The position numbers were made by a program, and so were the translations under genes. The notes below the pieces were generated by a model. It was not told the origin of the DNA and searched no databases. It saw nothing but the letters and a program-made list of their open reading frames with translations. A stretch of DNA of 62,960 bases, counting the filler, from Bigelowiella natans CCMP2755 (lineage: Eukaryota > Protista > Cercozoa): the NCBI GenBank assembly GCA_000320545.1. It is 7 parts of 7 records of this genome, joined end to end, with 100 filler letters (N's around TTAATTAATTAA, not from the genome) between each part and the next. Parts side by side here need not be neighbours in the genome. Positions count along the whole stretch, not along the records: positions 11,371 to 23,218 come from ADNK01003418.1; positions 23,319 to 43,887 come from ADNK01000128.1; 5 more parts are not named here. One strand, 5' to 3'. Every line of letters starts with the position of its first letter. Positions within the stretch are counted from its first letter, which is position 1. Positions 1 through 62,960 of the stretch are shown piece after piece.

Positions 1-184
1 CCGATCAAAGGCCCGGCGAAGACGTCCAGCTCCGCCTCCTGCGAGGAGGGGGGGGAGTTGGGGCAGGTGGGAAGTTGAGCCAAGAGATAAGCATCATTGT
101 CACCGTAGCAACACCAGATGTAAGCATCTAGCAGCTCAGAAGAGAGAGGGAGATCAACGAACAGCAAGAATACTTGACACGCAC

Positions 185-224
<40 letters not shown>

Positions 225-386
225 TATATCTTAATAAAACTGGTGGCCCCTCCCCTCCCCCCCCCCCTCCCTATATCCGCTTGCCACTGGTGTTTGCTAT
301 GAACACAGATTCCGATGGAGGAGGTGCGACGTGAGAGAGATTGATATAATGATGATGATCTTGATACCGAAAATATCCCAAACAAC

Positions 387-444
<58 letters not shown>

Positions 445-678
445 ATCTGCACCGGTGTAATTAGATTTCAGATCGTCTAAGTCTTTCTCGAATTATTTTT
501 TTGGTGGTATATTCTGTTTGATATGTATACATTGATGCCCCCACATGCAGCTATTCGCCGGAAGTAGGCTGTACCCACAAATCTCTCTCAGTTATACGAC
601 TTTGCTCGCTACTGTTATTGCTTTGTCTCCTTATTCTCTTCTCCCCCCTTCTCCCTTCCCTTTCTTGCACTTTTTCCT

Positions 679-735
<57 letters not shown>

Positions 736-2665
736 TCTATCTCTCTCCCTCTCCCCCCATCTCTCTGACTGCTGCATATCAGTTGAACACTCTCCTTCGA
801 CATGCGCGAGGAGATTTCCTACCAAAAGCCCCCTCCCTCGCTGCTACCCACGCGGCGCCATCAGGACCTAAAGAGGGTGTGAGAGATGGAGGTGGAGAGG
901 AGGAGAAGAACGAACGCAGTAATCGGAGATCTGGAGATGCTTCTGGCATACAAAATAGAGTGGATGATGAAGAACCAAACCAGTCACAAATAACAAACGT
1001 ATTCTCTCCGAACCAAACACACACGTACGTACATACTTATGGACACATATGTGCACTTACTAACTTCTCTTCTACCCTCTCTCTATTCCCCGGTGGTTAC
1101 TGAGTAGGGGGAGGGGGGGGAATGGATGTTGTTGGCTGCTAGTTATGTGCTTTCTGTGAGTATTATATTGTTGATGTTAATTTTGCATATAGCCCGAAGA
1201 AGCAGTACAACGCTCTGCTGGTGTCATCACGAGGTTCGGATTCTTACAGCATCGAAATAGTACACTAGGCCGCTTTTGATCTCGGCAGATCACCACGTGA
1301 CTTCATTTTGACGACAGATACCATTCGAGAGGGTTATGTTGTCCTTAACTTTGAATGTTATCTATATCTTCTTGGAAACGTGGTGTTGGGGATGAAATTC
1401 TTTGTTGCGGTAACCTGCATCACGCACATATGACATGTGTGCTGTGTGTACGACCTATAATATAGCAATGCCTTTGCGTGAGTGGCACACGGAAAACATC
1501 CACGAAAGAGTCCTGGTTTGCACATGCAACATGATCCAATACCTTGATGAATTACATCATCATCATAGTACTTGTGATGTGCAGCGATAGTCGTGTGATG
1601 CAAAGAATCATTCTTCGAATTGATCTTTCGCTCATTGCATTTGCCGCTTTCAATGACGCTAAGTAGGCATGCTAGCATGCACAGCATCGACAGGTTTCAC
1701 ATTTTGGTGCACAATGTGTTGACTGTCGTTCGCGCACATGCAATGAGCAGTCGTGGGACACGCACAAATCATTTCATTCACATGTTTTTTGAGCGTAGCA
1801 ACATGCTGGATGAGAGCAATGTGACAGCATGCAAGATCACATGGCACTTTTGTTGCTGCTGAAAATTGCAATTGGAAAATTGCAGACAAAATGATCATCA
1901 TCAGAAGCAACTCAGTTCCAAATCCTCCTCAATCAGCAGTGGCGAATGGACAGATGTGTGAAAACATTTCTAATGAACGATGCAGCAGGAGGGGATCTTC
2001 CCAAAGGAAGAAAGAAAGAAAGAAAGAAAAAAAACAGCAGTGGTGGGTGCTCTAATCAACATCAATCATCAGTCCGGAACGTAGGAGAGAAGACAGGCCG
2101 TTTCGTCCGGCCCAGAAGTCGCAGGGTTTCTCATCTACGACAACCAATGAATTATGTCGCGAGCAAATTTGCCTAAGATCATCAACGGCTACATGCATGG
2201 CGAACTTTGGCCTCTCTAAGATTCGAATCCCGGACAAAACCTTCCTGCGACTTCATTATAATTGCAAATTATGACGAAGATCGATGACCGCATACTTGTT
2301 CGCGCCACACATGCCAGATGCTCAGGTCCTTCCCGTCCCCGAGCTCTCTTCGCCCCTTCCTCCTCCTGCCTGTTCACCTGTGATTCCGTGATCATGAGAC
2401 CGACTGATCCATTTTTTAATGTTCTTTGGATCATAGTAGAGTTTGTAGCTACAAGAATCATTCGAAAATCTAATCTGTACCATCTCCCTGAATTGACCTT
2501 AGAGCCCTCCCAGCACCCTCTGATCGCTCGCTCCACCTTCGAGCCACATCTAGCGAATGTAAACCTCGCTCGACTCGTTGTGGAGCTAAAAATTTTCTCA
2601 CCGCACGGCGCCGCAAAAAGCGCCCAGTAGCAACAAGTTCCCTTGCAATATTTTGCAAAGGTGGC

Positions 2666-4239
2666 GTGGGGGATGGTAGTAGGGCTGAGCAAGGGCTATT
2701 ATATGGAAACGCTTCGATCAAACGGCCTTCTGGTCTATGCACCAAACCACGGAACAGCCTAAATAAATTCAACTGTGATGTCGTTGATGGCGACAATACC
2801 GAAGCAGGGACTAAAAGAGGGCAGGTGAAGAGGGGTCGTAAGAATGTCATTACCGTTGCTACTTCAGGGAAAGAGAACGGCATCAGGGAGAGGAGGAGAG
2901 GAAGAGGAGGAGGAGGAGGGGTAAAGAGACGTAGAAAGAGAAAGCTTATACAGACGGACGGATTCGTTATGAAGAGCTCACATCATCAAATTACCAGTAC
3001 AAGCTCAAAGATGATTATGGTCTCGAAAAAGGAAGAAGAAGGGGGAAAGGAGCATGCATGTGGCATTAGAAAGAAACCCATTGCATCAGGACGGGCAAGG
3101 GTTCAAAAGATGAAGAAGAAGAAGGAGAAGGAAAAGGCATTAGGAGACGGTGTTCCGTCATCAGCAGTTTCCTCTTTCTCACCATCCTCTCTAAAAGTCA
3201 ACGAAGAGAACGACAGTATCGTTCCACCCTGCTTTCCCTCCTCCACCTCCTCCACCGCTAGCACCATATTCTCCCCCACCTTGTCATCGCCATGGCCTGA
3301 TGAGTTTGTTAGATATAGCTACGCAATTATAGCAAGGGGTAGCTTCACAGGACCCCTTTCCCTCGTTACTTCGGGCGGCGTTGGGGCCATTCTCGCGGCA
3401 CGGGTGCTCCAGAAGCAGAGCAATTTAGGGGGGGGGAGAGCTAGTGCGGGAGAGGGAAAGACGTTGGCACAGAGGAGGAGGAAGAAATTCCCATTCGCAG
3501 AACGTAAGTGCATCCTAAAGCCATCCTAAAACGTAGATACCTTGTTCCACATACCCCGCCCCCTCCTGTATATATTCCTCGCTGTGCCAGAAAACAGGGG
3601 GTTTGTTTTTTAAGTCGAGAGAATGTTAGGAAAGAAGCAAAATCGCGAGAAAAGACTGGCGTTTTCTCCTTGTTCCTCCTTCTCGATTTATATCATCATT
3701 CTTTCTCTCCATATCTCCAGAAAACGCCAATCGAACAAGAAGACAGTCAAACAGCCCCTTCCCCACCAAGGAACAACAACGCCAGGAGAGTGGCGACCTG
3801 CAACATGAGAAGGAGAAACAACGCCAGGAGAGTGGCGACCTGCAACATGAGAAGGGTGAAAAAGTAGAACCCGGAGAATACGTTCTCAAAGCGGTGTTGG
3901 ACCCTTCTGATTGGGCAGAAGAGATTACAGGATATCACTCTGTTCCCGTGCATCACCCAAATATTGTGAATCTATTTGGCGTGTCGCTTGTATCCGCTAC
4001 TGAGGTAAGTACTGACTACCGGTAGTACTTACTAGTAGCAGTGGTAGATGTGGACGGCGGTGCGATGTGAGTAGGTCGATGCATTTGACCCCCTCCTGCT
4101 CCTCCTCCTCTTCCTATGCAGGTAGATAAATTGTGTTGTTCCATATCAAAGTATAGCGCTAGAAGGAAAGGAGTGGTGCCTGCAATGGTCTTTAGGCGTT
4201 GGGACGGTCTATCAATAACATTACATTCATTCAAACACA

Positions 4240-4292
<53 letters not shown>

Positions 4293-6061
4293 GCATGATT
4301 GCTAGCACTGGCCTTCTCTCTGCCAAGAGATTTTGAATTAAGCATACATCCCGTTGGTGCGCGCGCGCGAGCACACTTTCTCTTTCTTCTTCTTCTTCTT
4401 CTTCTTCTTCTTCTTCTTCTTCTTCTTCTTCTTCTTCTTCTTCTTCGCATCTTGTCTTAATCTTGCCGTCTCCCTCATATCGATAACCTCTATCTTCCAA
4501 AGGCTCTGTAGATGAGAGTATTCGGTCTGGAGAGATTGTGGGGTGGGGGTTGGAGCTGGCGCTGAGAGTGATTGCTGATGCGGCTCGAGGACTGCAATTT
4601 ATGCACGAGAACGGTCTTGTCCACCGCGATATTAAGCCTGAGAATATGCTCTTCCGACTCAACGGTAAGAAAGAAGGAAGGAGGGGGGGATTATGAACGA
4701 CGTGGAAAAGGAGCTTTCTCTCTCTCTCTTTCTTTCTCTTTCTCTCTCTCCCCCTCTCTATCAGTTACATCATAACATCATCATTCTTTGAGATAAATAC
4801 GATCGAACTCACTCCTGTAACGTAATAACATCATCATTCTTTGAGATAAATACGATCATCGAACTCACTCCTGTAACGTATAGGGGGGGGGGAAGGTGTC
4901 TCTCCTCATACTCCTCCTCATACTCCTCATACTCCTTCTCATCATTCTTCCTATTTAACCCCCCCCCGCTTCAAGCTAGCAAGGTCGCATCTAACGATTC
5001 TCTCTTCCTTCCATTTTAGGGCAGGGCAAGATGATCGGTGCCCTGTGCGACTTGGGAATGGTATGCAGCGTGCGCCGTATGTCGGAGTCTGGCATTGAGC
5101 TCTTTGATAAGGAGATAAAGGATGGAGGTTGTGGAACCAGAAGCTATATGGTACGTACGTACTACAATATGTGTACCAGAAGCCATTACATGTCATATTA
5201 CCAGCACGTGCAAGTGTTGTTGTTGTTGTTGTTGTTGTTTGTTTGTGTGCTATCATCTCTTAGGAGTGATTGCGCAATTTTTATGCGGGTACAAAGAATG
5301 AATATACAATAATCTGCATATCTTATATAGCTCTCTCACATGATTAACACTAGGCCCCAGAATGCAAGAAGGGCCTTCCCTACTCTTTGCCAGCCGATAT
5401 GTATTCGCTCGCTGTCACTGTCGAGGAGGTAGTAACAGAGACTGTCTGATATATACATATGCTTGCTGTCGGATGAGTCACGCCTGCTAGCATTACAGGC
5501 TCCTCATAATCATGGTGATATTATGTTCTTCATATACTTTCAGCTTCCCTATCTGTATATTATAAGCTATCTTCAGAGAAATGATGGAGTAGTAGTAGTA
5601 GTAGTAGCGAAAACAATAAGAGGCTAATATGCCCTCCCTGGTGTCGTCGTCTCGTCGCTATTTGGTGATGAAATAGCTGGCGTTTGCTTATCATAAGAGA
5701 TCACATATCGCTGCCTGATCATGCACTAATACAATGCATAAGGTGGCCAGAGCTGCCAAGCCTTGTGCAGATACGCTGGATCCATTACTGCGGCCTGTTG
5801 TAAGGAAAGGTCATATATACGCTGCTTTGTGTCTGTGTGTGTGTGTGTGTGTGTGTCCTTCTCTCATCATTTACCGCTGCTCCTCCTTCTCACATGATCA
5901 TCATCATCATCATCATCATCATCATTTCCCAGGACGTAGCCATAGATGGTGCAACAGGCCAAACGCTGGAGAGTTCCTGCAGAGGCTCGAGGAGGTGTGC
6001 AATGAGCTCAAACGCCTTGCAGAGAATCGAAACAGACAGAGGCCAGGGCTCCGAGATCGGT

Positions 6062-6063
<2 letters not shown>
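2666..6063 (+). CDS. Multi-exon Ser/Thr protein kinase with long low-complexity N-terminus (true start unresolved)
   Basis: GT-AG exons splice in frame: ..-3503, 3721-4004, 4122-4206, 4503-4664, 5020-5150, 5354-5428, 5743-5809, 5933-6063. Motifs in order: IARGSF (Gly loop), YVLK, EE, HHPNIVNLFG, HRDIKPEN, DLG (DFG equivalent), GTRSYM|APE, DMYSLA, RPNAGE. Confidence 0.9.
3776..3855 (+). repeat. 42-bp tandem duplication inside a kinase exon (RQESGDLQHEK twice)
   Basis: acaacgccaggagagtggcgacctgcaacatgagaagg occurs twice, in frame. Confidence 0.85.
4772..4880. repeat. ~55-bp tandem duplication in a kinase intron
   Basis: ataacatcatcattctttgagataaatacgatc...gaactcactcctgtaacgta occurs twice. 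Confidence 0.85.
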
Positions 6064-6099
<36 letters not shown>

Positions 6100-6435
6100 T
6101 GTGTGATCTGATTTCGGAATAAAGTGCCACACAACTATGGAGCAGCAGGGCCTTCCATTTATTTCGAGCATCCAAGGAAAAATCGCCGATGATGTTTTCA
6201 CATGACAGCGTGGCGTAGCCGCGCATTCTCCCCCCTTGCCATAACGATGTATTTCTCGTTCCTGTGTGCTGTGTCAATTACACGAAGGCGTCGAGGGCGA
6301 TTCATGCTGCCAGCCATCCGTTAGTTTATGGTGGAAGGAGGAGGAGAAGGAGGCAACATCGTTTATGTGTCGATGCATGTCCTTCGCACCTTTCGATTGG
6401 ACATCTCCAGAGGATTATGCTTCACAGAGCATCCA

Positions 6436-6476
<41 letters not shown>

Positions 6477-7329
6477 ACATATATGTTGCATTTTGTGCTG
6501 TTTGGAAGTGGGCGCAACTAGGTTATTATTTACTTCTGCATTGTCATTATTGATTTAGTAATTATTAATTATCACTTATAGCTGTCCACAAATATGAGTT
6601 AAGACTCATGTTGTGTGGCTCGTTATATTAGATCAACCTCCTGCATGTAGCACAGTGTGCCCGACAAATATGGTGGATAAAGCTTGCAGGATTTCCGTTG
6701 AAACATCATTATTACAGCACAGCATGCATTGTTGTATGACACATTTCTCCTGTAATGCGTGCGAGTAAAGCGTCAAGGCACATGTCTTCACTGTCTTCAC
6801 ACTATGCTTATTATACTGAAAGTCAAACACTGTGCAATAATACGGCTTATATATGTGCGTAGCCCGCCTAGTATATATACACTAGAAATGCTCCGGCTAG
6901 CCGGCCAATGCCAGCATGACGCTGTCTAGCTGTTGCATTCTGATCGATGCTTTCTCACGTGGTACATGAGTATTCTAGCATTGCTGACTGCCAATGCTGT
7001 CTACATGCAAGAGCATTGATTGATTACATCTGTCTTACATTCTAGCACTGCCAATGCTGTCTACAATAAGAGCATCCGTATACGATGATATAATTGATAA
7101 TCATGATGCATGTCGGTAGCTCCACGCACGGTTTTATACTTTTTTGCAGGTATCTTTAAGAAGGTATGCACGACATGAAGTCGTCGTCTAATATATGTAC
7201 ACGACAACGCCGGGACGCTAGAACGCACATGCATCATCATCGCATTTTGTCACGCCACAGCAGACTAAGCAGATCGAGTATGTAGGGGGCGGCGCATGCG
7301 GGAACAGCGATCAATGATTTAATCGCTCA

Positions 7330-7767
7330 TTATTCTAGTATTACAATCTCTGCAATCGCCACCCAATTCTCCTGTGGTTCAGTGATCTGAAGCTTGATGC
7401 AGTGGACAGGCTCGGCTTTGTTGAACACAAGCGTCGCCGTCCCCGATGTCTCGATCCTAGCTCCCGGCTGCAACCCCTGCCCCCCGCCAATAAGCAGCAA
7501 CGGATCATTGCAGGATGATGACGAGGAGGAGGAGGGGGAAGGCGGTAAATACGCTTGTAAGATTCCATGAAATACCTTCGAGGAGAAGAGATTTTATCAA
7601 CAACAACAGGTATATCTAATCGCTTATAAGAATGGCTTCCATTGCGGATGGGTGTACCATGTCGCGCTGCTTCATTTGCTGCACCCCCGTGATGATAGAT
7701 ATCCGCCGCGCTATCTTAGGTTCCGTGAGGATGACTGTGAAGGTATCTGCATCCGTTGGAGCCCTAT

Positions 7768-7858
<91 letters not shown>

Positions 7859-7953
7859 ATGTACCGATTAGACCAAAAAAAGGTCTCAGAATTTCCATCA
7901 AAAGCGAAGTCAGCGCTGAAGGACAAGTAGTGCGGCATCGTTGATTCCACCTA
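7330..7953 (-). CDS. 3' exons of a protein ending in an F5/8-type C / CBM32-like (MGAT4 C-terminal lectin-like) domain; upstream exons probably extend to ~10 kb
   Basis: Spliced reading FAFDGNSETFFWSNR|APTDADTFTVILTEPKIARRISIITG...DM|VFHGILQA...GTATLVFNKAEPVHCIKLQITEPQENWVAIAEIVILE* matches the DG...FW / TG..D.L / W..I.EI pattern of this fold. Confidence 0.55.
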
Positions 7954-9589
7954 TAGCATGCGATCGAGGAAGCACCACCACCATATGTACGCAATCGGTT
8001 TTTTGTGTATCTAAACTTGGTTTCAGCTCTGTTAGCTCTTCTCATGCTCTAATCGGTATTTCATATATTCGTATTTTCTTCCTGCACACTTTGGAAGATG
8101 ATTGTTCTCTGTTGTTGCCCTATTGCTGCCAATCATCTTCATGCCATTATCACAGCAGCACAATGTCAATCATCATCATCATCATCATCATCTGCAGCAT
8201 CAGCAGCACATACTACTCTCCATCGTCTTCGTCGACATTCATCAGAAGTACCGTACCTTGGCCGGCAACCTGAGCTGCGGCACCTTACTGCGATGAAGAT
8301 CCACATATCTGGTACAGAGCAATATGAACATCAGCTCAAATAACGAGGAGGGGGGGGAGGAGGAAGTGAAGCTAGCAGGGAAAACGGCACGTATCGTATC
8401 AATTGCTCGCACAGCAATAGCGAACACCTTTCTGGAGAGGCGGGGACCGCTGCAAAGCAAAGAAAGGAAGTGGATGGGGAGGGAAAGTGAGAAGGAGGAG
8501 GAGTAGGACTTATAGAACGACGAATAGGAGGGCTTAAGGGCTGACATCATCCTCTTCATCATCAACAAAACAGGCAAGAGCTACTTCTCTCGCTCTGCCG
8601 AAAACGCATCAGCCCAAAAATTGGGCCGAAAATTACCGAGCGGAGCCGGTCGCTGAATTGCATGTAGCCAGTTCCGAACGCTCGCCTCCTGCGCGTACGG
8701 ATGATACAGGAAGCCATTACATGATAACAAGTGCAGGAATTCAAAGGTATTCGAATACATCAATGGTTTTTGTTTGTGCTCCAATCACCGCCCTCCCCTC
8801 TCCCCTCCCCTCCTCTGTCAAATGACAGCATCAGTACTTTTTGCTGGTAGGTCCTCCCCTCCTCGGGCTGCCATACCTTAGTTTACGAATAATATCAACA
8901 ACAACAATACCAAAAATCTTTCTCTGAGACGCCCCCCCATGTGAGCGTTAGTACTGCGAGAGCGAAAAAACGAAGCTCCTCCTCCTCCTCCCACTCTCCT
9001 CTCGCAACCACCCTCCACCACGCTGCGATTTCTAAGAAATCCATGACTATGTCAGTAGTGAATGGTCAGGGATTTAGTAAAATTGTGTAAGAGCCACAGT
9101 CGCCATTCTGCCAGTATCGCCACTACTTCTACCCCTCTAATACTGCTACTACTACTTCTTCTTCTACTACTACTACTACTACACCAGCTGTGTCATCACG
9201 CCTTTGTGGTCCGACATCTTCATGCCCCTCCTCGGTATACCTGAGAGCAATGCGGGCGGTGATAGTCAAGGTTGAGTAATAATGATGGTGATAATGACGA
9301 CGACGACGATGTTGATGATGAAAAACCTCCTCCATCTTTCCCGCTCCAATCAAACATCTCTTGCCCGAAGAGATACCTGACAATATCATATACGCTTTTG
9401 ATCGCGACGGCGGTGATGATAGCATTGATGGTGATGATACATGAGGCGAGTAAGGATGTGTCATCCTTTTAAATTGTTCGGATATGTTGTTGTTGTTGTT
9501 GTTGTTGTTGCATATTGTAGCGTGTTTTTCGAAGGAGAGTCGGGGAGCTCAGCAATACGCACCACCGCTAGCTACACCCCCCCCCTCCC

Positions 9590-9629
<40 letters not shown>

Positions 9630-9827
9630 GGTCCTTTCTAGTCGGTCTTACGTGTCACAGGTTATGAGGTTCTCCGCTGCAACGTTCCTCCGAACAAGGA
9701 TGCGGTCAAGACGGCATGGGTCTTGTAGTTAGTTGTGGAAGAGGAGGAGGAGGAGGAGGGAGGGGGGGGGGGGGCAAGTCAGGGGAGGGCAGCAGAGGGA
9801 ATAGCAAGCGAGCAAGAGGGGGGGAGA

Positions 9828-9911
<84 letters not shown>

Positions 9912-10962
9912 TTCACACACTTCTGCGACTACGCCGGCTTACACCCCTCCCCCCCCACGGACCGAGATGTGCTGCTCGCTGATCTTGGAAGTTGGGAAAT
10001 GTGGATCCAGGAAAGCGAGAGAGGTCGGGATATACGTCCTCCCATACATCTCTATCGATCAACGAGCATTATCATCATATCATCAACATCATCATAAGCA
10101 TCATCATCAAAGTATCACCAAAGCATCATTGTCGTCATCATCATTGTCATCATCATCATCATCGTTCGCAGTTTAGGATTTACACGTTCGGCGATAATCA
10201 TGCTGTATATGTATATGTAGTAGTAATAGTAGTTGTTGTAGTTGTCTCGTCGTTGCTAAATGATGAAGACACTAACTTACACACAGCAGCGACTAACCAG
10301 CCTTTCTAAGGTGTTTACATGCGCTAACAAAACATGCCACTTCTACCGAAACTTCGCAGTAGATGTGGCTCCATTAAAGGCACTCTTTGCTACCTGATGA
10401 AAGCGAGGATGTGTTAAATCGAGCTATGATGCAGCAATGAAGGAGAAGAAAAATAAAAAGAAGGAGTAGGGAGGGCGAGGCGATTGAGTTGTATGGGGAT
10501 CGATGGCAATGATTCGGTTCCTTCCGCTTCGAAAAAGACGTTCCAGTGAATAATAAATCCGACAACACATCATCATCCTCATCATCATCATCATCATCAT
10601 CATTATCGGTTTTGGAACATTCATGGGAGCGATCCTTGTATTCGTCTGCGACGACGTTATGGCTGGTCACGTTGCTTCTAACCATGTTTGTTGTTCTTTG
10701 CTGACATTCTGTGTTGTGTATTTCCTCCTCTCCTCCTCCTCCTCCTCCTCCTCCTCCTCCTCCTCCTCCTCCTAGTACCCACCCACCCACCTGGGAGCAG
10801 GGATTGTATTTGTGGAAACTAAAGTCATTGATAGGCCGGGTGGCTAGGTCAATCGGCCATTCAAAGTCGAAGTACGTGTTCAAATCCCCGACCTTATTGG
10901 TTATTATTCTTTTAGTCATATTCGTGTTATCCCCCTTCCACACCCCCCCACACACACCTGTA

Positions 10963-11007
<45 letters not shown>

Positions 11008-11036
11008 TATATGGGAGATCATATGTGTATGTGTAC

Positions 11037-11269
11037 CAATATTATGGAGGTTTGGGCGGGTGTCCTCCACGTCGTCAAGATCAAAACGATTTCTGAAGAG
11101 CTGGAGTCCCTGGATTACGTACACGAACATAAATAAGGCCAATATGAGCATGAAATAGCCGATTTCTCTCTGGGACGTGAACAAAGCCTTGACGATATTT
11201 TGCAATCTCTTGCAGTTCCTCAGCAATTTGAATATACGGAATCACCCGGAAACTTCGGAGGGTTGACAA
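11037..11269 (-). CDS. Voltage-gated Ca/Na channel fragment (S4, S4-S5 linker, S5), truncated by the gap, with a 1-nt frameshift
   Basis: LSTLRSFRVI(fs)RIFKLLRNCKRLQNIVKALFTSQREIGYFMLILALFMFVYVIQGLQLFRNRFDLDD resembles Cav/Nav domain II (R/K every third residue, then G.QLF). Downstream exons were not resolved. Confidence 0.7.
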
Positions 11270-11270
11270 C

Positions 11271-11370
11271 NNNNNNNNNNNNNNNNNNNNNNNNNNNNNN
11301 NNNNNNNNNNNNNNTTAATTAATTAANNNNNNNNNNNNNNNNNNNNNNNNNNNNNNNNNNNNNNNNNNNN
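11271..11370. other. Artificial assembly linker N44-TTAATTAATTAA-N44; also at 23219-23318, 43888-43987, 47835-47934, 53695-53794, 58706-58805
   Basis: An identical six-frame-stop spacer sits in the middle of every 100-nt gap. Confidence 0.97.
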
Positions 11371-11447
11371 TTTATTTCTTTGTCTTCCTCCCCCCCGCGC
11401 AAAAAAACGCGCGCGCGCGCGCGCGCGCGCGCGCGCGCGCGGGTATA

Positions 11448-11548
<101 letters not shown>

Positions 11549-11567
11549 TATATGCATATATCTGCAG

Positions 11568-12161
11568 CTCCCGGAGGTGCACTACCAGTACGCGCTGGCG
11601 CTTGAGGACGAAGGCCACTTCGAGCGCGCGGAGGAGGAGTTCATAAACGCGAACAAGCCGAAAGAGGCCATCGACATGTACAACCACCAGCGCCAGTGGG
11701 AGGCCGCTATGAAGGTGGCGGAGAACCACGATCCGGTCTCCATCGCTACCATCTGGGAGGAAAAGGGCCACGTCGCCAAAGACCAGAAGAACTACGAGGC
11801 CGCTGAAAACTTCTACATCAATGCGAAGAAGCCCCAGCTCGCCATCTCGACGTACAAGGAGGCCGGCATGTGGGACAAGGCGCTCAAGGTCGCGCGGAAC
11901 CACGCGCCGCACCTCGTCAAGTCGGTGCAGAACGAGCACGACACGTACGTCACGAACGTCAGCGACTCCGGGTCCTTGCAGTACAGGAGATCGCAGGCAC
12001 GGCTGCAGCAGCAGCGCGGGAAGTACAGCGAGGCGATTGACGAGTTGCTTCAGATCGACGAGGCTCTGTGCCCCAACAAGGTTCACTTGGAAAAGCAGCT
12101 GTACCGCGTGTGCAATTTATTTATCATCATACATGTGAAGTATGTTATTTAATAAGGTGTA

Positions 12162-12220
<59 letters not shown>

Positions 12221-13648
12221 AAGCGTGTGATCGTCGTCCTACCCCATGTTTGGGCACGATCATTGCTTTTCTTTCTTGGCTTTCTTCCTTTTGGTTCCGC
12301 GCCGGGGGCCGCACGCTTTCTAACTGCCAATGATACCATACCCACCCACCAGACCGAGCTGTCCTCCCTCATGGACGAGGCGCTGGGCTTGGCGAGAGAC
12401 TACGTCTCGTCGCGTGTCAAAGAAGTCTCGAGGAAGGCCAGCGTGATCCTCAACAAGATGGGGGAACCTACCAAGGCGGCCAAGATCCTGGATGCTGCCT
12501 CGCTCACCCGCGAGGCCGTGGATGTGCTAATAGAGAACCGCATCTTTGACCTTGCGCGACAGTACGCGGAGCGGGGAGCGCCGCAGCTCTTGAAGCTGGT
12601 AGACAAGCGGCATCAGCAGCAGCTGATGAACGAGGGAAACACCGACAAACTATCTCAAATCAACCCGACAGCGGCCATGGAGATGTTCATCAAAAAGGGC
12701 GACTGGCCGAAGGTCTACCAGCTCGCCAACCGGCAGGGCAAGGGCGTCGTCATGCACTGCGCCGCGATGCACGCGGACTCGCTGGTGAAGAAGAAGCAGC
12801 TCGTGCAGGCTATCAACGTCCTTAGAAAGTACGGAGGCAGCCTGGACAAGGCCAACATTGGCCTCTACACTACCGTGTGCAGGGCGGTGTTGAAGGACCC
12901 CGCCATCGAGAGTAAGTCCCATTCCTCGAGCATCGTGCCAGACTCGCACGTGGGGCTCAGGGAAGTGCTCTATCGCCTGCTGGAGGGGCAGTACCAGGCC
13001 AAGGGAAAGCTGGAGTCTCTGTGCAAGTATCTTCGCGTCGTCCACCTGTCCGCACTGCGCCGCAAGTGCGAGGAGCTGAAGCTGAAGGACCTCGTTGCGC
13101 ACCAGTGCGTCGCGCTGCTGAGACACACGGAACTGCTGCCGGTTGACGTCGCCTTCTACCACGCGGGGCAGAAGTGCAAGGAGGAGGAGCGGATGGAGAT
13201 GGCGTTTGTGTTCTTCAACCGTTTCGTGGACATCTCTGACATGATAGAGGACGAGGAGGAGCACATCGACGAGGCGGAGTTCCTGAAGACTGACATCCCC
13301 TCCGCCATCAAGACCGTGCCTAAGGCCTCCAACTTCGACGAGAACACCCGCGAGGAGGTCCGCGAGTGGGCCCTCAACGCCGGCATGGACAAGATGATCA
13401 ACAACGAGCTGCCCCTGCGGACGTGCAGCAATTGCGGAACAAAGACGTACGAGGCGGGGGTTACGTGTCATAGCTGCAAGCATAAGAGCACCGAGTGCAT
13501 CATCACGGGTCTGCCAGTTCCCCGCGGCTCTGGCTGTGTGAGCTGCCCGAAGTGCGGGGTAAAGGCAACGAAGACGGCTTGGAACCTGTATGTAATGAAA
13601 GCCAAAGCATGCCCGTGGTGTGAATCCCGCGCAGTGGCAGTGTATTAA
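11568..13648 (+). CDS. IFT172: Intraflagellar transport protein 172, C-terminal exons (11568-12107, 12353-13648)
   Basis: [74 protein letters not shown] and the C-terminal CxxC/CIITG.PV/CPWC zinc-binding region are characteristic of IFT172. Confidence 0.93.
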
Positions 13649-14250
13649 CTCAAAGCTCCTGTTGCTGCGGTGGGGCTTTTTGAGATTTGCAGCCCTTGCT
13701 CTTGCTTCCACTGGGTCGTGAATCTGCTGAAGATAGGAATAATGATCTTCGTCATCGCAGCGCATCGAAATGATGATGCCTTAGGTGGAGAATGCGAGCT
13801 ACTTCAGCCAGAAGATTTAAACATAATTATTACTAAGCGAATTCTGGATTGCGGAGGCAATGCGATACATGGCATTGCACGTGCGCATTGCTGAGGTGCG
13901 CGATGCATAGCATGCTTGAACGTCGCGGTGGCCGGTGCGCTGCAGCGGTTGCATCACCGCATCAAGCAGGTGATTTGTGTATTTCGTTTCGCTAAATCTT
14001 GCGCTGGCTAGCACCTGCAGCAGCCTAGCTGACAGCTGCCGTGCACGTACGTATGTATATACATGGCACAGGCAACTCATCACAGACGTGCTCAAGTATA
14101 TATATACAAGCGCATATGCATGTGCAAGCCCAGACATGCTAGCATGTGCCACTTTGCACTCTTTTTGTTGTGCTCTGTTGAACAACGACTATCTAGCTAT
14201 GTGCTCTTCGCGCGGCAACAACCTGAATGCGCGCGCACGTATGTCAGACA

Positions 14251-14608
14251 TTTTAGCGGACTAGCGGTAGCTGTTTGGCTTTTGTGCGCGGGACTGTGCT
14301 GTTGATGTTGGAAAGTCAACACGCGGTCTCGTGTGCTTTTGGATTCTGATGATGACTTGTGACTTGCGCTGCACGCATGTGCGCATTGGGTTCCGGCGCA
14401 TTCGCGAAGATTCTCGAATCTTCCAGAATTCTCTCGAATTCTCTCGAGTGTTTCTGGAAGGTTCTCGAAGCTTCCGGAATGTTCTCGAAGATTCTGGAAG
14501 TTCTGAGAACTTCCATGCGCATGTGCGCAGCGCAGCGTGCAGCACGAGTGGACGTGCGCATGCTGCGACAGCTCCTTGATCGTGGGTGGCGCGGCCAGAC
14601 CGCTGACA
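14251..14608 (-). repeat. 3' LTR (358 bp, TGTCAGCGG...CCGCTAAAA)
   Basis: Direct repeat of 20993-21350 and inverted copy at 59676-60033. Confidence 0.95.
14401..14499. promoter_or_regulatory. Heat-shock element arrays in the LTR (6 + 10 perfect alternating nTTCn/nGAAn pentamers); same in the other two LTRs
   Basis: TTCgcGAAgaTTCtcGAAtcTTCcaGAA (14401-14428) and TTCtgGAAggTTCtcGAAgcTTCcgGAAtgTTCtcGAAgaTTCtgGAA (14452-14499). Confidence 0.8.
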
Positions 14609-16363
14609 CGCCCCCATGGACGTGGTGACCACGATCAGAGTGCTGATGTGCACGTGCCATTTCTGCCATGGTGACAGAACTTTTGCACGGTGCTGCACAT
14701 GGACGCCATTCCCAAAGGTTTCGGAGTCCGAATGGTTGGCAATGTTTTGCCGACCAAACATCGCACCACCAGACGCCCAAAAACTCTGTGCAGAGGCACA
14801 AAATTCCCAGGCTTGCAACTGGGCAAGGTGCCATGGGCATGGTGCACTCCGAAATCGGCAGGAAAAATTCTTGCCTGACTGGGCAAGGTGCCACCATTTC
14901 GGTACGAACTGGGACTTGTCCAAAAAATTAATTTTTTTTGAACGACACCAGTGTGCTTCCAGAAAAGAATTTTTCTGCGACACTGGTGCACTTCCAGAAA
15001 AAATTCTGGAATCCCCTGGGCACTTCCAGAAAGATTCCAGAAAAATTCCGGAATGCCCTACGTTCGTCACCTGCACCCACATGCGGTGTTGACCAAGGCT
15101 CGGTAGGTAGGTAGACAGGTGGGTAGTGCAAGTAGTCCTTTCCTCCTTCTTCTTCTTCTTCTGTTTTTCGTCATCAGCAGTACGAGCAGCACGACCCTTC
15201 TGGTTTGATCGTTGCTGTTTGATGCCATCTCTGTCACTTACACTGTCACTACTGCTGCTGCTGTTTGCGTTGTGATGGCTACGGCGGTCTACTTTGAAGG
15301 GTTGTTTCTGATGCCCATGAAAGTTCCAGAAAGATTCCAGATTGTTGCTGCGTTTTTGTGAGACTAAGCTAATACTAGCTGTTTCGTTAGTGATATGACG
15401 AGGAAGGGGGGGTGGAGGAGCCCCCTCAAAGCTTTGTTGAGGGACCGCTGCTCTTGCCTGGTCCCGAACGTTCGACCCCAAGTATGCTTCGCCCTGTAGG
15501 CGCGATTTTGTCTCATAAGGTGCGGCCAATTTCGATCTATCGGTGTCCTTGCCATGATAACCTTTTGTGCCAGAACCCTCATTGTGATAGATTCCCCTTC
15601 TGCCTGCTTCCATGAAGGGGGGAGCGAGGATTCTCTTACCGGAAAGCTATAACGACGGTTATTGAATTATTTATATAATAATGAGTCATCACTGAGCACC
15701 ATAAGGGGCGCTAACTTCCTCATAATGAATATTCACCGCTTCGACCGGCCTGGATCTGTGATAGCCATTTCTCTGCGTAACTATTTGGTTGTCTTTGTGA
15801 ATAGGCCCTCCTTGGTAGTCATGCTGTGGACGATCCGTTAACCCTGTATGGAGACTCAAGTTCACGTGCCTTAGAAATCGCTATATTACCCATGCTGCTT
15901 TGTTGCGGTCTCTGCATTTCTTTATTGTGGCCATTGTACATAGGAGCCACAGCAGATGCCTCGCCACTTCCAATATAATACCGATAATTGTGTGGATCTC
16001 CAGGCGATCGTTTTTCCTTTTGTTAACTTCGTAGGTATCTTGTAGTATACAGCTTTTGCATGTTCTCTCCTTATATTTGACTTCGTATTTGTTATACACT
16101 AGGTATCTCGTCTTCATTATTATATCCGCCCCCATGATTGTGCAGTGTCTGGAAGACACTGTGCAATCATATAGAAATCTATAGCGTATTCTACATTCGC
16201 CCCCATGATAGCGAGAGTGTCTGGAAGACACTGTGCATATAGTCCATAGCAAGATACGCAAGGAAAGGTACACACATACAAAGATGTGTGCCATTAAAAC
16301 CTTGCAGCCTATATGTTTATATGTTGTAGGTTTCTAAATGGACGTGGGGCTTTCATAGGGCGA

Positions 16364-19300
16364 CTAAGCGGACGTGGGGCCGACAAGGCGAGGGAGCTTG
16401 TAAGGTAGAGTCTTTGTAGTTATTTTTCTTTTTCTGGTGCCTTGTAGCATGATGGTTAGTTTTTCTCTGTATGATATAGGGAACAAGAAATCACAGTGTT
16501 TCTTGTTGCTAGGTCCTGGTAGAGCCTTAGTAAGTATATCAGCGGGATTGTCCTCCCCAGGTATTTTGTTTATGCAGATCTGCTTAGTTTGATAGTTATC
16601 ACGAACATTGTGATATTCTATCCTTATGTTCTTGCCTTTTTGTGTGAATCCAGGCTTGGCTGCAATGGAGATAGCTGCTTGAGAGTCACAATACACAGGT
16701 ACAGGTTTCGGTATCTTCATCTTTAACTCCTGTAGTAACTGAGTGACATACACTAACTCTCTGCATATATCTGATAGTGCTATGTACTCAGCCTCGCCAC
16801 TGGACATAGCAACGACCTTTTGCTTGTTGCTCTTCCAGACAACAGGTGCGTTGCTTAGCGATATGAAATATCCTGAGTATGATTTACCCGTTTTCTTGCA
16901 GGTTTTCCAGGAGGCATCGACGTAAGCTTTAAGCTCAGGTTTGGACGCTGCTTTAAAGGTAATTCTTTTATCCTTTGTATTGACCAGATACTGCAGTAAG
17001 CGTACTGCAGCGATGTAGTGTATAGTTCTAGGATCTTGACTGTAGGAAGCTAGACGAGATAGAGTGTAGCATATGTCTGGTCTAGTAGCCACAGCTGCAT
17101 ACATTGCAGCTCCTATGATGGATCTGTATGCCTTTTGATCCACCTTATCATGCTCCTCGTATTCGTCTAACTTCGATCCTGTTATCATTGGTGTTTTTGC
17201 TCTTTTCGTAGGCGTGATATCATACTTCTGGGCGAGTCTGGTGAGGTAGTCTTCCTGCGATATCCAATAGTTTCCCTCATTGTCGCTACCAACTCTTATG
17301 CCCAGTGTTTTCTTTAGCTCGCCTTCATCGCGAAACTCAAACTTGTCGCCTATTCGCTTCATGACAAAGTCCAGGTCTCTCTTATCTTGATATGCTATGC
17401 ATATGTCATCCACGAAACATGACAATATGATGATTCTTCCTTGTCTGTGCATTATCATTAGGCAAGGATCGGAATAAAGCTGGACGAAGCCAATGGCGTT
17501 GAGATGCTCGAGCAAGGTAAGGCTGAATATTGCACTTGCTTGTGTCAGCCCATAAATGCTTTTGTTTACCAGTAGGGCTAGTGGAAGGCCACTGTTGTAT
17601 AGCCGGATTTCCTCAGGTGTCTTCGGCTTCCACCCTTTAGGTATTTCCATGTGTACTTTACAGTCCATCTTTCCAGTTAGGAAAGCTGTAAGTATATCTA
17701 TCCCGTGTAGTTTTAGCTTGAGGATAGATGCTATGGCTAACATTATCCGAAAACTATTTAGGGACAACGTCGGGGAATAAGAGAAGAAGAAGTCTTCTCC
17801 CGGGATCTGCGTGAACCCTCGCGCGACCAGCCTTGACTTATACCGAATGGTATAGTCTACATTTATTTTCTTCTTGAATACCCATTTAGATGTAACTAAA
17901 TTTGTATCCTTAGGTCGCACTACCAGCGTAAACGTTCCAAGTTTTCGAAGCTGGTGCAGTTCCTCTTCCGTAGAAGGTATCCAATGCTTCTTATCATCTC
18001 CTGTGATTGCATCGTCATACGTCTTAGGAAGGTCCTCGATCTCTTGTACTGATGGAGCTTTTATGTTCATCAGGCGGTCGTAATAGCTACCAAGTATTCC
18101 GTAACGAATACCAGGTACTCCCCTATTTTCTCTATTCGACCTTCGAGGTTTACTTTTTGCTTTTGTTTCAGGCCCACCATCCTCTGGCAACTCGTCAGTT
18201 GCACTGGATGGTTCGGGGGCGTCCGCGTCGGCAGGACCTTCTGGATAAAGGTACGCCAAAGCCGAATCACTAACTTTGTTTCTCTTCAGCGAAGGAAACT
18301 TAAACACTGTGTGGTACCATTTAGTTACACGGACTCTTCTAATTTTCAGCGTCTTCGTGGCGACGAGAAAAGTACCAAATCTATCGTCATATCCCAACAT
18401 ACGTACGTATTCACCTCTAGCACCCATACCACCTGCAGGTCGGAGTTCCTTGTCGATGTGGTTTACTCCGATGCATCCCCAGGTAGTTAGATTCTTTAGA
18501 TTTGGTTGCTCATGGTGCAGTAGTTCTTTAGGCGTTTTTCTACCAGGTGTGCTGCGATGTGAGGTGACGTTGTGGAGATATGCTGCAGTCTGAGCTGCGT
18601 AGGACCAGTATCCGACCGGTAAGCGTGCATGTTCTAACATAGCTCTTGTTTTCGCCATGATAGTCTGTATGTGACGCTCGGACATTCCATTTTGCTCAGG
18701 TGTTCGGGCGGTGCTAGGAACCCATTTTATTCCTTCGGAGGTGAGCCAGCTATGTAGCTTTGCGCTCATATATTCACCTCCACCATCCGATCTGAATTCG
18801 TCTATGCTTCCACAACCTGGAAGCTTTCTGATGTGCTTTAGGAACTGTATGGTTTTCTGCGTAACTTCGCTTTTCTTTCTCATGAGCTCCAAGGTAACCC
18901 ACCTTGTTCCTTCATGTACGAATATTACGAAATACTTGTAACCATCCATGCTGTTAGGCATGGTCTTTACATCAGAGTGAATTCTATTCCACATCCGGTT
19001 TTTCTTGTGGATAACAGGTACACATTTTTGCTTCTTTTTGACAGCATCGTCCTCAATCTTTGCTTTATTCCGATGCTGTTTCATCCTTTCTTGGGCGCTT
19101 GGATCAAAGATCGGAGATCTTTTTGTTTTGGCTACATCACAGGCCTTGCAAAAGATCTTCTTTGGTATTTTTATCGTCTTGGAATAAGGTAAACCTTCTG
19201 TAACTGCATAGGTGTCTCTTATCTTATCCGCTGCGATGTGCCCTAGGATGTTATGTGCGTGCTTGATTGAAGATGGCTGTTTCATTGGGTAGGATTTAAA

Positions 19301-20806
19301 TCTTTGTGTTTTTGTACTTTTGTTTATTTGTTTATATCTCAAATAAAATAGGCCGTCGTCTTGAAAGTCCCCGAACGCGTATTCCTCTCCGTTGGCGGTA
19401 ATGCTTATTCCTTGTTTTGTTCCTTTGTACTCGCTGCCACTCTTAACTAGTCTGTTTAGAGAAATCACATTGCCTGCAGCTTCTTCAGAGTACAAAGCTC
19501 CTTGTAGAACAATTTTATGCATCTTTCCTTGCTTGTTTTTCGTAGTTAGTTCGACGTCGCCTGCATAATCCACAAAGAATCCTGTCCCATCTTTGCCAAC
19601 TTCTATGTATCGTGGTTGAATAGGTTTCAACTCGTTGAAGAAGTCGCGGTCGCAGAAGAAGTGGTTGTTGGCTCCGCTGTCGAGAAGGATCAAAGGCTTA
19701 TGGTTGTACTTCAGCGTGTGCAGGTAAGAATTGTCGCGTGCCATCTTATTAATGTAAGAGGGTCTTTGGGAAGGGGAGCCATGATCTATAAAAGAATAGT
19801 GTTTTCCTTTGTTCTGCTTGCCTTCGTCTCTCATCTTGTTTCTGCATTCCTTTTCCCAATGTCCTTTCTTGCCACAGTAATGGCATTTTGTTCTTTTCTT
19901 TAAGTTCAAGAAATAGTCTTCTCTCTTTTGCTTCTTGGAATTGTCTTGATATGCTTCGCTGTTGTATCTGTTCTTTCCTTTGTTGAATTTCCTCTTGTAG
20001 GTCTTCAGCTGACCCGTAAGTTCATTTAGCCTTTTCTCCAAGCCATCGTACATCTTCACGTATTTGTGTTCTGCACTGGTGTGTCCTGCATGTTTCTTTG
20101 AAGGTTTCTGCCCGTCATCTAACGATCGGGAGTTCATGTGGGAGCGGATCATGTCCACTGCAGAGTCGAAGGTAACATCTTTCTTGTTGTTAATGACTGT
20201 TACTATAGTCTCGTATTTTTCTCTAGGTACAAGTCCTCGAAGTAGAGTGGTAAGAGCTTGATTGTCGGAGTATCCTTCGTGCTGTGCTCGAAGTCTTCTG
20301 ATCGTCGAGTCAAGGTCAGAATGATACTTCGTGAAGTCTCCATTGTACTGACCCATGTTTATATCACTTAGCTTCGAATAAAGTTTCCTGACGGCTACAG
20401 GATTGGTAGGCTCGTACTTCTCCAGCAAGGCTGCTAAGGTAACTGCTACGTCTTTGGGTTTTCCTTCGAGTAGATCGAAGAATTTATCAGGAAGGGTAGC
20501 AGTGAGGAAGAATCTTCCTCTCTTTCTTTTGTTTATCTTTTCTTGTGATCCTCTTCCTTCGGGTTTAGGGTTGAGGATGTCGAATTGCTCCTGAGAGAGC
20601 TTGAGTACTTCTCGTCGGTGAGCGGGGTCGGTGCGTACATTGACTTCTGTCACCTTTCCTTCTGTTTCTATGTTGACATTGAAGCATGATTCCAAATCCG
20701 CTGCTTCAAAGGCGGACATTAGCTTGTACATGTAGGGCTTGTAGTTGCTACCATCGTACTTGAGGGTGAAGTTTTTCAGCAGGGAGTCTATCTGCTTTTC
20801 TGACAT
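16364..20806 (-). CDS. Copia Gag-Pol polyprotein, 1480 aa, intact
   Basis: Zn knuckle CHYCGKKGHWEKEC; protease LDSGA; HHCC (HNILGH..CKAC); integrase DDE (IHSDV, RSDGGGEY, NGMSER); RT (YKSRLVARGFTQ, IYGLTQA, FVDD); RNase H (YVDASW, SSGEAEY, ADILTKAL). Confidence 0.97.
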   Translation of the reverse strand: MSEKQIDSLLKNFTLKYDGSNYKPYMYKLMSAFEAADLESCFNVNIETEGKVTEVNVRTDPAHRREVLKLSQEQFDILNPKPEGRGSQEKINKRKRGRFFLTATLPDKFFDLLEGKPKDVAVTLAALLEKYEPTNPVAVRKLYSKLSDINMGQYNGDFTKYHSDLDSTIRRLRAQHEGYSDNQALTTLLRGLVPREKYETIVTVINNKKDVTFDSAVDMIRSHMNSRSLDDGQKPSKKHAGHTSAEHKYVKMYDGLEKRLNELTGQLKTYKRKFNKGKNRYNSEAYQDNSKKQKREDYFLNLKKRTKCHYCGKKGHWEKECRNKMRDEGKQNKGKHYSFIDHGSPSQRPSYINKMARDNSYLHTLKYNHKPLILLDSGANNHFFCDRDFFNELKPIQPRYIEVGKDGTGFFVDYAGDVELTTKNKQGKMHKIVLQGALYSEEAAGNVISLNRLVKSGSEYKGTKQGISITANGEEYAFGDFQDDGLFYLRYKQINKSTKTQRFKSYPMKQPSSIKHAHNILGHIAADKIRDTYAVTEGLPYSKTIKIPKKIFCKACDVAKTKRSPIFDPSAQERMKQHRNKAKIEDDAVKKKQKCVPVIHKKNRMWNRIHSDVKTMPNSMDGYKYFVIFVHEGTRWVTLELMRKKSEVTQKTIQFLKHIRKLPGCGSIDEFRSDGGGEYMSAKLHSWLTSEGIKWVPSTARTPEQNGMSERHIQTIMAKTRAMLEHARLPVGYWSYAAQTAAYLHNVTSHRSTPGRKTPKELLHHEQPNLKNLTTWGCIGVNHIDKELRPAGGMGARGEYVRMLGYDDRFGTFLVATKTLKIRRVRVTKWYHTVFKFPSLKRNKVSDSALAYLYPEGPADADAPEPSSATDELPEDGGPETKAKSKPRRSNRENRGVPGIRYGILGSYYDRLMNIKAPSVQEIEDLPKTYDDAITGDDKKHWIPSTEEELHQLRKLGTFTLVVRPKDTNLVTSKWVFKKKINVDYTIRYKSRLVARGFTQIPGEDFFFSYSPTLSLNSFRIMLAIASILKLKLHGIDILTAFLTGKMDCKVHMEIPKGWKPKTPEEIRLYNSGLPLALLVNKSIYGLTQASAIFSLTLLEHLNAIGFVQLYSDPCLMIMHRQGRIIILSCFVDDICIAYQDKRDLDFVMKRIGDKFEFRDEGELKKTLGIRVGSDNEGNYWISQEDYLTRLAQKYDITPTKRAKTPMITGSKLDEYEEHDKVDQKAYRSIIGAAMYAAVATRPDICYTLSRLASYSQDPRTIHYIAAVRLLQYLVNTKDKRITFKAASKPELKAYVDASWKTCKKTGKSYSGYFISLSNAPVVWKSNKQKVVAMSSGEAEYIALSDICRELVYVTQLLQELKMKIPKPVPVYCDSQAAISIAAKPGFTQKGKNIRIEYHNVRDNYQTKQICINKIPGEDNPADILTKALPGPSNKKHCDFLFPISYREKLTIMLQGTRKRKITTKTLPYKLPRLVGPTSA

Positions 20807-20980
20807 GTTGTTTCGTTCCTGTTTTCTTTGTTTTCAGTGCTTTGGAGGCTTGACCGAAGATTGGCTGAGGGAATGCTGTTGTCGCTTTCAGTTCCTTCTT
20901 CTGGAAGGATGTAGCTGAAGGGGGGGGGTGGGGGGTTTGCTTGGTTCTTTTCTTTGTTGGTTCTCTAGCAAGTCCTCTTG

Positions 20981-20992
20981 AGGCTCATAACC
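20981..20992 (-). promoter_or_regulatory. Primer-binding site GGTTATGAGCC, complementary to the anticodon stem-loop of tRNA-Met (half-tRNA priming)
   Basis: Lies immediately 3' of the 5' LTR. The plus strand reads GGCTCATAACC, the tRNA-iMet anticodon arm, as in Drosophila copia and yeast Ty5. Confidence 0.85.
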
Positions 20993-21350
20993 TTTTAGCG
21001 GACTAGCGGTAGCTGTTTGGCTTTTGTGCGCGGGACTGTGCTGTTGATGTTGGAAAGTCAACACGCGGTCTCGTGTGCTTTTGGATTCTGATGATGACTT
21101 GTGACTTGCGCTGCACGCATGTGCGCATTGGGTTCCGGCGCATTCGCGAAGATTCTCGAATCTTCCAGAATTCTCTCGAATTCTCTCGAGTGTTTCTGGA
21201 AGGTTCTCGAAGCTTCCGGAATGTTCTCGAAGATTCTGGAAGTTCTGAGAACTTCCATGCGCATGTGCGCAGCGCAGCGTGCAGCACGAGTGGACGTGCG
21301 CATGCTGCGACAGCTCCTTGATCGTGGGTGGCGCGGCCAGACCGCTGACA
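20993..21350 (-). repeat. 5' LTR (358 bp)
   Basis: Apparently identical to 14251-14608. Confidence 0.95.
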
Positions 21351-21407
21351 GCCTATGCTGTGCACATGCCATAAACACAATGAGCATCGTAATGATTACT
21401 GCTATAT

Positions 21408-21447
<40 letters not shown>

Positions 21448-21546
21448 CCTGCATGCTGATGTTGAAAATAAGTGCTAACTAACACAGTCGTACATCAACT
21501 CGACCACACTCGCCCGCCTCATATCTGCTATTATTTATGTTTTGAT

Positions 21547-22893
21547 TCATTTCATTTCAGCAAGAATCGACACCAAGTAAGCCTCGCACTCTTCCGCGGA
21601 AGCGTTCGGATTGAGGATCTGCCACTTCCTTTGCGCCTCGACGAGGAGGCCGACCTGCGCGCCTGTCACATGGAACTTTGCCATCAGCTGCTTCCCGTCC
21701 TGCAAACGAGGCACTTTCCATATCTCCATGAGGCCAACCTGCTCAAGCCACGCAACAAAATCCTGGAGATCTCGCTCGGAGAGAGGCGGGTGCGTCGCAT
21801 GACTCGCTGCTGGCGGCGACAAGACGGCTTCGGCCACTCGAACGAGATCTAAAGTCGGGGCCCATAGCTCCTTGATGTTCTCGAGAAGCAGGCCGATCGA
21901 TAGCCGCAGAGAGTCAACCTCGCTAGCGGTCGTTGGGGTCACGACTGGGCCGCTGCTGCCCTTCACCAGAGCGAGCTCCGCGCCGCCTTCCTTGAGCGCC
22001 TTGAAGCTGGAGATCATCTCTCTCAGGGGGAAGCACCCTTGGACCATGGTGTCGACGTCATGGGCGTCCCTGTGAGGGTGTCTGAAAAAGAAGAAGAAGA
22101 AGAAGAAGAAGAAGAAGAAGAGGAAGGAGGAGGAGGAGGAGGAGAAGAAGGAGAGGGACATATCTTGATAAGCAGGAGCAGTGACGTAATCGGTATTTTA
22201 AAAGAAGGAGACGCCGTCTTTACACTGTTCCCACAAGATTGACGCTCTGGTTATCTCCCCCCCCTTCCTCTCGCACTCACACACAAACCACGCACAAACA
22301 CGCACGAATCGCGGCGCGGTTGACGGGTAGATAACCCCATTCATTTATCGTCACTACATCGTTTTCAAATAAAAATAGCGGGGAGAGAGGGAGGGGAGGG
22401 AGGGGGTCCGAAACCTCAACCGACAGCAGTACACACACGCGCGCGCGCGCGCGCAAACACACTCATACACACTCTCACAACGTTCGTGTGCAGATACGTA
22501 CTTTATCCCCTCCGCGAGCATTGCGAACACCAGATTCAGTTTCTTCTTCTTCTTCTTCCCCACCTCGGTCACAAGCCCATGGTACGGAAGTAGGAAGGCT
22601 GCAAGAAGCTTCAACTGCGACGACTCCTCCTCCTCCTCCTTCTCCTCCTCCTCCTCCTTCAGCAACATCTCTTGCATCTTCTCAACCAAGGCCGCGCTGA
22701 GAGACGAGCGTTCTTCCTGGGTGGGGACAAGGAACCGCACGACGGCCCCGGGCAGGGGCTCGACGATGGGCTTGGGCGCCTCGAAGATGATCTGATCGAT
22801 CCCATAGCGCACAAAGCTGCTGAGCATGTGCCCCGGCCGCCCGGGCCCGTTCAAGGCCTTCGAGATCTCTTGGCCGAACCTCTCTCGGCTCAC
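21547..22893 (-). CDS. CCA1: CCA-adding tRNA nucleotidyltransferase (class II), last two exons (22502-22893, 21547-22081)
   Basis: VSRERFGQEISK motif; C-terminal DGKQLM..F..TGAQVG.L...Q.KWQI.NP.A..EEC typical of eukaryotic CCA1; exons splice in frame. Confidence 0.8.
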
Positions 22894-22965
22894 CTGCGAT
22901 GATGATGGCGAACAGTGGTAACGGTGAGTAAGGGGGGGGGGGCAGGTACGCACGTGTCACTGACG

Positions 22966-22998
<33 letters not shown>

Positions 22999-23320
22999 AA
23001 ACGATAAAAATGGCCGAAAGAGACTCAAATCCGAACTGAATCACCTAAATCTTCGTGTTAAAGAAGGATCGTTTGTTAATTCACTCGGTCACTTATTGAG
23101 TTGTATTAAAGCTAGCTGAGTTGCCTTGTTCATTTCACCTTATTAGAACAGAGCTCACTCAAAATAAAGAGGAGCATTTTATTGGTGATAGCTTAATCAT
23201 GGGAATATTAGATATGAANNNNNNNNNNNNNNNNNNNNNNNNNNNNNNNNNNNNNNNNNNNNTTAATTAATTAANNNNNNNNNNNNNNNNNNNNNNNNNN
23301 NNNNNNNNNNNNNNNNNNTG

Positions 23321-23626
23321 ACCCCTCAATCAGGATTTTTCAAGACTGTAGCAGGTTCTTCTATGATTGTTAAGAACCTTATTACAGAACAGGATGTATT
23401 ATCAGCACAATTTGGAGGAAGTGATGTTGAAAACAAATTAGTCGGTTCAGGGTTCTTCAGCAGTCTAGCATCTAAAGTTGGGAAAACTGTGAAAAATATT
23501 GCCTCTAATCCTAAAGTTCAAGATGCCGTTCTTAAAATGGGAGCAAATGTGCTCAAGAAAAAGATGGGAGGTAAAGCATCCGTAAGTGGTGGTGGAATGA
23601 AAAAGAAACTCTCTTCATTATTATAA
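23321..23626 (+). CDS. Virophage major capsid protein, C-terminal fragment
   Basis: The frame is open from the gap: TPQSGFFKTVAGSSMIVKNLITEQDVLSA...KLVGSGFFSSL...SVSGGGMKKKLSSLL. This fits the Sputnik/YSLV-type MCP C-terminus pattern (SG.F....G.S......LT.QDVL.A...LVG.GF..SL, Gly-rich tail). Confidence 0.75.
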   Translation, partial: TPQSGFFKTVAGSSMIVKNLITEQDVLSAQFGGSDVENKLVGSGFFSSLASKVGKTVKNIASNPKVQDAVLKMGANVLKKKMGGKASVSGGGMKKKLSSLL

Positions 23627-23662
23627 ATTTTATATTATAATATTTTTATTAAACATTATAAT

Positions 23663-23974
23663 ATGAAAATATATATTAAACTAATGAAATCACCTCTTAA
23701 AAATAAGAAGCATAGGATGCTCTTTTATGTTGATAAGGGTGGAAGGATAATAAAAGTAAAACACACCGACTTTGGAGATAGTCGGTATAGCGACTTTACG
23801 ATACATAAAGATGAAAACAGAAAAGATAGATACCTGACAAGGCATATGAAGAATGAAGATTGGAGCAAATTCCTGACTGCTGGTTCATTATCTCGTTGGG
23901 TCTTGTGGAATAAACCTGATTTGAAGGATAGTTTAGAGGACTATGCTGATAAATTTAATCTCATCATACTCTAA
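23663..23974 (+). CDS. Tlr6F-like / DUF5754 small viral protein
   Basis: DFGD..YSDFT.HKD..RK.RYL.RH...EDW...TAG.LSRWVLWNKP motif, typical of the family shared by virophages, polinton-like viruses and phycodnaviruses. Confidence 0.75.
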   Translation: MKIYIKLMKSPLKNKKHRMLFYVDKGGRIIKVKHTDFGDSRYSDFTIHKDENRKDRYLTRHMKNEDWSKFLTAGSLSRWVLWNKPDLKDSLEDYADKFNLIIL

Positions 23975-24074
23975 TATCGTTGGTGGGGTCTAAATCCGTG
24001 TTCCTTGCTACTATCTTTCCTATCGTATAACCTATGGAAAAGATAAGTCCTAATATTAATAACACTACAATCAT
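23964..24074 (-). CDS. 36-aa single-TM viral micro-protein (not in the ORF track)
   Basis: MIVVLLILGLIFSIGYTIGKIVARNTDLDPTNDIRV*; hydrophobic N-terminal half; preceded by the same TAATCTAA spacer as the next gene. Confidence 0.5.
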   Translation of the reverse strand: MIVVLLILGLIFSIGYTIGKIVARNTDLDPTNDIRV

Positions 24075-24089
24075 TTAATAAAGATTAGA

Positions 24090-24299
24090 TTATTTTTCGT
24101 CGTCCATCAACATCCTAAAAGCACTATCAGTTAAATCACCAGTGTCATCAAAGGGTTGTTTCATAATATTTAATTGTATCAACAATTTGCTGTTCTCTTT
24201 TATCAGTTTCTTGTTTTGCTTTATCAATTTGTTTATCTCTTTTCTTAATCTTGTTAATCGTAGTTGTAATTGTAATAGTCTAACTATTTCCAGTAGCAT
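24090..24299 (-). CDS. Small coiled-coil viral protein, 69 aa
   Basis: Leu-heptad pattern; tightly packed between neighbouring genes. Confidence 0.6.
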   Translation of the reverse strand: MLLEIVRLLQLQLRLTRLRKEINKLIKQNKKLIKENSKLLIQLNIMKQPFDDTGDLTDSAFRMLMDDEK

Positions 24300-24314
24300 C
24301 TATAATGATTTAGA

Positions 24315-25274
24315 TTAAAAATTTAAATCTACTTCAAAGATGTCTTCTTTGTTCTCGTTTAATACATTAGCAGATTGGTAGTTGCTTTCTCTACTCTCAA
24401 AGAAATTGGTCTTGCCTTGTAAATCCAGTCTTTCCATCCAGGTCAAAGGATTACTCACATTGTGGATTGTATCATAACCTAATTTGAGTAATATGTTGTC
24501 TATTGTGAATTTGATATAGTCTAACATCATATCCGCATTCATTCCTAACAATCTAACAGGCAATGCTTGTGTGATGAAGTCTCGCTCAATACATAGTGCC
24601 TTATCAAACAAGACCGCTACTTCTGCTTGTGATAGTCTCTTCTCTAACTTATTGTATAGCATAATACTGAAACTATAATGTAGGTTCTCATCTCTGCTGA
24701 TAAATTCATTAGATAAAGTTAGACCTTTTAATATACCTTTCTGCTTGAAGTAGTAAATACAAGCGAACGAGGAAGCGAAGAATATGCCTTCAAAGATGAC
24801 CTGACATATCAATTTATGCTGTATGGAGTTGTACAACAAGACCTGTTTCCTACAGAAGTTAATTTTTTGTTCTATGATAGGATTATTCTTTACAGCATTT
24901 ATCAAATCCTCTTTCTCTTTTTTATCTTTTATCAAAGTATCTATCTGTAGATTGTATGTTTCTGTGTGTATATTTTCCATTTGCCTTTGAAAGTCGTAGC
25001 ACATACGAATTTCTAATGCCTTAAACTCATCGTATAGATTCCTATTTATCATTTCATTCACTTCAATATCACTATTCGCAAAGAAGATGAGGGTATATTT
25101 TAAATACTTTTGTTCGTCCTGACTTAATTTGGAGAAGTCATCGGCATCATTACTGAAATCTATTTCTTCGGCGGTCCAGTATCCTGCTTGTTGTATCTTG
25201 TAGGCATTCCATATGTCTTTGTGCCTGATTGGAAAGAGAGAAGTTCTATCAACATCTTTGAGTATACTATTCAT
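24315..25274 (-). CDS. Ribonucleotide reductase class Ia small subunit (R2), 319 aa
   Basis: FPI..DIW..YK...WTAEEID, FFANSD, ENIHTETY (radical Tyr), EGIFFASSF, ISRDENLH, KTNFFE.R..NYQ, C-terminal F...NF. Confidence 0.96.
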   Translation of the reverse strand: MNSILKDVDRTSLFPIRHKDIWNAYKIQQAGYWTAEEIDFSNDADDFSKLSQDEQKYLKYTLIFFANSDIEVNEMINRNLYDEFKALEIRMCYDFQRQMENIHTETYNLQIDTLIKDKKEKEDLINAVKNNPIIEQKINFCRKQVLLYNSIQHKLICQVIFEGIFFASSFACIYYFKQKGILKGLTLSNEFISRDENLHYSFSIMLYNKLEKRLSQAEVAVLFDKALCIERDFITQALPVRLLGMNADMMLDYIKFTIDNILLKLGYDTIHNVSNPLTWMERLDLQGKTNFFESRESNYQSANVLNENKEDIFEVDLNF

Positions 25275-25307
25275 ATATATATTATACTACATATTTTTAT
25301 ATTTAAT

Positions 25308-25538
25308 TTAATATTGTGTTTCAACACCTTCCGAGGGTGTTCTAAAGTGTTGAAAATGAAATTTGGAATAAATATATATTAACAATTTATTATTTGACAT
25401 ATTACATATATTCTTCTTAATCATAAGATAGCATCGACTTTGCTTCCATCTTCCACACTGACCTGTCAAAACCACTCCAGCGTCATCCTTTCTGTATGTG
25501 GTGAAATTGTCCGGGAGCTGCTTCACGATTAACTCCAT
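25308..25538 (-). CDS. Hypothetical viral protein, 76 aa
   Basis: ATG in AT-rich context within the packed viral gene array; no motif recognised. Confidence 0.4.
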   Translation of the reverse strand: MELIVKQLPDNFTTYRKDDAGVVLTGQCGRWKQSRCYLMIKKNICNMSNNKLLIYIYSKFHFQHFRTPSEGVETQY

Positions 25539-25792
25539 ATTAACTTTATCATATTCCTATATTATTAATTTACATATTTTTTTTTGAAATTTAATTTGTT
25601 GAGGAACTTAAGTTTAGGACTATGGTTAAGTCTGCGGAAATTGTGAGTTAAACACCCTGAATAACTTTGATGTAGGTATTCATCTATCATACTTATTATT
25701 CCTTTGGTTAATCCCTTGTGTATGAGTATTCGTTCTATTTCTTTATCCTTTAAAATAAACTACATATATTTTATATCTCACATTATGTATAT

Positions 25793-26877
25793 ATGGACCA
25801 GAAACAACCTTATAGTAGTGAAAGCAGTACTGATGATGATGATACTGATACTGAAACTGAAATGCCTAAAAAGTCAAACGGAAAAAGATAGTCAAACGAA
25901 AGAAGAAACCAACCATACTGGGAAGTTTAATCGGCAAGAAGAGTAAGGATTTAGTAGATGAACTGACCAGGGAGAAAAAGCAAGACCCTGAAGTAAAAGC
26001 AACCCACAACGATGCCTATGGGTATCCAGGTAAGCGAGGACAGATGGACTTGCTCTATCTACCTAATGATAGTGGGTTTAGATATTTATTAGTAGCAGTA
26101 GATAATCATACAAAACAAACTGATGCTATACCTCTACGATACAGAACTGCTGAAGCGGTAAGAAAAGCGATAGACAAGATATATTACGAGAACAAGGTAT
26201 TAAAACCGCCGAAAATCCTTCAGGTAGATGCTGGTAGTGAGTTTAAAAAAGGATTGGATGGGTATTTGAGAGAGAAAGGTATATATTTAAGAAGAGCAGG
26301 TGTTGCAAGGCATAGTCAACAGGCAAATGTGGAAGCACGAAATAAGAGTATCGGTAGTATCATCATTAAAACTCAGTTGGTGAAAGAATTAGAGAACGAT
26401 AAAGTAAGTAAGCAGTGGTTAAAGTTATTACCTGACATATTGAAGAAGTTGAACGAGAATGCTAAGGTGAAGAAGTTGAAGCAGACAGGAGAAGTTCCTT
26501 GTAAGGAAGGTGGTGATTGTGATTTGTACGAGGTCGGCAAGAAGGTGAGATACAAATTGGATTATCCTGTGAATTTTAAAGGAGAGAAACAAATAGGCAA
26601 TTTCAGGGAGGGCGACATAAGATATTCGTTGAAACCGCACAAAATTGAAAACATATTATTATTACCTGACCGACCAGTAAGATATATTTTGGAAGGTGTT
26701 TTAGACAAAACTTTCAGCAAGAATCAACTGAAACCTGCTGAAAACGAAATAGTCAAAAAAGCAATTGAGAAAAAAACACCGAAACCGAGGGAGAAGTGGA
26801 CCGATGAACCTGTTGAAATACGGACAAGTAATCGAAAAAGAAAGCAAGTTGATAGGGGATTTTTCGTGGATATTTAG
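25793..26877 (+). CDS. Retroviral-type (rve) integrase of virophage/polinton type; N-terminus split by a 1-nt frameshift at ~25870
   Basis: DDE triad QMDLL / LQVDAGSEF / NVEARNK plus RYLLVAVD. The frame stays open upstream of 26044 to ~25872, and restoring one A in the A5 run joins it to ATG 25793. Confidence 0.88.
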
Positions 26878-26939
26878 TGAAAATGCCAAGAAACTCTTAG
26901 AAATGGCGAAATTTCAATTCAGCAGAAGGGTGATTTGTG

Positions 26940-28847
26940 ATGGACAACAGCTTCTGGAGCTTACTCGGACTGAGCGATTGCAATCGCGATGCTCCCACAG
27001 GAACAGAATGCAGTGTGGATGAGTATGCAAATATTCTAGAGACAAATTCATTCATACTGTTGGCAGGATTTGTGCTCTTTTTCGTTTTTGCTCTGTGTGT
27101 CGTTGTATTTGGATGTTTTTGCGGACGGAGTAAAAGGCCAAGAACCTCTTCTGAGAAAGCTGACCATTCCAATCCTTCGACTAGAAAATCAGGAAACATT
27201 GATGCTGTTAAAAAACCTGTTGTTAAAAAACCTGTTGTTAAAAAACCTGTTGTCAAAATACCAGCACTAACAAAGAGTAAGAAAGAAGAACTGAAGAGAC
27301 TGCGAGACCAATACGAAAAACTCACTGTAGATATGAGAAAACAAATGGAATCTGACATAAATGATGGATTTGCTGGGGACGAGAAAGAAGCAAGAAGAAA
27401 AGTCAACGAAATGCCCCAAATCGCCACAAGAGTTTGGACAGCAAAAGCAATACGGGGTGCGGTTCAGCTAAAATTGAAAGTGTTGAGGGATAAGTTCCAG
27501 CAAAAGGTCAATCAAGGATACATCATACAGAAAGACCTTGACAACAGTCTAAAGGACATCCATCAAGGGGAAAATATTGATATTTCCACAAAAAAATGGA
27601 TAATAGACTACAGCGAATTATGGCAGGAATGGCAGGAACACAAGCAATTAGAAATGGAACACACGGAGTTAGATAGGTTCGTGGTGCCAGGATGGATGCA
27701 CGAATATGCTCTTTGCACTTGTAAGGCATTTCAAATTGAAGACGAATACACAAAAGCACAGGAACGACAGAAGAAAGAAAAGGAGGAAGCAGAGAGAAGA
27801 AAAAAAGAAGAAGCAGAAAGACAGCGACTGGAAGCAGAAAGAAAGAAGAAAGAAGAAGCACAAAGAAGGAAGAAAGAAGAAGCACAAAGAAGGAAGAGAG
27901 AAGAAGCGGAAAGAAGGAAGAAAGAAGAAGCGGAAAGAAGGAAGAAAGAAGCAGAGCGGAAACAAAAAATTTTGGAGGGAAAGATGTGGGGGAAAATCCC
28001 TGATATGAATACTGAGAGGAGTGGTTTGGGTGTGGCCGTTGGGGATGGCAAACTGTTTGCTGTTGGTGGGTATGATGGTAGTAATCGTCTCAACTCTGGG
28101 GAGTATCTGGATTTGAATAATATGGAAGCGGGGTGGACGAAAATCCCTGATATGAATACTGAGAGGAGTTGTTTGGGTGTGGCTGTTGGGAATGGCAAAC
28201 TGTTTGCTGTTGGTGGGAGTGCTGGTTATAAAAAAAAACACAAATCTGGGGAGTATCTGGATTTGAAGAATGTGGATGCGGGGTGGACGAAAATCCCTGA
28301 TATGAATAGTAAGAGGCAGGTTTTGGGTGTGGCTGTTGGGGGTGGCAAACTGTTTGCTGTTGGTGGGGATGATGGTAGTAATAATCTCAAATCTGGGGAG
28401 TATCTGGATTTGAATAATATGAAAGCGGGGTGGAAGAAAATCCCTGATATGAATACTAAGAGGAGTGGTTTCAGTGTGGCCGTTGGGGATGGCAAACTGT
28501 TTGCTGTTGGTGGGTTTGATGAAAAATCTGGGGAGTATCTGGATTTGAAGAATATGTCGGCGGGGTGGACGAAAATCCCTGATATGAATACTAAGAGGGA
28601 ATATTTGGGTGTGGCCGTTTGGGATGGCAAACTGTTTGCTGTTGGTGGGTATTATTATGAAGACGGTTGTAATTATCTCAAATCTGGGGAGTATCTGGAT
28701 TTGAAGGATGTGGGTGCGGGGTGGAAGAAAATCCCTGATATGAATACTAAGAGGAGAGAATTGGGTGTGGCCGTTGGGGATGGCAAACTGTTTGCTGTTG
28801 GTGGTAGTGCTCACAAATCAGGGGAGTATCTTCGCATCGCTATGTAG
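26940..28847 (+). CDS. Membrane-anchored Kelch beta-propeller protein (TM - helical domain - EK/ER single alpha-helix - 6 Kelch repeats), intronless
   Basis: TM FILLAGFVLFFVFALCVVVF plus Cys cluster; KKPVV three times; KKEEAERR repeats; six W.KIPDMNT.R..LGVAV.DGKLFAVGG...SGEYL units. Confidence 0.92.
   Translation: MDNSFWSLLGLSDCNRDAPTGTECSVDEYANILETNSFILLAGFVLFFVFALCVVVFGCFCGRSKRPRTSSEKADHSNPSTRKSGNIDAVKKPVVKKPVVKKPVVKIPALTKSKKEELKRLRDQYEKLTVDMRKQMESDINDGFAGDEKEARRKVNEMPQIATRVWTAKAIRGAVQLKLKVLRDKFQQKVNQGYIIQKDLDNSLKDIHQGENIDISTKKWIIDYSELWQEWQEHKQLEMEHTELDRFVVPGWMHEYALCTCKAFQIEDEYTKAQERQKKEKEEAERRKKEEAERQRLEAERKKKEEAQRRKKEEAQRRKREEAERRKKEEAERRKKEAERKQKILEGKMWGKIPDMNTERSGLGVAVGDGKLFAVGGYDGSNRLNSGEYLDLNNMEAGWTKIPDMNTERSCLGVAVGNGKLFAVGGSAGYKKKHKSGEYLDLKNVDAGWTKIPDMNSKRQVLGVAVGGGKLFAVGGDDGSNNLKSGEYLDLNNMKAGWKKIPDMNTKRSGFSVAVGDGKLFAVGGFDEKSGEYLDLKNMSAGWTKIPDMNTKREYLGVAVWDGKLFAVGGYYYEDGCNYLKSGEYLDLKDVGAGWKKIPDMNTKRRELGVAVGDGKLFAVGGSAHKSGEYLRIAM
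27987..28835 (+). repeat. Six near-identical Kelch-coding tandem repeats (147, 150, 147, 135, 156 bp + final partial)
   Basis: Units start at 27987, 28134, 28284, 28431, 28566 and 28722; aaaatccctgatatgaat and ggcaaactgtttgctgttggtgg are invariant. Confidence 0.95.
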
Positions 28848-28891
28848 ACTGCTTCCGCACACACACCGGGTCCAGTCTGGAGAAAATATGG

Positions 28892-29089
28892 TTATTTATA
28901 GCCATCTACAACTTCGCTCATTAGACAAATGTGGACTTCCATCAGTTTATCTCTCAGTTTGCGATAGAATTCAGGATTCAGTTCGGCTTTTAGTTCATCT
29001 ATTACGAGGACGATTTCACTAAGTTTATAGTCAACATCATAGATTTTATCTGCTGTGCTACTTTTATTTACTTGATTAATATTACTCAT
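28892..29089 (-). CDS. Hypothetical viral protein (~65 aa)
   Basis: MSNINQVNK...VVDGYK*, AT-rich viral codon style. Confidence 0.5.
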   Translation of the reverse strand: MSNINQVNKSSTADKIYDVDYKLSEIVLVIDELKAELNPEFYRKLRDKLMEVHICLMSEVVDGYK

Positions 29090-29194
29090 ATTAATCTTAT
29101 AGTGAGACAATTCTTTAAATAGAAATCATAGTTGGATGTTTGTAAAACTGGAATCCTTTTGCTAATAGCTTATGTTGTTAAGTATGTATGTTGT

Positions 29195-29345
29195 AGCAGT
29201 CGCATATCTATTAGTATATCGCTTCGTAATAGCAGTGTATTAGCACGGCATATCGCTTCGTAATAGCAGTCGCATATAGCAGTCGCATATCGCTTCGTAA
29301 TAGCAGTCGCATATTTATCAGCATATTGCTTCGGCACGGCATATG
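29195..29345. repeat. Subterminal modular repeat block A (AGCAGTCGCATAT / CGCTTCGTAAT / GCACGGCATAT)
   Basis: Short units repeated 3-5 times in shuffled order. Confidence 0.8.
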
Positions 29346-29355
29346 TGTCTGTTTT

Positions 29356-29973
29356 TCAAACGACATTCTTTTTTAGTTGTGTTATTTTTTCTGGATAATT
29401 GTATGATAGATAAATGGAATATTTGTTTTTGTATTTTCTTTTTAACAAATCATAACAGAAATCAAATAATTCTTTGTGTCTTTTAGAAATGTTTTTGAAT
29501 TTTCTCATTTTTTTAATTTTCAAAAACAACTTGATTAATCCTTCAAAGCCTAATTTATTTTTGTAAATTTCAAAAAAATCGTGGAAACTGATTGATTTTT
29601 TAGCTCTTAATTTGAGACTTAAACTGTGCGAATATTTTGTTTTGTTTAATTGTTGTAAAACTCGTTTTTTTTCATTTAGGTAATTGTAAAGACCATATGA
29701 AAAGAGTTTTTCGTTCGTTGAAAAGTTGGCAGATGCTTCCACATCAACATTTTTATATTCACTTAATTCACTATATTTGTTTTTGAGGTATATGACATTA
29801 CAAGTTTCTAAATTTATGAAACTTCTACAATATCGTTGACAAGAAATCATACATTTTTTATGCTTACCTATCGCACAACTTTTCAGAGATTTCCATTCTT
29901 CAATAGCATTCTCAATGTCATTAGATTTAGAAAGAATTAATAATTTTTTCACCAATTCGTTAGATTTGTTCAT
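29356..29973 (-). CDS. Hypothetical Lys-rich viral protein, 205 aa, with an N-terminal Cys cluster
   Basis: Long, very AT-rich ORF; A..EW...C....KC..C...C...N..T.N. Confidence 0.6.
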   Translation of the reverse strand: MNKSNELVKKLLILSKSNDIENAIEEWKSLKSCAIGKHKKCMISCQRYCRSFINLETCNVIYLKNKYSELSEYKNVDVEASANFSTNEKLFSYGLYNYLNEKKRVLQQLNKTKYSHSLSLKLRAKKSISFHDFFEIYKNKLGFEGLIKLFLKIKKMRKFKNISKRHKELFDFCYDLLKRKYKNKYSIYLSYNYPEKITQLKKNVV

Positions 29974-30045
29974 AACTAACTTACATATAACACATTTCTT
30001 TATATACTTTTTCGTATGAGCATCTCACAACACAATGCTATCAAA

Positions 30046-30200
30046 CCAGTCGCATATTAGTCAGCAGTCGCATAGCACGGCACATAGCACCGCAAATCGC
30101 TTCGCACGGCACGGCACATAGCACGGCATATCGCTTCGCAACATACATACATACATAGCACGGCATATCGCTTCGCACGGCATAGCACATCGCATATAAT
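30046..30200. repeat. Subterminal modular repeat block B (AGCACGGCA(C/T)AT / CGCTTCGCA / CAGTCGCAT)
   Basis: Same unit vocabulary as block A; CAGTCGCAT recurs at 30441. Confidence 0.8.
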
Positions 30201-32116
30201 GACATCGTATGCTTCTTCATTTTTTTTCAGACCCCCACTTTAATTAGTGTTTTTTTCTAACCTCATTCATTTTATAACTAATGAGGGCTTATGGGGCATT
30301 TCAAAAACCAAACTTTTTAATATATATATATATATATATATTAAAATACTTACATACTTTATATATATAACCCCCGCCCCCGGAAAACACCCCCTGGGAA
30401 ACATGAGTATAATAAGGTAATATGATACAGCATAATGATACAGTCGCATAATGCTGTCGCATCGCTTTGCGAGCAGGTGGGCTCTGCCCACATCGCAGAT
30501 ACCGCCATTGGCGGTTATAATAATTATTATTATTATTACTTACACATCACACACACCATCATCATGAAATCATGTGCTGGTGTCTCCAACCGACTCGTGT
30601 TGCTAATGGCATTGCAACTGCTTGCTTTTGCAATGGTGTTGATTCATGACATGGACATTGCTGCCAAGTGCAGTGCCAGTGCATGCTTCGTTGAAGGGGT
30701 CTAGGCATTGCAGTCTCCTCGCCATCAATGGTTTATCAATCCAGCAATCGATGATGATGATGATGATCATGATGATGATACCGAGAACGGTCGTTCACAT
30801 GTGCGTTGCCACAGCACGTTCTCCAGCCCACACGTCAATGCGAGCCAAGGCATTGCATGGATTTTTGGAGCTCCAGGAACGGTGCTACCATGAGTTGCCA
30901 CTGTCTCAATGTGTTTCCGTTCTTTTGGGCCCAGGGCAAGGATTTTTGCTTCAATATGCGCAGTGGTAGCAGCAGAATCATCTCCCAAGTCTGGAACCAC
31001 AGGATCGAAACAGTGTGACTTTGGGGATCAGATTGTGATCTGTGTAGTCGATCTCGTCCACACATGAGCGCATGAACAGTCAGTTAACATGCCCGCAATG
31101 GTTCCCCCTCTCACCTACTATAGTTACTTGATGTCTGCATCCCCATGCTTCTCTTCCTCCCAAATTTCGTCATCGGGCCCACAGGGGCTCACGTCTTCAT
31201 GCTCCACTGTTTTGTCTTTTTCGATGTCGAAACCCACTTTCTCGACCTCCTTTCGAACTCTTCTTCCGCACATCATATTCCTCTAATTGAGCAAGTCAAC
31301 ATGGGCCCTCCAATTCATCCTTCTCTTCAGTCAGGTGTGTGCGAGGATTCGAAGAGATGCTCATCATTGTCAGGTTCGTAGTGCACACACTCCTCACCCT
31401 CACCACATTCCCTATCTACTCAATCTAACAAGCTAGCATTTAACATCAACTCTTGAACTCCTGTCTTGGCCATCAATGGTTCTGATTATCATCCAACCGC
31501 ATGTGTGCATTGGTGCCGATCCACCCCGGTCCTCCTGCGAGCACGAATGTTTGTTTGTTTTTAGTTTAAGTTAGATGTTAGGAGTCCTTTGGAGTTGTCG
31601 TTGGGTCAAAACACCCATGCCAGGCGGAAGACTCAGGCGTCGCAAATGGGCCTGCTTTTCTTCGATTTATCGGAGGCGACTGGCCGGTTTTCATCTATAA
31701 TTCGCATGGCAGGTGCAGAGCGTGGGAGCGGAGCGTCATACTCGCTTTCATGCTGAGCAGAACCAATTGCTGATACAGCTCATCTATCACTCCAGCGCTG
31801 AGAACGGGTGCTTGGAGCCCACCCTATCCACTTGAATGCTATTCTAGAGTAAGCACTCTCTTACGGCTAAGCACAAGCGGCTCAGTTAAACAGTAGCAAC
31901 CGCAGCCGATTGGGGGGTTGCTGTTGCAGTCATAGGATCTTCTCCAAAAGGAAGGGTTCGACGCATTATGGGTATGGGAAATATTTTGATTCTCACACAT
32001 CACCAGGGGTTGAATAAAATACATTTTCCTATTTTCCAGCCGTCAAAACCCCAACCAAAGCTTTGCCGGTCTACACGCCACGATGCAAAGCTGTAGCTAG
32101 CACTGCTGCATGCTTG

Positions 32117-33384
32117 ATGCTACTCGCCCTTATCCTTGTTTTGGAGTGGCCCAGAGCGTGCTCTCCTTCGGGATCTCCAAATGACGGCGATATTATCTTG
32201 CAAATTGAAGCAGAGAGCGATTCAGAGAGGTATAGCATTTCTACCTGCCATAATCGAGTAGATACTCTAGATAAGGGGAGACAGAGTAATGATAAGGAAA
32301 TTTGAACTCATGGCACCTGCTTTATATATTTGCTTTTAGTAAGTCACAACTTCAAGATATAGTGCGGAAACAGCAGGTTAGACACTGAGACTAAAATTTA
32401 TGAAGAATTTTTAAAGCAAGAATAATTTTCGTCGGAATTGCCCAGGAAATGGTTTGTCTGACGAAACTGTATGATATATTTCAGGAACGAATCAAGCAAC
32501 TTGAAAATGATTTATTAGCTGCTAATTCCGGACCTCGTGTAAGTTTAGAGCTGATGACGTCTGCTAATGACTTACATCAGCAGAAAGAAGGGCATCCGAA
32601 TACGAGCACCCTTCTCTTGATACCAGGTTTTGGTTGTAACAAGACAAAAACTTTTAATATCACACTTCGCAACTTAAGGAGCATCATGCAGAATACTAAA
32701 TCTAGCAGTGTGGATTGTCTTTTGGGGAGCTATGTAGCCCGTGATCTTTACTTTAAGGAGGAGTACACCCGCAAAATAATAACAGAAATAGAACAGATGT
32801 GCTACGTAACATATGCACCAGGAACGCAATATGCGGATTGGGAAAGATTCGTCCACCCAATGCTTCTGAAGAAAGCTGCATACACATATGTGATGCTCCT
32901 TGCAGATGACGTGGAGCTACTTAAATTTGACTTAGATCAGGCGATTCAGGCCATGCAACGGTGGGGTATGGACGTCATCTCACCTTCGGTGCACGGTTCT
33001 GTGCACCCAACCACACGGTATGATAAAAGAAGAGACCCAGCCTCGATTCTGAACGTCACCATGATAGAGGCATTCACGATGGTGTTTAATGTGAGAGCAT
33101 GGCAGTGCTGGTGGCAAGTATCTGACCACATATACCTCAGCAGAGGATGGGGTTCTGATCTCATATTCCGTGATCACTGCTTGAAAGTACACCCAGATAT
33201 AACCCTTGGGGTTTTGCCAGGGATGGAAGCTAAGCACTACGGCCATTGTTCTGGCTCGGTTGGAAACGTAAAATTACGTCCCAACAATAGGCATAAGCGA
33301 TCAAATATACAGTGGCATGAATGGCGACGTTTCAACTATAATCCTCCCCGTGGTGTGATAATCAACACGATCAAGCTCGAATAA
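32117..33384 (+). CDS. DUF707-like GT-A-fold putative glycosyltransferase with signal/anchor (exons 32117-32229, 32340-32376, 32485-33384)
   Basis: YTYVMLLADDVEL..FD...I..M...G.DVISP, IEAFTMVF...AWQCWW.......GWGSD match the DUF707 pattern; in-frame splicing; hydrophobic N-terminus. Confidence 0.65.
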
Positions 33385-33879
33385 GTTCGTCCTCGGATTC
33401 TCATTTTCATATTGTTATCACCACGTTGATTTTAAAGCCTGCGATAAAAATGCTTCGACTTTATTTGATGCCGTCTATTTGAGCAGCCCAGAAAGCATAT
33501 CTTACTTGTGTGATGCGATGTGCTGCCATTCCCAAAGGATAGACACATTCTTGACGGTGACGATGATGATTTGTGAGACGGATGCAATGAAGTGATTGAA
33601 CATTTTTAATAGTCTTCTCAATGTAGCCATGCAAAGCAGCGGCTACAGCGCTTGTGGTACGTTTGTCTCTGCTCTCACGTGCATCATGCAATTAGAAGCA
33701 TCTGTGCATGTCCTGTCGTCGATGTCCCGCAGTGCGCGCAGCGGTCCATGCTTCTTGTCCAGCTATTGTTCGTGGCATCGTCTCATCGTTTCGATTCATG
33801 ATTGCACTCAATTGGTTTTCCAATCTTAGCTGTTGGTGTTTGTGTGCTTTGCATTGAAGGAGATGATCCATGTCTTTCA

Positions 33880-34780
33880 CTTCCCTGAATTTGCAAGGAA
33901 GAATGAAAACGAAGGGTCGACAGCGGGAGATGTCTGGGATTGGTGTTTGATGAAAAGCTGACTTTTGAAAAACACGACCTTGCCACACATCCAACATTGC
34001 AGAAGAAGAGAACAAGGTTTCCATTGAGGTCGTGTTCGAGATTGCTTGAGCCGTCAAGTGTCACATTGAAACTTTGCAAAACGTGGTGCATTGCGACTAG
34101 CAGGTGTGCAGTGCCCATGTGGAGATCTCGAAAAGTGCACAGACACACAAGGTGATGGATTCCACGAAATCACAAACTTTGAAAAGGATTTCGGGACTGC
34201 CTGGCTAGCTGGACCTGTTTCCAACGACATTTCTCACGTTCTCGCTGCCACACTGCTGCAAACTGCCACCACGGTGACGAACAAAAGTGCAATGTGCAAA
34301 AACTTCATTGCGTGCCAACGCTTGGATCGATGATGGTGATGGCTGCACATTGGACGAAGAAGTGCAAATTTGGAGTGGCTTTGGTTTCCAAACACATTGA
34401 GGATGGAAGCCAGTGCAAGAAAGCACCTCTGTTTCGCCGCCCAGTTTGATCGCCAACGACCCACTGGGCGATGAACTTCCCACCATTCGAACGACAAAAT
34501 CAGCACTCAAAATAGATCTCAAAAAACGTCGTGAAACAAACAAGTTTGCTGCTTCACCTGCTTTTGACGAAGAAAAATTGTCCAGTGATTTGACCAGAGC
34601 TGCACAGCTGAAACACTTTGGTTTCCTTCCGTCCTCTCGCATCACAGGCATCAAGTTGAAATTGCCAAGCATTGCCATCTCATGGATGCGTGCCATCTGC
34701 AGGGTCGGCGACGTCCTGAGGACACGTGCAGGTTCTGTGTGCAACGATGTGGTGGTGCATGATGAGCAGTGCGTGTGACG
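33880..34780 (+). pseudogene. Decayed non-LTR retrotransposon (LINE; I/Jockey-like RT thumb and C-terminal region)
   Basis: RCLGLVFDEKLTFEKH...LKLCKT...RCAVPMW...LKRISGLP corresponds to LINE consensus (K/R)YLG..D.KLTF..H / LYK / YA.P.W / LR.I.G; stops and frameshifts present. Confidence 0.7.
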
Positions 34781-35295
34781 CAACATGGCAACAGTGTGCA
34801 GAGTGCATTCAACGTGCATGTGCGTGCTGTGTGTGCAGCTGGCTAGCTAGTGCGTGTTCACACATGCTAGCATGGCTTGTCGTTGATTCTTTTAGCATGG
34901 GATGTGAACTCCGTGATTGGATCATCTAGTCGCATGCGTCAATGTCAGTCTGAAGACACGTCACACGCACTATGTGCATGCGGTGTCCATGCTAGCATGG
35001 AAAAGAAACATTGAAACATTGATTGCAATTTGATGTTCAACACAATGCATGCACTGCGCTGCTGGCGTGAAGATGCGCCTACAGTTTTTTTCCCTAGCCA
35101 ACGTGTTCAATTTCCATCATCAGCAAAATTGTCACGTGTGTAGACGTATGCCATGCTCGCTTGGTTCTGATTTGCACTGTCAAAATCCGCCATCATTAGC
35201 ATCATCTAATTGACATATTACAATTTGAAGTACCATCGTAATCCCAGGGCTCTATTTCGAAGATGGAGTTCATGTGTGCTTGGTCTCGGTTTTGG

Positions 35296-38086
35296 TTAGC
35301 TACCCTCAGTTGGCTTGCCACCCTCAGTCAGACCAAGACTTTTGCAATGTTCGTTGCAAACGTGTCTGTCAAAAAAAGCTTGAATGCCAGCTTTCTTCAA
35401 ATTAGTGCTTCCGAATTCCCTCTGCTCACAGTGAATTGATGGATCAGTGAAGATGTAGCTCTCTTTTGAATCAGCACTTTCAACCGAAATTCCTTGCACA
35501 TCAGCGATCATGAGGAAACCATTTGTGAATTCATGCGACCAATGAATGAAAGCTTCGACTGTCGGATTGTTGACACTATGTTGGAAGTTGTTGGTCCATC
35601 TCTCAAAATCTCCCCCTTCAAGTAATCTTTCGAGAACCCCCACTCTCTTCCGTCCTTCCTTGTCTTTGAAATGGACGAGGCTAGTTTTTAGGTAGCGAAG
35701 CTTTATCCCCCACTCGACACTTTTTTTGCTGAACTCTCGAGCAAGAAATGCTGCAACTGTTTGCGCTTGGACGTCAAATTTAGATCTTATTTCATCATCT
35801 ATATTATCGGTGTATTTTTGGTGAACTTTTAGAACGTAGTAAATTGGTTTGTCGAAGGACACATCTGTGGCTTTGTAGGCGCTGCGGACAGCCCCACGGT
35901 CGAACTCCTCATCAGCAACTACAAATTGCCGAATCTTTTTCGAATCTTTAATGTGCATCGGATTCTTGAGGTCCTCTGCCTTTGTGGGAAAATGCAACGT
36001 TGATTTGGCCACAATCTTGGCATCGGGTTTGTCCTTCACCGTAGCTCCGATTTTTGAATCTGTACATTCAGTACCATCTGACTCTTCCTCGGTGATTGAA
36101 CCTAGTACCTTTTTGTGATACTTGGCAAGCTTTCGGACGCCATCACCATCCTTCCCCATCGAAGCACTCGAGGCAATGGTGATGGAGTCTATCGTGGTCT
36201 TCACTGCAATCTCTATGATTTCACCAGCCTCTCCTAGTTTCCGAGTAAGAATATGATCATCCTCATCTTCGCCGAGAAGCTCATTGTATCTTTTGATCAT
36301 GTTATCTGTTTCGTTACCAATTTTCAAAAAAATTATTTTGGCACCAAAACCCTTAACTAGCTTTTCGAGAACTTCCTTAGATCTCCTCCCGTCACTGTCG
36401 AAATCTTTGAAATTATCCCTCCATTGCGGCTCGAAAAAAGAACCATGGGATGGAGCATCTCCACAGAAGAATACTATCTTATTAGGAATCCTTGCCTCCC
36501 ATTTCAGATCTAACAGTGCCTGCAGCCCTCCAAAGACATCTTCGTGGTAGTCATATCCATTTTTTGTCTTCACTGCAGCAACCATTTCTGAGAATTCTTT
36601 GCTGTCCTTACTGAACGGAAACTTGTACATTCGCTCATCTCTTTGCGATTCCTTCTCCTGTTTGATTGCCACATGTAAGTGTCCTCGTATCCATGGAATG
36701 ACTCGCACGCAGCACCAAAAAACTCAAAATCAATGTAGCACTTACGCGGTAGTCGGTGTAGCCCACGAATCCGAACTGAATGTCTGCATCACGCCCAATG
36801 CATCGCAGTGCCTAAAAATAAGCAGTATACACAAACCAATATTTGTGAATTGTAGCGAGTAGGAAGAAGTTGTTGGAATCGAAAATGTTGTGTACCTCGT
36901 CCTTTATTTTTATTATGGCATCCTTGGCAGCTTCAATGTATTTCTCCATTGATAACGTGCAATCTAAAAGGAACGCGATTTGTGCCTTCCTAGCATTTTT
37001 CAGCTCTCCCAACTTCTTTTGGAGTCGTTTATTTAGTTGTCGTTCTCTCGCATACATGAATTCTTTGGTTCCTTGCAAAATGTCCTTCAATTTTTGGAGC
37101 GTGAAAAGCTTCACATCTACATCTAATGCTCCATGAGTCAGTTTGTAAATTAATTTTATAATTTTTATCTTTTCCGCTCGTTCCGGGTCAAAGGGACCCG
37201 GACCCGGCTGCGGCTTCCCTCGGTCAAGAGTGATAACCATTCCGGCAGAAGGATACTTCGATCCTTTTTTTTTATTCAATCCGAGTATCATGACTCTGAC
37301 TTTTTTCATTCTCCAATTTTTAGGAATATTACCCCTCACATTTGTGGCGCGAAACATTACACTCTCTTTTTGATCAGTTGTGATGAAGCCTGTCCCTTTT
37401 GTAAAGTCATAATTTGTGATATATCCCTTAATGCTATTATCGGGTGGTGACTTCGAAGCCTTCACTGCAGATGCGTGGAGATCTTCGTCTTTGGTGATAT
37501 AATACTCAACAGCAACTTCATCATTTTTGCTAAAGGGTCTGTAGTGGACACGAGAGTGCAAGAAGTACACTACTCTTCCGAGACCAATGTCAACAAGCCC
37601 TCCTTTCTGGCCTAATTTGATTATTGTGCCATTGCCTTTGTAGATTACCCTTTGTGGGCTTTTGCGTGGGCTTTTGCTTCGGCTTCTGCTTCGGCTTCTG
37701 CTTCGGCTTCTGCTTCGGCTTTTGCTTTCCCACGTAGATTTCCATAACTCCTCGATTTTCGCTTTCCAATATTTATTCAGAGCATCCACTGACATTCCGG
37801 GGTTTTCAGACTTAACCAGGGCCATCACTGCTTGACCTACGGACTTCGAAAATTGATAATAGCTAGGAACACTTCCACAGCTCTTCCATAACTGTCCAAT
37901 TCTCGTCATCTTGTTTTTATTCAGAACAGACCCTGACATTCCTGGGTTTTCAGACTTTACCAGGGCCATCACTGCTGGACCCACAGACTTCGAAAATTGA
38001 CCATAGCTAATATTCTTAAGTGCAGAATCGCCATGTTTGGATTCGTTGTGTTTCATGACCATACCAGCAGGAACATCAGCTGACAT
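35296..38086 (-). CDS. Alpha-kinase (eEF2K/MHCK family) with vWA domain and N-terminal 2x HMG-box-like, RS repeat and 2x cold-shock/OB domains (exons 36896-38086, 36746-36811, 35296-36657)
   Basis: vWA: FLLDCTLSM, FGFVGYTDY, EDV.GGL, GDAPSHG. Alpha-kinase: F.RGAVR.AY, YVLK, Q..A..LA.EF, LE..L.G.F..W.NN, AF.HWS......MIADVQG, FTDPSIH, G.TN....GI..FF..H.CN..C. Exons splice in frame. Confidence 0.92.
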
Positions 38087-38627
38087 GATTCTCTGATGAA
38101 TTGCGAGGTGGTGCGCAGTCACTTCGATTTTTCATTAAAGGGGTTGCTTGTCGATCAGCATCATGTTGTTTGGGAATGATTTTTCTTTGATCTGCCGAAT
38201 TTCTGGATTCTGACCCTTTTATGAGGTCGCAGCTAAAAATTAAATCTCATTTTGGTCGTAATGATTTCTCACCCCAAGAGCCCTAGATCTAATTGATCTG
38301 GATCTTTACAAACTCGGCTGAGAAGGATGATGAGGAAGAATAATCGCCAAGTGTAATCATGGAGATTCCACTTCGGCGACAATGTAACCAAGGATAGATT
38401 ACCTAGTTACCGGTTCGTACCCAGTTTCTTAGGGAAAAAGCGTGGACCTTATCCATTTTCTCCAAAAGACAACCATCCAGAATCGTCGCAGTGTATATTA
38501 AGCGACTAAAGCGATTAGGCGGGCACAGAATCCAGTCGCACATTGTAAATGTAGGGGATTCTAGGATTTCGAAGGGCTTTTTGCATTAGCCTTTTCCCGG
38601 CCGGAGACCAGAAGAGGGTTGAGGACT

Positions 38628-39244
38628 ATGGCGGTCATTCCACGCCTATGTTACTACACGAATCTCCGCGCTGGGCGAATGCTCAGCGCTGCAGGCTTTC
38701 GGAAGACAAGACACACGTCGTTTGTTCGTAGAATGTACGCTAGACTTATAGTACTTGTGCAATAATGGGGACGCTTAGACTGTACCTCCCTCCGCAGGTC
38801 GGCGCGCGTGTATGTGAAGCGAGATCCCAAGGAACAGGAGAAAATGCAGCGAAAGTTCCAACAGATCTTCGTCAGCGCAACGGCAGGGGGTAGTGATTAT
38901 CTTTAGTGACGTATTTTATTTATGTTCACTACTGCTACTACTGCTACTACTATACTACGTAACTACTCTACTACTAATAATACGGTGCAGCGGTGTTCCA
39001 GATAGCTCTAATGTGGGGAGTGTTCCACCGAATGTACTATGAGGAACCTATGACTGCTGATGAGTTGCATCAGGTTGGAGAAGAAGAAGAAGGAAGAGGA
39101 GGAGGAGGAGGAGGAGGAGGAGGAGGAGGAGGAGGAGGAGGAAGGGGTTTTGCATCGCGGAGGAAGGATGATAGCGTGGATTAATATCACACACATCCTA
39201 TTCCTATTGTGTAAAGCACACATATGAAGAGCTTATATGTACAT

Positions 39245-39284
<40 letters not shown>

Positions 39285-39655
39285 GTCCTCATAAACGCAG
39301 GCTCTAACGAAGCATCTAGAACTGAATAATAATAAATTTCCTTCAGTTATCAAAGAAGAGGTAGGTCACTAACACTTATTGGATTTACAGCAATAATAAA
39401 TCTATTTAGACAGCTCTATCGTTAAGAAACAGTTGATACTGCTTTCGTATGGTCGAAGCAATGGAAATGGATGACTTGTGGCGCATCAATGTAAATCAGG
39501 AACGACATCTGAGTTTGCACGTATTCTATAAACGCTTCTGGTCGAAGCTGACGCCAGAGGAAAGGAAAAAGCTGGAATCGCTACCTGGTAGTCGTCGTCG
39601 CAGTAGTAGTAGCAGTAGGGGTGGCGGAGGTAGTGGTTTGTTACATGAAGGGTGA
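38628..39655 (+). CDS. Small multi-exon hypothetical protein with Arg-rich (mitochondrial-like) presequence and one TM
   Basis: Exons splice as MAVIPRLCYYTNLRAGRMLSAAGFRK...|SARVYVKRD...|AVFQIALMWGVF...|ALTKHLEL...; last exon uncertain. Confidence 0.5.
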
Positions 39656-40629
39656 AGTAGCAGTAAGAGGGCTTTTTTGGTTCAAAAACAAAATGTGTTC
39701 CTATAACCATGGTAGGTTGGGTGTGGTAGGCGCCCTGTAATCTAGAGTTGGTGGCAGCCTCTTGCTGGTATCCACGAACTGTGCATGAACTGTGATGCAG
39801 TTTATCTTCAACGCCAGCGTGCAGGCTGGTTGTCTTAATTTTTACTTCCAGTCGTTGGTTAAATGAGGAAATGAAATATGTGCACACGAGCGGACAAGCG
39901 TACCGTCGTATTTGCATTCAACAGAAATGACGGTGTAAGATGCATGCATGCATGCATGTATACAGAACGCGGATCGAAAGAGCACAATTAATTACTTTTC
40001 TTACACTACCAGCTGTTTATTTGCTCTACGTCTGCCTGTATGCGCATCTTAAATAGCATCATAATAATACGTGTGTAAATAATTCTACTGCATCTAGTAT
40101 GTAGACATCTCATCGTGCATGCTCACAATTGCTGTAGCCATATATTATAGATACAACGCAAACGCGTATGTAGAGAGTTACAATGCTGATCCATGGTTAA
40201 CACCCAAGATCTATACTACCCAGACGAGACATTGCGCACGCACGATATGAAGTTCTATCTCCCCCACGTATGGCATATATAATGAATGTGAATGAAGGCA
40301 GTCGTGCAATATGCACACACAGTGTACACGTACAACAGGTATGCATGATAAATGCGCGACACATTTGTTGTGGTCTGCCATTGAACACATGCATCGTTAT
40401 CTAGCTATATGAGAATCGAAGGGCGATGTCACTAATATTTACGTGCACACAAAAGAAAACAACACCAATGGTGTAGCTATGGCATTGTCCTTACGCAGAC
40501 TTATCACTTGCGCGCACACACACACATTCCCTATACCTGCAATCGATCCATGAGTGAAGCATAACACTATTTTCTAGCTCGTATACTACTTAACATCCTC
40601 TACATGCGCGCTCTATGCCGGCAATACAG

Positions 40630-41197
40630 CAGGATGGAAGCTCAAGAGGAGGAGGGGGAGGAGGAGGAGGTTGACGATGAACGGTATCGAACCTCTAGAA
40701 TGGGTACGGCTTCCTTCACCGAGGAGAGGAGGCACATCTTGTTGCTGCGACGCGACACGTCTTCGAGGATTCTGCAGCATATACGTGCACATTAAATGAC
40801 TGCTCTCATATGAACAAGCGAATGCTAGTACATCAAATCAGCAGCAGCAGCAGCAGCAGCTGTAGCATTGTTCCCCCCCCACACCTCGCTGATCTCTTCG
40901 TGTAGTAACAATCAGCGTAATAATCACGAAAGTACGATTTATACCCTGCATCGTAGAGCTCATTCGCCATCTGGATCAGGAGGGACTGTTGGGGGAAACA
41001 AAGTAACAAACGGAGGAGGAGGAGGAGGAGGAGGAGGATTAGGAGGAGCAGGAGGAGGAATAGTGGGTCATGCTTTCTCATTGGGAGCTACAGTTTCATG
41101 CGTTCACTGCGACACTCTACCGGAAGGAAAATTGCGTCGTCAGCTGCATACCGAACCATCGACTCGGGGAGAGGCCGGATACGCCAATCAGCCTAAT

Positions 41198-41250
<53 letters not shown>

Positions 41251-42161
41251 AAATGTACACACATTTACATTGCATATATTTCCATATATAATATGAACAT
41301 TGATTGTGCATCTGTTTTTGCATGCATTTGTGATTATCGAGGTTGGTAGTAGCTCTTAACCCGTTGCAGGCGCTTATCCAATGGGGTCCCGAAGTACCTC
41401 CCAACGACATGTCCAAGTCCGTGTCGCCCAATTGTGACGACCGCCGCCCCTGATTATGAGGAGAAAAGAAGGAAAAGAAGGGAGGGGGAGATTGATATTA
41501 GTACCAGAATTGACACATGGTTTCCATTTGAATCAGCACGCCCCTCCCCCCCCCTTCACCCCCCTTCGTATTCCTTTGGTGGCACTGATATCTGGGTGTA
41601 TTCGATACTACCGCGTTGTTGTTGTTGTTGTTGCTGCTGCTGCTGCTGCTGCTTCTTATAGTAGCGAGAAAGGGCCAACGACGCCTATGAGGTTGATTTA
41701 TGGAGTGAATAAAGACAAGCAGCTACAATAAGAACCCCCATCGCAGTGGCAGCAGCAGGAAGCAGCAGCAACAACAACAACAACGCTATTGCTCTCTTTT
41801 AGCCCTTTCTCCCCTCCCCTCTCCCCCCCCCCCCCTTACCTGGTAGGTGTCAAAGAGATTCGTGACACGAATGTCGAAATCGGTCCATAGCCATCTGCAG
41901 AAGCAATGGTGCAATGCTAAGTTGATAACGAATGTGTTGTTATAAGGTATCCCCCCCCCCTCCGACTTCTCCATATCCCCACCCCCTACATAGATATGCT
42001 AGCTTGCCAGTACGGCAAAGGCGACACACAACACCATCCTTCGATTTATGTGTTTAGATCTACTTCATATCGCTCGCGCCTCCGTGTGTGATCTTCACGA
42101 CGCTCTTTGCCCGCAATATCTTTACAGTAATCATCAGGAAAGCAAAATCCATTGTTTATAA

Positions 42162-42199
<38 letters not shown>

Positions 42200-43550
42200 C
42201 TACATATTCGTTGTTGAAGTGGCACTCTAAAATCCCACTCGATAATCCACCACCACGTATCATCAAGCGACGATTCCCATCAACCTCTCACCTCATCCAG
42301 GGCTTGTTTGATATGAGGGCGGAGCTTCACAGCATCGATAACAAATGCTGACCTACACACAATTTAACATCTATTGTATTGTATACATACACGCACAAAT
42401 GAGCATGTATGCTCGAGTTTAAACGGGAAGCTCTGCTTTTAGATTTGATTGCGATTCAAAAAGAATGACGACAACTGCAGGGGAGTGGTAGAAGCAGTGG
42501 TAGTAGCAGTAGTAGCAGCAGTAGTGGTAGTAGTTAGTAGTATGAAGGAGGCTTTACTTGTAAGTCGCCAGCTGAATCAAGGATACATAGCCTACATTCT
42601 TGCTCTGCTCCAAGGCCCCGTATTCAAGATCCAGCCCTAGCACTTTTGGCAGCTGTGCTGCTGCTGCTGCTGCTGCTGCTGAAACGCCTTCAAATGGTGA
42701 TTGGGGTGGTTGTGTAGACGATGATGAGGAGGAGGATGGTGATGGTGATAATGATGATGATGATGATGATGATGATGATACTGCTGCCTTGTTATCAGTG
42801 TTTCTCCCAGCAGTAGCGTATAGAAGCTCATTCGCTAAAATCTCTGTACACTCTGCGAGCTCCTACATGTTAATCGTATTAGGTCTTGATTGGTTAAATG
42901 TGTGTGTGTGGGGGGGGGGGGGGGGGATGTTTTATCTTAAAGGTTTGCACGCATCTATGTTGACTTTGAATGAGCAGCGAAAACCGAGAGCTCATTAGTG
43001 TAGATTCTGTTGTTGCGTTGCGGGTGCTATTGTTTTTGTTCTTGCCATACCCTATTCTCTTTATTTATTTACAATATGCTGCTGTCTAGTGTTTCCGAAC
43101 GCAAACAAAGATCCCACCTCTTCTGTACTGATAAGCCTGACATTCCTTCGGTTGTGAGCTATGAGGTCTTCCAGAGCCTCCAGTATCCGCCGTTTCCGTG
43201 AATCCTCGTCCTCCTCCTCTTCTTTTACCTCATCATCAGCCTCTCCGCGTTCAGTACTGGCAGTAGTAGGCTGGTGATAATACCGAGCAGCAGACCATCC
43301 AGGAGAAATAGTGTAGGAAATGGCCGTTGTAGGTGTCCCCCAGCTCCTATTGCCATTGCTGTCGCTTTTCTTTGTGGAGAAGGAGGAGGCTGTGTTGGCA
43401 GCTGATAGAAGCCCTGCCCCCCCCACCTCTTCTTCATTCGTCCACAGAGCGATGGTCCTTGCATCAGGGTGTGGGGGAGGGCGTTGCGTGTGCGTGACAT
43501 TCCAGTCAACGTCAACGATTTTGTAAATCGGCCACAGCAATGATGAAAGA

Positions 43551-43583
<33 letters not shown>

Positions 43584-43810
43584 AAGGATGATGATGATGA
43601 TGAGGATGATGAGGATGATGAAGGAGATGGGGAGGAGGAGGAGGAGGAGGAGGAGGAGGAGGAGGAGGAGGAGTATGGCAGTATGAAAGATGGATGTTGC
43701 GACTTCGATGAGGTCATTGATGACGCCACCTGAGCATCATCCTCCTCCTCATCATCGATATCTCCAGGCTTCCTCCCAATCTTTTTCAATATCATCCAAC
43801 AACCCACTGC
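40630..43810 (-). CDS. RRP6/EXOSC10-like DEDDy 3'-5' exonuclease (multi-exon, ends approximate)
   Basis: ExoI LGLDLEY...GYVSLIQLAT (42560-42640), FVIDAVKLR, VKITHGGASDM|WLWTDFDIRVTNLFDTYQ (ExoII), ADWRIRPLPESMVRYAADD (ExoIII, ~41120-41190), RRSNKMCL. Confidence 0.85.
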
Positions 43811-45159
43811 CCCTCCTGCTGCTACGACTGCTACTGCTACTACATTTGGGCTTCGCTGCTGTTGCGGCGTATTGGGTAACTCATGGANNNNNNNNNNNNN
43901 NNNNNNNNNNNNNNNNNNNNNNNNNNNNNNNTTAATTAATTAANNNNNNNNNNNNNNNNNNNNNNNNNNNNNNNNNNNNNNNNNNNNAATTGAACTTACC
44001 GTTAGCGTGTTCATGTGTATATGGTATCTTCGTAATATGTGTGTGTGTGTCTGTGCTTTTCATCTCATCATCGATAGTTTACGATAACCAACGCCGCGTC
44101 GTCCATTGGCAAGACCCCGGGAATGCCTCTGCACGGAGGAGATGCCAAAGGTAGAGGGGCAGCAGATAAATAGATATGCTGCTAGGGTGAGTAAGAAACG
44201 AATGAGTCTCTGTGTTTCTGCCCTCCCTGCTTTGCCTGCTGCTCTAATGACTCTAATTGCCGTCCTCGTTGCCATCGTCGCGAAGCTGTAGCCGTAGTGG
44301 TGTGTGCGTGTGGGGGGGGTGGGGGTGGGGGTGGGGGGGGTAACACAACGTGGGGGACACAAATTTATACTGCTACTGCTACTGCTACTGCACGTGTAGG
44401 GGGGCATGAAAGACCTCTTCCGAATATTGCGGCGGTGTACCCGGAGGTACTACTACTACTACTACTACTACTACTATGCTGCTATACTACCTACTATATA
44501 CTACTACTTCACCACTGCATCTCCCATCATCAGCAGCACCGATGCCAGCAGCCTGTTTATTGCACAGTGGACGTCCTAATTCATCCACCCCCCCCCCCCC
44601 TTAAATCGTTCTCTGTTTCCCCTTACGACTTCACACAGGCCGGAGCGTGCTTGGAGAGTCTCGGAAGCATATCCCTGCACCTGCAAGTCAGTTAGTATTG
44701 GCGCGACAAGCAGGCCGCAACAGCAGCAGCTAGCGTAACACATGTAACATCGTCTCCCACCGATATCCTACGATGATATGATGGCTAGTGAGGTGTTTGT
44801 ATCGCGAATGGCGTCTGCTGACAAATTGTGTTGTTTTTATATTTTCATGGACCATCAGTCGCTCGTGTTCATTCCTAGCGGCAATGAGATTATAGCAGGT
44901 GGGGCCCATGCCATAAGAACTGAGGAGGGGAGGGAGATCACAACCACCACCACCACCACCATCATCATCATTACTATCTTCTTTCTCTCTCCCCCCCAAA
45001 TCAGAAATCGTATGGGGCCTATCTCTCAACGCATCGATGGCGATTGGAAAAGCCGTCACTGCTGGGTGAGACCTATTCGTAGCAGCAGTAGCAGTAGTGG
45101 CTGTCCACACAGAAAACAGAATATGTGGGAAAGGCAGCATCTCCGCACACTTTATACGT

Positions 45160-45191
<32 letters not shown>

Positions 45192-45447
45192 CCTTGCTAG
45201 TCCGAAAGTATCGATGGGTTTCTGGGCCCCGTAGCGTACGGCAGTTTACCTCATTGCAGGGCAAAAACCATCATCGCTCACGCTTGAACTGAGCATATAC
45301 GTGAATCGTAGTGAATGATCATGCATGCTCTCTTATTTTTAACAAAATGTGGTTGCACTACTCTTCTTCCGCTTTTCTTGGGCCCTTTTTATATTGGTTT
45401 GAACACCTTGGATCATGCATATATGTATATGGCTTCCCTGCATTGGC

Positions 45448-45499
<52 letters not shown>

Positions 45500-45623
45500 C
45501 CTCCCTTCTCCCTCATAACTCGTTCACCATTTTCATTGTCCTTTCATCAACTGAACGGAAGCGCAAGAAAGTGATTTATTTTCTGTGCAATCAATTTTGT
45601 TGTCAGCCTGACAAAATTTAGAT

Positions 45624-45663
<40 letters not shown>

Positions 45664-46521
45664 GCATCCTCATCTCCTCCCCCCACAACAGAATGATATA
45701 CTGACTCCCTCGCCCCGTGCATATATATAATCAAGACGAGAACCACACAATAACTGCCGAACGAAGCCATATGATGTCGTATTTCTTTCTCTGTTATACT
45801 AGGGGCAGTTCGGCAGAGGCTGTACATCAGGCTCAAATGGCGGCAGTAGCAGCTGTTACGGTGTGTGCGTCTCTCTATCTCTCTCTCTCTCTCCCTCCCT
45901 CCCTTCCCCTTCCTTACACTTCGTACTGTGTTCTTTTTGGGCACTGCCTTGTCCTACATGCGATGATGCATATACGCACACGATATGTGAGTTAAAAGTA
46001 GACAATGAGTACAAAGCTTAATTACATGCTTTTGCATGTCTAGAGCCTCGAGATCCTGGTTCGCTGGGTGTTATCGACACCTTGTCATGTGCTGCACTTC
46101 GACGTGCCACCCCCAACCTCCTCTTCCTCCTCCCCCTCTTCCGCGACGGTGGAGGGAGGGGGAAAGGGGGCCGCATCCGACATGCCGAGAAGGAATCGGA
46201 ACAATTCTTTCACCTTCCCAGATGCTAGCACAGAAAATAGCAGCAGCAGCAGCAGCAACCACCACCTCCACAGTAGTAGGAACACGCGGTATCGAAAAGG
46301 CGGCGTGTACCGCATGCCAGGCGAGCAGGTGGGGAATGGCGGCTGGAACGACGGATCGAGAGCGCACGTGTCGCAGATGGTGTTCAAGGCCGTTCAAGAA
46401 GGGCTACAGTGCGTGCACACGCGGGAGGTAGTAGTAGTTGTAGTTGTAGTAGTTGCAATGGTGGTGATGGTGGTGGTAGGTGTTAGTTGCATGTGCGCGT
46501 ATCCATCATCTATTGTGAATT

Positions 46522-46564
<43 letters not shown>

Positions 46565-48549
46565 CCTCTCTCTCACACACACTCTCGCGCCTTGTTTGTA
46601 GGTGCGGCTACACAACAACACGACGTCCCCTCCGCTCCGAAGAGCGCTCAGGACCATACAGGTGCTTCTGCTGCTGCTGCTGCTGCTCCTGCCATCATCA
46701 GGATCATCGTCATTGTTGTTGTTGTTGTTCTCACGCTATTGCTATTGTTGTTGTTGTTGTGTTGCTGCCGCTGTAAGGCTGCGGCCGAGGATTCACTAAC
46801 CCTCCTTATCAACCGTGTTGGGGTATCCTCATCATCATCATCAGCACCATCATCATCACCATTTATTTCTCTGCCTGGAATACGCACACACGCGCGCACA
46901 CGTATTTGTACAACGATGTACACGCGCTTTCCTCCTTGTCGGAATGATGACCATGAATATGACGGCAGGAGATCGCAATTCGCAATCAAAATTGCAACAA
47001 TAATCCCCCTTACCTCCCTCTCACTCACCCACCCACAACAGGCATTTCCATTGCCTACACTTGGGCCAGCCATGCTAAATACCGGTAAAGTCAATCTGCG
47101 TACACGAGGGGGGGGGGGGGGGGGATGATTTAACGATTTTGATAGAATTCAGTTCTGTTGGTTTTTATTGCGTGTTGTTGACACTGCTGCTTTGATGTTT
47201 GCTTGCAGGGACCCAAGAGGATGGTTGGAACCCACTTTCATCGCCAAGACGAAGTATATCATCGTCACAACAGCAATAACAACAATAACAACTCATCCAA
47301 TTAGCCGACCGAAGATGGGCTCACCCTAGTCATCACCGAAATCATGCCCCCATTCCCTGCAATCTCCCTCCTCTTCCTTTCTCTTCCCTTCCTCCTGCTC
47401 TCTCCTAAAAGGGTTAATGATACTGATGATGACAATCAATGATGTATCGATGATATTCAGTGAAACAACATATAAGAAAGGGCTCCATGGCCTCCAATTC
47501 CTCCAACCACACTGGTAGTAGCACATACTGCTAACCCATAGAAGCATTCATTCTTGCTTGAGCAGCTTTACAGAGCGCGAAAAAAACAGTAGTAGGGAAT
47601 CGAGGACAGAGACGATTTTCGGATGTCTTGCTTCAAGTGCCGCAGCTGTTGGGCCATACCTTGTGTGTACAAGGCGGGAGTGATGTCCGTTGTTTGCCGT
47701 GTTGCTATTTTGCCAGAGGACGACGAAGAAAGCTACTCTCAGTGTCTGATCTTCGCTTGTGAGAACAGGTGCCCCGTGAGTGCGTGCGTGGGCGCGCGGG
47801 TGTTTGCCGAGATTGTTCTTGCTACCATCATTCANNNNNNNNNNNNNNNNNNNNNNNNNNNNNNNNNNNNNNNNNNNNTTAATTAATTAANNNNNNNNNN
47901 NNNNNNNNNNNNNNNNNNNNNNNNNNNNNNNNNNATACATATACAGGTAAGTCCATGCCAGGTGTGGTTGCGCGGCTTCTCCGCCTGATGACTTTGTTAT
48001 TGCTTGGAGTAGTAGTGCTGTAGACTGTGGCATTGGACTTGGCGTGATCCTTTTTGTGCTAGTCAGCGTCATCTTGGACGTGTTCTTCTTGTGGGGGGGG
48101 GAGCAGAAAGGGGGAGAAGAGACGAAGAAGGAGAAGAAACAATGTTTCTATGATAACCATCAATGACATTTATCAACCATCAGATTGTCGTCATCATCAT
48201 CACACAAGTTCTCAAGTCAATAAAGCGGAAATATAATGTATATACTACTACTACTACTACTGCTACTGCTACTACTACCCTCCATCTAGGCCTTCGATCT
48301 TGCTGCAGTGAGACCTAATGGCAGCAGCAGCAGCAGCAGCCGATGAGCATGAATAGATTACATCAACAGAATACTCATCCTTGGTGGGTGGGTAGGCACC
48401 AAAGGTGTCTTAAGAGTCACGCTAGCATACGTTTCTATTGCGATTTCGCTCCAACGCTGTGCGTGTGTTTCATTGTTGTTGCTGTTGTTGTTGCTGATGA
48501 TGATGATGATGATGATGATGATGTTATCGTTGGTAGAAGTCTTTGGTGG

Positions 48550-48882
48550 TGTGTTAGGTTCTAACCCATACTACAAAGCAGTCTCCTGTGTTCACTCTCG
48601 ATGCATCGGTGAGTGCCATGATCGGAAGCAAACCATCCATGAATGCTGCAGGACCTCCCCCCCCCTCGCGCGTCTCAAGTGCTCGCCTCAGGAGCCTGTG
48701 CCCGATGCAATCGCTTGGAATCACGATTTTACGCCGAGGTGCATTGCGTTTTGGTGCCAAGAAGGGCTTCTCTTGAGACGAGTGGTTGGGAGATGAAGGC
48801 GATGGTGATAATGATGATGACGATGACGATGATGATGGCTTCAAGAGCTGCATCAGCGTGCTATATGTTCTATCGGAACCTG

Positions 48883-48925
<43 letters not shown>

Positions 48926-49581
48926 TATGTCGTGTTGGGCAGGGGCATCGTCTAAGCATCACTCACCCTCCTCCCCCCCCTCCATCCGATCAAAAAATAC
49001 TATATTTACCTAGAGGCACGAAGTTTTTAGACACAACGTGGCCATCATCGACACCGCTTCCTCCTCCTCCTCCTCCTCCTCCTCCTCCTCCTCTATCTCT
49101 CCTATATTGCCGCGTCCTCCCCCCCCGGCCTTCTCCTTCCTCTCTGCTATCACGAACTGCAAAAAAGTCGGTGAGGAGAAACAACACTCGCTGTAGCGGG
49201 ATTTGCGCGAGTTCTGCTATGGAGAGAAAGAGAAGCAAGTAGTCACGCCGACCTGCGAAGAAAGGGGAGGGGGTAGTAATAGGACGACAATATTACGGTA
49301 TATAAAATTGATGGTGATGATGAAAATGATGGTGCGAGCTGTAGGCTCGCAGCGGTGCATTCACGCTCATGCCGCAGAAAATACATGAAAAGCCACTTTT
49401 TGTGCGGTCTGATGTGTGTGTGTGTGTGTGTTGTGCAGGACGCACCGAGAGTAGCTTTGCAACGAGACTGAAGATTAGAGGGAAGCTTGATGTGGAACAA
49501 CGTTGCCAGTGAGATGATGCTGCAGCTTAAGAGAACCTTCATGGGAGGAGGGGGGAGTAGGAAGGAGATCATGAATCATTG

Positions 49582-49614
<33 letters not shown>

Positions 49615-49861
49615 GCAACAACAACATATTCCTTCCTCCCCTCTCTTCTTTGCCGTTGTTCCCCTCGCACCTTTTTCCGATTTCCAATCTTCTCATACGA
49701 TTCCTCGCTAATGTGCAGCAGCTTCAGCAGCTTCGCAAGCCCTGGGTAAGATGTCCTCGACGATGACGACGACACAGAAGGGAGTGGAAGCCCCTCAATC
49801 TGCGTTCCGCTCTTTAGCTCATTCAAGGTCATCTGCGGCAGGACGTATAAAGCTGTATGTT

Positions 49862-49923
<62 letters not shown>

Positions 49924-50471
49924 TATGTTTGTGTGTGTGGTGAGAAAACTAGTCCCTATTCTCCAGTGGCTCTCTTCCTTTTCCTCTATGATGCTGCTGC
50001 TTACCATCCTGTTAGCACTTCGTCTGGATACGATGTCGTCCTCTCCCCCCCCACCCCCTCTTCGAGAAGAAAAGGAAGTGGGAACATCGCAGCTGCCCTG
50101 GGGTTTTTCAAAATCCCTCTAAATTCCCGGTTTTAATTTGGAGGAAGTTTTTTGAGACGCTAGTGAGGGGGGGGGGGGGGTGGAGAGAAGGAGGACGATG
50201 GATGCTCTCACTTACTTTCCCGGAGTCTCTTCGTGTCAAGAAATGCATCGTCGAGTATTTGGCTGATCGTGACTTCCCTCTTCTTTTTCTTCCCCTCCGC
50301 CGACAGCCGCCCATGACGCCCACCCCCATCATCGTCCTTGGCGATTTTGATGTACTTGCCATACTGAAGCTGGTCAAGAAGAGCGCCGATGGCCAAGAAG
50401 ATGTCAGTGACAAGCCAGGAGGGCGGCTCGAATTTACCATCGTAGCGGAAAAGAGGGGGAGGGGGGGGGGG

Positions 50472-50508
<37 letters not shown>

Positions 50509-50775
50509 GGCTGCGGCTGCTGAGAAAGTGGAGGGGAACGGTGATGATTTCGCCGCATGGTTGAGGGAAGCGGCGCGAACAGGCTATGGCGCGACCGCCA
50601 TGAGGAGGGACCCTCGTCTATAGAATACCTGTTAGAAGCGGACGAGGGATTGGGGGGGGGGGGGGGGGGGGCAAAGCAGTGTCAGTCAGGTGGAATCGTT
50701 GCCGCAACAGGTTGAATGAACAAGTCTTCGTCCAATTGAATAAGAAAACAACGATGAGCGTACAATATAAATATG

Positions 50776-50812
<37 letters not shown>

Positions 50813-51144
50813 GTTTGTGTGCGTGTAGTTTGTGCTACTGATGAGGCCTATCGAATCTCCGCGCACAGTCCAGAGCGTACCTGATGTGAACGAATCAATC
50901 ATCCAATCATCACCAACCGGCACACAACAGAAGAAAAAGAAGAAAAAGAAGAAGAAGAAGAAGAAGCCCACAACATCTCCAACTATCTAAGCTGTATTTT
51001 TATTATTAACCAAATGGTGTTAGTAAATTACTGGAAGGCTCTGATGTTGCTCAGCATCCCTTCAATCAAATGCCTACATTAAAGAGGAGGAGGAGGAGGA
51101 AGAGGGGCGATGATAGACAGCAGGAAATCGAGGAAGCAAATTGA

Positions 51145-51182
<38 letters not shown>

Positions 51183-51272
51183 CAGAGATGTTGCTCACAT
51201 ACGCACTGCTCACTTTTCCACCATCTTCATGTCTTCATTATCGTTTCGTTTGACAAACATCACCGACGATTC

Positions 51273-51315
<43 letters not shown>

Positions 51316-51534
51316 TGCAAAGTGTATTATCTTCTAAACCATCTTCCTGCTGCTGCTGCTGCATGTAGCTACTACCACCACCACCACCACTACTACTACT
51401 ACTACTATTCCTATTATCAAATCTGCTACCTTAAGCTGAGGGCTTGCCCGTCGGTAATCTTGGTCCCCTTGCCTTTCTCTGCGAAGGCATTCACGCGCTC
51501 CTCCACTTCGTAAGGATTATTCAGGATGGCCTGA

Positions 51535-51568
<34 letters not shown>

Positions 51569-51632
51569 ACAGCAGCAGCAGCGACAACAACAAATATTAT
51601 AAATATTTAAAGTTGTTGCGACGTGGCGGTAC

Positions 51633-51671
<39 letters not shown>

Positions 51672-53150
51672 AGGTGCGGAAGAGCGGACAAGGGTTTTGC
51701 TACTAGTGGTGATGTGGGGAGAAGAAAAGGAAGGAGGAGGAGGAGGAAGATATCACCATCCGAGTTGCTAATGTGTCTATGGCACTACGAATGCTTTCCG
51801 AGGTGGAGAGGATATTACAGCCTTTGAAGACGATGCGGAACAGACAGGACAGGAAGGGGGGGGGGGGGAATGGGGAGAGGCGGGGGAGTGGAAGCGGGTG
51901 ATCACAACAATACGGTGTCTTTGACAAAAATGTTCCATGGCTCGAATTGTAGTCATTCTCATCATTCTCCTTCTCTTTTTCCTCCTCCTCCTTCTTCTTC
52001 TTCTGAGCATTTCTACCATCACTATTCTCCTTCTTATTGTTGAAAGCATCTGATCCCCACCGCTAAGCTGCTGCTAGCAGCAACTACGCGCGCACGCATC
52101 TATCACTTCTTCGCTACCATTGAGTTGATTCGACGAGTAGCCAAACCAGCGGGAAAACTACAGCAGGAGGGGTAACGAGGACGGGAGGGGGGGGGGGGGG
52201 GAGCACTTAGATATGCGAAATAGTGGTATTTAACAAAGCTAAAGGAGGCAAATCCACTTACCATAGGCCCGACGAGTATGGCAGGAATGCTTCGTGCGAT
52301 GTCGGGGTGTAGCCGGCTACCTGCCCCTCCAATTTGGCGCTCTCTCTCCGCCTGAATGGCCTCTTCCAGTCGTCTTACGATGCCGGATGAGGGGCTCGAG
52401 AGCAGCCGCGACACATCGAAGCTATGTTGTGGGGGTGCGTGAGCGGGGATTGTGTGGGTGTCTGTGTGTGTGTGTGTGTGTGTGCATTGTACTTTACTCT
52501 TGGTTTTATGATAATCCTAAGTGGTGAGAGTAACCCTAACCCCCCCCCCGTTCCCCCCTCTCTCTGCTATGGGTGCGTTCACGAGTGTTGCATCCGGCCT
52601 GCTTACGTCGCTTTATTCGTCTTCTTGCAGATATACTCTCCTAGAAGGCCATGCAAAGTGATCCCCCCCCTCTTTTTTTCCTTCTTCTTACTGCTGCTGC
52701 TGCTGCTGCTGCTGCGCTGGTGGCAATGGGAAGAGTGCACATCGGTAGATACTGCCTGTGCAATTCAATTAGTCGAAGCCAACAACAACAACAATGAGTA
52801 GGCGTTCTCGTTAGTTACCTCTCCCCCCCCGCTCCCCCTCTCTTCAGTCCCTCCTTCCCAGCCGTTGCATGCATTCATTATGGCCGTAGCGACAGTCAAA
52901 GATTCCTCCTCCGCCTCCCACTCCCACCATCATCGTCCTCACCATCGTGATCATTCATCATCGTCATTCATCATCATTGATCAATCATCGCTTTCATCCT
53001 TTCGAATCTGAAGCGAGTGGCAGCAGCAGTAACGACCGGGGATGTGCGGGAAGCCAGACTCCTTCGCTGCTTTTCGAGGAATAGCTCTTCCAAGTGCTCC
53101 CCCTCGATCACCTGGCCACGTTGGCGGTAAGCGAGAGCGATGACAACAAC
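48550..53150 (-). CDS. Multi-exon hypothetical protein (unidentified)
   Basis: Several non-repetitive GT-AG-bounded minus-strand blocks between microsatellite introns; no family motif recognised. Confidence 0.35.
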
Positions 53151-53799
53151 AAGTACACGGATATATGCGAAGAACAGTCGTGGTAAATGCATGTAATGAT
53201 ATTAATGACTGCAACTCTCTCCCCCCTTACTGCATGTGCGCGCGCGCGCGTGTGTGTGTGTGTGTGTGTGTTGCAGCTGACTATATACAAAAGAAATGCG
53301 ATTTGACAGTCAATACTTCCGTGAAACAACGGAGATTGAAGAGGCCTTTGTGCTCCTGCGAGCCGAGGAAACGCCAGAGATCACGAAGCTAGGGCAATTT
53401 AGGGAGGAAAGGGGGGGGGGGGGGGGGGGGTGCCTTAAAAAGAAATCCAAGGGGAAAATTAAAATTGAGGACAACCTTTTTACTTTTTTTCATTAAATGG
53501 ATTGCCCCCCATTGTTGCTGGAAAAAAACCCCCCCAGGACCTTGGGGAAATTCCAGAGGAGCTTTGGTTGGGGAGAAAATTAATATTTCACGCCCCGCCC
53601 CCCAGACCCCTGGAGGGGGGGGGGGGAAGATAAGAAAAATATACCAACCTTGAGAGAAATCTCGGTTTTTCAAAAGGAGTTTTGGGTGAAAAAANNNNNN
53701 NNNNNNNNNNNNNNNNNNNNNNNNNNNNNNNNNNNNNNTTAATTAATTAANNNNNNNNNNNNNNNNNNNNNNNNNNNNNNNNNNNNNNNNNNNNGGGGA

Positions 53800-54577
53800 A
53801 GTCGGGGTGCTCCTTAAAGCAGCGTATCCATCATAGCATCGGGACCTGAAGCTGCCTAATCTCCTTCGCAGGACTCGATTTGCGGGGATCGCCGTAGGTT
53901 ATGCTGGGAGAGGAGTGTAGACGGAGGAGGAAAGGGGGAAAGGGGAGTGGAGGGGGGAGGGAAGGGGAGGGGGATGGAAAAGGTTGAGGACGAGAAAGGC
54001 GGCTCTTTCTTATTCTTTATGAAGTTGTTTTATGGAAGTGTATCTGCTGCTGCTGCTGCTGCTCTGCTATCATATCGATCGATGCGAGGGTAACGTACTG
54101 TCGGATTCTATGGTTTCCCTTGTCCGCCACCACTATGCTCCCGTCTCTGCGCAGCACGCAAACAACGGAATCGTAAAATATACGCAAAGAGAGAGGGAGA
54201 GAGAGAGAGGTGGGGGGGTGGGGGGTGGGGAGAGAGCAAGAGAGCGACTCGTGCGCGCGCCCGCACATGCACATGTGCACAGAAAAACTGCTCACCCTGG
54301 TCTCAAACGACTAAATCACTGGAATAATACTCTGAACCGCATTCACTACACAAGAACGTACCTCGGATGAATATCGACTCCCGTCGGGGCATTGAAGGTC
54401 GCGCCTTCAATAACCTTATCGTCACACCATGACATCATCACCACCGTCATCACCGTCATCATCACCAGGAACGGCGGGCCTTTAGAACCGTTGCACAGCT
54501 TGCTTATGCAGGGAAACGGCAAAATACTCATGATGTTATGCGTATAAAAAGAAGCCACAACGGCGCGACCGCTTGAT

Positions 54578-54615
<38 letters not shown>

Positions 54616-55396
54616 TTAATGTTCGTGTTAAATATGAGAAAATGAAGAGAAAAGATAAGCGGCAAGCCCCCCGGCTGACTCACCCCGTCATTAGCCCCCT
54701 TGAATTTTGGGTGGCCAGCAATCGTCGTTACTTCGCCATCAGGAGATATCTTACCAAAAAAACAAACGAAAACGCACAAAACGCACACACGCGCACAAAA
54801 CGCACACATGCACAAACAAACACACAGAATCAATTCCTTTCTTCCAAATCGAACCGCATCATACGATCATGCCGTCCACGGCCACCTTCCTGATCGCGTT
54901 GTTGGTGGTGTCTGCGACAACGATATTGCCGCGGGGGGAGACAGCGACGTCGGAGGGGGAGTAGAAGCGCGCGTGCGTGCCCTTCCCGTCCAAGAAACTA
55001 GCGAGGTGCAGGGCCCACATTCACCCCGAAAACACGCGCGCGCGCGCGCACACACACACACACACACAACACACAACACACACAACACACAACACACAAA
55101 CACACAAACACACATACTAAAAATATGAGACTATGAGAGTACAGATTAATTCAAATAGAAGATGAGTAACATAAAATAATCGAAGTCGATGGACGAATAA
55201 GTGCGTAGCGAAGTGTAGCGATCTCTCCTCTCCCACCCTGGATGGCCGCGCCGCTCCTCCTCCATTCTCTCGTGGCTGCCCGCCAGAGTCACCACCATTC
55301 CGTCGGGGCACAGCTTTCGCACGCAGTGGTTATAGGAATCCGCAATGACAAGGCTGTGTTTTATGTTGTTTCGGTGTCGGTGGAACCCACAGCAAG

Positions 55397-55444
<48 letters not shown>

Positions 55445-55582
55445 GGAGAGGGGGGGGGCGGGGGGGGGTACAGAAGGAAAGGCAGAGAGAGAGAAAGAAA
55501 GCCTTGTCACCCATTCATTTCTTCTTCATCGACTAAAGACTCCTCGTGAAGCGGAAGGAAAAACCAGGGAGTTCACATCAAC

Positions 55583-55629
<47 letters not shown>

Positions 55630-55642
55630 CATCTCCCCTCCA

Positions 55643-55684
<42 letters not shown>

Positions 55685-56084
55685 ACACGCGCGCGTGCGC
55701 GCGCATTCACCCACTCATCCATCATGCGACAAGGGACAACGGCAACCTGTGATCAGGCGTCCAAGCTACCCCCCTCGGGCCGTTCACGAGCGACTTCTCC
55801 CTCACATCGTTGATGAGGTATCCGAACGACTCGCGTATGTTGTTGTAGGCCTCCTCCGACAGGAGAGAGGGGTTATTTCGCGCCGCTTCCTCTTCCGGGG
55901 AGAGGTGGGACACCCTGATGAAGATGAAGATAACGTCATCCTCGCAGCATCTTTGCGGTTCGATTATGTGTTTTGTGGTTGCAGGTAAACAGCGACGTAC
56001 TACTACCGCTACTACTACTACTACTACTGCTACTAGTACAGCTTCTACCTGCTAAGGTAATCACACATCCTAGCGCGCACATAA

Positions 56085-56138
<54 letters not shown>

Positions 56139-56576
56139 TTTGCCGTAGGAGCCGCTCAAGTTCCTCTCGTCAGCGGCCCTCTGAGCTTCGCGAAGGCCCA
56201 CGATAGTTCTCACGTCTCCTTGAGAAGAGATCATCCTCACGGCGTTGTTCTCCTCGTCGCCAACGAACACATTGCCGTTGGGATCGAAGCAGATCCCAAA
56301 CGGCGAGTGAAACTGCGGCGCGACACGGTACAGATACAGCGGCCAATCCCCCCCCCCCCCCGCACCCGCTCGCGCGCGCGCGCGCGCCCCCCCCCTTTTC
56401 CCCCCTCTCCCCCTTCGGTGTTCTGGGGAAGCTGGCGTTTTGCCCAGTCTTTTTTCTCCCTTCGCAGGTGGGAGAGATACGGGGGGGGGGTGGTCGCGGC
56501 GTCTAGCAATGGAATCGGCCGCAGAGACTCCTAAGAAGAAGGATGATGCGGAGGAGGGGGAGGGGGAGGGGAAAGC

Positions 56577-56616
<40 letters not shown>

Positions 56617-57296
56617 GCAGCAAATCCAGCTTGATAGCTGCGGGACACGCGCTGATGAAATAAGGGGAAAATACTAATAACAACATCCTACATATGAATA
56701 TATGAAGGACCTCTTCTCTCCTTCGCTCCTCCTTGAGATACCGCTCCGCATCCCTCGCTTGGAGGCGCAGCCTCTCGTAGCGGGGGGGGGAGAAGTAGCG
56801 CGCCCTCGACGGAATCGGAGCATCGGTGTGCCCTGCGACAGGGTACCCAGCTATTGTTTGCACCTGGTGAAAAGAGGAAGAGGAAGAAGAAGAAGAAGAA
56901 GAAGAACAACAACAACAACAACAACAACAAACCAACAAACAATAATCATCTTTATCCGATCTCGTGTCCCCCCTTGGAATATACGAGATATGCTGGGCGA
57001 GAAATCACCAAGAGCGATACGTTATGATAGCAAGGATTCATACCCATTCATCGTCATAGAGCGCGCGCGTAACGCACGCACAACGCCACCGCACATGTAC
57101 GAGCGAATATGCGCTTGCCTACCTGAACCTCCCCCATATACGACTGGAACAGCCGCCTTATCTTGTGCGATTTGCGCTCGGAGACCCACAGGGAGCCGTC
57201 CCCCGCTATGCTTACGTACTGCGGTGTGCGGATGATGGCCGCCCGGGCGCTCCTGTTGTCGAGCGACACGATTCATCGTTTGTGGATGTGTTGATA

Positions 57297-57362
<66 letters not shown>

Positions 57363-58420
57363 CATAAAACGTTAGGGAAATAAGAGGAAATCATTGGTCA
57401 CACCATATATCTATTGCATAGGTGCGACGATGGTGTGCTTGGGGGAAGCTCAATAACAGACAACAAGAAATGAAAAGGAGGCGGAGGAGGATGAGGAGGA
57501 TTGTGGGGAGGGAGACCCGTCTATGCTCAAAGGACGTTTTTCCCACGTCTCCTTTCCTAGCACGCTCCTCTGAACGAGCGTATGGGTAAACCATCCTCCG
57601 ATGTCATCAGGATCGAGACCTCGGGGGGGGGGGAGAGAGGGGGGGGAGGACCGCTGGGCGTGCAATGATGATGATGATGATGATTTGGATAGCTGGGGTT
57701 GTTCTCGGTCGCTGCGTATTATTATGATGACAATCGACGGTATAATAAGAAATGATGACGATGATGACGATGATGGTGGTGGTGGTGGTGGTGGTAGTGG
57801 TGAGGGTGATGGTGATAATGATGAGGGCGGAAGTGACGATGCGTATTCTTCCAACCAAAAAACAGGGTCCAAGGAGGTACACATCTCACACACGCCTCGA
57901 CATTGCTGCTCACCATTATCATGCTTTTTTTAATAACAGACCCAAAAGCAGCACAGCTCAGCGGCACACTACGGCGTATCCTTGGCCATCATCATCACCA
58001 TCATCACCATCATCGGTCATCATCAATTGTGTCACTCACGCTTCGTCGTTGTCCTCCAGCTGTCCTCCCCTCTTTCTTCTTATTCTCTGCAACCGTTGGC
58101 TCACAGCCCCTGCCCGGACAGCTCCCTCTCCTCCAGCCATATCCTCCCCACCCCCACCCCCACCCCCCCTCCTTCCGAGCTCGGCGCCGAAGGGAGGGGG
58201 GGGGTTGAAGACGGCGGGAGTGTTGAGGATGGCCGCGCCCGCAGCGCCGAGCTCACCGCTCGCATCGGCAGCCTCCTTCACCAGGAGAGAAGGGAGAATT
58301 CGCTGCTCGTATGCTTCATTGCCTCCCGCCACGGTGCGCGTGAAAAGACCATTGGGCGAGATCATACGGATGGCGTCGTTCTCCGTGTCGGCGACGAAGA
58401 TGATGCCGTCCGGATTCACC
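53800..58420 (-). CDS. NHL-repeat (beta-propeller) protein, multi-exon, partial
   Basis: Repeated F..P.G/DV.....G.I.VAD..N..IR.I...G.V.T.AG motifs (IFVADTENDAIRMI, VFVGDEENNAVRMI, VIADSYNHCVRK, VVADTTNNAIRK, VVADKGNHRIR). Confidence 0.88.
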
Positions 58421-58805
58421 TGTTATCAGGAGAAAGGGGGGGGGGGAAGTTTTGGGGGGGGAGGTGGGGTACCGGCATTGCCTAGCTATGTTATGAAGGA
58501 TCCCGCACAAGAACCTATTGTTCTGTTGTTAATTATAAACCCCAGACTACTTTGAACACTTGTTTATGCGGGAGAAAAAGGATTAGAGAAAACCACGACG
58601 GAGGTGCGGGGGGGGGGAGAGGGAGGATTAGGAGGATGAAGAGGATAATAAGGATAAGGATGAGACCATTGTATTCTTGCCAGCATGGCTGATCCTATTT
58701 CTTATNNNNNNNNNNNNNNNNNNNNNNNNNNNNNNNNNNNNNNNNNNNNTTAATTAATTAANNNNNNNNNNNNNNNNNNNNNNNNNNNNNNNNNNNNNNN
58801 NNNNN

Positions 58806-60033
58806 CCTCGACGTTCGGGACCAGGCAAGAGCAGCGGTCCCTCAACAAAGCTTTGAGGGGGCGTCCTCCACCCCCCCTTCCTCGTCATATCACTAACGAA
58901 ACAGCTAGTATTAGCTTAGTCTCACAAAAACGCAGCAACAATCTGGAATCTTTCTGGAACTTTCATGGGCATCAGAAACAACCCTTCAAAGTAGACCGCC
59001 GTAGCCATCACAACGCAAACAGCAGCAGCAGTAGTGACAGTGTAAGTGACAGAGATGGCATCAAACAGCAACGATCAAACCAGAAGGGTCGTGCTGCTCG
59101 TACTGCTGATGACGAAAAACAGAAGAAGAAGAAGAAGGAGGAAAGGACTACTTGCACTACCCACCTGTCTACCTACCTACCGAGCCTTGGTCAACACCGC
59201 ATGTGGGTGCAGGTGACGAACGTAGGGCATTCCGGAATTTTTCTGGAATCTTTCTGGAAGTGCCCAGGGGATTCCAGAATTTTTTCTGGAAGTGCACCAG
59301 TGTCGCAGAAAAATTCTTTTCTGGAAGCACACTGGTGTCGTTCAAAAAAAAATTAATTTTTTGGACAAGTCCCAGTTCGTACCGAAATGGTGGCACCTTG
59401 CCCAGTCAGGCAAGAATTTTTCCTGCCGATTTCGGAGTGCACCATGCCCATGGCACCTTGCCCAGTTGCAAGCCTGGGAATTTTGTGCCTCTGCACAGAG
59501 TTTTTGGGCGTCTGGTGGTGCGATGTTTGGTCGGCAAAACATTGCCAACCATTCGGACTCCGAAACCTTTGGGAATGGCGTCCATGTGCAGCACCGTGCA
59601 AAAGTTCTGTCACCATGGCAGAAATGGCACGTGCACATCAGCACTCTGATCGTGGTCACCACGTCCATGGGGGCGTGTCAGCGGTCTGGCCGCGCCACCC
59701 ACGATCAAGGAGCTGTCGCAGCATGCGCACGTCCACTCGTGCTGCACGCTGCGCTGCGCACATGCGCATGGAAGTTCTCAGAACTTCCAGAATCTTCGAG
59801 AACATTCCGGAAGCTTCGAGAACCTTCCAGAAACACTCGAGAGAATTCGAGAGAATTCTGGAAGATTCGAGAATCTTCGCGAATGCGCCGGAACCCAATG
59901 CGCACATGCGTGCAGCGCAAGTCACAAGTCATCATCAGAATCCAAAAGCACACGAGACCGCGTGTTGACTTTCCAACATCAACAGCACAGTCCCGCGCAC
60001 AAAAGCCAAACAGCTACCGCTAGTCCGCTAAAA
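58806..60033 (+). mobile_element. Second copy of the copia element (3' internal region + LTR 59676-60033), truncated by the gap
   Basis: Near-identical reverse complement of ~14251-15475. Confidence 0.95.
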
Positions 60034-60327
60034 GTATCTACACGCTAGCTCGTGTAGCTGAGGGACTACCTGGTGAAACTAAGCAGCTTGCAACTTGATT
60101 GGTGCAAATATGCACCCGCTAACTAGCGCGCTCATTTCATTATCGCTGTGGTGATCTCTATATGCAAGCTAGCAAGATCTGCGCTCTCAGCCACGCACAA
60201 TAATGTCGCACGTGGCGGATGCTATAGTGAGACCAGTGTGTAACTTTATGATGATTACGAAACGCTTTTCAATAGTTGGATGTTGAGTTGTAGTCTATGC
60301 AATGACCTAAAAAGGTCTACTAGCTTG

Positions 60328-61019
60328 CTAGCTGTCCGAAAGAGTACATGTTTGTAAGCTGTTGAAAATACGTTCCCTAGCCTCACTAATGTCACGGTCT
60401 CTGTCGGTTGGGGGGGCATCAGTGATGAAAGTGCCTTCTTGGTGCACATCAAGAGGGACCTGCGCGTCAAAAAACTCGACTTCCAGTTTCATTGCTGCGA
60501 CATAATTTGTTTCCAGGCTTTGCAGAAATTCTTCGGATAAACTGTTCCCACCTTGCTCCCGCAAGAGCATTGTCTCTCTTTTCATGTGAAAGTTAAGCAG
60601 GTCTTCTATCTTCTCAGTGGCCTCCTCAAACTGAGAGTAGGTGTCGATCCACTCTCGGTATGCATTCTCTATAGACAATATTTATAAAGCTCAGTTCTTC
60701 ATTGGTGATGATGATATGGGCAGGGCAGGGTGTAGTGTTAGATGCTTGCTCTACTTTTTACATGTCGGCACCTGCTTTTCCATCCTTGAATACCAAATTC
60801 AGCGTCTGGCCAAGGAATGAGTACAGACGCATGCATGGAACCATCGCAGCGATTGTTTCAGCAACAGAGGTTGCGGAGGAAGTTGAGGAGGAGGAGGAAA
60901 CAGCTGTACTATCTCCCCTTGCGATGTGGAGGAGAAAATCTACATACCTGATGATATCGATTGCAATGAAACTCCCCGATTTAATGGTGATAAAATTATG
61001 ATGATTGCTCTACCCCTGC

Positions 61020-61060
<41 letters not shown>

Positions 61061-61936
61061 CTTCCTCGCTTCCAGCTGTTTTGCATAGCCTTCTTTGCAA
61101 TTGTGTCGCTTTGGTTGTTTCGTACTTTGTCGTCGCGGCGTTTGGAGTGCGGTATGCTTCATTGCTTGTATCCACACCCCACTGCAATAAAACATCATTA
61201 ATATTGTTTCCCCTAGTCCCCTACATTTACAATCATTAATATTGTTTCCCCTAGTCCCCTACCATTTACAATTCATTAAATAACGTGTAGTTAGTGCCCG
61301 TAGATACGGCGATCGTGACCCCTGCTGCATATGCTTCATGCATCTCGAGCTCCTCTATCACGGCACCAATTAGCTCATGAAGTGTTCTCTTTGACGAATT
61401 ATCATCAACCTAAGGAATACAGGAAGCTACAGCTCATGCCTTTCGCATGTGCGGCGTGTAAACATCTCTCGATTTCCTACGATAAATGACCTTCGACAAA
61501 ACAAGCGCATACGCTTTGATGAAAGCGCCGAGAAAGAAATAGTCTTGGGCGATGTAATTTCTAAATGAAGCTATTGGAGCAGACCCATTTCCGATCTAAT
61601 AAAAACCATTGCTTCTTGATTGCCTCATTCTCTAGGCTCGTAATTCTTTGAGCAACAGGACGCAATATCCATTATTTTATGACAGTGTCTCTTGCCACGT
61701 ACCCCAATGACGAAAGGATGCATGAGAGCTTGTTTTGCCAGGCTCTGTGATTCCCCCAGATTCCACAGCCTGCAGCAACACGCGGATGATCAACTGCGCC
61801 GTCATCACAATCACTACATTGATTTTCCTCACCGATGCGCAGCCGTCCCTGGTACTGGACCACGCATGCACGTTTCCGCGTATGGCGACGATGAACCACG
61901 TGCATGCAAGAACACCATGGCCAGCAGCAGCCTCAT
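60328..61936 (-). CDS. tenA: TenA/THI-4 family thiaminase II (aminopyrimidine aminohydrolase), Cys-type, with signal-peptide-like N-terminus
   Basis: Exons give [10 protein letters not shown]..., LW...HPFVIG|IGNG...[57 protein letters not shown]. Confidence 0.87.
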
Positions 61937-61973
61937 CGTTCGATCAGTCGGTCGCAAATTGACTCAGGGCAGG

Positions 61974-61985
61974 AAAAAAAAAAAA
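61974..61985 (-). terminator. Pol III oligo-T terminator (T12) of the 5S gene
   Basis: A12 on the plus strand directly abutting the 5S 3' end. Confidence 0.85.
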
Positions 61986-62104
61986 GGATACAACAACGCC
62001 GTGTTCCCGCGTGGTCCCCCACCGCAGTACTAACGAGTCCCAACGACGCTTAACTTCCGAGTTCGGCAGGGATCGGGTGTATTAGTCGTGGTATAGTCGT
62101 ATCC
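61986..62104 (-). rRNA. 5S rRNA gene (119 nt)
   Basis: GGATACGAC...CACCCGATCCC..CCGAACTCGGAAGTTAAGC...GTTAGTACT...GGGGACCAC..GGGAA...GTTGTATCC with pairing ends; TATAAAA about 20 nt upstream. Confidence 0.96.
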
Positions 62105-62392
62105 ATCAAAGCAATGTGTTGTTTTATACCTACAAACAAGCCAATTTAATTGCCCGAACGTTGCCAAAATAGCTGTAAAGAAAGCATCGCATGATTTCTC
62201 GTTGCAATATTTCTGCTCCAGAGACTCGATTCAGAGCATCGAGGCATTTCACAAAAAAATAATCGCAAGAAATCGAGGGGGATTTGGGGCGTTTTTAATA
62301 AACGACAAGGGCATTTTCATGTCGCATATATTATTCACAAGAGCTTTTTAAAAGGGCTTCAAAAGAGTATCCCCCCTCCCCTGTACCAGAGT

Positions 62393-62948
62393 ATGCTTCG
62401 AGAGAGAACTCTGGCCGCGCTGAAGCGCATGGTGGTGTCCTCCTCGTTTCGATGTATCGGTGTCGTTTGTGCAAGGCTGAGCGGCGTGTTACTTACGCAA
62501 TGGTAACATTAGGTGAAGGTGAATCCTCTGGTTATGTGCGTGACGAATAGGGTCATCTTCATCGCTACTCACTCTCCCTGTTGTGATTATAATATCGTTT
62601 TTCGTTGTCCATACAATTCGAATTCGGAACACAAGGGTCCCCATCATGGCGAGCTATGTTTCACATTCGTCCTCTACCAATACAGGTGACGCCTCAACGT
62701 GTGGCTGACGTGCTCCTAGCTGCAGGTTGTACGCGTGCAGCAATGTCACAACAGCTTCGGAGGTTTTAAAAAAAAGTAAACTCCTATCTCATACTTCTCT
62801 ATCAAGCACGTTATCCCCCCCCCCCCCCGTTGATTATTCGTCGTCTCTAGGAGCGAGCCCCGCTATGGTCGACAACCCCGACGAAGTGCATGCGTTTTCT
62901 CTTATCTCAAAAGCAGTATACGTCAACACTGGGCTACACCAAAGCCAG
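62393..62948 (+). CDS. thiM: Hydroxyethylthiazole kinase (ThiM), 5' exons; continues beyond the window
   Basis: Exons 62513-62551, 62686-62725 and 62851-62948 splice to [36 protein letters not shown]..F......YVNTG, matching the ThiM N-terminus (PLV..ITN.V....A..LLA.GASP.M....E). Confidence 0.85.
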
Positions 62949-62960
62949 GTTACTAAGAGG

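Follow-up and report, generated by a model that had tools for sequence, protein, structure and literature searches.

The right-hand part of an integrated virophage in Bigelowiella natans: one copy of a known multi-copy family

Gene content of the locus

The window analysed here, a stretch of 62,960 nucleotides of the Bigelowiella natans CCMP2755 genome (assembly GCA_000320545.1), is joined from parts of seven records by six 100-base spacers. One of these, an assembly gap of undefined real size (44 N, 12 bases and 44 N; 23219..23318), is followed by an AT-rich island of 7.2 kb, whose GC content (36%; 0.36 across 23319-30554) lies well below that of both flanks (0.455 across 30555-43887 and 0.491 across 11371-22997). 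The island carries the tail of a major capsid protein (MCP) gene, a Tlr6F gene, a ribonucleotide reductase small subunit (R2), a DDE integrase, a Kelch gene and subterminal repeats, all of which had been named in an earlier, sequence-only reading and were borne out by profile or identity matches and by repeat counts.

The last 101 codons of the MCP (23321..23626, plus strand) matched, on their own, no Pfam family and no virophage structure in the PDB, but they reproduce, with 100% identity, residues 481-581 of P0001, a full B. natans capsid model. This model matches two Sputnik capsid domains (PF21915 and PF22031, E 9e-33 and 8e-35) and Sputnik V20 (PDB 3j26, E 1.9e-17), while no chain of mavirus came up with an E value of 1 or below, and the tail is therefore assigned as Sputnik-type, by way of Pfam models rather than ICTV profiles. 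Directly 3' of the capsid stop lies an AT-rich hairpin with an 18-bp stem and a 5-nt loop (23628..23668, plus strand), a possible 3' end signal, whose stem length was equalled in none of 300 shuffles (fold z -2.38, with 4 of 200 shuffles as good). Hairpins at gene ends are a Mimivirus-style rule, which we rejected for this element: none of the other eight gene ends tested has a comparable hairpin, and only one of nine fits.

Next follow Tlr6F (DUF5754; 103 aa; 23663..23974, plus strand; PF19058, E 2.8e-14), the family identified as Tlr6f in PMC12220804, and, on the minus strand, a 69-aa coiled-coil ORF (24090..24299) with sub-threshold coiled-coil Pfam matches only, its exact sequence absent from the searched collection. 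The R2 (class Ia; 319 aa; 24315..25274, minus strand; PF00268, E 3e-78) is full length and aligns end to end with mouse R2. It keeps the residues that we take to be the iron ligands and the radical tyrosine, and its best identity to phage records is 44-46%. Beyond it lies a 76-aa minus-strand ORF (25308..25538) with no Pfam match.

The core of the rve integrase (25870..26877, plus strand; PF00665, E 2.7e-8 and 1.2e-9) retains the D-D35-E residues D60, D120 and E155, at 26047, 26227 and 26332, in an alignment of 16 sequences, and has no chromodomain. Its N-terminal codons (25793..25891, plus strand) match the start of the sister integrases P0023 and P0024, yet in comparison with these copies the core is one base out of register with the first 27 codons; the X1 and X6 read contigs show one extra base in this N-terminal region. 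Because its own integrase is frameshifted as assembled, this copy would likely need the enzyme of a sister copy to move. The frameshift was absent from the sequence-only reading.

The 635-aa Kelch accessory gene (26940..28847, plus strand; Kelch_1, E 1.3e-42) consists of a hydrophobic N-terminal stretch, a charged coiled coil and six Kelch-type repeats. Its N-terminal half differs among copies, P0053 having another N-terminus ahead of the same repeats, and it has one 90%-identical relative, P0049; to judge from accession numbers, a sister Kelch gene lies beyond the capsid, on the far side. The remaining end region holds a 65-aa ORF (28892..29089, minus strand) at a depth far over that of the core, from a cluster of 14 members including a B. 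natans model, and two plus-strand subterminal repeat arrays, inner (29194..29345) and outer (30047..30194), whose 13-mer occurs seven times in the window, always within 29214-30175, against 0.10 expected. Between the arrays is a 205-aa minus-strand ORF (29356..29973) with fewer copies (about four by contig depth), no Pfam match and an uninformative best Atlas score of 0.82.

Borders of the element

The element ends in a terminal sequence common to many loci (30485..30554, plus strand). Its right end had been placed at 30520; we moved it to 30554, with the junction at 30554/30555, where the contigs of all three DNA runs, and likewise the unassembled reads from the RNA run, split into other flanks. 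Two further bases are common to some copies, giving loose ends at 30554 and 30556. A contig across the junction (30527-30741) has single-copy depth and no differences in two of the three DNA runs (X1 and X6), although with only 28 letters on the element side it falls 3 short of our 31-letter bridging bar, and the third run, X2, gave no contig past 30559. The island had been described as intronless and contiguous with spliced host genes: its ORFs are indeed uninterrupted and host DNA is joined on the right, but the left edge is the gap spacer, and the right-hand neighbour is at most a putative spliced gene.

With the left part in the gap, the window lacks the left end, a target-site duplication, and the genes for penton, ATPase and protease of this copy; a protein-primed polymerase B, another mavirus/EMALE trait, would also fall among the left genes. 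The right end has no inverted counterpart anywhere in the window, nor is there a left inverted repeat in 22900-23218, and the 20-base terminal pattern found no relative among viral contigs. The element may conceivably sit inside an intron, that of the host gene on the minus strand to the left of the gap; a scan with six motifs returned no upstream exons in the window, and that gene is without Pfam or PDB support.

Sister copies and copy number

The same block of genes is found again in several gene-model sets of B. natans, with 86-100% identity between the window proteins and annotated models, and the EukProt set itself includes the R2 of this window along with a host protein from the flank. 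Eight B. natans accessions besides the window's own fall into the R2 cluster, the sister copies being full length and differing at 1-5 residues. Paralogs are spread over many scaffolds. Accession numbers, from which sister-copy gene order was inferred, place capsid and R2 two apart in all four capsid models, and integrase next to R2 in three of four integrase models. Read depth, a rough measure of copy number, suggests about 6-7 copies (long core contigs at 477 in X1 and 540 in X6; host flank at 79.5 and 79.1). End sequences reach about twice core depth (1138 versus ~540 in X6), inflated by solo terminal remnants, which at 54-69 nt sit within host contigs of 1.8-12 kb. The nuclear location, low GC and near-identical copies of the B. 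natans provirophage family were thus all found.

The genes missing from the window appear in part elsewhere in the family. L012 joins fragments of ATPase (E 4e-7), penton (E 1e-5), capsid, Tlr6F, R2 and integrase. Its 36-residue ATPase fragment matches the L004 ATPase, itself only sub-threshold in Pfam; penton fragments occur in both L012 and L013 (E 1e-5), and the N-terminal part of P0003 matches the PF21507-positive L004 penton (E 7e-19). A short motif in L012, picked out by eye, is presumably protease-like; tblastn for a protease in L012 gave no significant match.

RNA over the element

Transcription of sister copies (L012, L013 and run X15) yields a long, spliced RNA from the minus strand, whose footprint here is 23319..26549, with 12-13 exons. 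The exons are about 60 nt long (median internal exon 62 nt), and 11 of 13 junctions, seen in three RNA-type assemblies, are GT/GC-AG, which implies nuclear transcription. The core RNA found is spliced, non-coding and antisense to capsid and integrase. We found no description of such RNA from B. natans provirophages in the literature searched, where the 2015 primary paper is represented by reviews only.

In the one raw RNA run read (X24, about 6 in 100 of the run, strain and condition unspecified; small-share runs X16-X20 were left out), depth was at most 0.77 in 11 bins from 23319 to 26871. Between 28810 and 29132 it rose to 94.6, and a non-templated poly(A) stretch at 29105 marks the end of the Kelch-gene RNA. 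Twelve molecule ends at 26845 may mark either a start or an end, and a poly(A) end at 30220 adjoins a genomic run and may reflect internal priming. In reviews, transcriptional activity is attributed to the B. natans elements, at a high level for some (PMC6723459, PMC11172284), which is contrary both to silent mavirus and to the low core RNA of X24.

TpA hypermutation

The sister Kelch gene P0049 has no tyrosine in 651 aa, and 18 of its 28 single-base differences are TA-to-CA/TG, whereas capsid, R2 and integrase paralogs retain their tyrosines and the window's own core has no TpA depletion (O/E 0.88). A 2026 preprint reports that viral DNA integrated in B. natans undergoes hypermutation at TpA, a virophage region being one of two targets (10.64898/2026.01.13.699255). 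Host, TA-to-TG/CA signature and its presence on both strands agree with the account given there, although the scaffold it names differs from that of P0049; judged by its base changes, the tyrosine loss of P0049 is the work of this process.

Relatives and novelty

The earlier call of an endogenous virophage with Sputnik-type capsid, rve integrase, R2 and Kelch gene is supported by the P0001 identity and the profile matches, and we consider it almost certain that the locus represents a single member of a multi-copy B. natans family, seen here in its right-hand 7.2 kb. In the account of PMC9952930, the Maveriviricetes are recognised mainly by a virophage MCP, along with penton, ATPase, cysteine protease, a 15-45 kb genome and giant-virus association; a virophage-type MCP was found here, through P0001. 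Published descriptions of the family date back to 2015, so that finding a provirophage adds little: reviews credit Blanc, Gallot-Lavallee and Maumus (2015) with 38 elements, six with terminal inverted repeats (PMC6723459, PMC11172284), and the B. natans virophage is placed with YSLV5 in clade Vp.cl15 (PMC6905037). Host, low GC, near-identical copies, virophage capsid and integrase are shared with the elements as summarised in these sources and PMC5127031, and no difference from those summaries was established; they call the elements transcriptionally active, and the core RNA here is antisense and spliced.

That the element belongs to an undescribed lineage, as was first proposed, is accordingly refuted by its identity or near-identity to annotated B. 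natans models and by the published classification, unless the 2015 list covers another virophage family of the same genome. We regard a new lineage as very improbable, even though capsids outside the B. natans-like set are at most 41% identical (the top four being without a name) and R2 occurs in none of four environmental records with this integrase family. These records were reached by an integrase alignment, which gave 11 loci, of which nine were taken on (two weak, high-GC ones were left out) and four records searched; single-sequence scans of viral contigs with capsid tail, integrase, full capsid and R2 had found no relative. In two of the four records, G002 (IMG/VR, 21.3 kb) and G004 (29.4 kb), an integrase of this family (identity 34-37%) occurs alongside a capsid of Sputnik type (33% and 26%, respectively). 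Penton and ATPase genes are present in G002 as well, though its integrase ends in a chromodomain, unlike the B. natans enzyme. Neither record has R2 or Tlr6F above cut-off, and host integration of either virophage would be putative.

The mavirus and EMALE elements of Cafeteria burkhardae likewise combine an rve integrase, nuclear integration, many copies and a variable repeat-protein gene near one end; EMALE07 carries R2 with rve, and EMALE types 1 and 2 carry Tlr6F (as described in PMC8547959, 10.1101/068312 and PMC10945749). The gene mix is present, but the earlier case for calling it unusual is weaker than claimed, its parts having precedents in the environmental records and EMALE07. The D-D35-E trait of their integrases is found here, frameshifted upstream of the core, whereas, of the structures searched, the capsid matches that of Sputnik V20 but none from mavirus.

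Origin and state of the element

Taken as a whole, a virophage integrated in the host genome, switched on in dependence on a giant virus and handled by the host when silent is, with good confidence, the best explanation. If the island were instead a virophage that is free or a contaminant, or a repeat that the assembler had wrongly joined to host DNA, this would fit the gap at the left edge and a junction contig that is 3 letters short and absent from one of three DNA runs; but the agreement of X1 and X6 on a single-copy junction, the many further host flanks joined to that same last base, the paralogs on many scaffolds and the GT/GC-AG splicing make this hardly credible. A Polinton-style, capsid-bearing transposon spreading in the nucleus without a giant virus would explain many copies with an integrase and distinct flanks, and capsid and integrase expression without infection according to reviews (PMC6723459, PMC11172284). 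We consider it improbable, given a Sputnik-type capsid, core RNA antisense to capsid and integrase, and the statement in PMC10945749 that integrated virophages have never been seen making particles without a giant virus.

A more serious contender sees the family as a relic, dead or on its way there: the copies would stem from a recent burst of integration that the host is now neutralising, and would play no part in defence. It draws on the frameshifted integrase of this copy, the tyrosine-free P0049 with its TpA-directed changes, the terminal remnants within host contigs, the spliced, non-coding core RNA and the active hypermutation of a virophage region reported in 10.64898/2026.01.13.699255. 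The near-identical, full-length R2 copies, the tyrosines kept in capsid, R2 and integrase paralogs, and the six apparently complete copies mentioned in reviews (PMC6723459, PMC11172284) speak against it, and we see it as a genuine possibility, if not the expected one.

Possible mechanism and the giant-virus question

Under the preferred reading of a giant-virus-dependent provirophage, the rve integrase likely put the virus into a host chromosome by joining the inverted ends of its linear genome to host DNA. In uninfected cells the element would be treated as ordinary chromatin: splicing at cryptic sites would turn read-through RNA into pieces that code for nothing, and A-to-G changes directed at TpA would erode some of the copies, while the Kelch gene, in an exchangeable slot near the end, is likely read by host polymerase. 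By analogy with mavirus, it would be switched on only at giant-virus infection; an intact copy might then be expressed by the giant-virus machinery, copied and packaged, and R2 could join up with a large subunit, from either the host or the giant virus, to enlarge the dNTP supply.

A bolder proposal, which we think rather unlikely, is that the provirophages are transcribed backwards as one integrase-to-ATPase RNA, spliced into dozens of noncoding ~60-nt exons, which keeps the virus latent and guides TpA hypermutation to chosen copies, and that much of the reported 'high expression' is this RNA rather than viral mRNA. The spliced antisense RNA would alter how endogenous-virophage expression is read from unstranded RNA-seq, and is a candidate for the RNA guide speculated on in 10.64898/2026.01.13.699255.

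Silent, inducible provirophages have precedent (10.1101/068312, PMC10945749), with induction and protection demonstrated for mavirus and EMALE04, whereas for the B. natans element both are putative. On this analogy the family may well, on balance, still be inducible by some giant virus, but that this copy is intact enough to reactivate is doubtful. CroV and ChlorV, a giant virus of B. natans now in culture, share the late promoter motif TCTA (PMC13196603). The motif is not enriched before the element's genes: it lies near only two of eight, at -15 before one and at -34 before another (the capsid promoter lies outside the window), and we therefore see no sign of the isolated ChlorV as helper. 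Giant-virus-inducible defence is an existing, published hypothesis for the B. natans elements and putative here; with giant viruses of this host in culture (PMC13196603), this ten-year-old hypothesis becomes directly testable, and the present analysis names which features of a copy matter for testing it.

Gene content and capsid identity

The island's left edge is set by a gap spacer (23219-23318), one of six identical 100-base spacers in the window, and its contig is N-free from there to 43887, with a GC content of 0.36 over 23319-30554 and 0.455 rightward; the left-hand contig has 0.491. The ORFs listed by the sequence-only reading were all recovered: the capsid tail (23321-23626), Tlr6F/DUF5754 (23663-23974; the accessible text of PMC12220804 equates Tlr6f with PF19058), the RNR small subunit R2 (24315-25274, minus strand), the rve integrase (25870-26877) and a 635-aa Kelch gene (26940-28847), together with four further small ORFs without family assignment. 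Its subterminal repeats likewise stand, as a 13-mer occurring seven times (0.10 expected) and confined to two arrays (29194-29345 and 30047-30194). One hairpin follows the capsid stop, and none was found after the other eight genes.

The claim of a Sputnik-type capsid gains nothing from the tail by itself, which matched no Pfam family and no virophage structure, and holds by way of longer proteins. Among 255 candidates, two matched the tail, each with 100% identity across it, and one of these, the B. natans model Bigna1/144261 (P0001, 581 aa), contains both Sputnik capsid domains in a domain search. Residues 291-510 of P0001 align to Sputnik V20, a stretch that overlaps the window's fragment by its first 30 residues; no mavirus chain matched P0001 in the structure-database search.

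A multi-copy family and its right end

The island is a single member of a multi-copy family in B. natans, because its gene models recur in near-identical form, and accession pattern and read depth agree. The R2 cluster comprises eight B. natans accessions besides the window's, with members 1-5 residues apart. Capsid and R2 accession numbers lie two apart for all four capsid models, and integrase and R2 numbers are adjacent for three of four integrase models, where accession order is, we infer, gene order. In two DNA runs, long core contigs reach 6.0x and 6.8x host-flank depth. Both the window's own R2 and one flanking host protein are present in the EukProt set. P0050 (aug1.2_g1171), which is the fourth integrase model, has the same C-terminal residues as this copy and probably represents the integrase of the window itself.

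Contigs from three DNA runs and raw RNA reads diverge into differing flanks at 30554 or 30556, and the right end is therefore fixed 34 bases beyond the 30520 proposed earlier. A junction contig (30527-30741) has zero differences and single-copy depth in DNA runs X1 and X6; because its 28 letters on the element side fall three short of the 31-letter bar for bridging, and no such contig was found in run X2, integration at the right-hand site has good support, short of the proof that a spanning read would give. Within the window, no inverted copy of the right end was found left of the gap. Terminal sequence has about twice the core depth, as inverted repeats would also give, and this depth is inflated by terminal remnants of 54-69 nt within long host contigs.

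Such pieces of the terminus (30485-30554) stand alone in single-copy host contigs of 1.8-12 kb in all three DNA runs, and are possible excision scars or miniature derivatives. In the RNA run X24, minus-strand reads pass from host flanks into the element end (30508-31070), three with poly(A) at 30508, and may be host transcripts ending inside the terminus. Immediately left of the gap, a 220-base stretch (22998-23218) is AT-rich (GC 0.35), matches nothing else in the window, and may be a host intron or a piece of a foreign element.

Divergence among copies

P0049, a B. natans model related to the Kelch gene, has no tyrosine in 651 residues, versus 19 in the window's copy. Of the 28 single-base differences between the two, 18 change TA to CA or TG (nine each), a class that makes up 9% of possible transitions (p about 1e-12). 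The repeat motif is GEYL in all six window repeats and in P0053, another relative, versus GEHL in all six of P0049, and thus gives the direction of change. Over 27422-27775, both DNA runs contain a contig at single-copy depth that shows 28 differences. This tyrosine loss matches the TpA hypermutation that the accessible text of a preprint (10.64898/2026.01.13.699255) reports for viral sequences inserted into B. natans, a virophage region among them. P0214, sister of a 65-aa ORF (28892-29089), follows the same trend, judged by eye.

The R2 protein has its full length: mouse R2 can be aligned to it from end to end (E 6.8e-80), and the iron ligands and radical tyrosine are kept. The integrase retains D60, D120 and E155, and about 27 starting residues of its sisters fall in another frame in this copy. 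Read contigs, which drop rare variants, carry one extra base near 25877 relative to the window; the offset could come from an error of assembly or from a genuine frameshift in a single copy. Downstream of the integrase the element has an exchangeable slot, because the first 280 residues of the Kelch gene have P0049 as their sole relative among 3309 candidates (90%), P0053 has another N-terminus before the same repeats directly downstream of an integrase, and the DNA contigs fork at 26868. EMALE04 likewise has an exchangeable repeat gene at its end (accessible text of PMC10945749).

Spliced antisense RNA

In X24, the one raw-read run (60-nt reads, about 6% of the run sampled), depth stays at or below 0.77 over 23319-26871 and reaches 94.6 over 28810-29132. 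Together with poly(A) that is not templated, at 29105, this peak is consistent with a Kelch-type transcript of one of the copies. No splice joints were found in X24. Marine metatranscriptome contigs (X15) contain nine joints across 23375-26432, all with zero depth in both DNA runs, and eight of them agree with GT-AG or GC-AG on the minus strand. Two loci, L012 and L013, came from scanning metagenome contigs for the capsid (2 of 205 candidate stretches); both are patchworks of short segments whose joints are largely those of X15. When these were aligned in spliced mode without a splice-site prior, minus-strand GT/GC-AG occurred at 19 of 23 junctions (11 of 13 distinct) and plus-strand GT-AG at none; 50,000 draws with randomly placed junctions never gave more than 4 of 13.

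The long minus-strand RNA (L012:1-3569, L013:1-1358; window 23319-26549) covers integrase, R2, Tlr6F, capsid, penton and ATPase of sister copies, L012 running on through capsid, penton and an ATPase fragment. It has exons of about 60 nt (median internal exon 62 nt), alternative exons and no long ORF (longest stop-to-stop frame in L012, 168 aa), and its exons retain 31% of R2. From this structure we infer that both loci are RNA assemblies; 22-25 differences from the window in about 840 positions point to sister copies or another strain as their source. The three RNA-type data sets may not be independent campaigns.

Because noisy splicing is reported for B. natans, at conflicting levels, in the accessible text of PMC6142364, the RNA is more likely simple read-through spliced at cryptic sites, and a silencing or guide role is speculation. 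Our literature search found no spliced antisense RNA of endogenous virophages, and the accessible text of the hypermutation preprint does not contain the term 'antisense'.

Relation to known virophages and proposed working

The gene combination is less unusual than the sequence-only reading held. An integrase alignment search gave 11 viral loci, of which nine were taken on and four environmental records examined: two encode a capsid of Sputnik type, at 33% and 26% identity, one of them with penton and ATPase alongside, and none carries R2. EMALEs have rve-INT, and EMALE07 has R2 (accessible text of PMC8547959). Kelch cargo in B. natans virophages is absent from the searchable literature, outside which the primary paper lies. 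The record with penton and ATPase, L004, is a 21-kb environmental virophage whose capsid is the one 33% identical to that of B. natans; it encodes a Prim-Pol-helicase, an rve-chromodomain integrase, ATPase, a protease-like gene and penton.

The suggestion of an undescribed lineage is not supported either. According to accessible parts of PMC6723459, PMC5127031 and PMC11172284, B. natans carries 38 virophage-like elements, six of them with TIRs, whose sizes run from 100 bp to over 30 kb; they have a low GC content, closely resemble one another and include an expressed integrase, and the defence idea of the sequence-only reading is already proposed there. PMC6905037, in its accessible part, places the B. 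natans virophage in Vp.cl15 with YSLV5. The provirophage finding is already known, and the primary paper and its supplement may already list the locus, R2, Kelch gene and RNA pattern. The remaining value lies mainly in the spliced antisense RNA and in new testability with ChlorV, a giant virus of B. natans.

Gene content, copy family, right end and RNA patterns are the observed part of the working model. R2, like others of its enzyme family, requires a large subunit, and since none is encoded in the window it would borrow that of the host or a giant virus. ChlorV encodes both RNR subunits (accessible text of PMC13196603); its late motif TCTA lies at -15 before one of eight genes, a scarcity that counts against ChlorV as helper. 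By analogy with mavirus (accessible parts of 10.1101/068312 and PMC10945749), the rve-INT would integrate the element, which would stay latent until reactivated by a giant virus.

Other loci in the window

In the contig left of the gap lies an uninterrupted copia-type retrotransposon ORF of 1480 aa (16364-20806, minus strand; gag, protease-like, rve and RVT_2), around which self-BLAST of 15001-21600 found no LTR pair. Two exons of a host gene follow (21547-22897, minus strand), its upstream exons not being found in the window; we take it to resemble the C-terminal half of a CCA-adding enzyme, a likeness with no support in Pfam or PDB. To the right of the island, host ORFs encode a DUF707 family protein (32449-33384, plus strand) and an alpha-kinase (35296-36630, minus strand).

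Follow-up and report, generated by a model that had tools for sequence, protein, structure and literature searches.

Recombining Kelch propeller cassettes associated with provirophages of Bigelowiella natans

A gene in Bigelowiella natans CCMP2755 (GenBank assembly GCA_000320545.1) had been singled out, from its sequence alone, as a virophage-borne, membrane-tethered Kelch propeller with a homogenized framework and hypervariable binding loops, and had been proposed to be an antibody-like receptor or effector under arms-race diversification. The locus raises the question of whom such a gene serves, how its loops come to differ and what they might bind. Our best explanation as a whole, to which we give a probability of about 0.55, is that the gene belongs to a recombining family of Kelch cassettes at provirophage ends, which would encode cytosolic binders selected at their loops, likely with giant-virus targets. 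Positions refer to the window, that is, the whole stretch of 62,960 nucleotides that was analysed, in which seven parts of the assembly are joined by filler; the locus lies in the part from ADNK01000128.1 (23,319 to 43,887).

The provirophage element and its Kelch gene

A low-GC island from ~23319 to ~30550, inside a microsatellite-rich eukaryotic contig, holds in order a capsid tail, a DUF5754 gene, the small subunit of ribonucleotide reductase (RNR), an rve integrase, the Kelch gene, and repeat arrays with a variable ORF (Table 1). The end of Bigna1 aug1.85_g18969, a model with the Pfam domains Sputnik_MCP_1st and MCP_V20_C, matches the capsid tail at 100% identity, and the island therefore reads, by sequence, as a Sputnik-type B. 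natans provirophage. Together with the adjoining RNR and integrase, this identity upholds the claim that the gene is virophage-borne. The Kelch ORF begins 62 nt past the integrase stop and, as had been noticed, is richer in GC (0.43) than the DUF5754, RNR and integrase genes (0.33–0.37).

The deeper contig of a DNA run (X1) carries 19 extra nt at 25871, in the integrase, and the 25%-GC ORF between the arrays has an X1 contig depth of 53 compared with ~100 for the core, with alternative sequence past 29278. Within the window, the second arm of a terminal inverted repeat (TIR) is absent; TIRs of 2.0–2.6 kb, as reportedly given in the 2015 provirophage paper, would extend from the right end as far as the blades. 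Neither the cassette nor the virophage was found in IMG/VR with the Kelch protein, the integrase, the major capsid protein (MCP) tail, the blade motif, the relative P0009 or the full MCP as queries. As to an interrupted host gene, an alpha-kinase was all that Pfam found in 59 of the 83 flanking frames.

Beside the element, long ORFs of 42–44% GC at 32449–38086 encode a DUF707 protein, the alpha-kinase and a 424-aa protein of no known family, compared with 59% GC in a host IFT exon. TpA is strongly depleted (0.16–0.26), with an excess of CpA/TpG, at 30601–30900, 34001–35000 and 59001–60000, which are probably hypermutated foreign DNA. The window also contains an intact copia LTR retrotransposon at 14251–21350 (1480-aa ORF; LTR pieces at 100% identity), part of which recurs in inverted orientation at 58858–60034.

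Table 1. Features of the provirophage element and the Kelch cassette gene (window positions)
Feature	Position	Strand	Basis or remark
Virophage major capsid protein, C-terminal 101 aa	23320..23626	+	Remainder lost at N gap 23219-23318
Spliced RNA across virophage core	23375..26432	-	8/8 listed core joints GT-AG or GC-AG
DUF5754 protein	23663..23974	+	Pfam E 2.8e-14
Ribonucleotide reductase small subunit, provirophage	24315..25274	-	Pfam E 3e-78; other B. natans models hold copies at 98-99.7% identity
rve integrase, frameshifted near 5' end	25793..26877	+	Pfam rve; split frames
Kelch cassette gene	26940..28847	+	Intronless ORF, 635 aa; Pfam; RNA reads match allele
Leader module, single predicted transmembrane helix (27054-27110) and juxtamembrane Cys	26940..27203	+	Hydropathy; charges; N-out/C-in predicted
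Helical middle module, no known family	27267..27764	+	Stand-alone ENA protein P0146 shares 31% identity over 178 aa
E/K/R-rich predicted single-helix stalk	27765..27974	+	77% E/K/R (residues 276-345)
Six-blade Kelch propeller	27975..28847	+	Homogenized framework; hypervariable loops DA (the 2 post-Arg codons) and BC (following GG)
3' UTR, family-wide, to poly(A) site at 29105	28848..29105	+	9 X21 reads with A tails
Two short-repeat arrays flanking 25%-GC ORF (29356-29973, minus)	29190..30200		ORF in some copies only
Right end of element, approximate (probable)	30200..30554		X21 and X22 have loose ends at 30554; depth is single-copy from 30964 on

The protein matches Pfam Kelch_1 with an E value of 1e-42. 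Structure prediction, which had been suggested as a check, gave a closed six-blade propeller (AlphaFold with a 46-sequence alignment; pLDDT 96, pTM 0.93) that matches KLHL17 (Z 38.8, rmsd 1.5 Å over 258) and Keap1 (Z 37.9). The Pfam repeats, the closed model and Z scores of 38–39 place it among the six-blade Kelch propellers. No BTB, BACK, F-box or NACHT domain was found by Pfam in the window protein, nor BTB, BACK, NACHT or NB-ARC in Pfam scans of this protein and eight paralogs.

The six blades start at 27993, 28140, 28290, 28437, 28572 and 28728 and run to 28847. In agreement with the sequence-only reading, they are near-identical in DNA, synonymous sites included: among blades 1–5, framework identity is 91.5–95.7% (mean 93.2%), and over 39 framework codons each pair differs synonymously in 0–1 and non-synonymously in 4–7, while pairs with blade 6 have 3–4 synonymous differences in 29 codons. 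Over a comparable segment, between-blade identity is 82% in the window protein, compared with 27–50% in eight animal KLHL/Keap1 proteins and 56–58% in two other chlorarachniophyte Kelch proteins.

Both variable series listed earlier were recovered exactly, namely SG, SC, QV, SG, EY and RE after the Arg, and YDGSNRLN, SAGYKKKHK, DDGSNNLK, FDEK, YYYEDGCNYLK and SAHK after GG. In the AlphaFold model, the two post-Arg residues form the DA linker immediately before strand A and the post-GG segment forms the BC loop. DA and BC loops are described as shaping the upper-face substrate pocket of Kelch domains (Canning et al., PMC3597819), which agrees with the assignment of the variable spots to the binding face. 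A third and milder variable patch, which had been missed, lies in the CD loop, across the propeller from the binding face, with one position at 2.0 bits compared with 3.5, 2.6 and 2.9 bits at top-face positions.

The membrane tether and the long charged stalk of the original proposal are both predicted in the window gene, but neither is general in the family. The best 19-residue hydropathy (3.18) falls at residues 39–57, with Cys at 53, 59 and 61, and a transmembrane (TM) segment occurs in only 2 of the 12 family members examined. Over 72 aa, Cys motif included, the leader shares 63% identity with P0142 (scaffold 28), and it is 88% identical to P0137. An origin of the Cys cluster from Tyr via TpA hypermutation was rejected, as the GCFC motif is also present in P0142. 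By the positive-inside rule, the K/R side of a TM helix faces the cytosol; with no K/R before this helix and five after it, the propeller is predicted to be cytosolic. An outward-facing, antibody-like receptor, as originally envisaged, is therefore unlikely. The middle module has no match in Pfam, NCBIfam or the ESM Atlas. A helix at residues 253–333 appears in a single-sequence full-length AlphaFold model, which at pLDDT 45 is good for helix positions only, and the stalk is absent in the closest paralog, P0001, and shorter by 162 nt in a contig of X16.

Exchange of blades and N-termini in the cassette family

The Kelch cassette is shared by at least 11 B. natans gene models. Of the best ten protein matches to the window protein, nine are B. 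natans models and one comes from ENA; a search with the propeller only adds two B. natans models and P0153, a related Kelch protein of Lotharella globosa with the same DLKNVDAGW/DGKL signature. Two further members lie on metagenome contigs (L001, L002). Most members end in GE.LRIAM, and the start of the window 3' UTR is common to L001 and L002. N-termini include the TM leader with helical domain (window gene and P0001), SAM domains (P0002, L001), a kinase fragment (P0008), a coiled coil and several of no known type; for that of P0007, the ESM Atlas gave no usable match. From ENA, P0009 (on a 278-kb metagenome contig) is a diverged family member with a P0003-type N-terminus, and P0047 (502-kb contig) is an unrelated collagen-plus-Kelch protein with blades 85% identical, perhaps a giant-virus fibre.

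The window gene and P0001 have N-termini that are 90% identical and share none of six BC loops. Similarly, L001 and P0002 are 97–98% identical in their N-termini and share 0/6. P0003 and P0006 share 5/5 loops, partly reordered, so turnover is not instantaneous. One blade, RSIR-WG-...-ANDKDVPYK, occurs twice in P0003 and again in P0006 and P0004, at internal and terminal positions, and P0004 carries it despite an unrelated N-terminus. Across 52 blades of nine proteins (without the hypermutated P0001 and P0008 and the divergent P0009 and P0010), framework identity is 0.86 within genes and 0.84 between them, with 0 of 2000 permutations as high; 46 blades hold 27 DA dipeptides and 37 BC loops. The suggested check for blade shuffling or gene conversion thus points to exchange both within and between genes. 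Judging from these comparisons, N-termini are replaced much more slowly than blades, which also change position and pass from gene to gene.

EukProt accession numbers were taken as gene order, with which three checkable pairs agree, and nine Kelch models (leaving out P0148 and P0150) were compared with eight listed virophage RNRs. Four of the nine lie within 12 accession numbers of such an RNR, a closeness expected by chance in ~0.9% per gene (hand arithmetic, 21,708 genes). On scaffold 85, Kelch 020357, RNR 020359 and MCP 020361 repeat the window's order with an unrelated N-terminus; on scaffold 57 the SAM-Kelch model 001938 adjoins RNR 001939, and on scaffolds 18 and 54 the distances are 7 and 12. 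A fifth model is 24 away and the other four are far from any listed RNR, one of which (P0005) adjoins an ORF with the window-type TM leader (P0137). None of the nine is near the RNR/MCP elements on scaffolds 161 and 187. Further, one X1 contig at single-copy depth departs from the window sequence at the integrase end (26868), passes through different sequence and rejoins it at the blades (27992). From this gene order and this joining contig, the cassette sits at a set place in the virophage, and its front ends can be exchanged.

X1 contig depth is 16 in the flank, 92–108 in the viral core and 13 in each of two middle-domain versions, and the summed depth in the 3' UTR is 210–379, or 13–24x compared with 6–7x for the core; contig depth is not copy number, and these ratios are rough. 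Cassettes probably outnumber viral cores. The excess may consist of a second terminal repeat, solo ends or host copies, and many cassette copies may lie outside virophages. On scaffold 54 (RNR 011395, MCP 011397, Kelch 011407) the Kelch model lies beyond the MCP, and this order, together with the depth pattern, hints at a cassette at the other virophage end too.

Copies of this kind could also belong to a self-spreading host family of diversifying binders in chlorarachniophytes, immune-like as fungal HNWD, with virophages as passengers or vectors and not the beneficiary. Such a family would accommodate the Lotharella relative, the TM leader's matches to the scaffold-28 models P0142/P0144, one paralog with a kinase fragment and one with SAM domains, the GC of the Kelch gene above that of the viral core, the surplus of cassette over core depth, and the five of nine models away from listed RNRs. 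It sits poorly with an intronless gene placed directly after the integrase, with the four models near viral RNRs and with the finding that ~4–5x of the 7x core depth runs on into the same leader, and we consider it unlikely. Cassettes that reside at provirophage ends and serve the virophage remain the reading that we prefer.

Transcription, loop change and competing explanations

X21, a raw RNA run of which ~6% was read, shows transcription of the window allele with next to no reads from the viral core. Depth is 87 at the Kelch 3' end and peaks at 26 in the copy-specific part, and no core bin (23320–26719) exceeds 0.42. Reads at the 3' end may stem from any paralog, and the copy-specific part discriminates: the paralog allele occurs in 0/21 reads at 27722 and 0/17 at 27705, where reads carry the window allele. 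The genome around 29105 is not A-rich. In a comparison with two (X15 and X16) of six metatranscriptomes, marine X15 contained contigs identical to 27229–27500 and 27506–27783, although contigs alone do not prove transcription; runs X16–X20 cover little of the window. A single invariant copy whose loops vary no more than neutrally expected, or a gene missing from other virophage copies and unexpressed, had been named beforehand as fatal to the idea of diversification; neither situation applies here.

Two further observations concern the RNAs. A 9-bp AU hairpin at 29073–29097, which ends 8 nt before the poly(A) site, is weak (z -2.2, 8/200 shuffles) and recalls the hairpin rule of mimivirus. The minus-strand spliced RNA has eight introns of 54–456 nt (6 GT-AG, 2 GC-AG), all of them in X15 and two also in X22, where the chance of GT-AG is ~1.2% per joint. 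It cuts through the RNR ORF and is antisense to the MCP, DUF5754 and integrase genes; 12 minus reads end at 26845. It is possibly a silencing or hypermutation-guiding RNA, and a search of the literature on antisense splicing found nothing relevant.

Selection was assessed at the DNA level by minimal-step counting, with 18 blades from three loci in the larger set. At the three most variable loop codons, which were picked post hoc and in blades that are not independent, the non-synonymous rate per site is 9.7 times the synonymous rate in the six window blades (p 8e-6) and 4.8 times in the 18 blades (p 2e-6). Eight codons served as the search anchor, and without them the excess is 9.2 and 4.1. 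The core shows a non-synonymous value of 0.10 compared with a synonymous value of 0.44, indicating purifying selection, and pairwise the DA loop has pN 0.58 compared with a framework pS of 0.08. The predicted excess of amino-acid change in the loops was thus recovered at 5–10 times the synonymous rate, as a count on post hoc sites, and positive selection of the HNWD type at these codons is correspondingly putative.

Part of this pattern would also arise by neutral turnover, in which repeats in or near terminal repeats are homogenized and surface loops tolerate change with no arms race. Synonymous steps are raised in the loop codons as well (6 in 2.1 sites compared with 13 in 27.9), so local dN/dS is near 1 there, and long-held loop alleles or a local hotspot fit as well as directional selection. 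Bottom-face loops vary too, and some copies are decaying: P0001 and P0008 are hypermutated and read through the stop, L002 is frameshifted after its second BC loop, and P0150 is also frameshifted. However, a 6-nt patch between 93%-identical flanks should co-convert with them, yet it holds 27 dipeptides in 46 blades, and it changes several times faster than synonymous sites while the core is under purifying selection. The bottom-face excess is 1.3x and non-significant (18 blades, p 0.28). Neutral turnover is, on balance, improbable, and selection on the binding loops is retained in our explanation.

A virophage structural or exclusion protein, such as a variable particle adhesin or a factor that keeps out competing virophages or PLVs, would suit a gene that sits in the viral array, and the homogenized blades of P0047 are what a fibre tip might have; the predicted cytosolic topology, the intracellular-type N-termini (SAM, kinase) and transcription while capsid-region reads are near zero make it quite improbable. 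B. natans hypermutates viral DNA at TpA (bioRxiv 10.64898/2026.01.13.699255), in a preprint whose main text makes no mention of kelch. This process has hit some cassette copies, removing stops (P0001, P0008), and has spared the window copy. A dedicated mutator that writes the loop diversity, either a diversity-generating retroelement (DGR) or host TpA hypermutation, is largely refuted: 18 of the 29 N-terminal differences between the window gene and P0001 fit TA>TG/CA, but only 1 of 21 loop changes does, these 21 comprise nine substitution types with six changes from A and so lack the adenine-specific pattern of a template repeat, and Pfam found no reverse transcriptase among the viral ORFs scanned of this partly assembled element.

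Taken jointly, the following steps of the preferred explanation appear to us quite probable. The gene is positioned after the integrase of a Sputnik-type provirophage, in a slot where other copies hold different N-termini. Its blades outpace the N-termini in turnover, moving between genes and positions, with change concentrated in the DA and BC loops and the core conserved, and it is transcribed with the viral core almost silent in X21. Unequal crossing-over and gene conversion among near-identical blades would homogenize the framework and shuffle the loops, and recombination at the stalk/propeller junction would swap N-termini. Beyond these steps, the window variant may be membrane-anchored, probably by palmitoylation as well, with the spacer holding the propeller in the cytosol. 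Made in latency, it might bind a rapidly evolving protein of the giant virus or of its factory, thereby restricting the giant virus or tying the virophage to its helper. That the target is a giant-virus protein is a guess, to which we give somewhat less than even odds. More doubtful is the wider idea that provirophage termini form a combinatorial library, in which a shuffled Kelch head and interchangeable effector or localization modules would make up a latently expressed antiviral repertoire.

Significance and comparison with known systems

Virophages are known to protect protists by being reactivated and parasitizing the factory of the giant virus. A latent, fast-diversifying binder, if confirmed, would represent a second protection route, nearer to prophage-borne defence genes, and an antiviral repertoire would protect the host without virophage reactivation. 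The reading is open to experiment, as B. natans can be cultured and isolates exist of giant viruses that infect chlorarachniophytes (ChlorV; PMC13196603). In addition, nature provides in this family a collection of six-blade scaffolds that differ in their loops and come close to the designed SAKe proteins.

Several known systems share parts of this picture. Repeat modules are recombined into varied binding surfaces in lamprey VLRs, DGRs and Ectocarpus LRR-ROCO proteins; unlike these, the cassette shows no somatic assembly, template repeat or exon-per-repeat arrangement, and its loop changes depart from the DGR mutation pattern. The six-blade fold is that of KLHL/Keap1 BTB-Kelch and poxvirus BTB-Kelch proteins, and in KLHL/Keap1 the DA and BC loops likewise shape the pocket (PMC3597819). 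The cassette differs from KLHL/Keap1 in having no BTB, BACK or F-box and in its far higher identity between blades, and poxvirus BTB-Kelch proteins are structural matches only (13–22% identical).

The element resembles described B. natans provirophages in its low GC, the identical Sputnik-type MCP, the integrase, multiple copies and transcription, whereas the provirophage accounts in the available parts of two reviews describe no Kelch cassette, shuffling or N-terminal swapping (PMC6723459, PMC5127031). No description of a Kelch cassette was found in the virophage, Bigelowiella and chlorarachniophyte literature searched, a search outside which lies the primary 2015 provirophage paper, which may list the ORF. 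Endogenous virophages of Cafeteria (EMALEs) also carry an rve integrase and, in EMALE07, the RNR small subunit, and have TIRs of 0.2–2.3 kb; unlike the element studied here they are Mavirus-type, and the available text describes no such diversifying cargo (PMC8547959).

The closest counterpart is the HNWD/NWD family of fungal WD40 propellers, along with other fungal NLRs whose repeats are highly conserved internally; it combines high internal repeat conservation, exchange, diversifying selection on binding-face positions and varied N-termini, as far as described in PMC4986451. The evolutionary regime is therefore already on record. In Podospora, HNWD/NWD repeats are ~85% identical, close to the framework value of the cassette, and are exchanged within and between genes with varied N-termini; a few binding-face positions diversify, under diversifying selection in the fungi and with a counting excess in the Kelch loops; and a mutator that targets repeats interacts with both, RIP in fungi and TpA hypermutation in B. 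natans. Unlike HNWD/NWD, the cassette is Kelch and not WD40, has no NACHT/NB-ARC and has loops of variable length, is carried at least partly by an integrated virophage, and has at most a putative role in nonself recognition. By analogy, the cassette would work like HNWD repeats, yet it is not an NLR, and it would extend the repeat-shuffling strategy of HNWD to Kelch propellers and to a virus.
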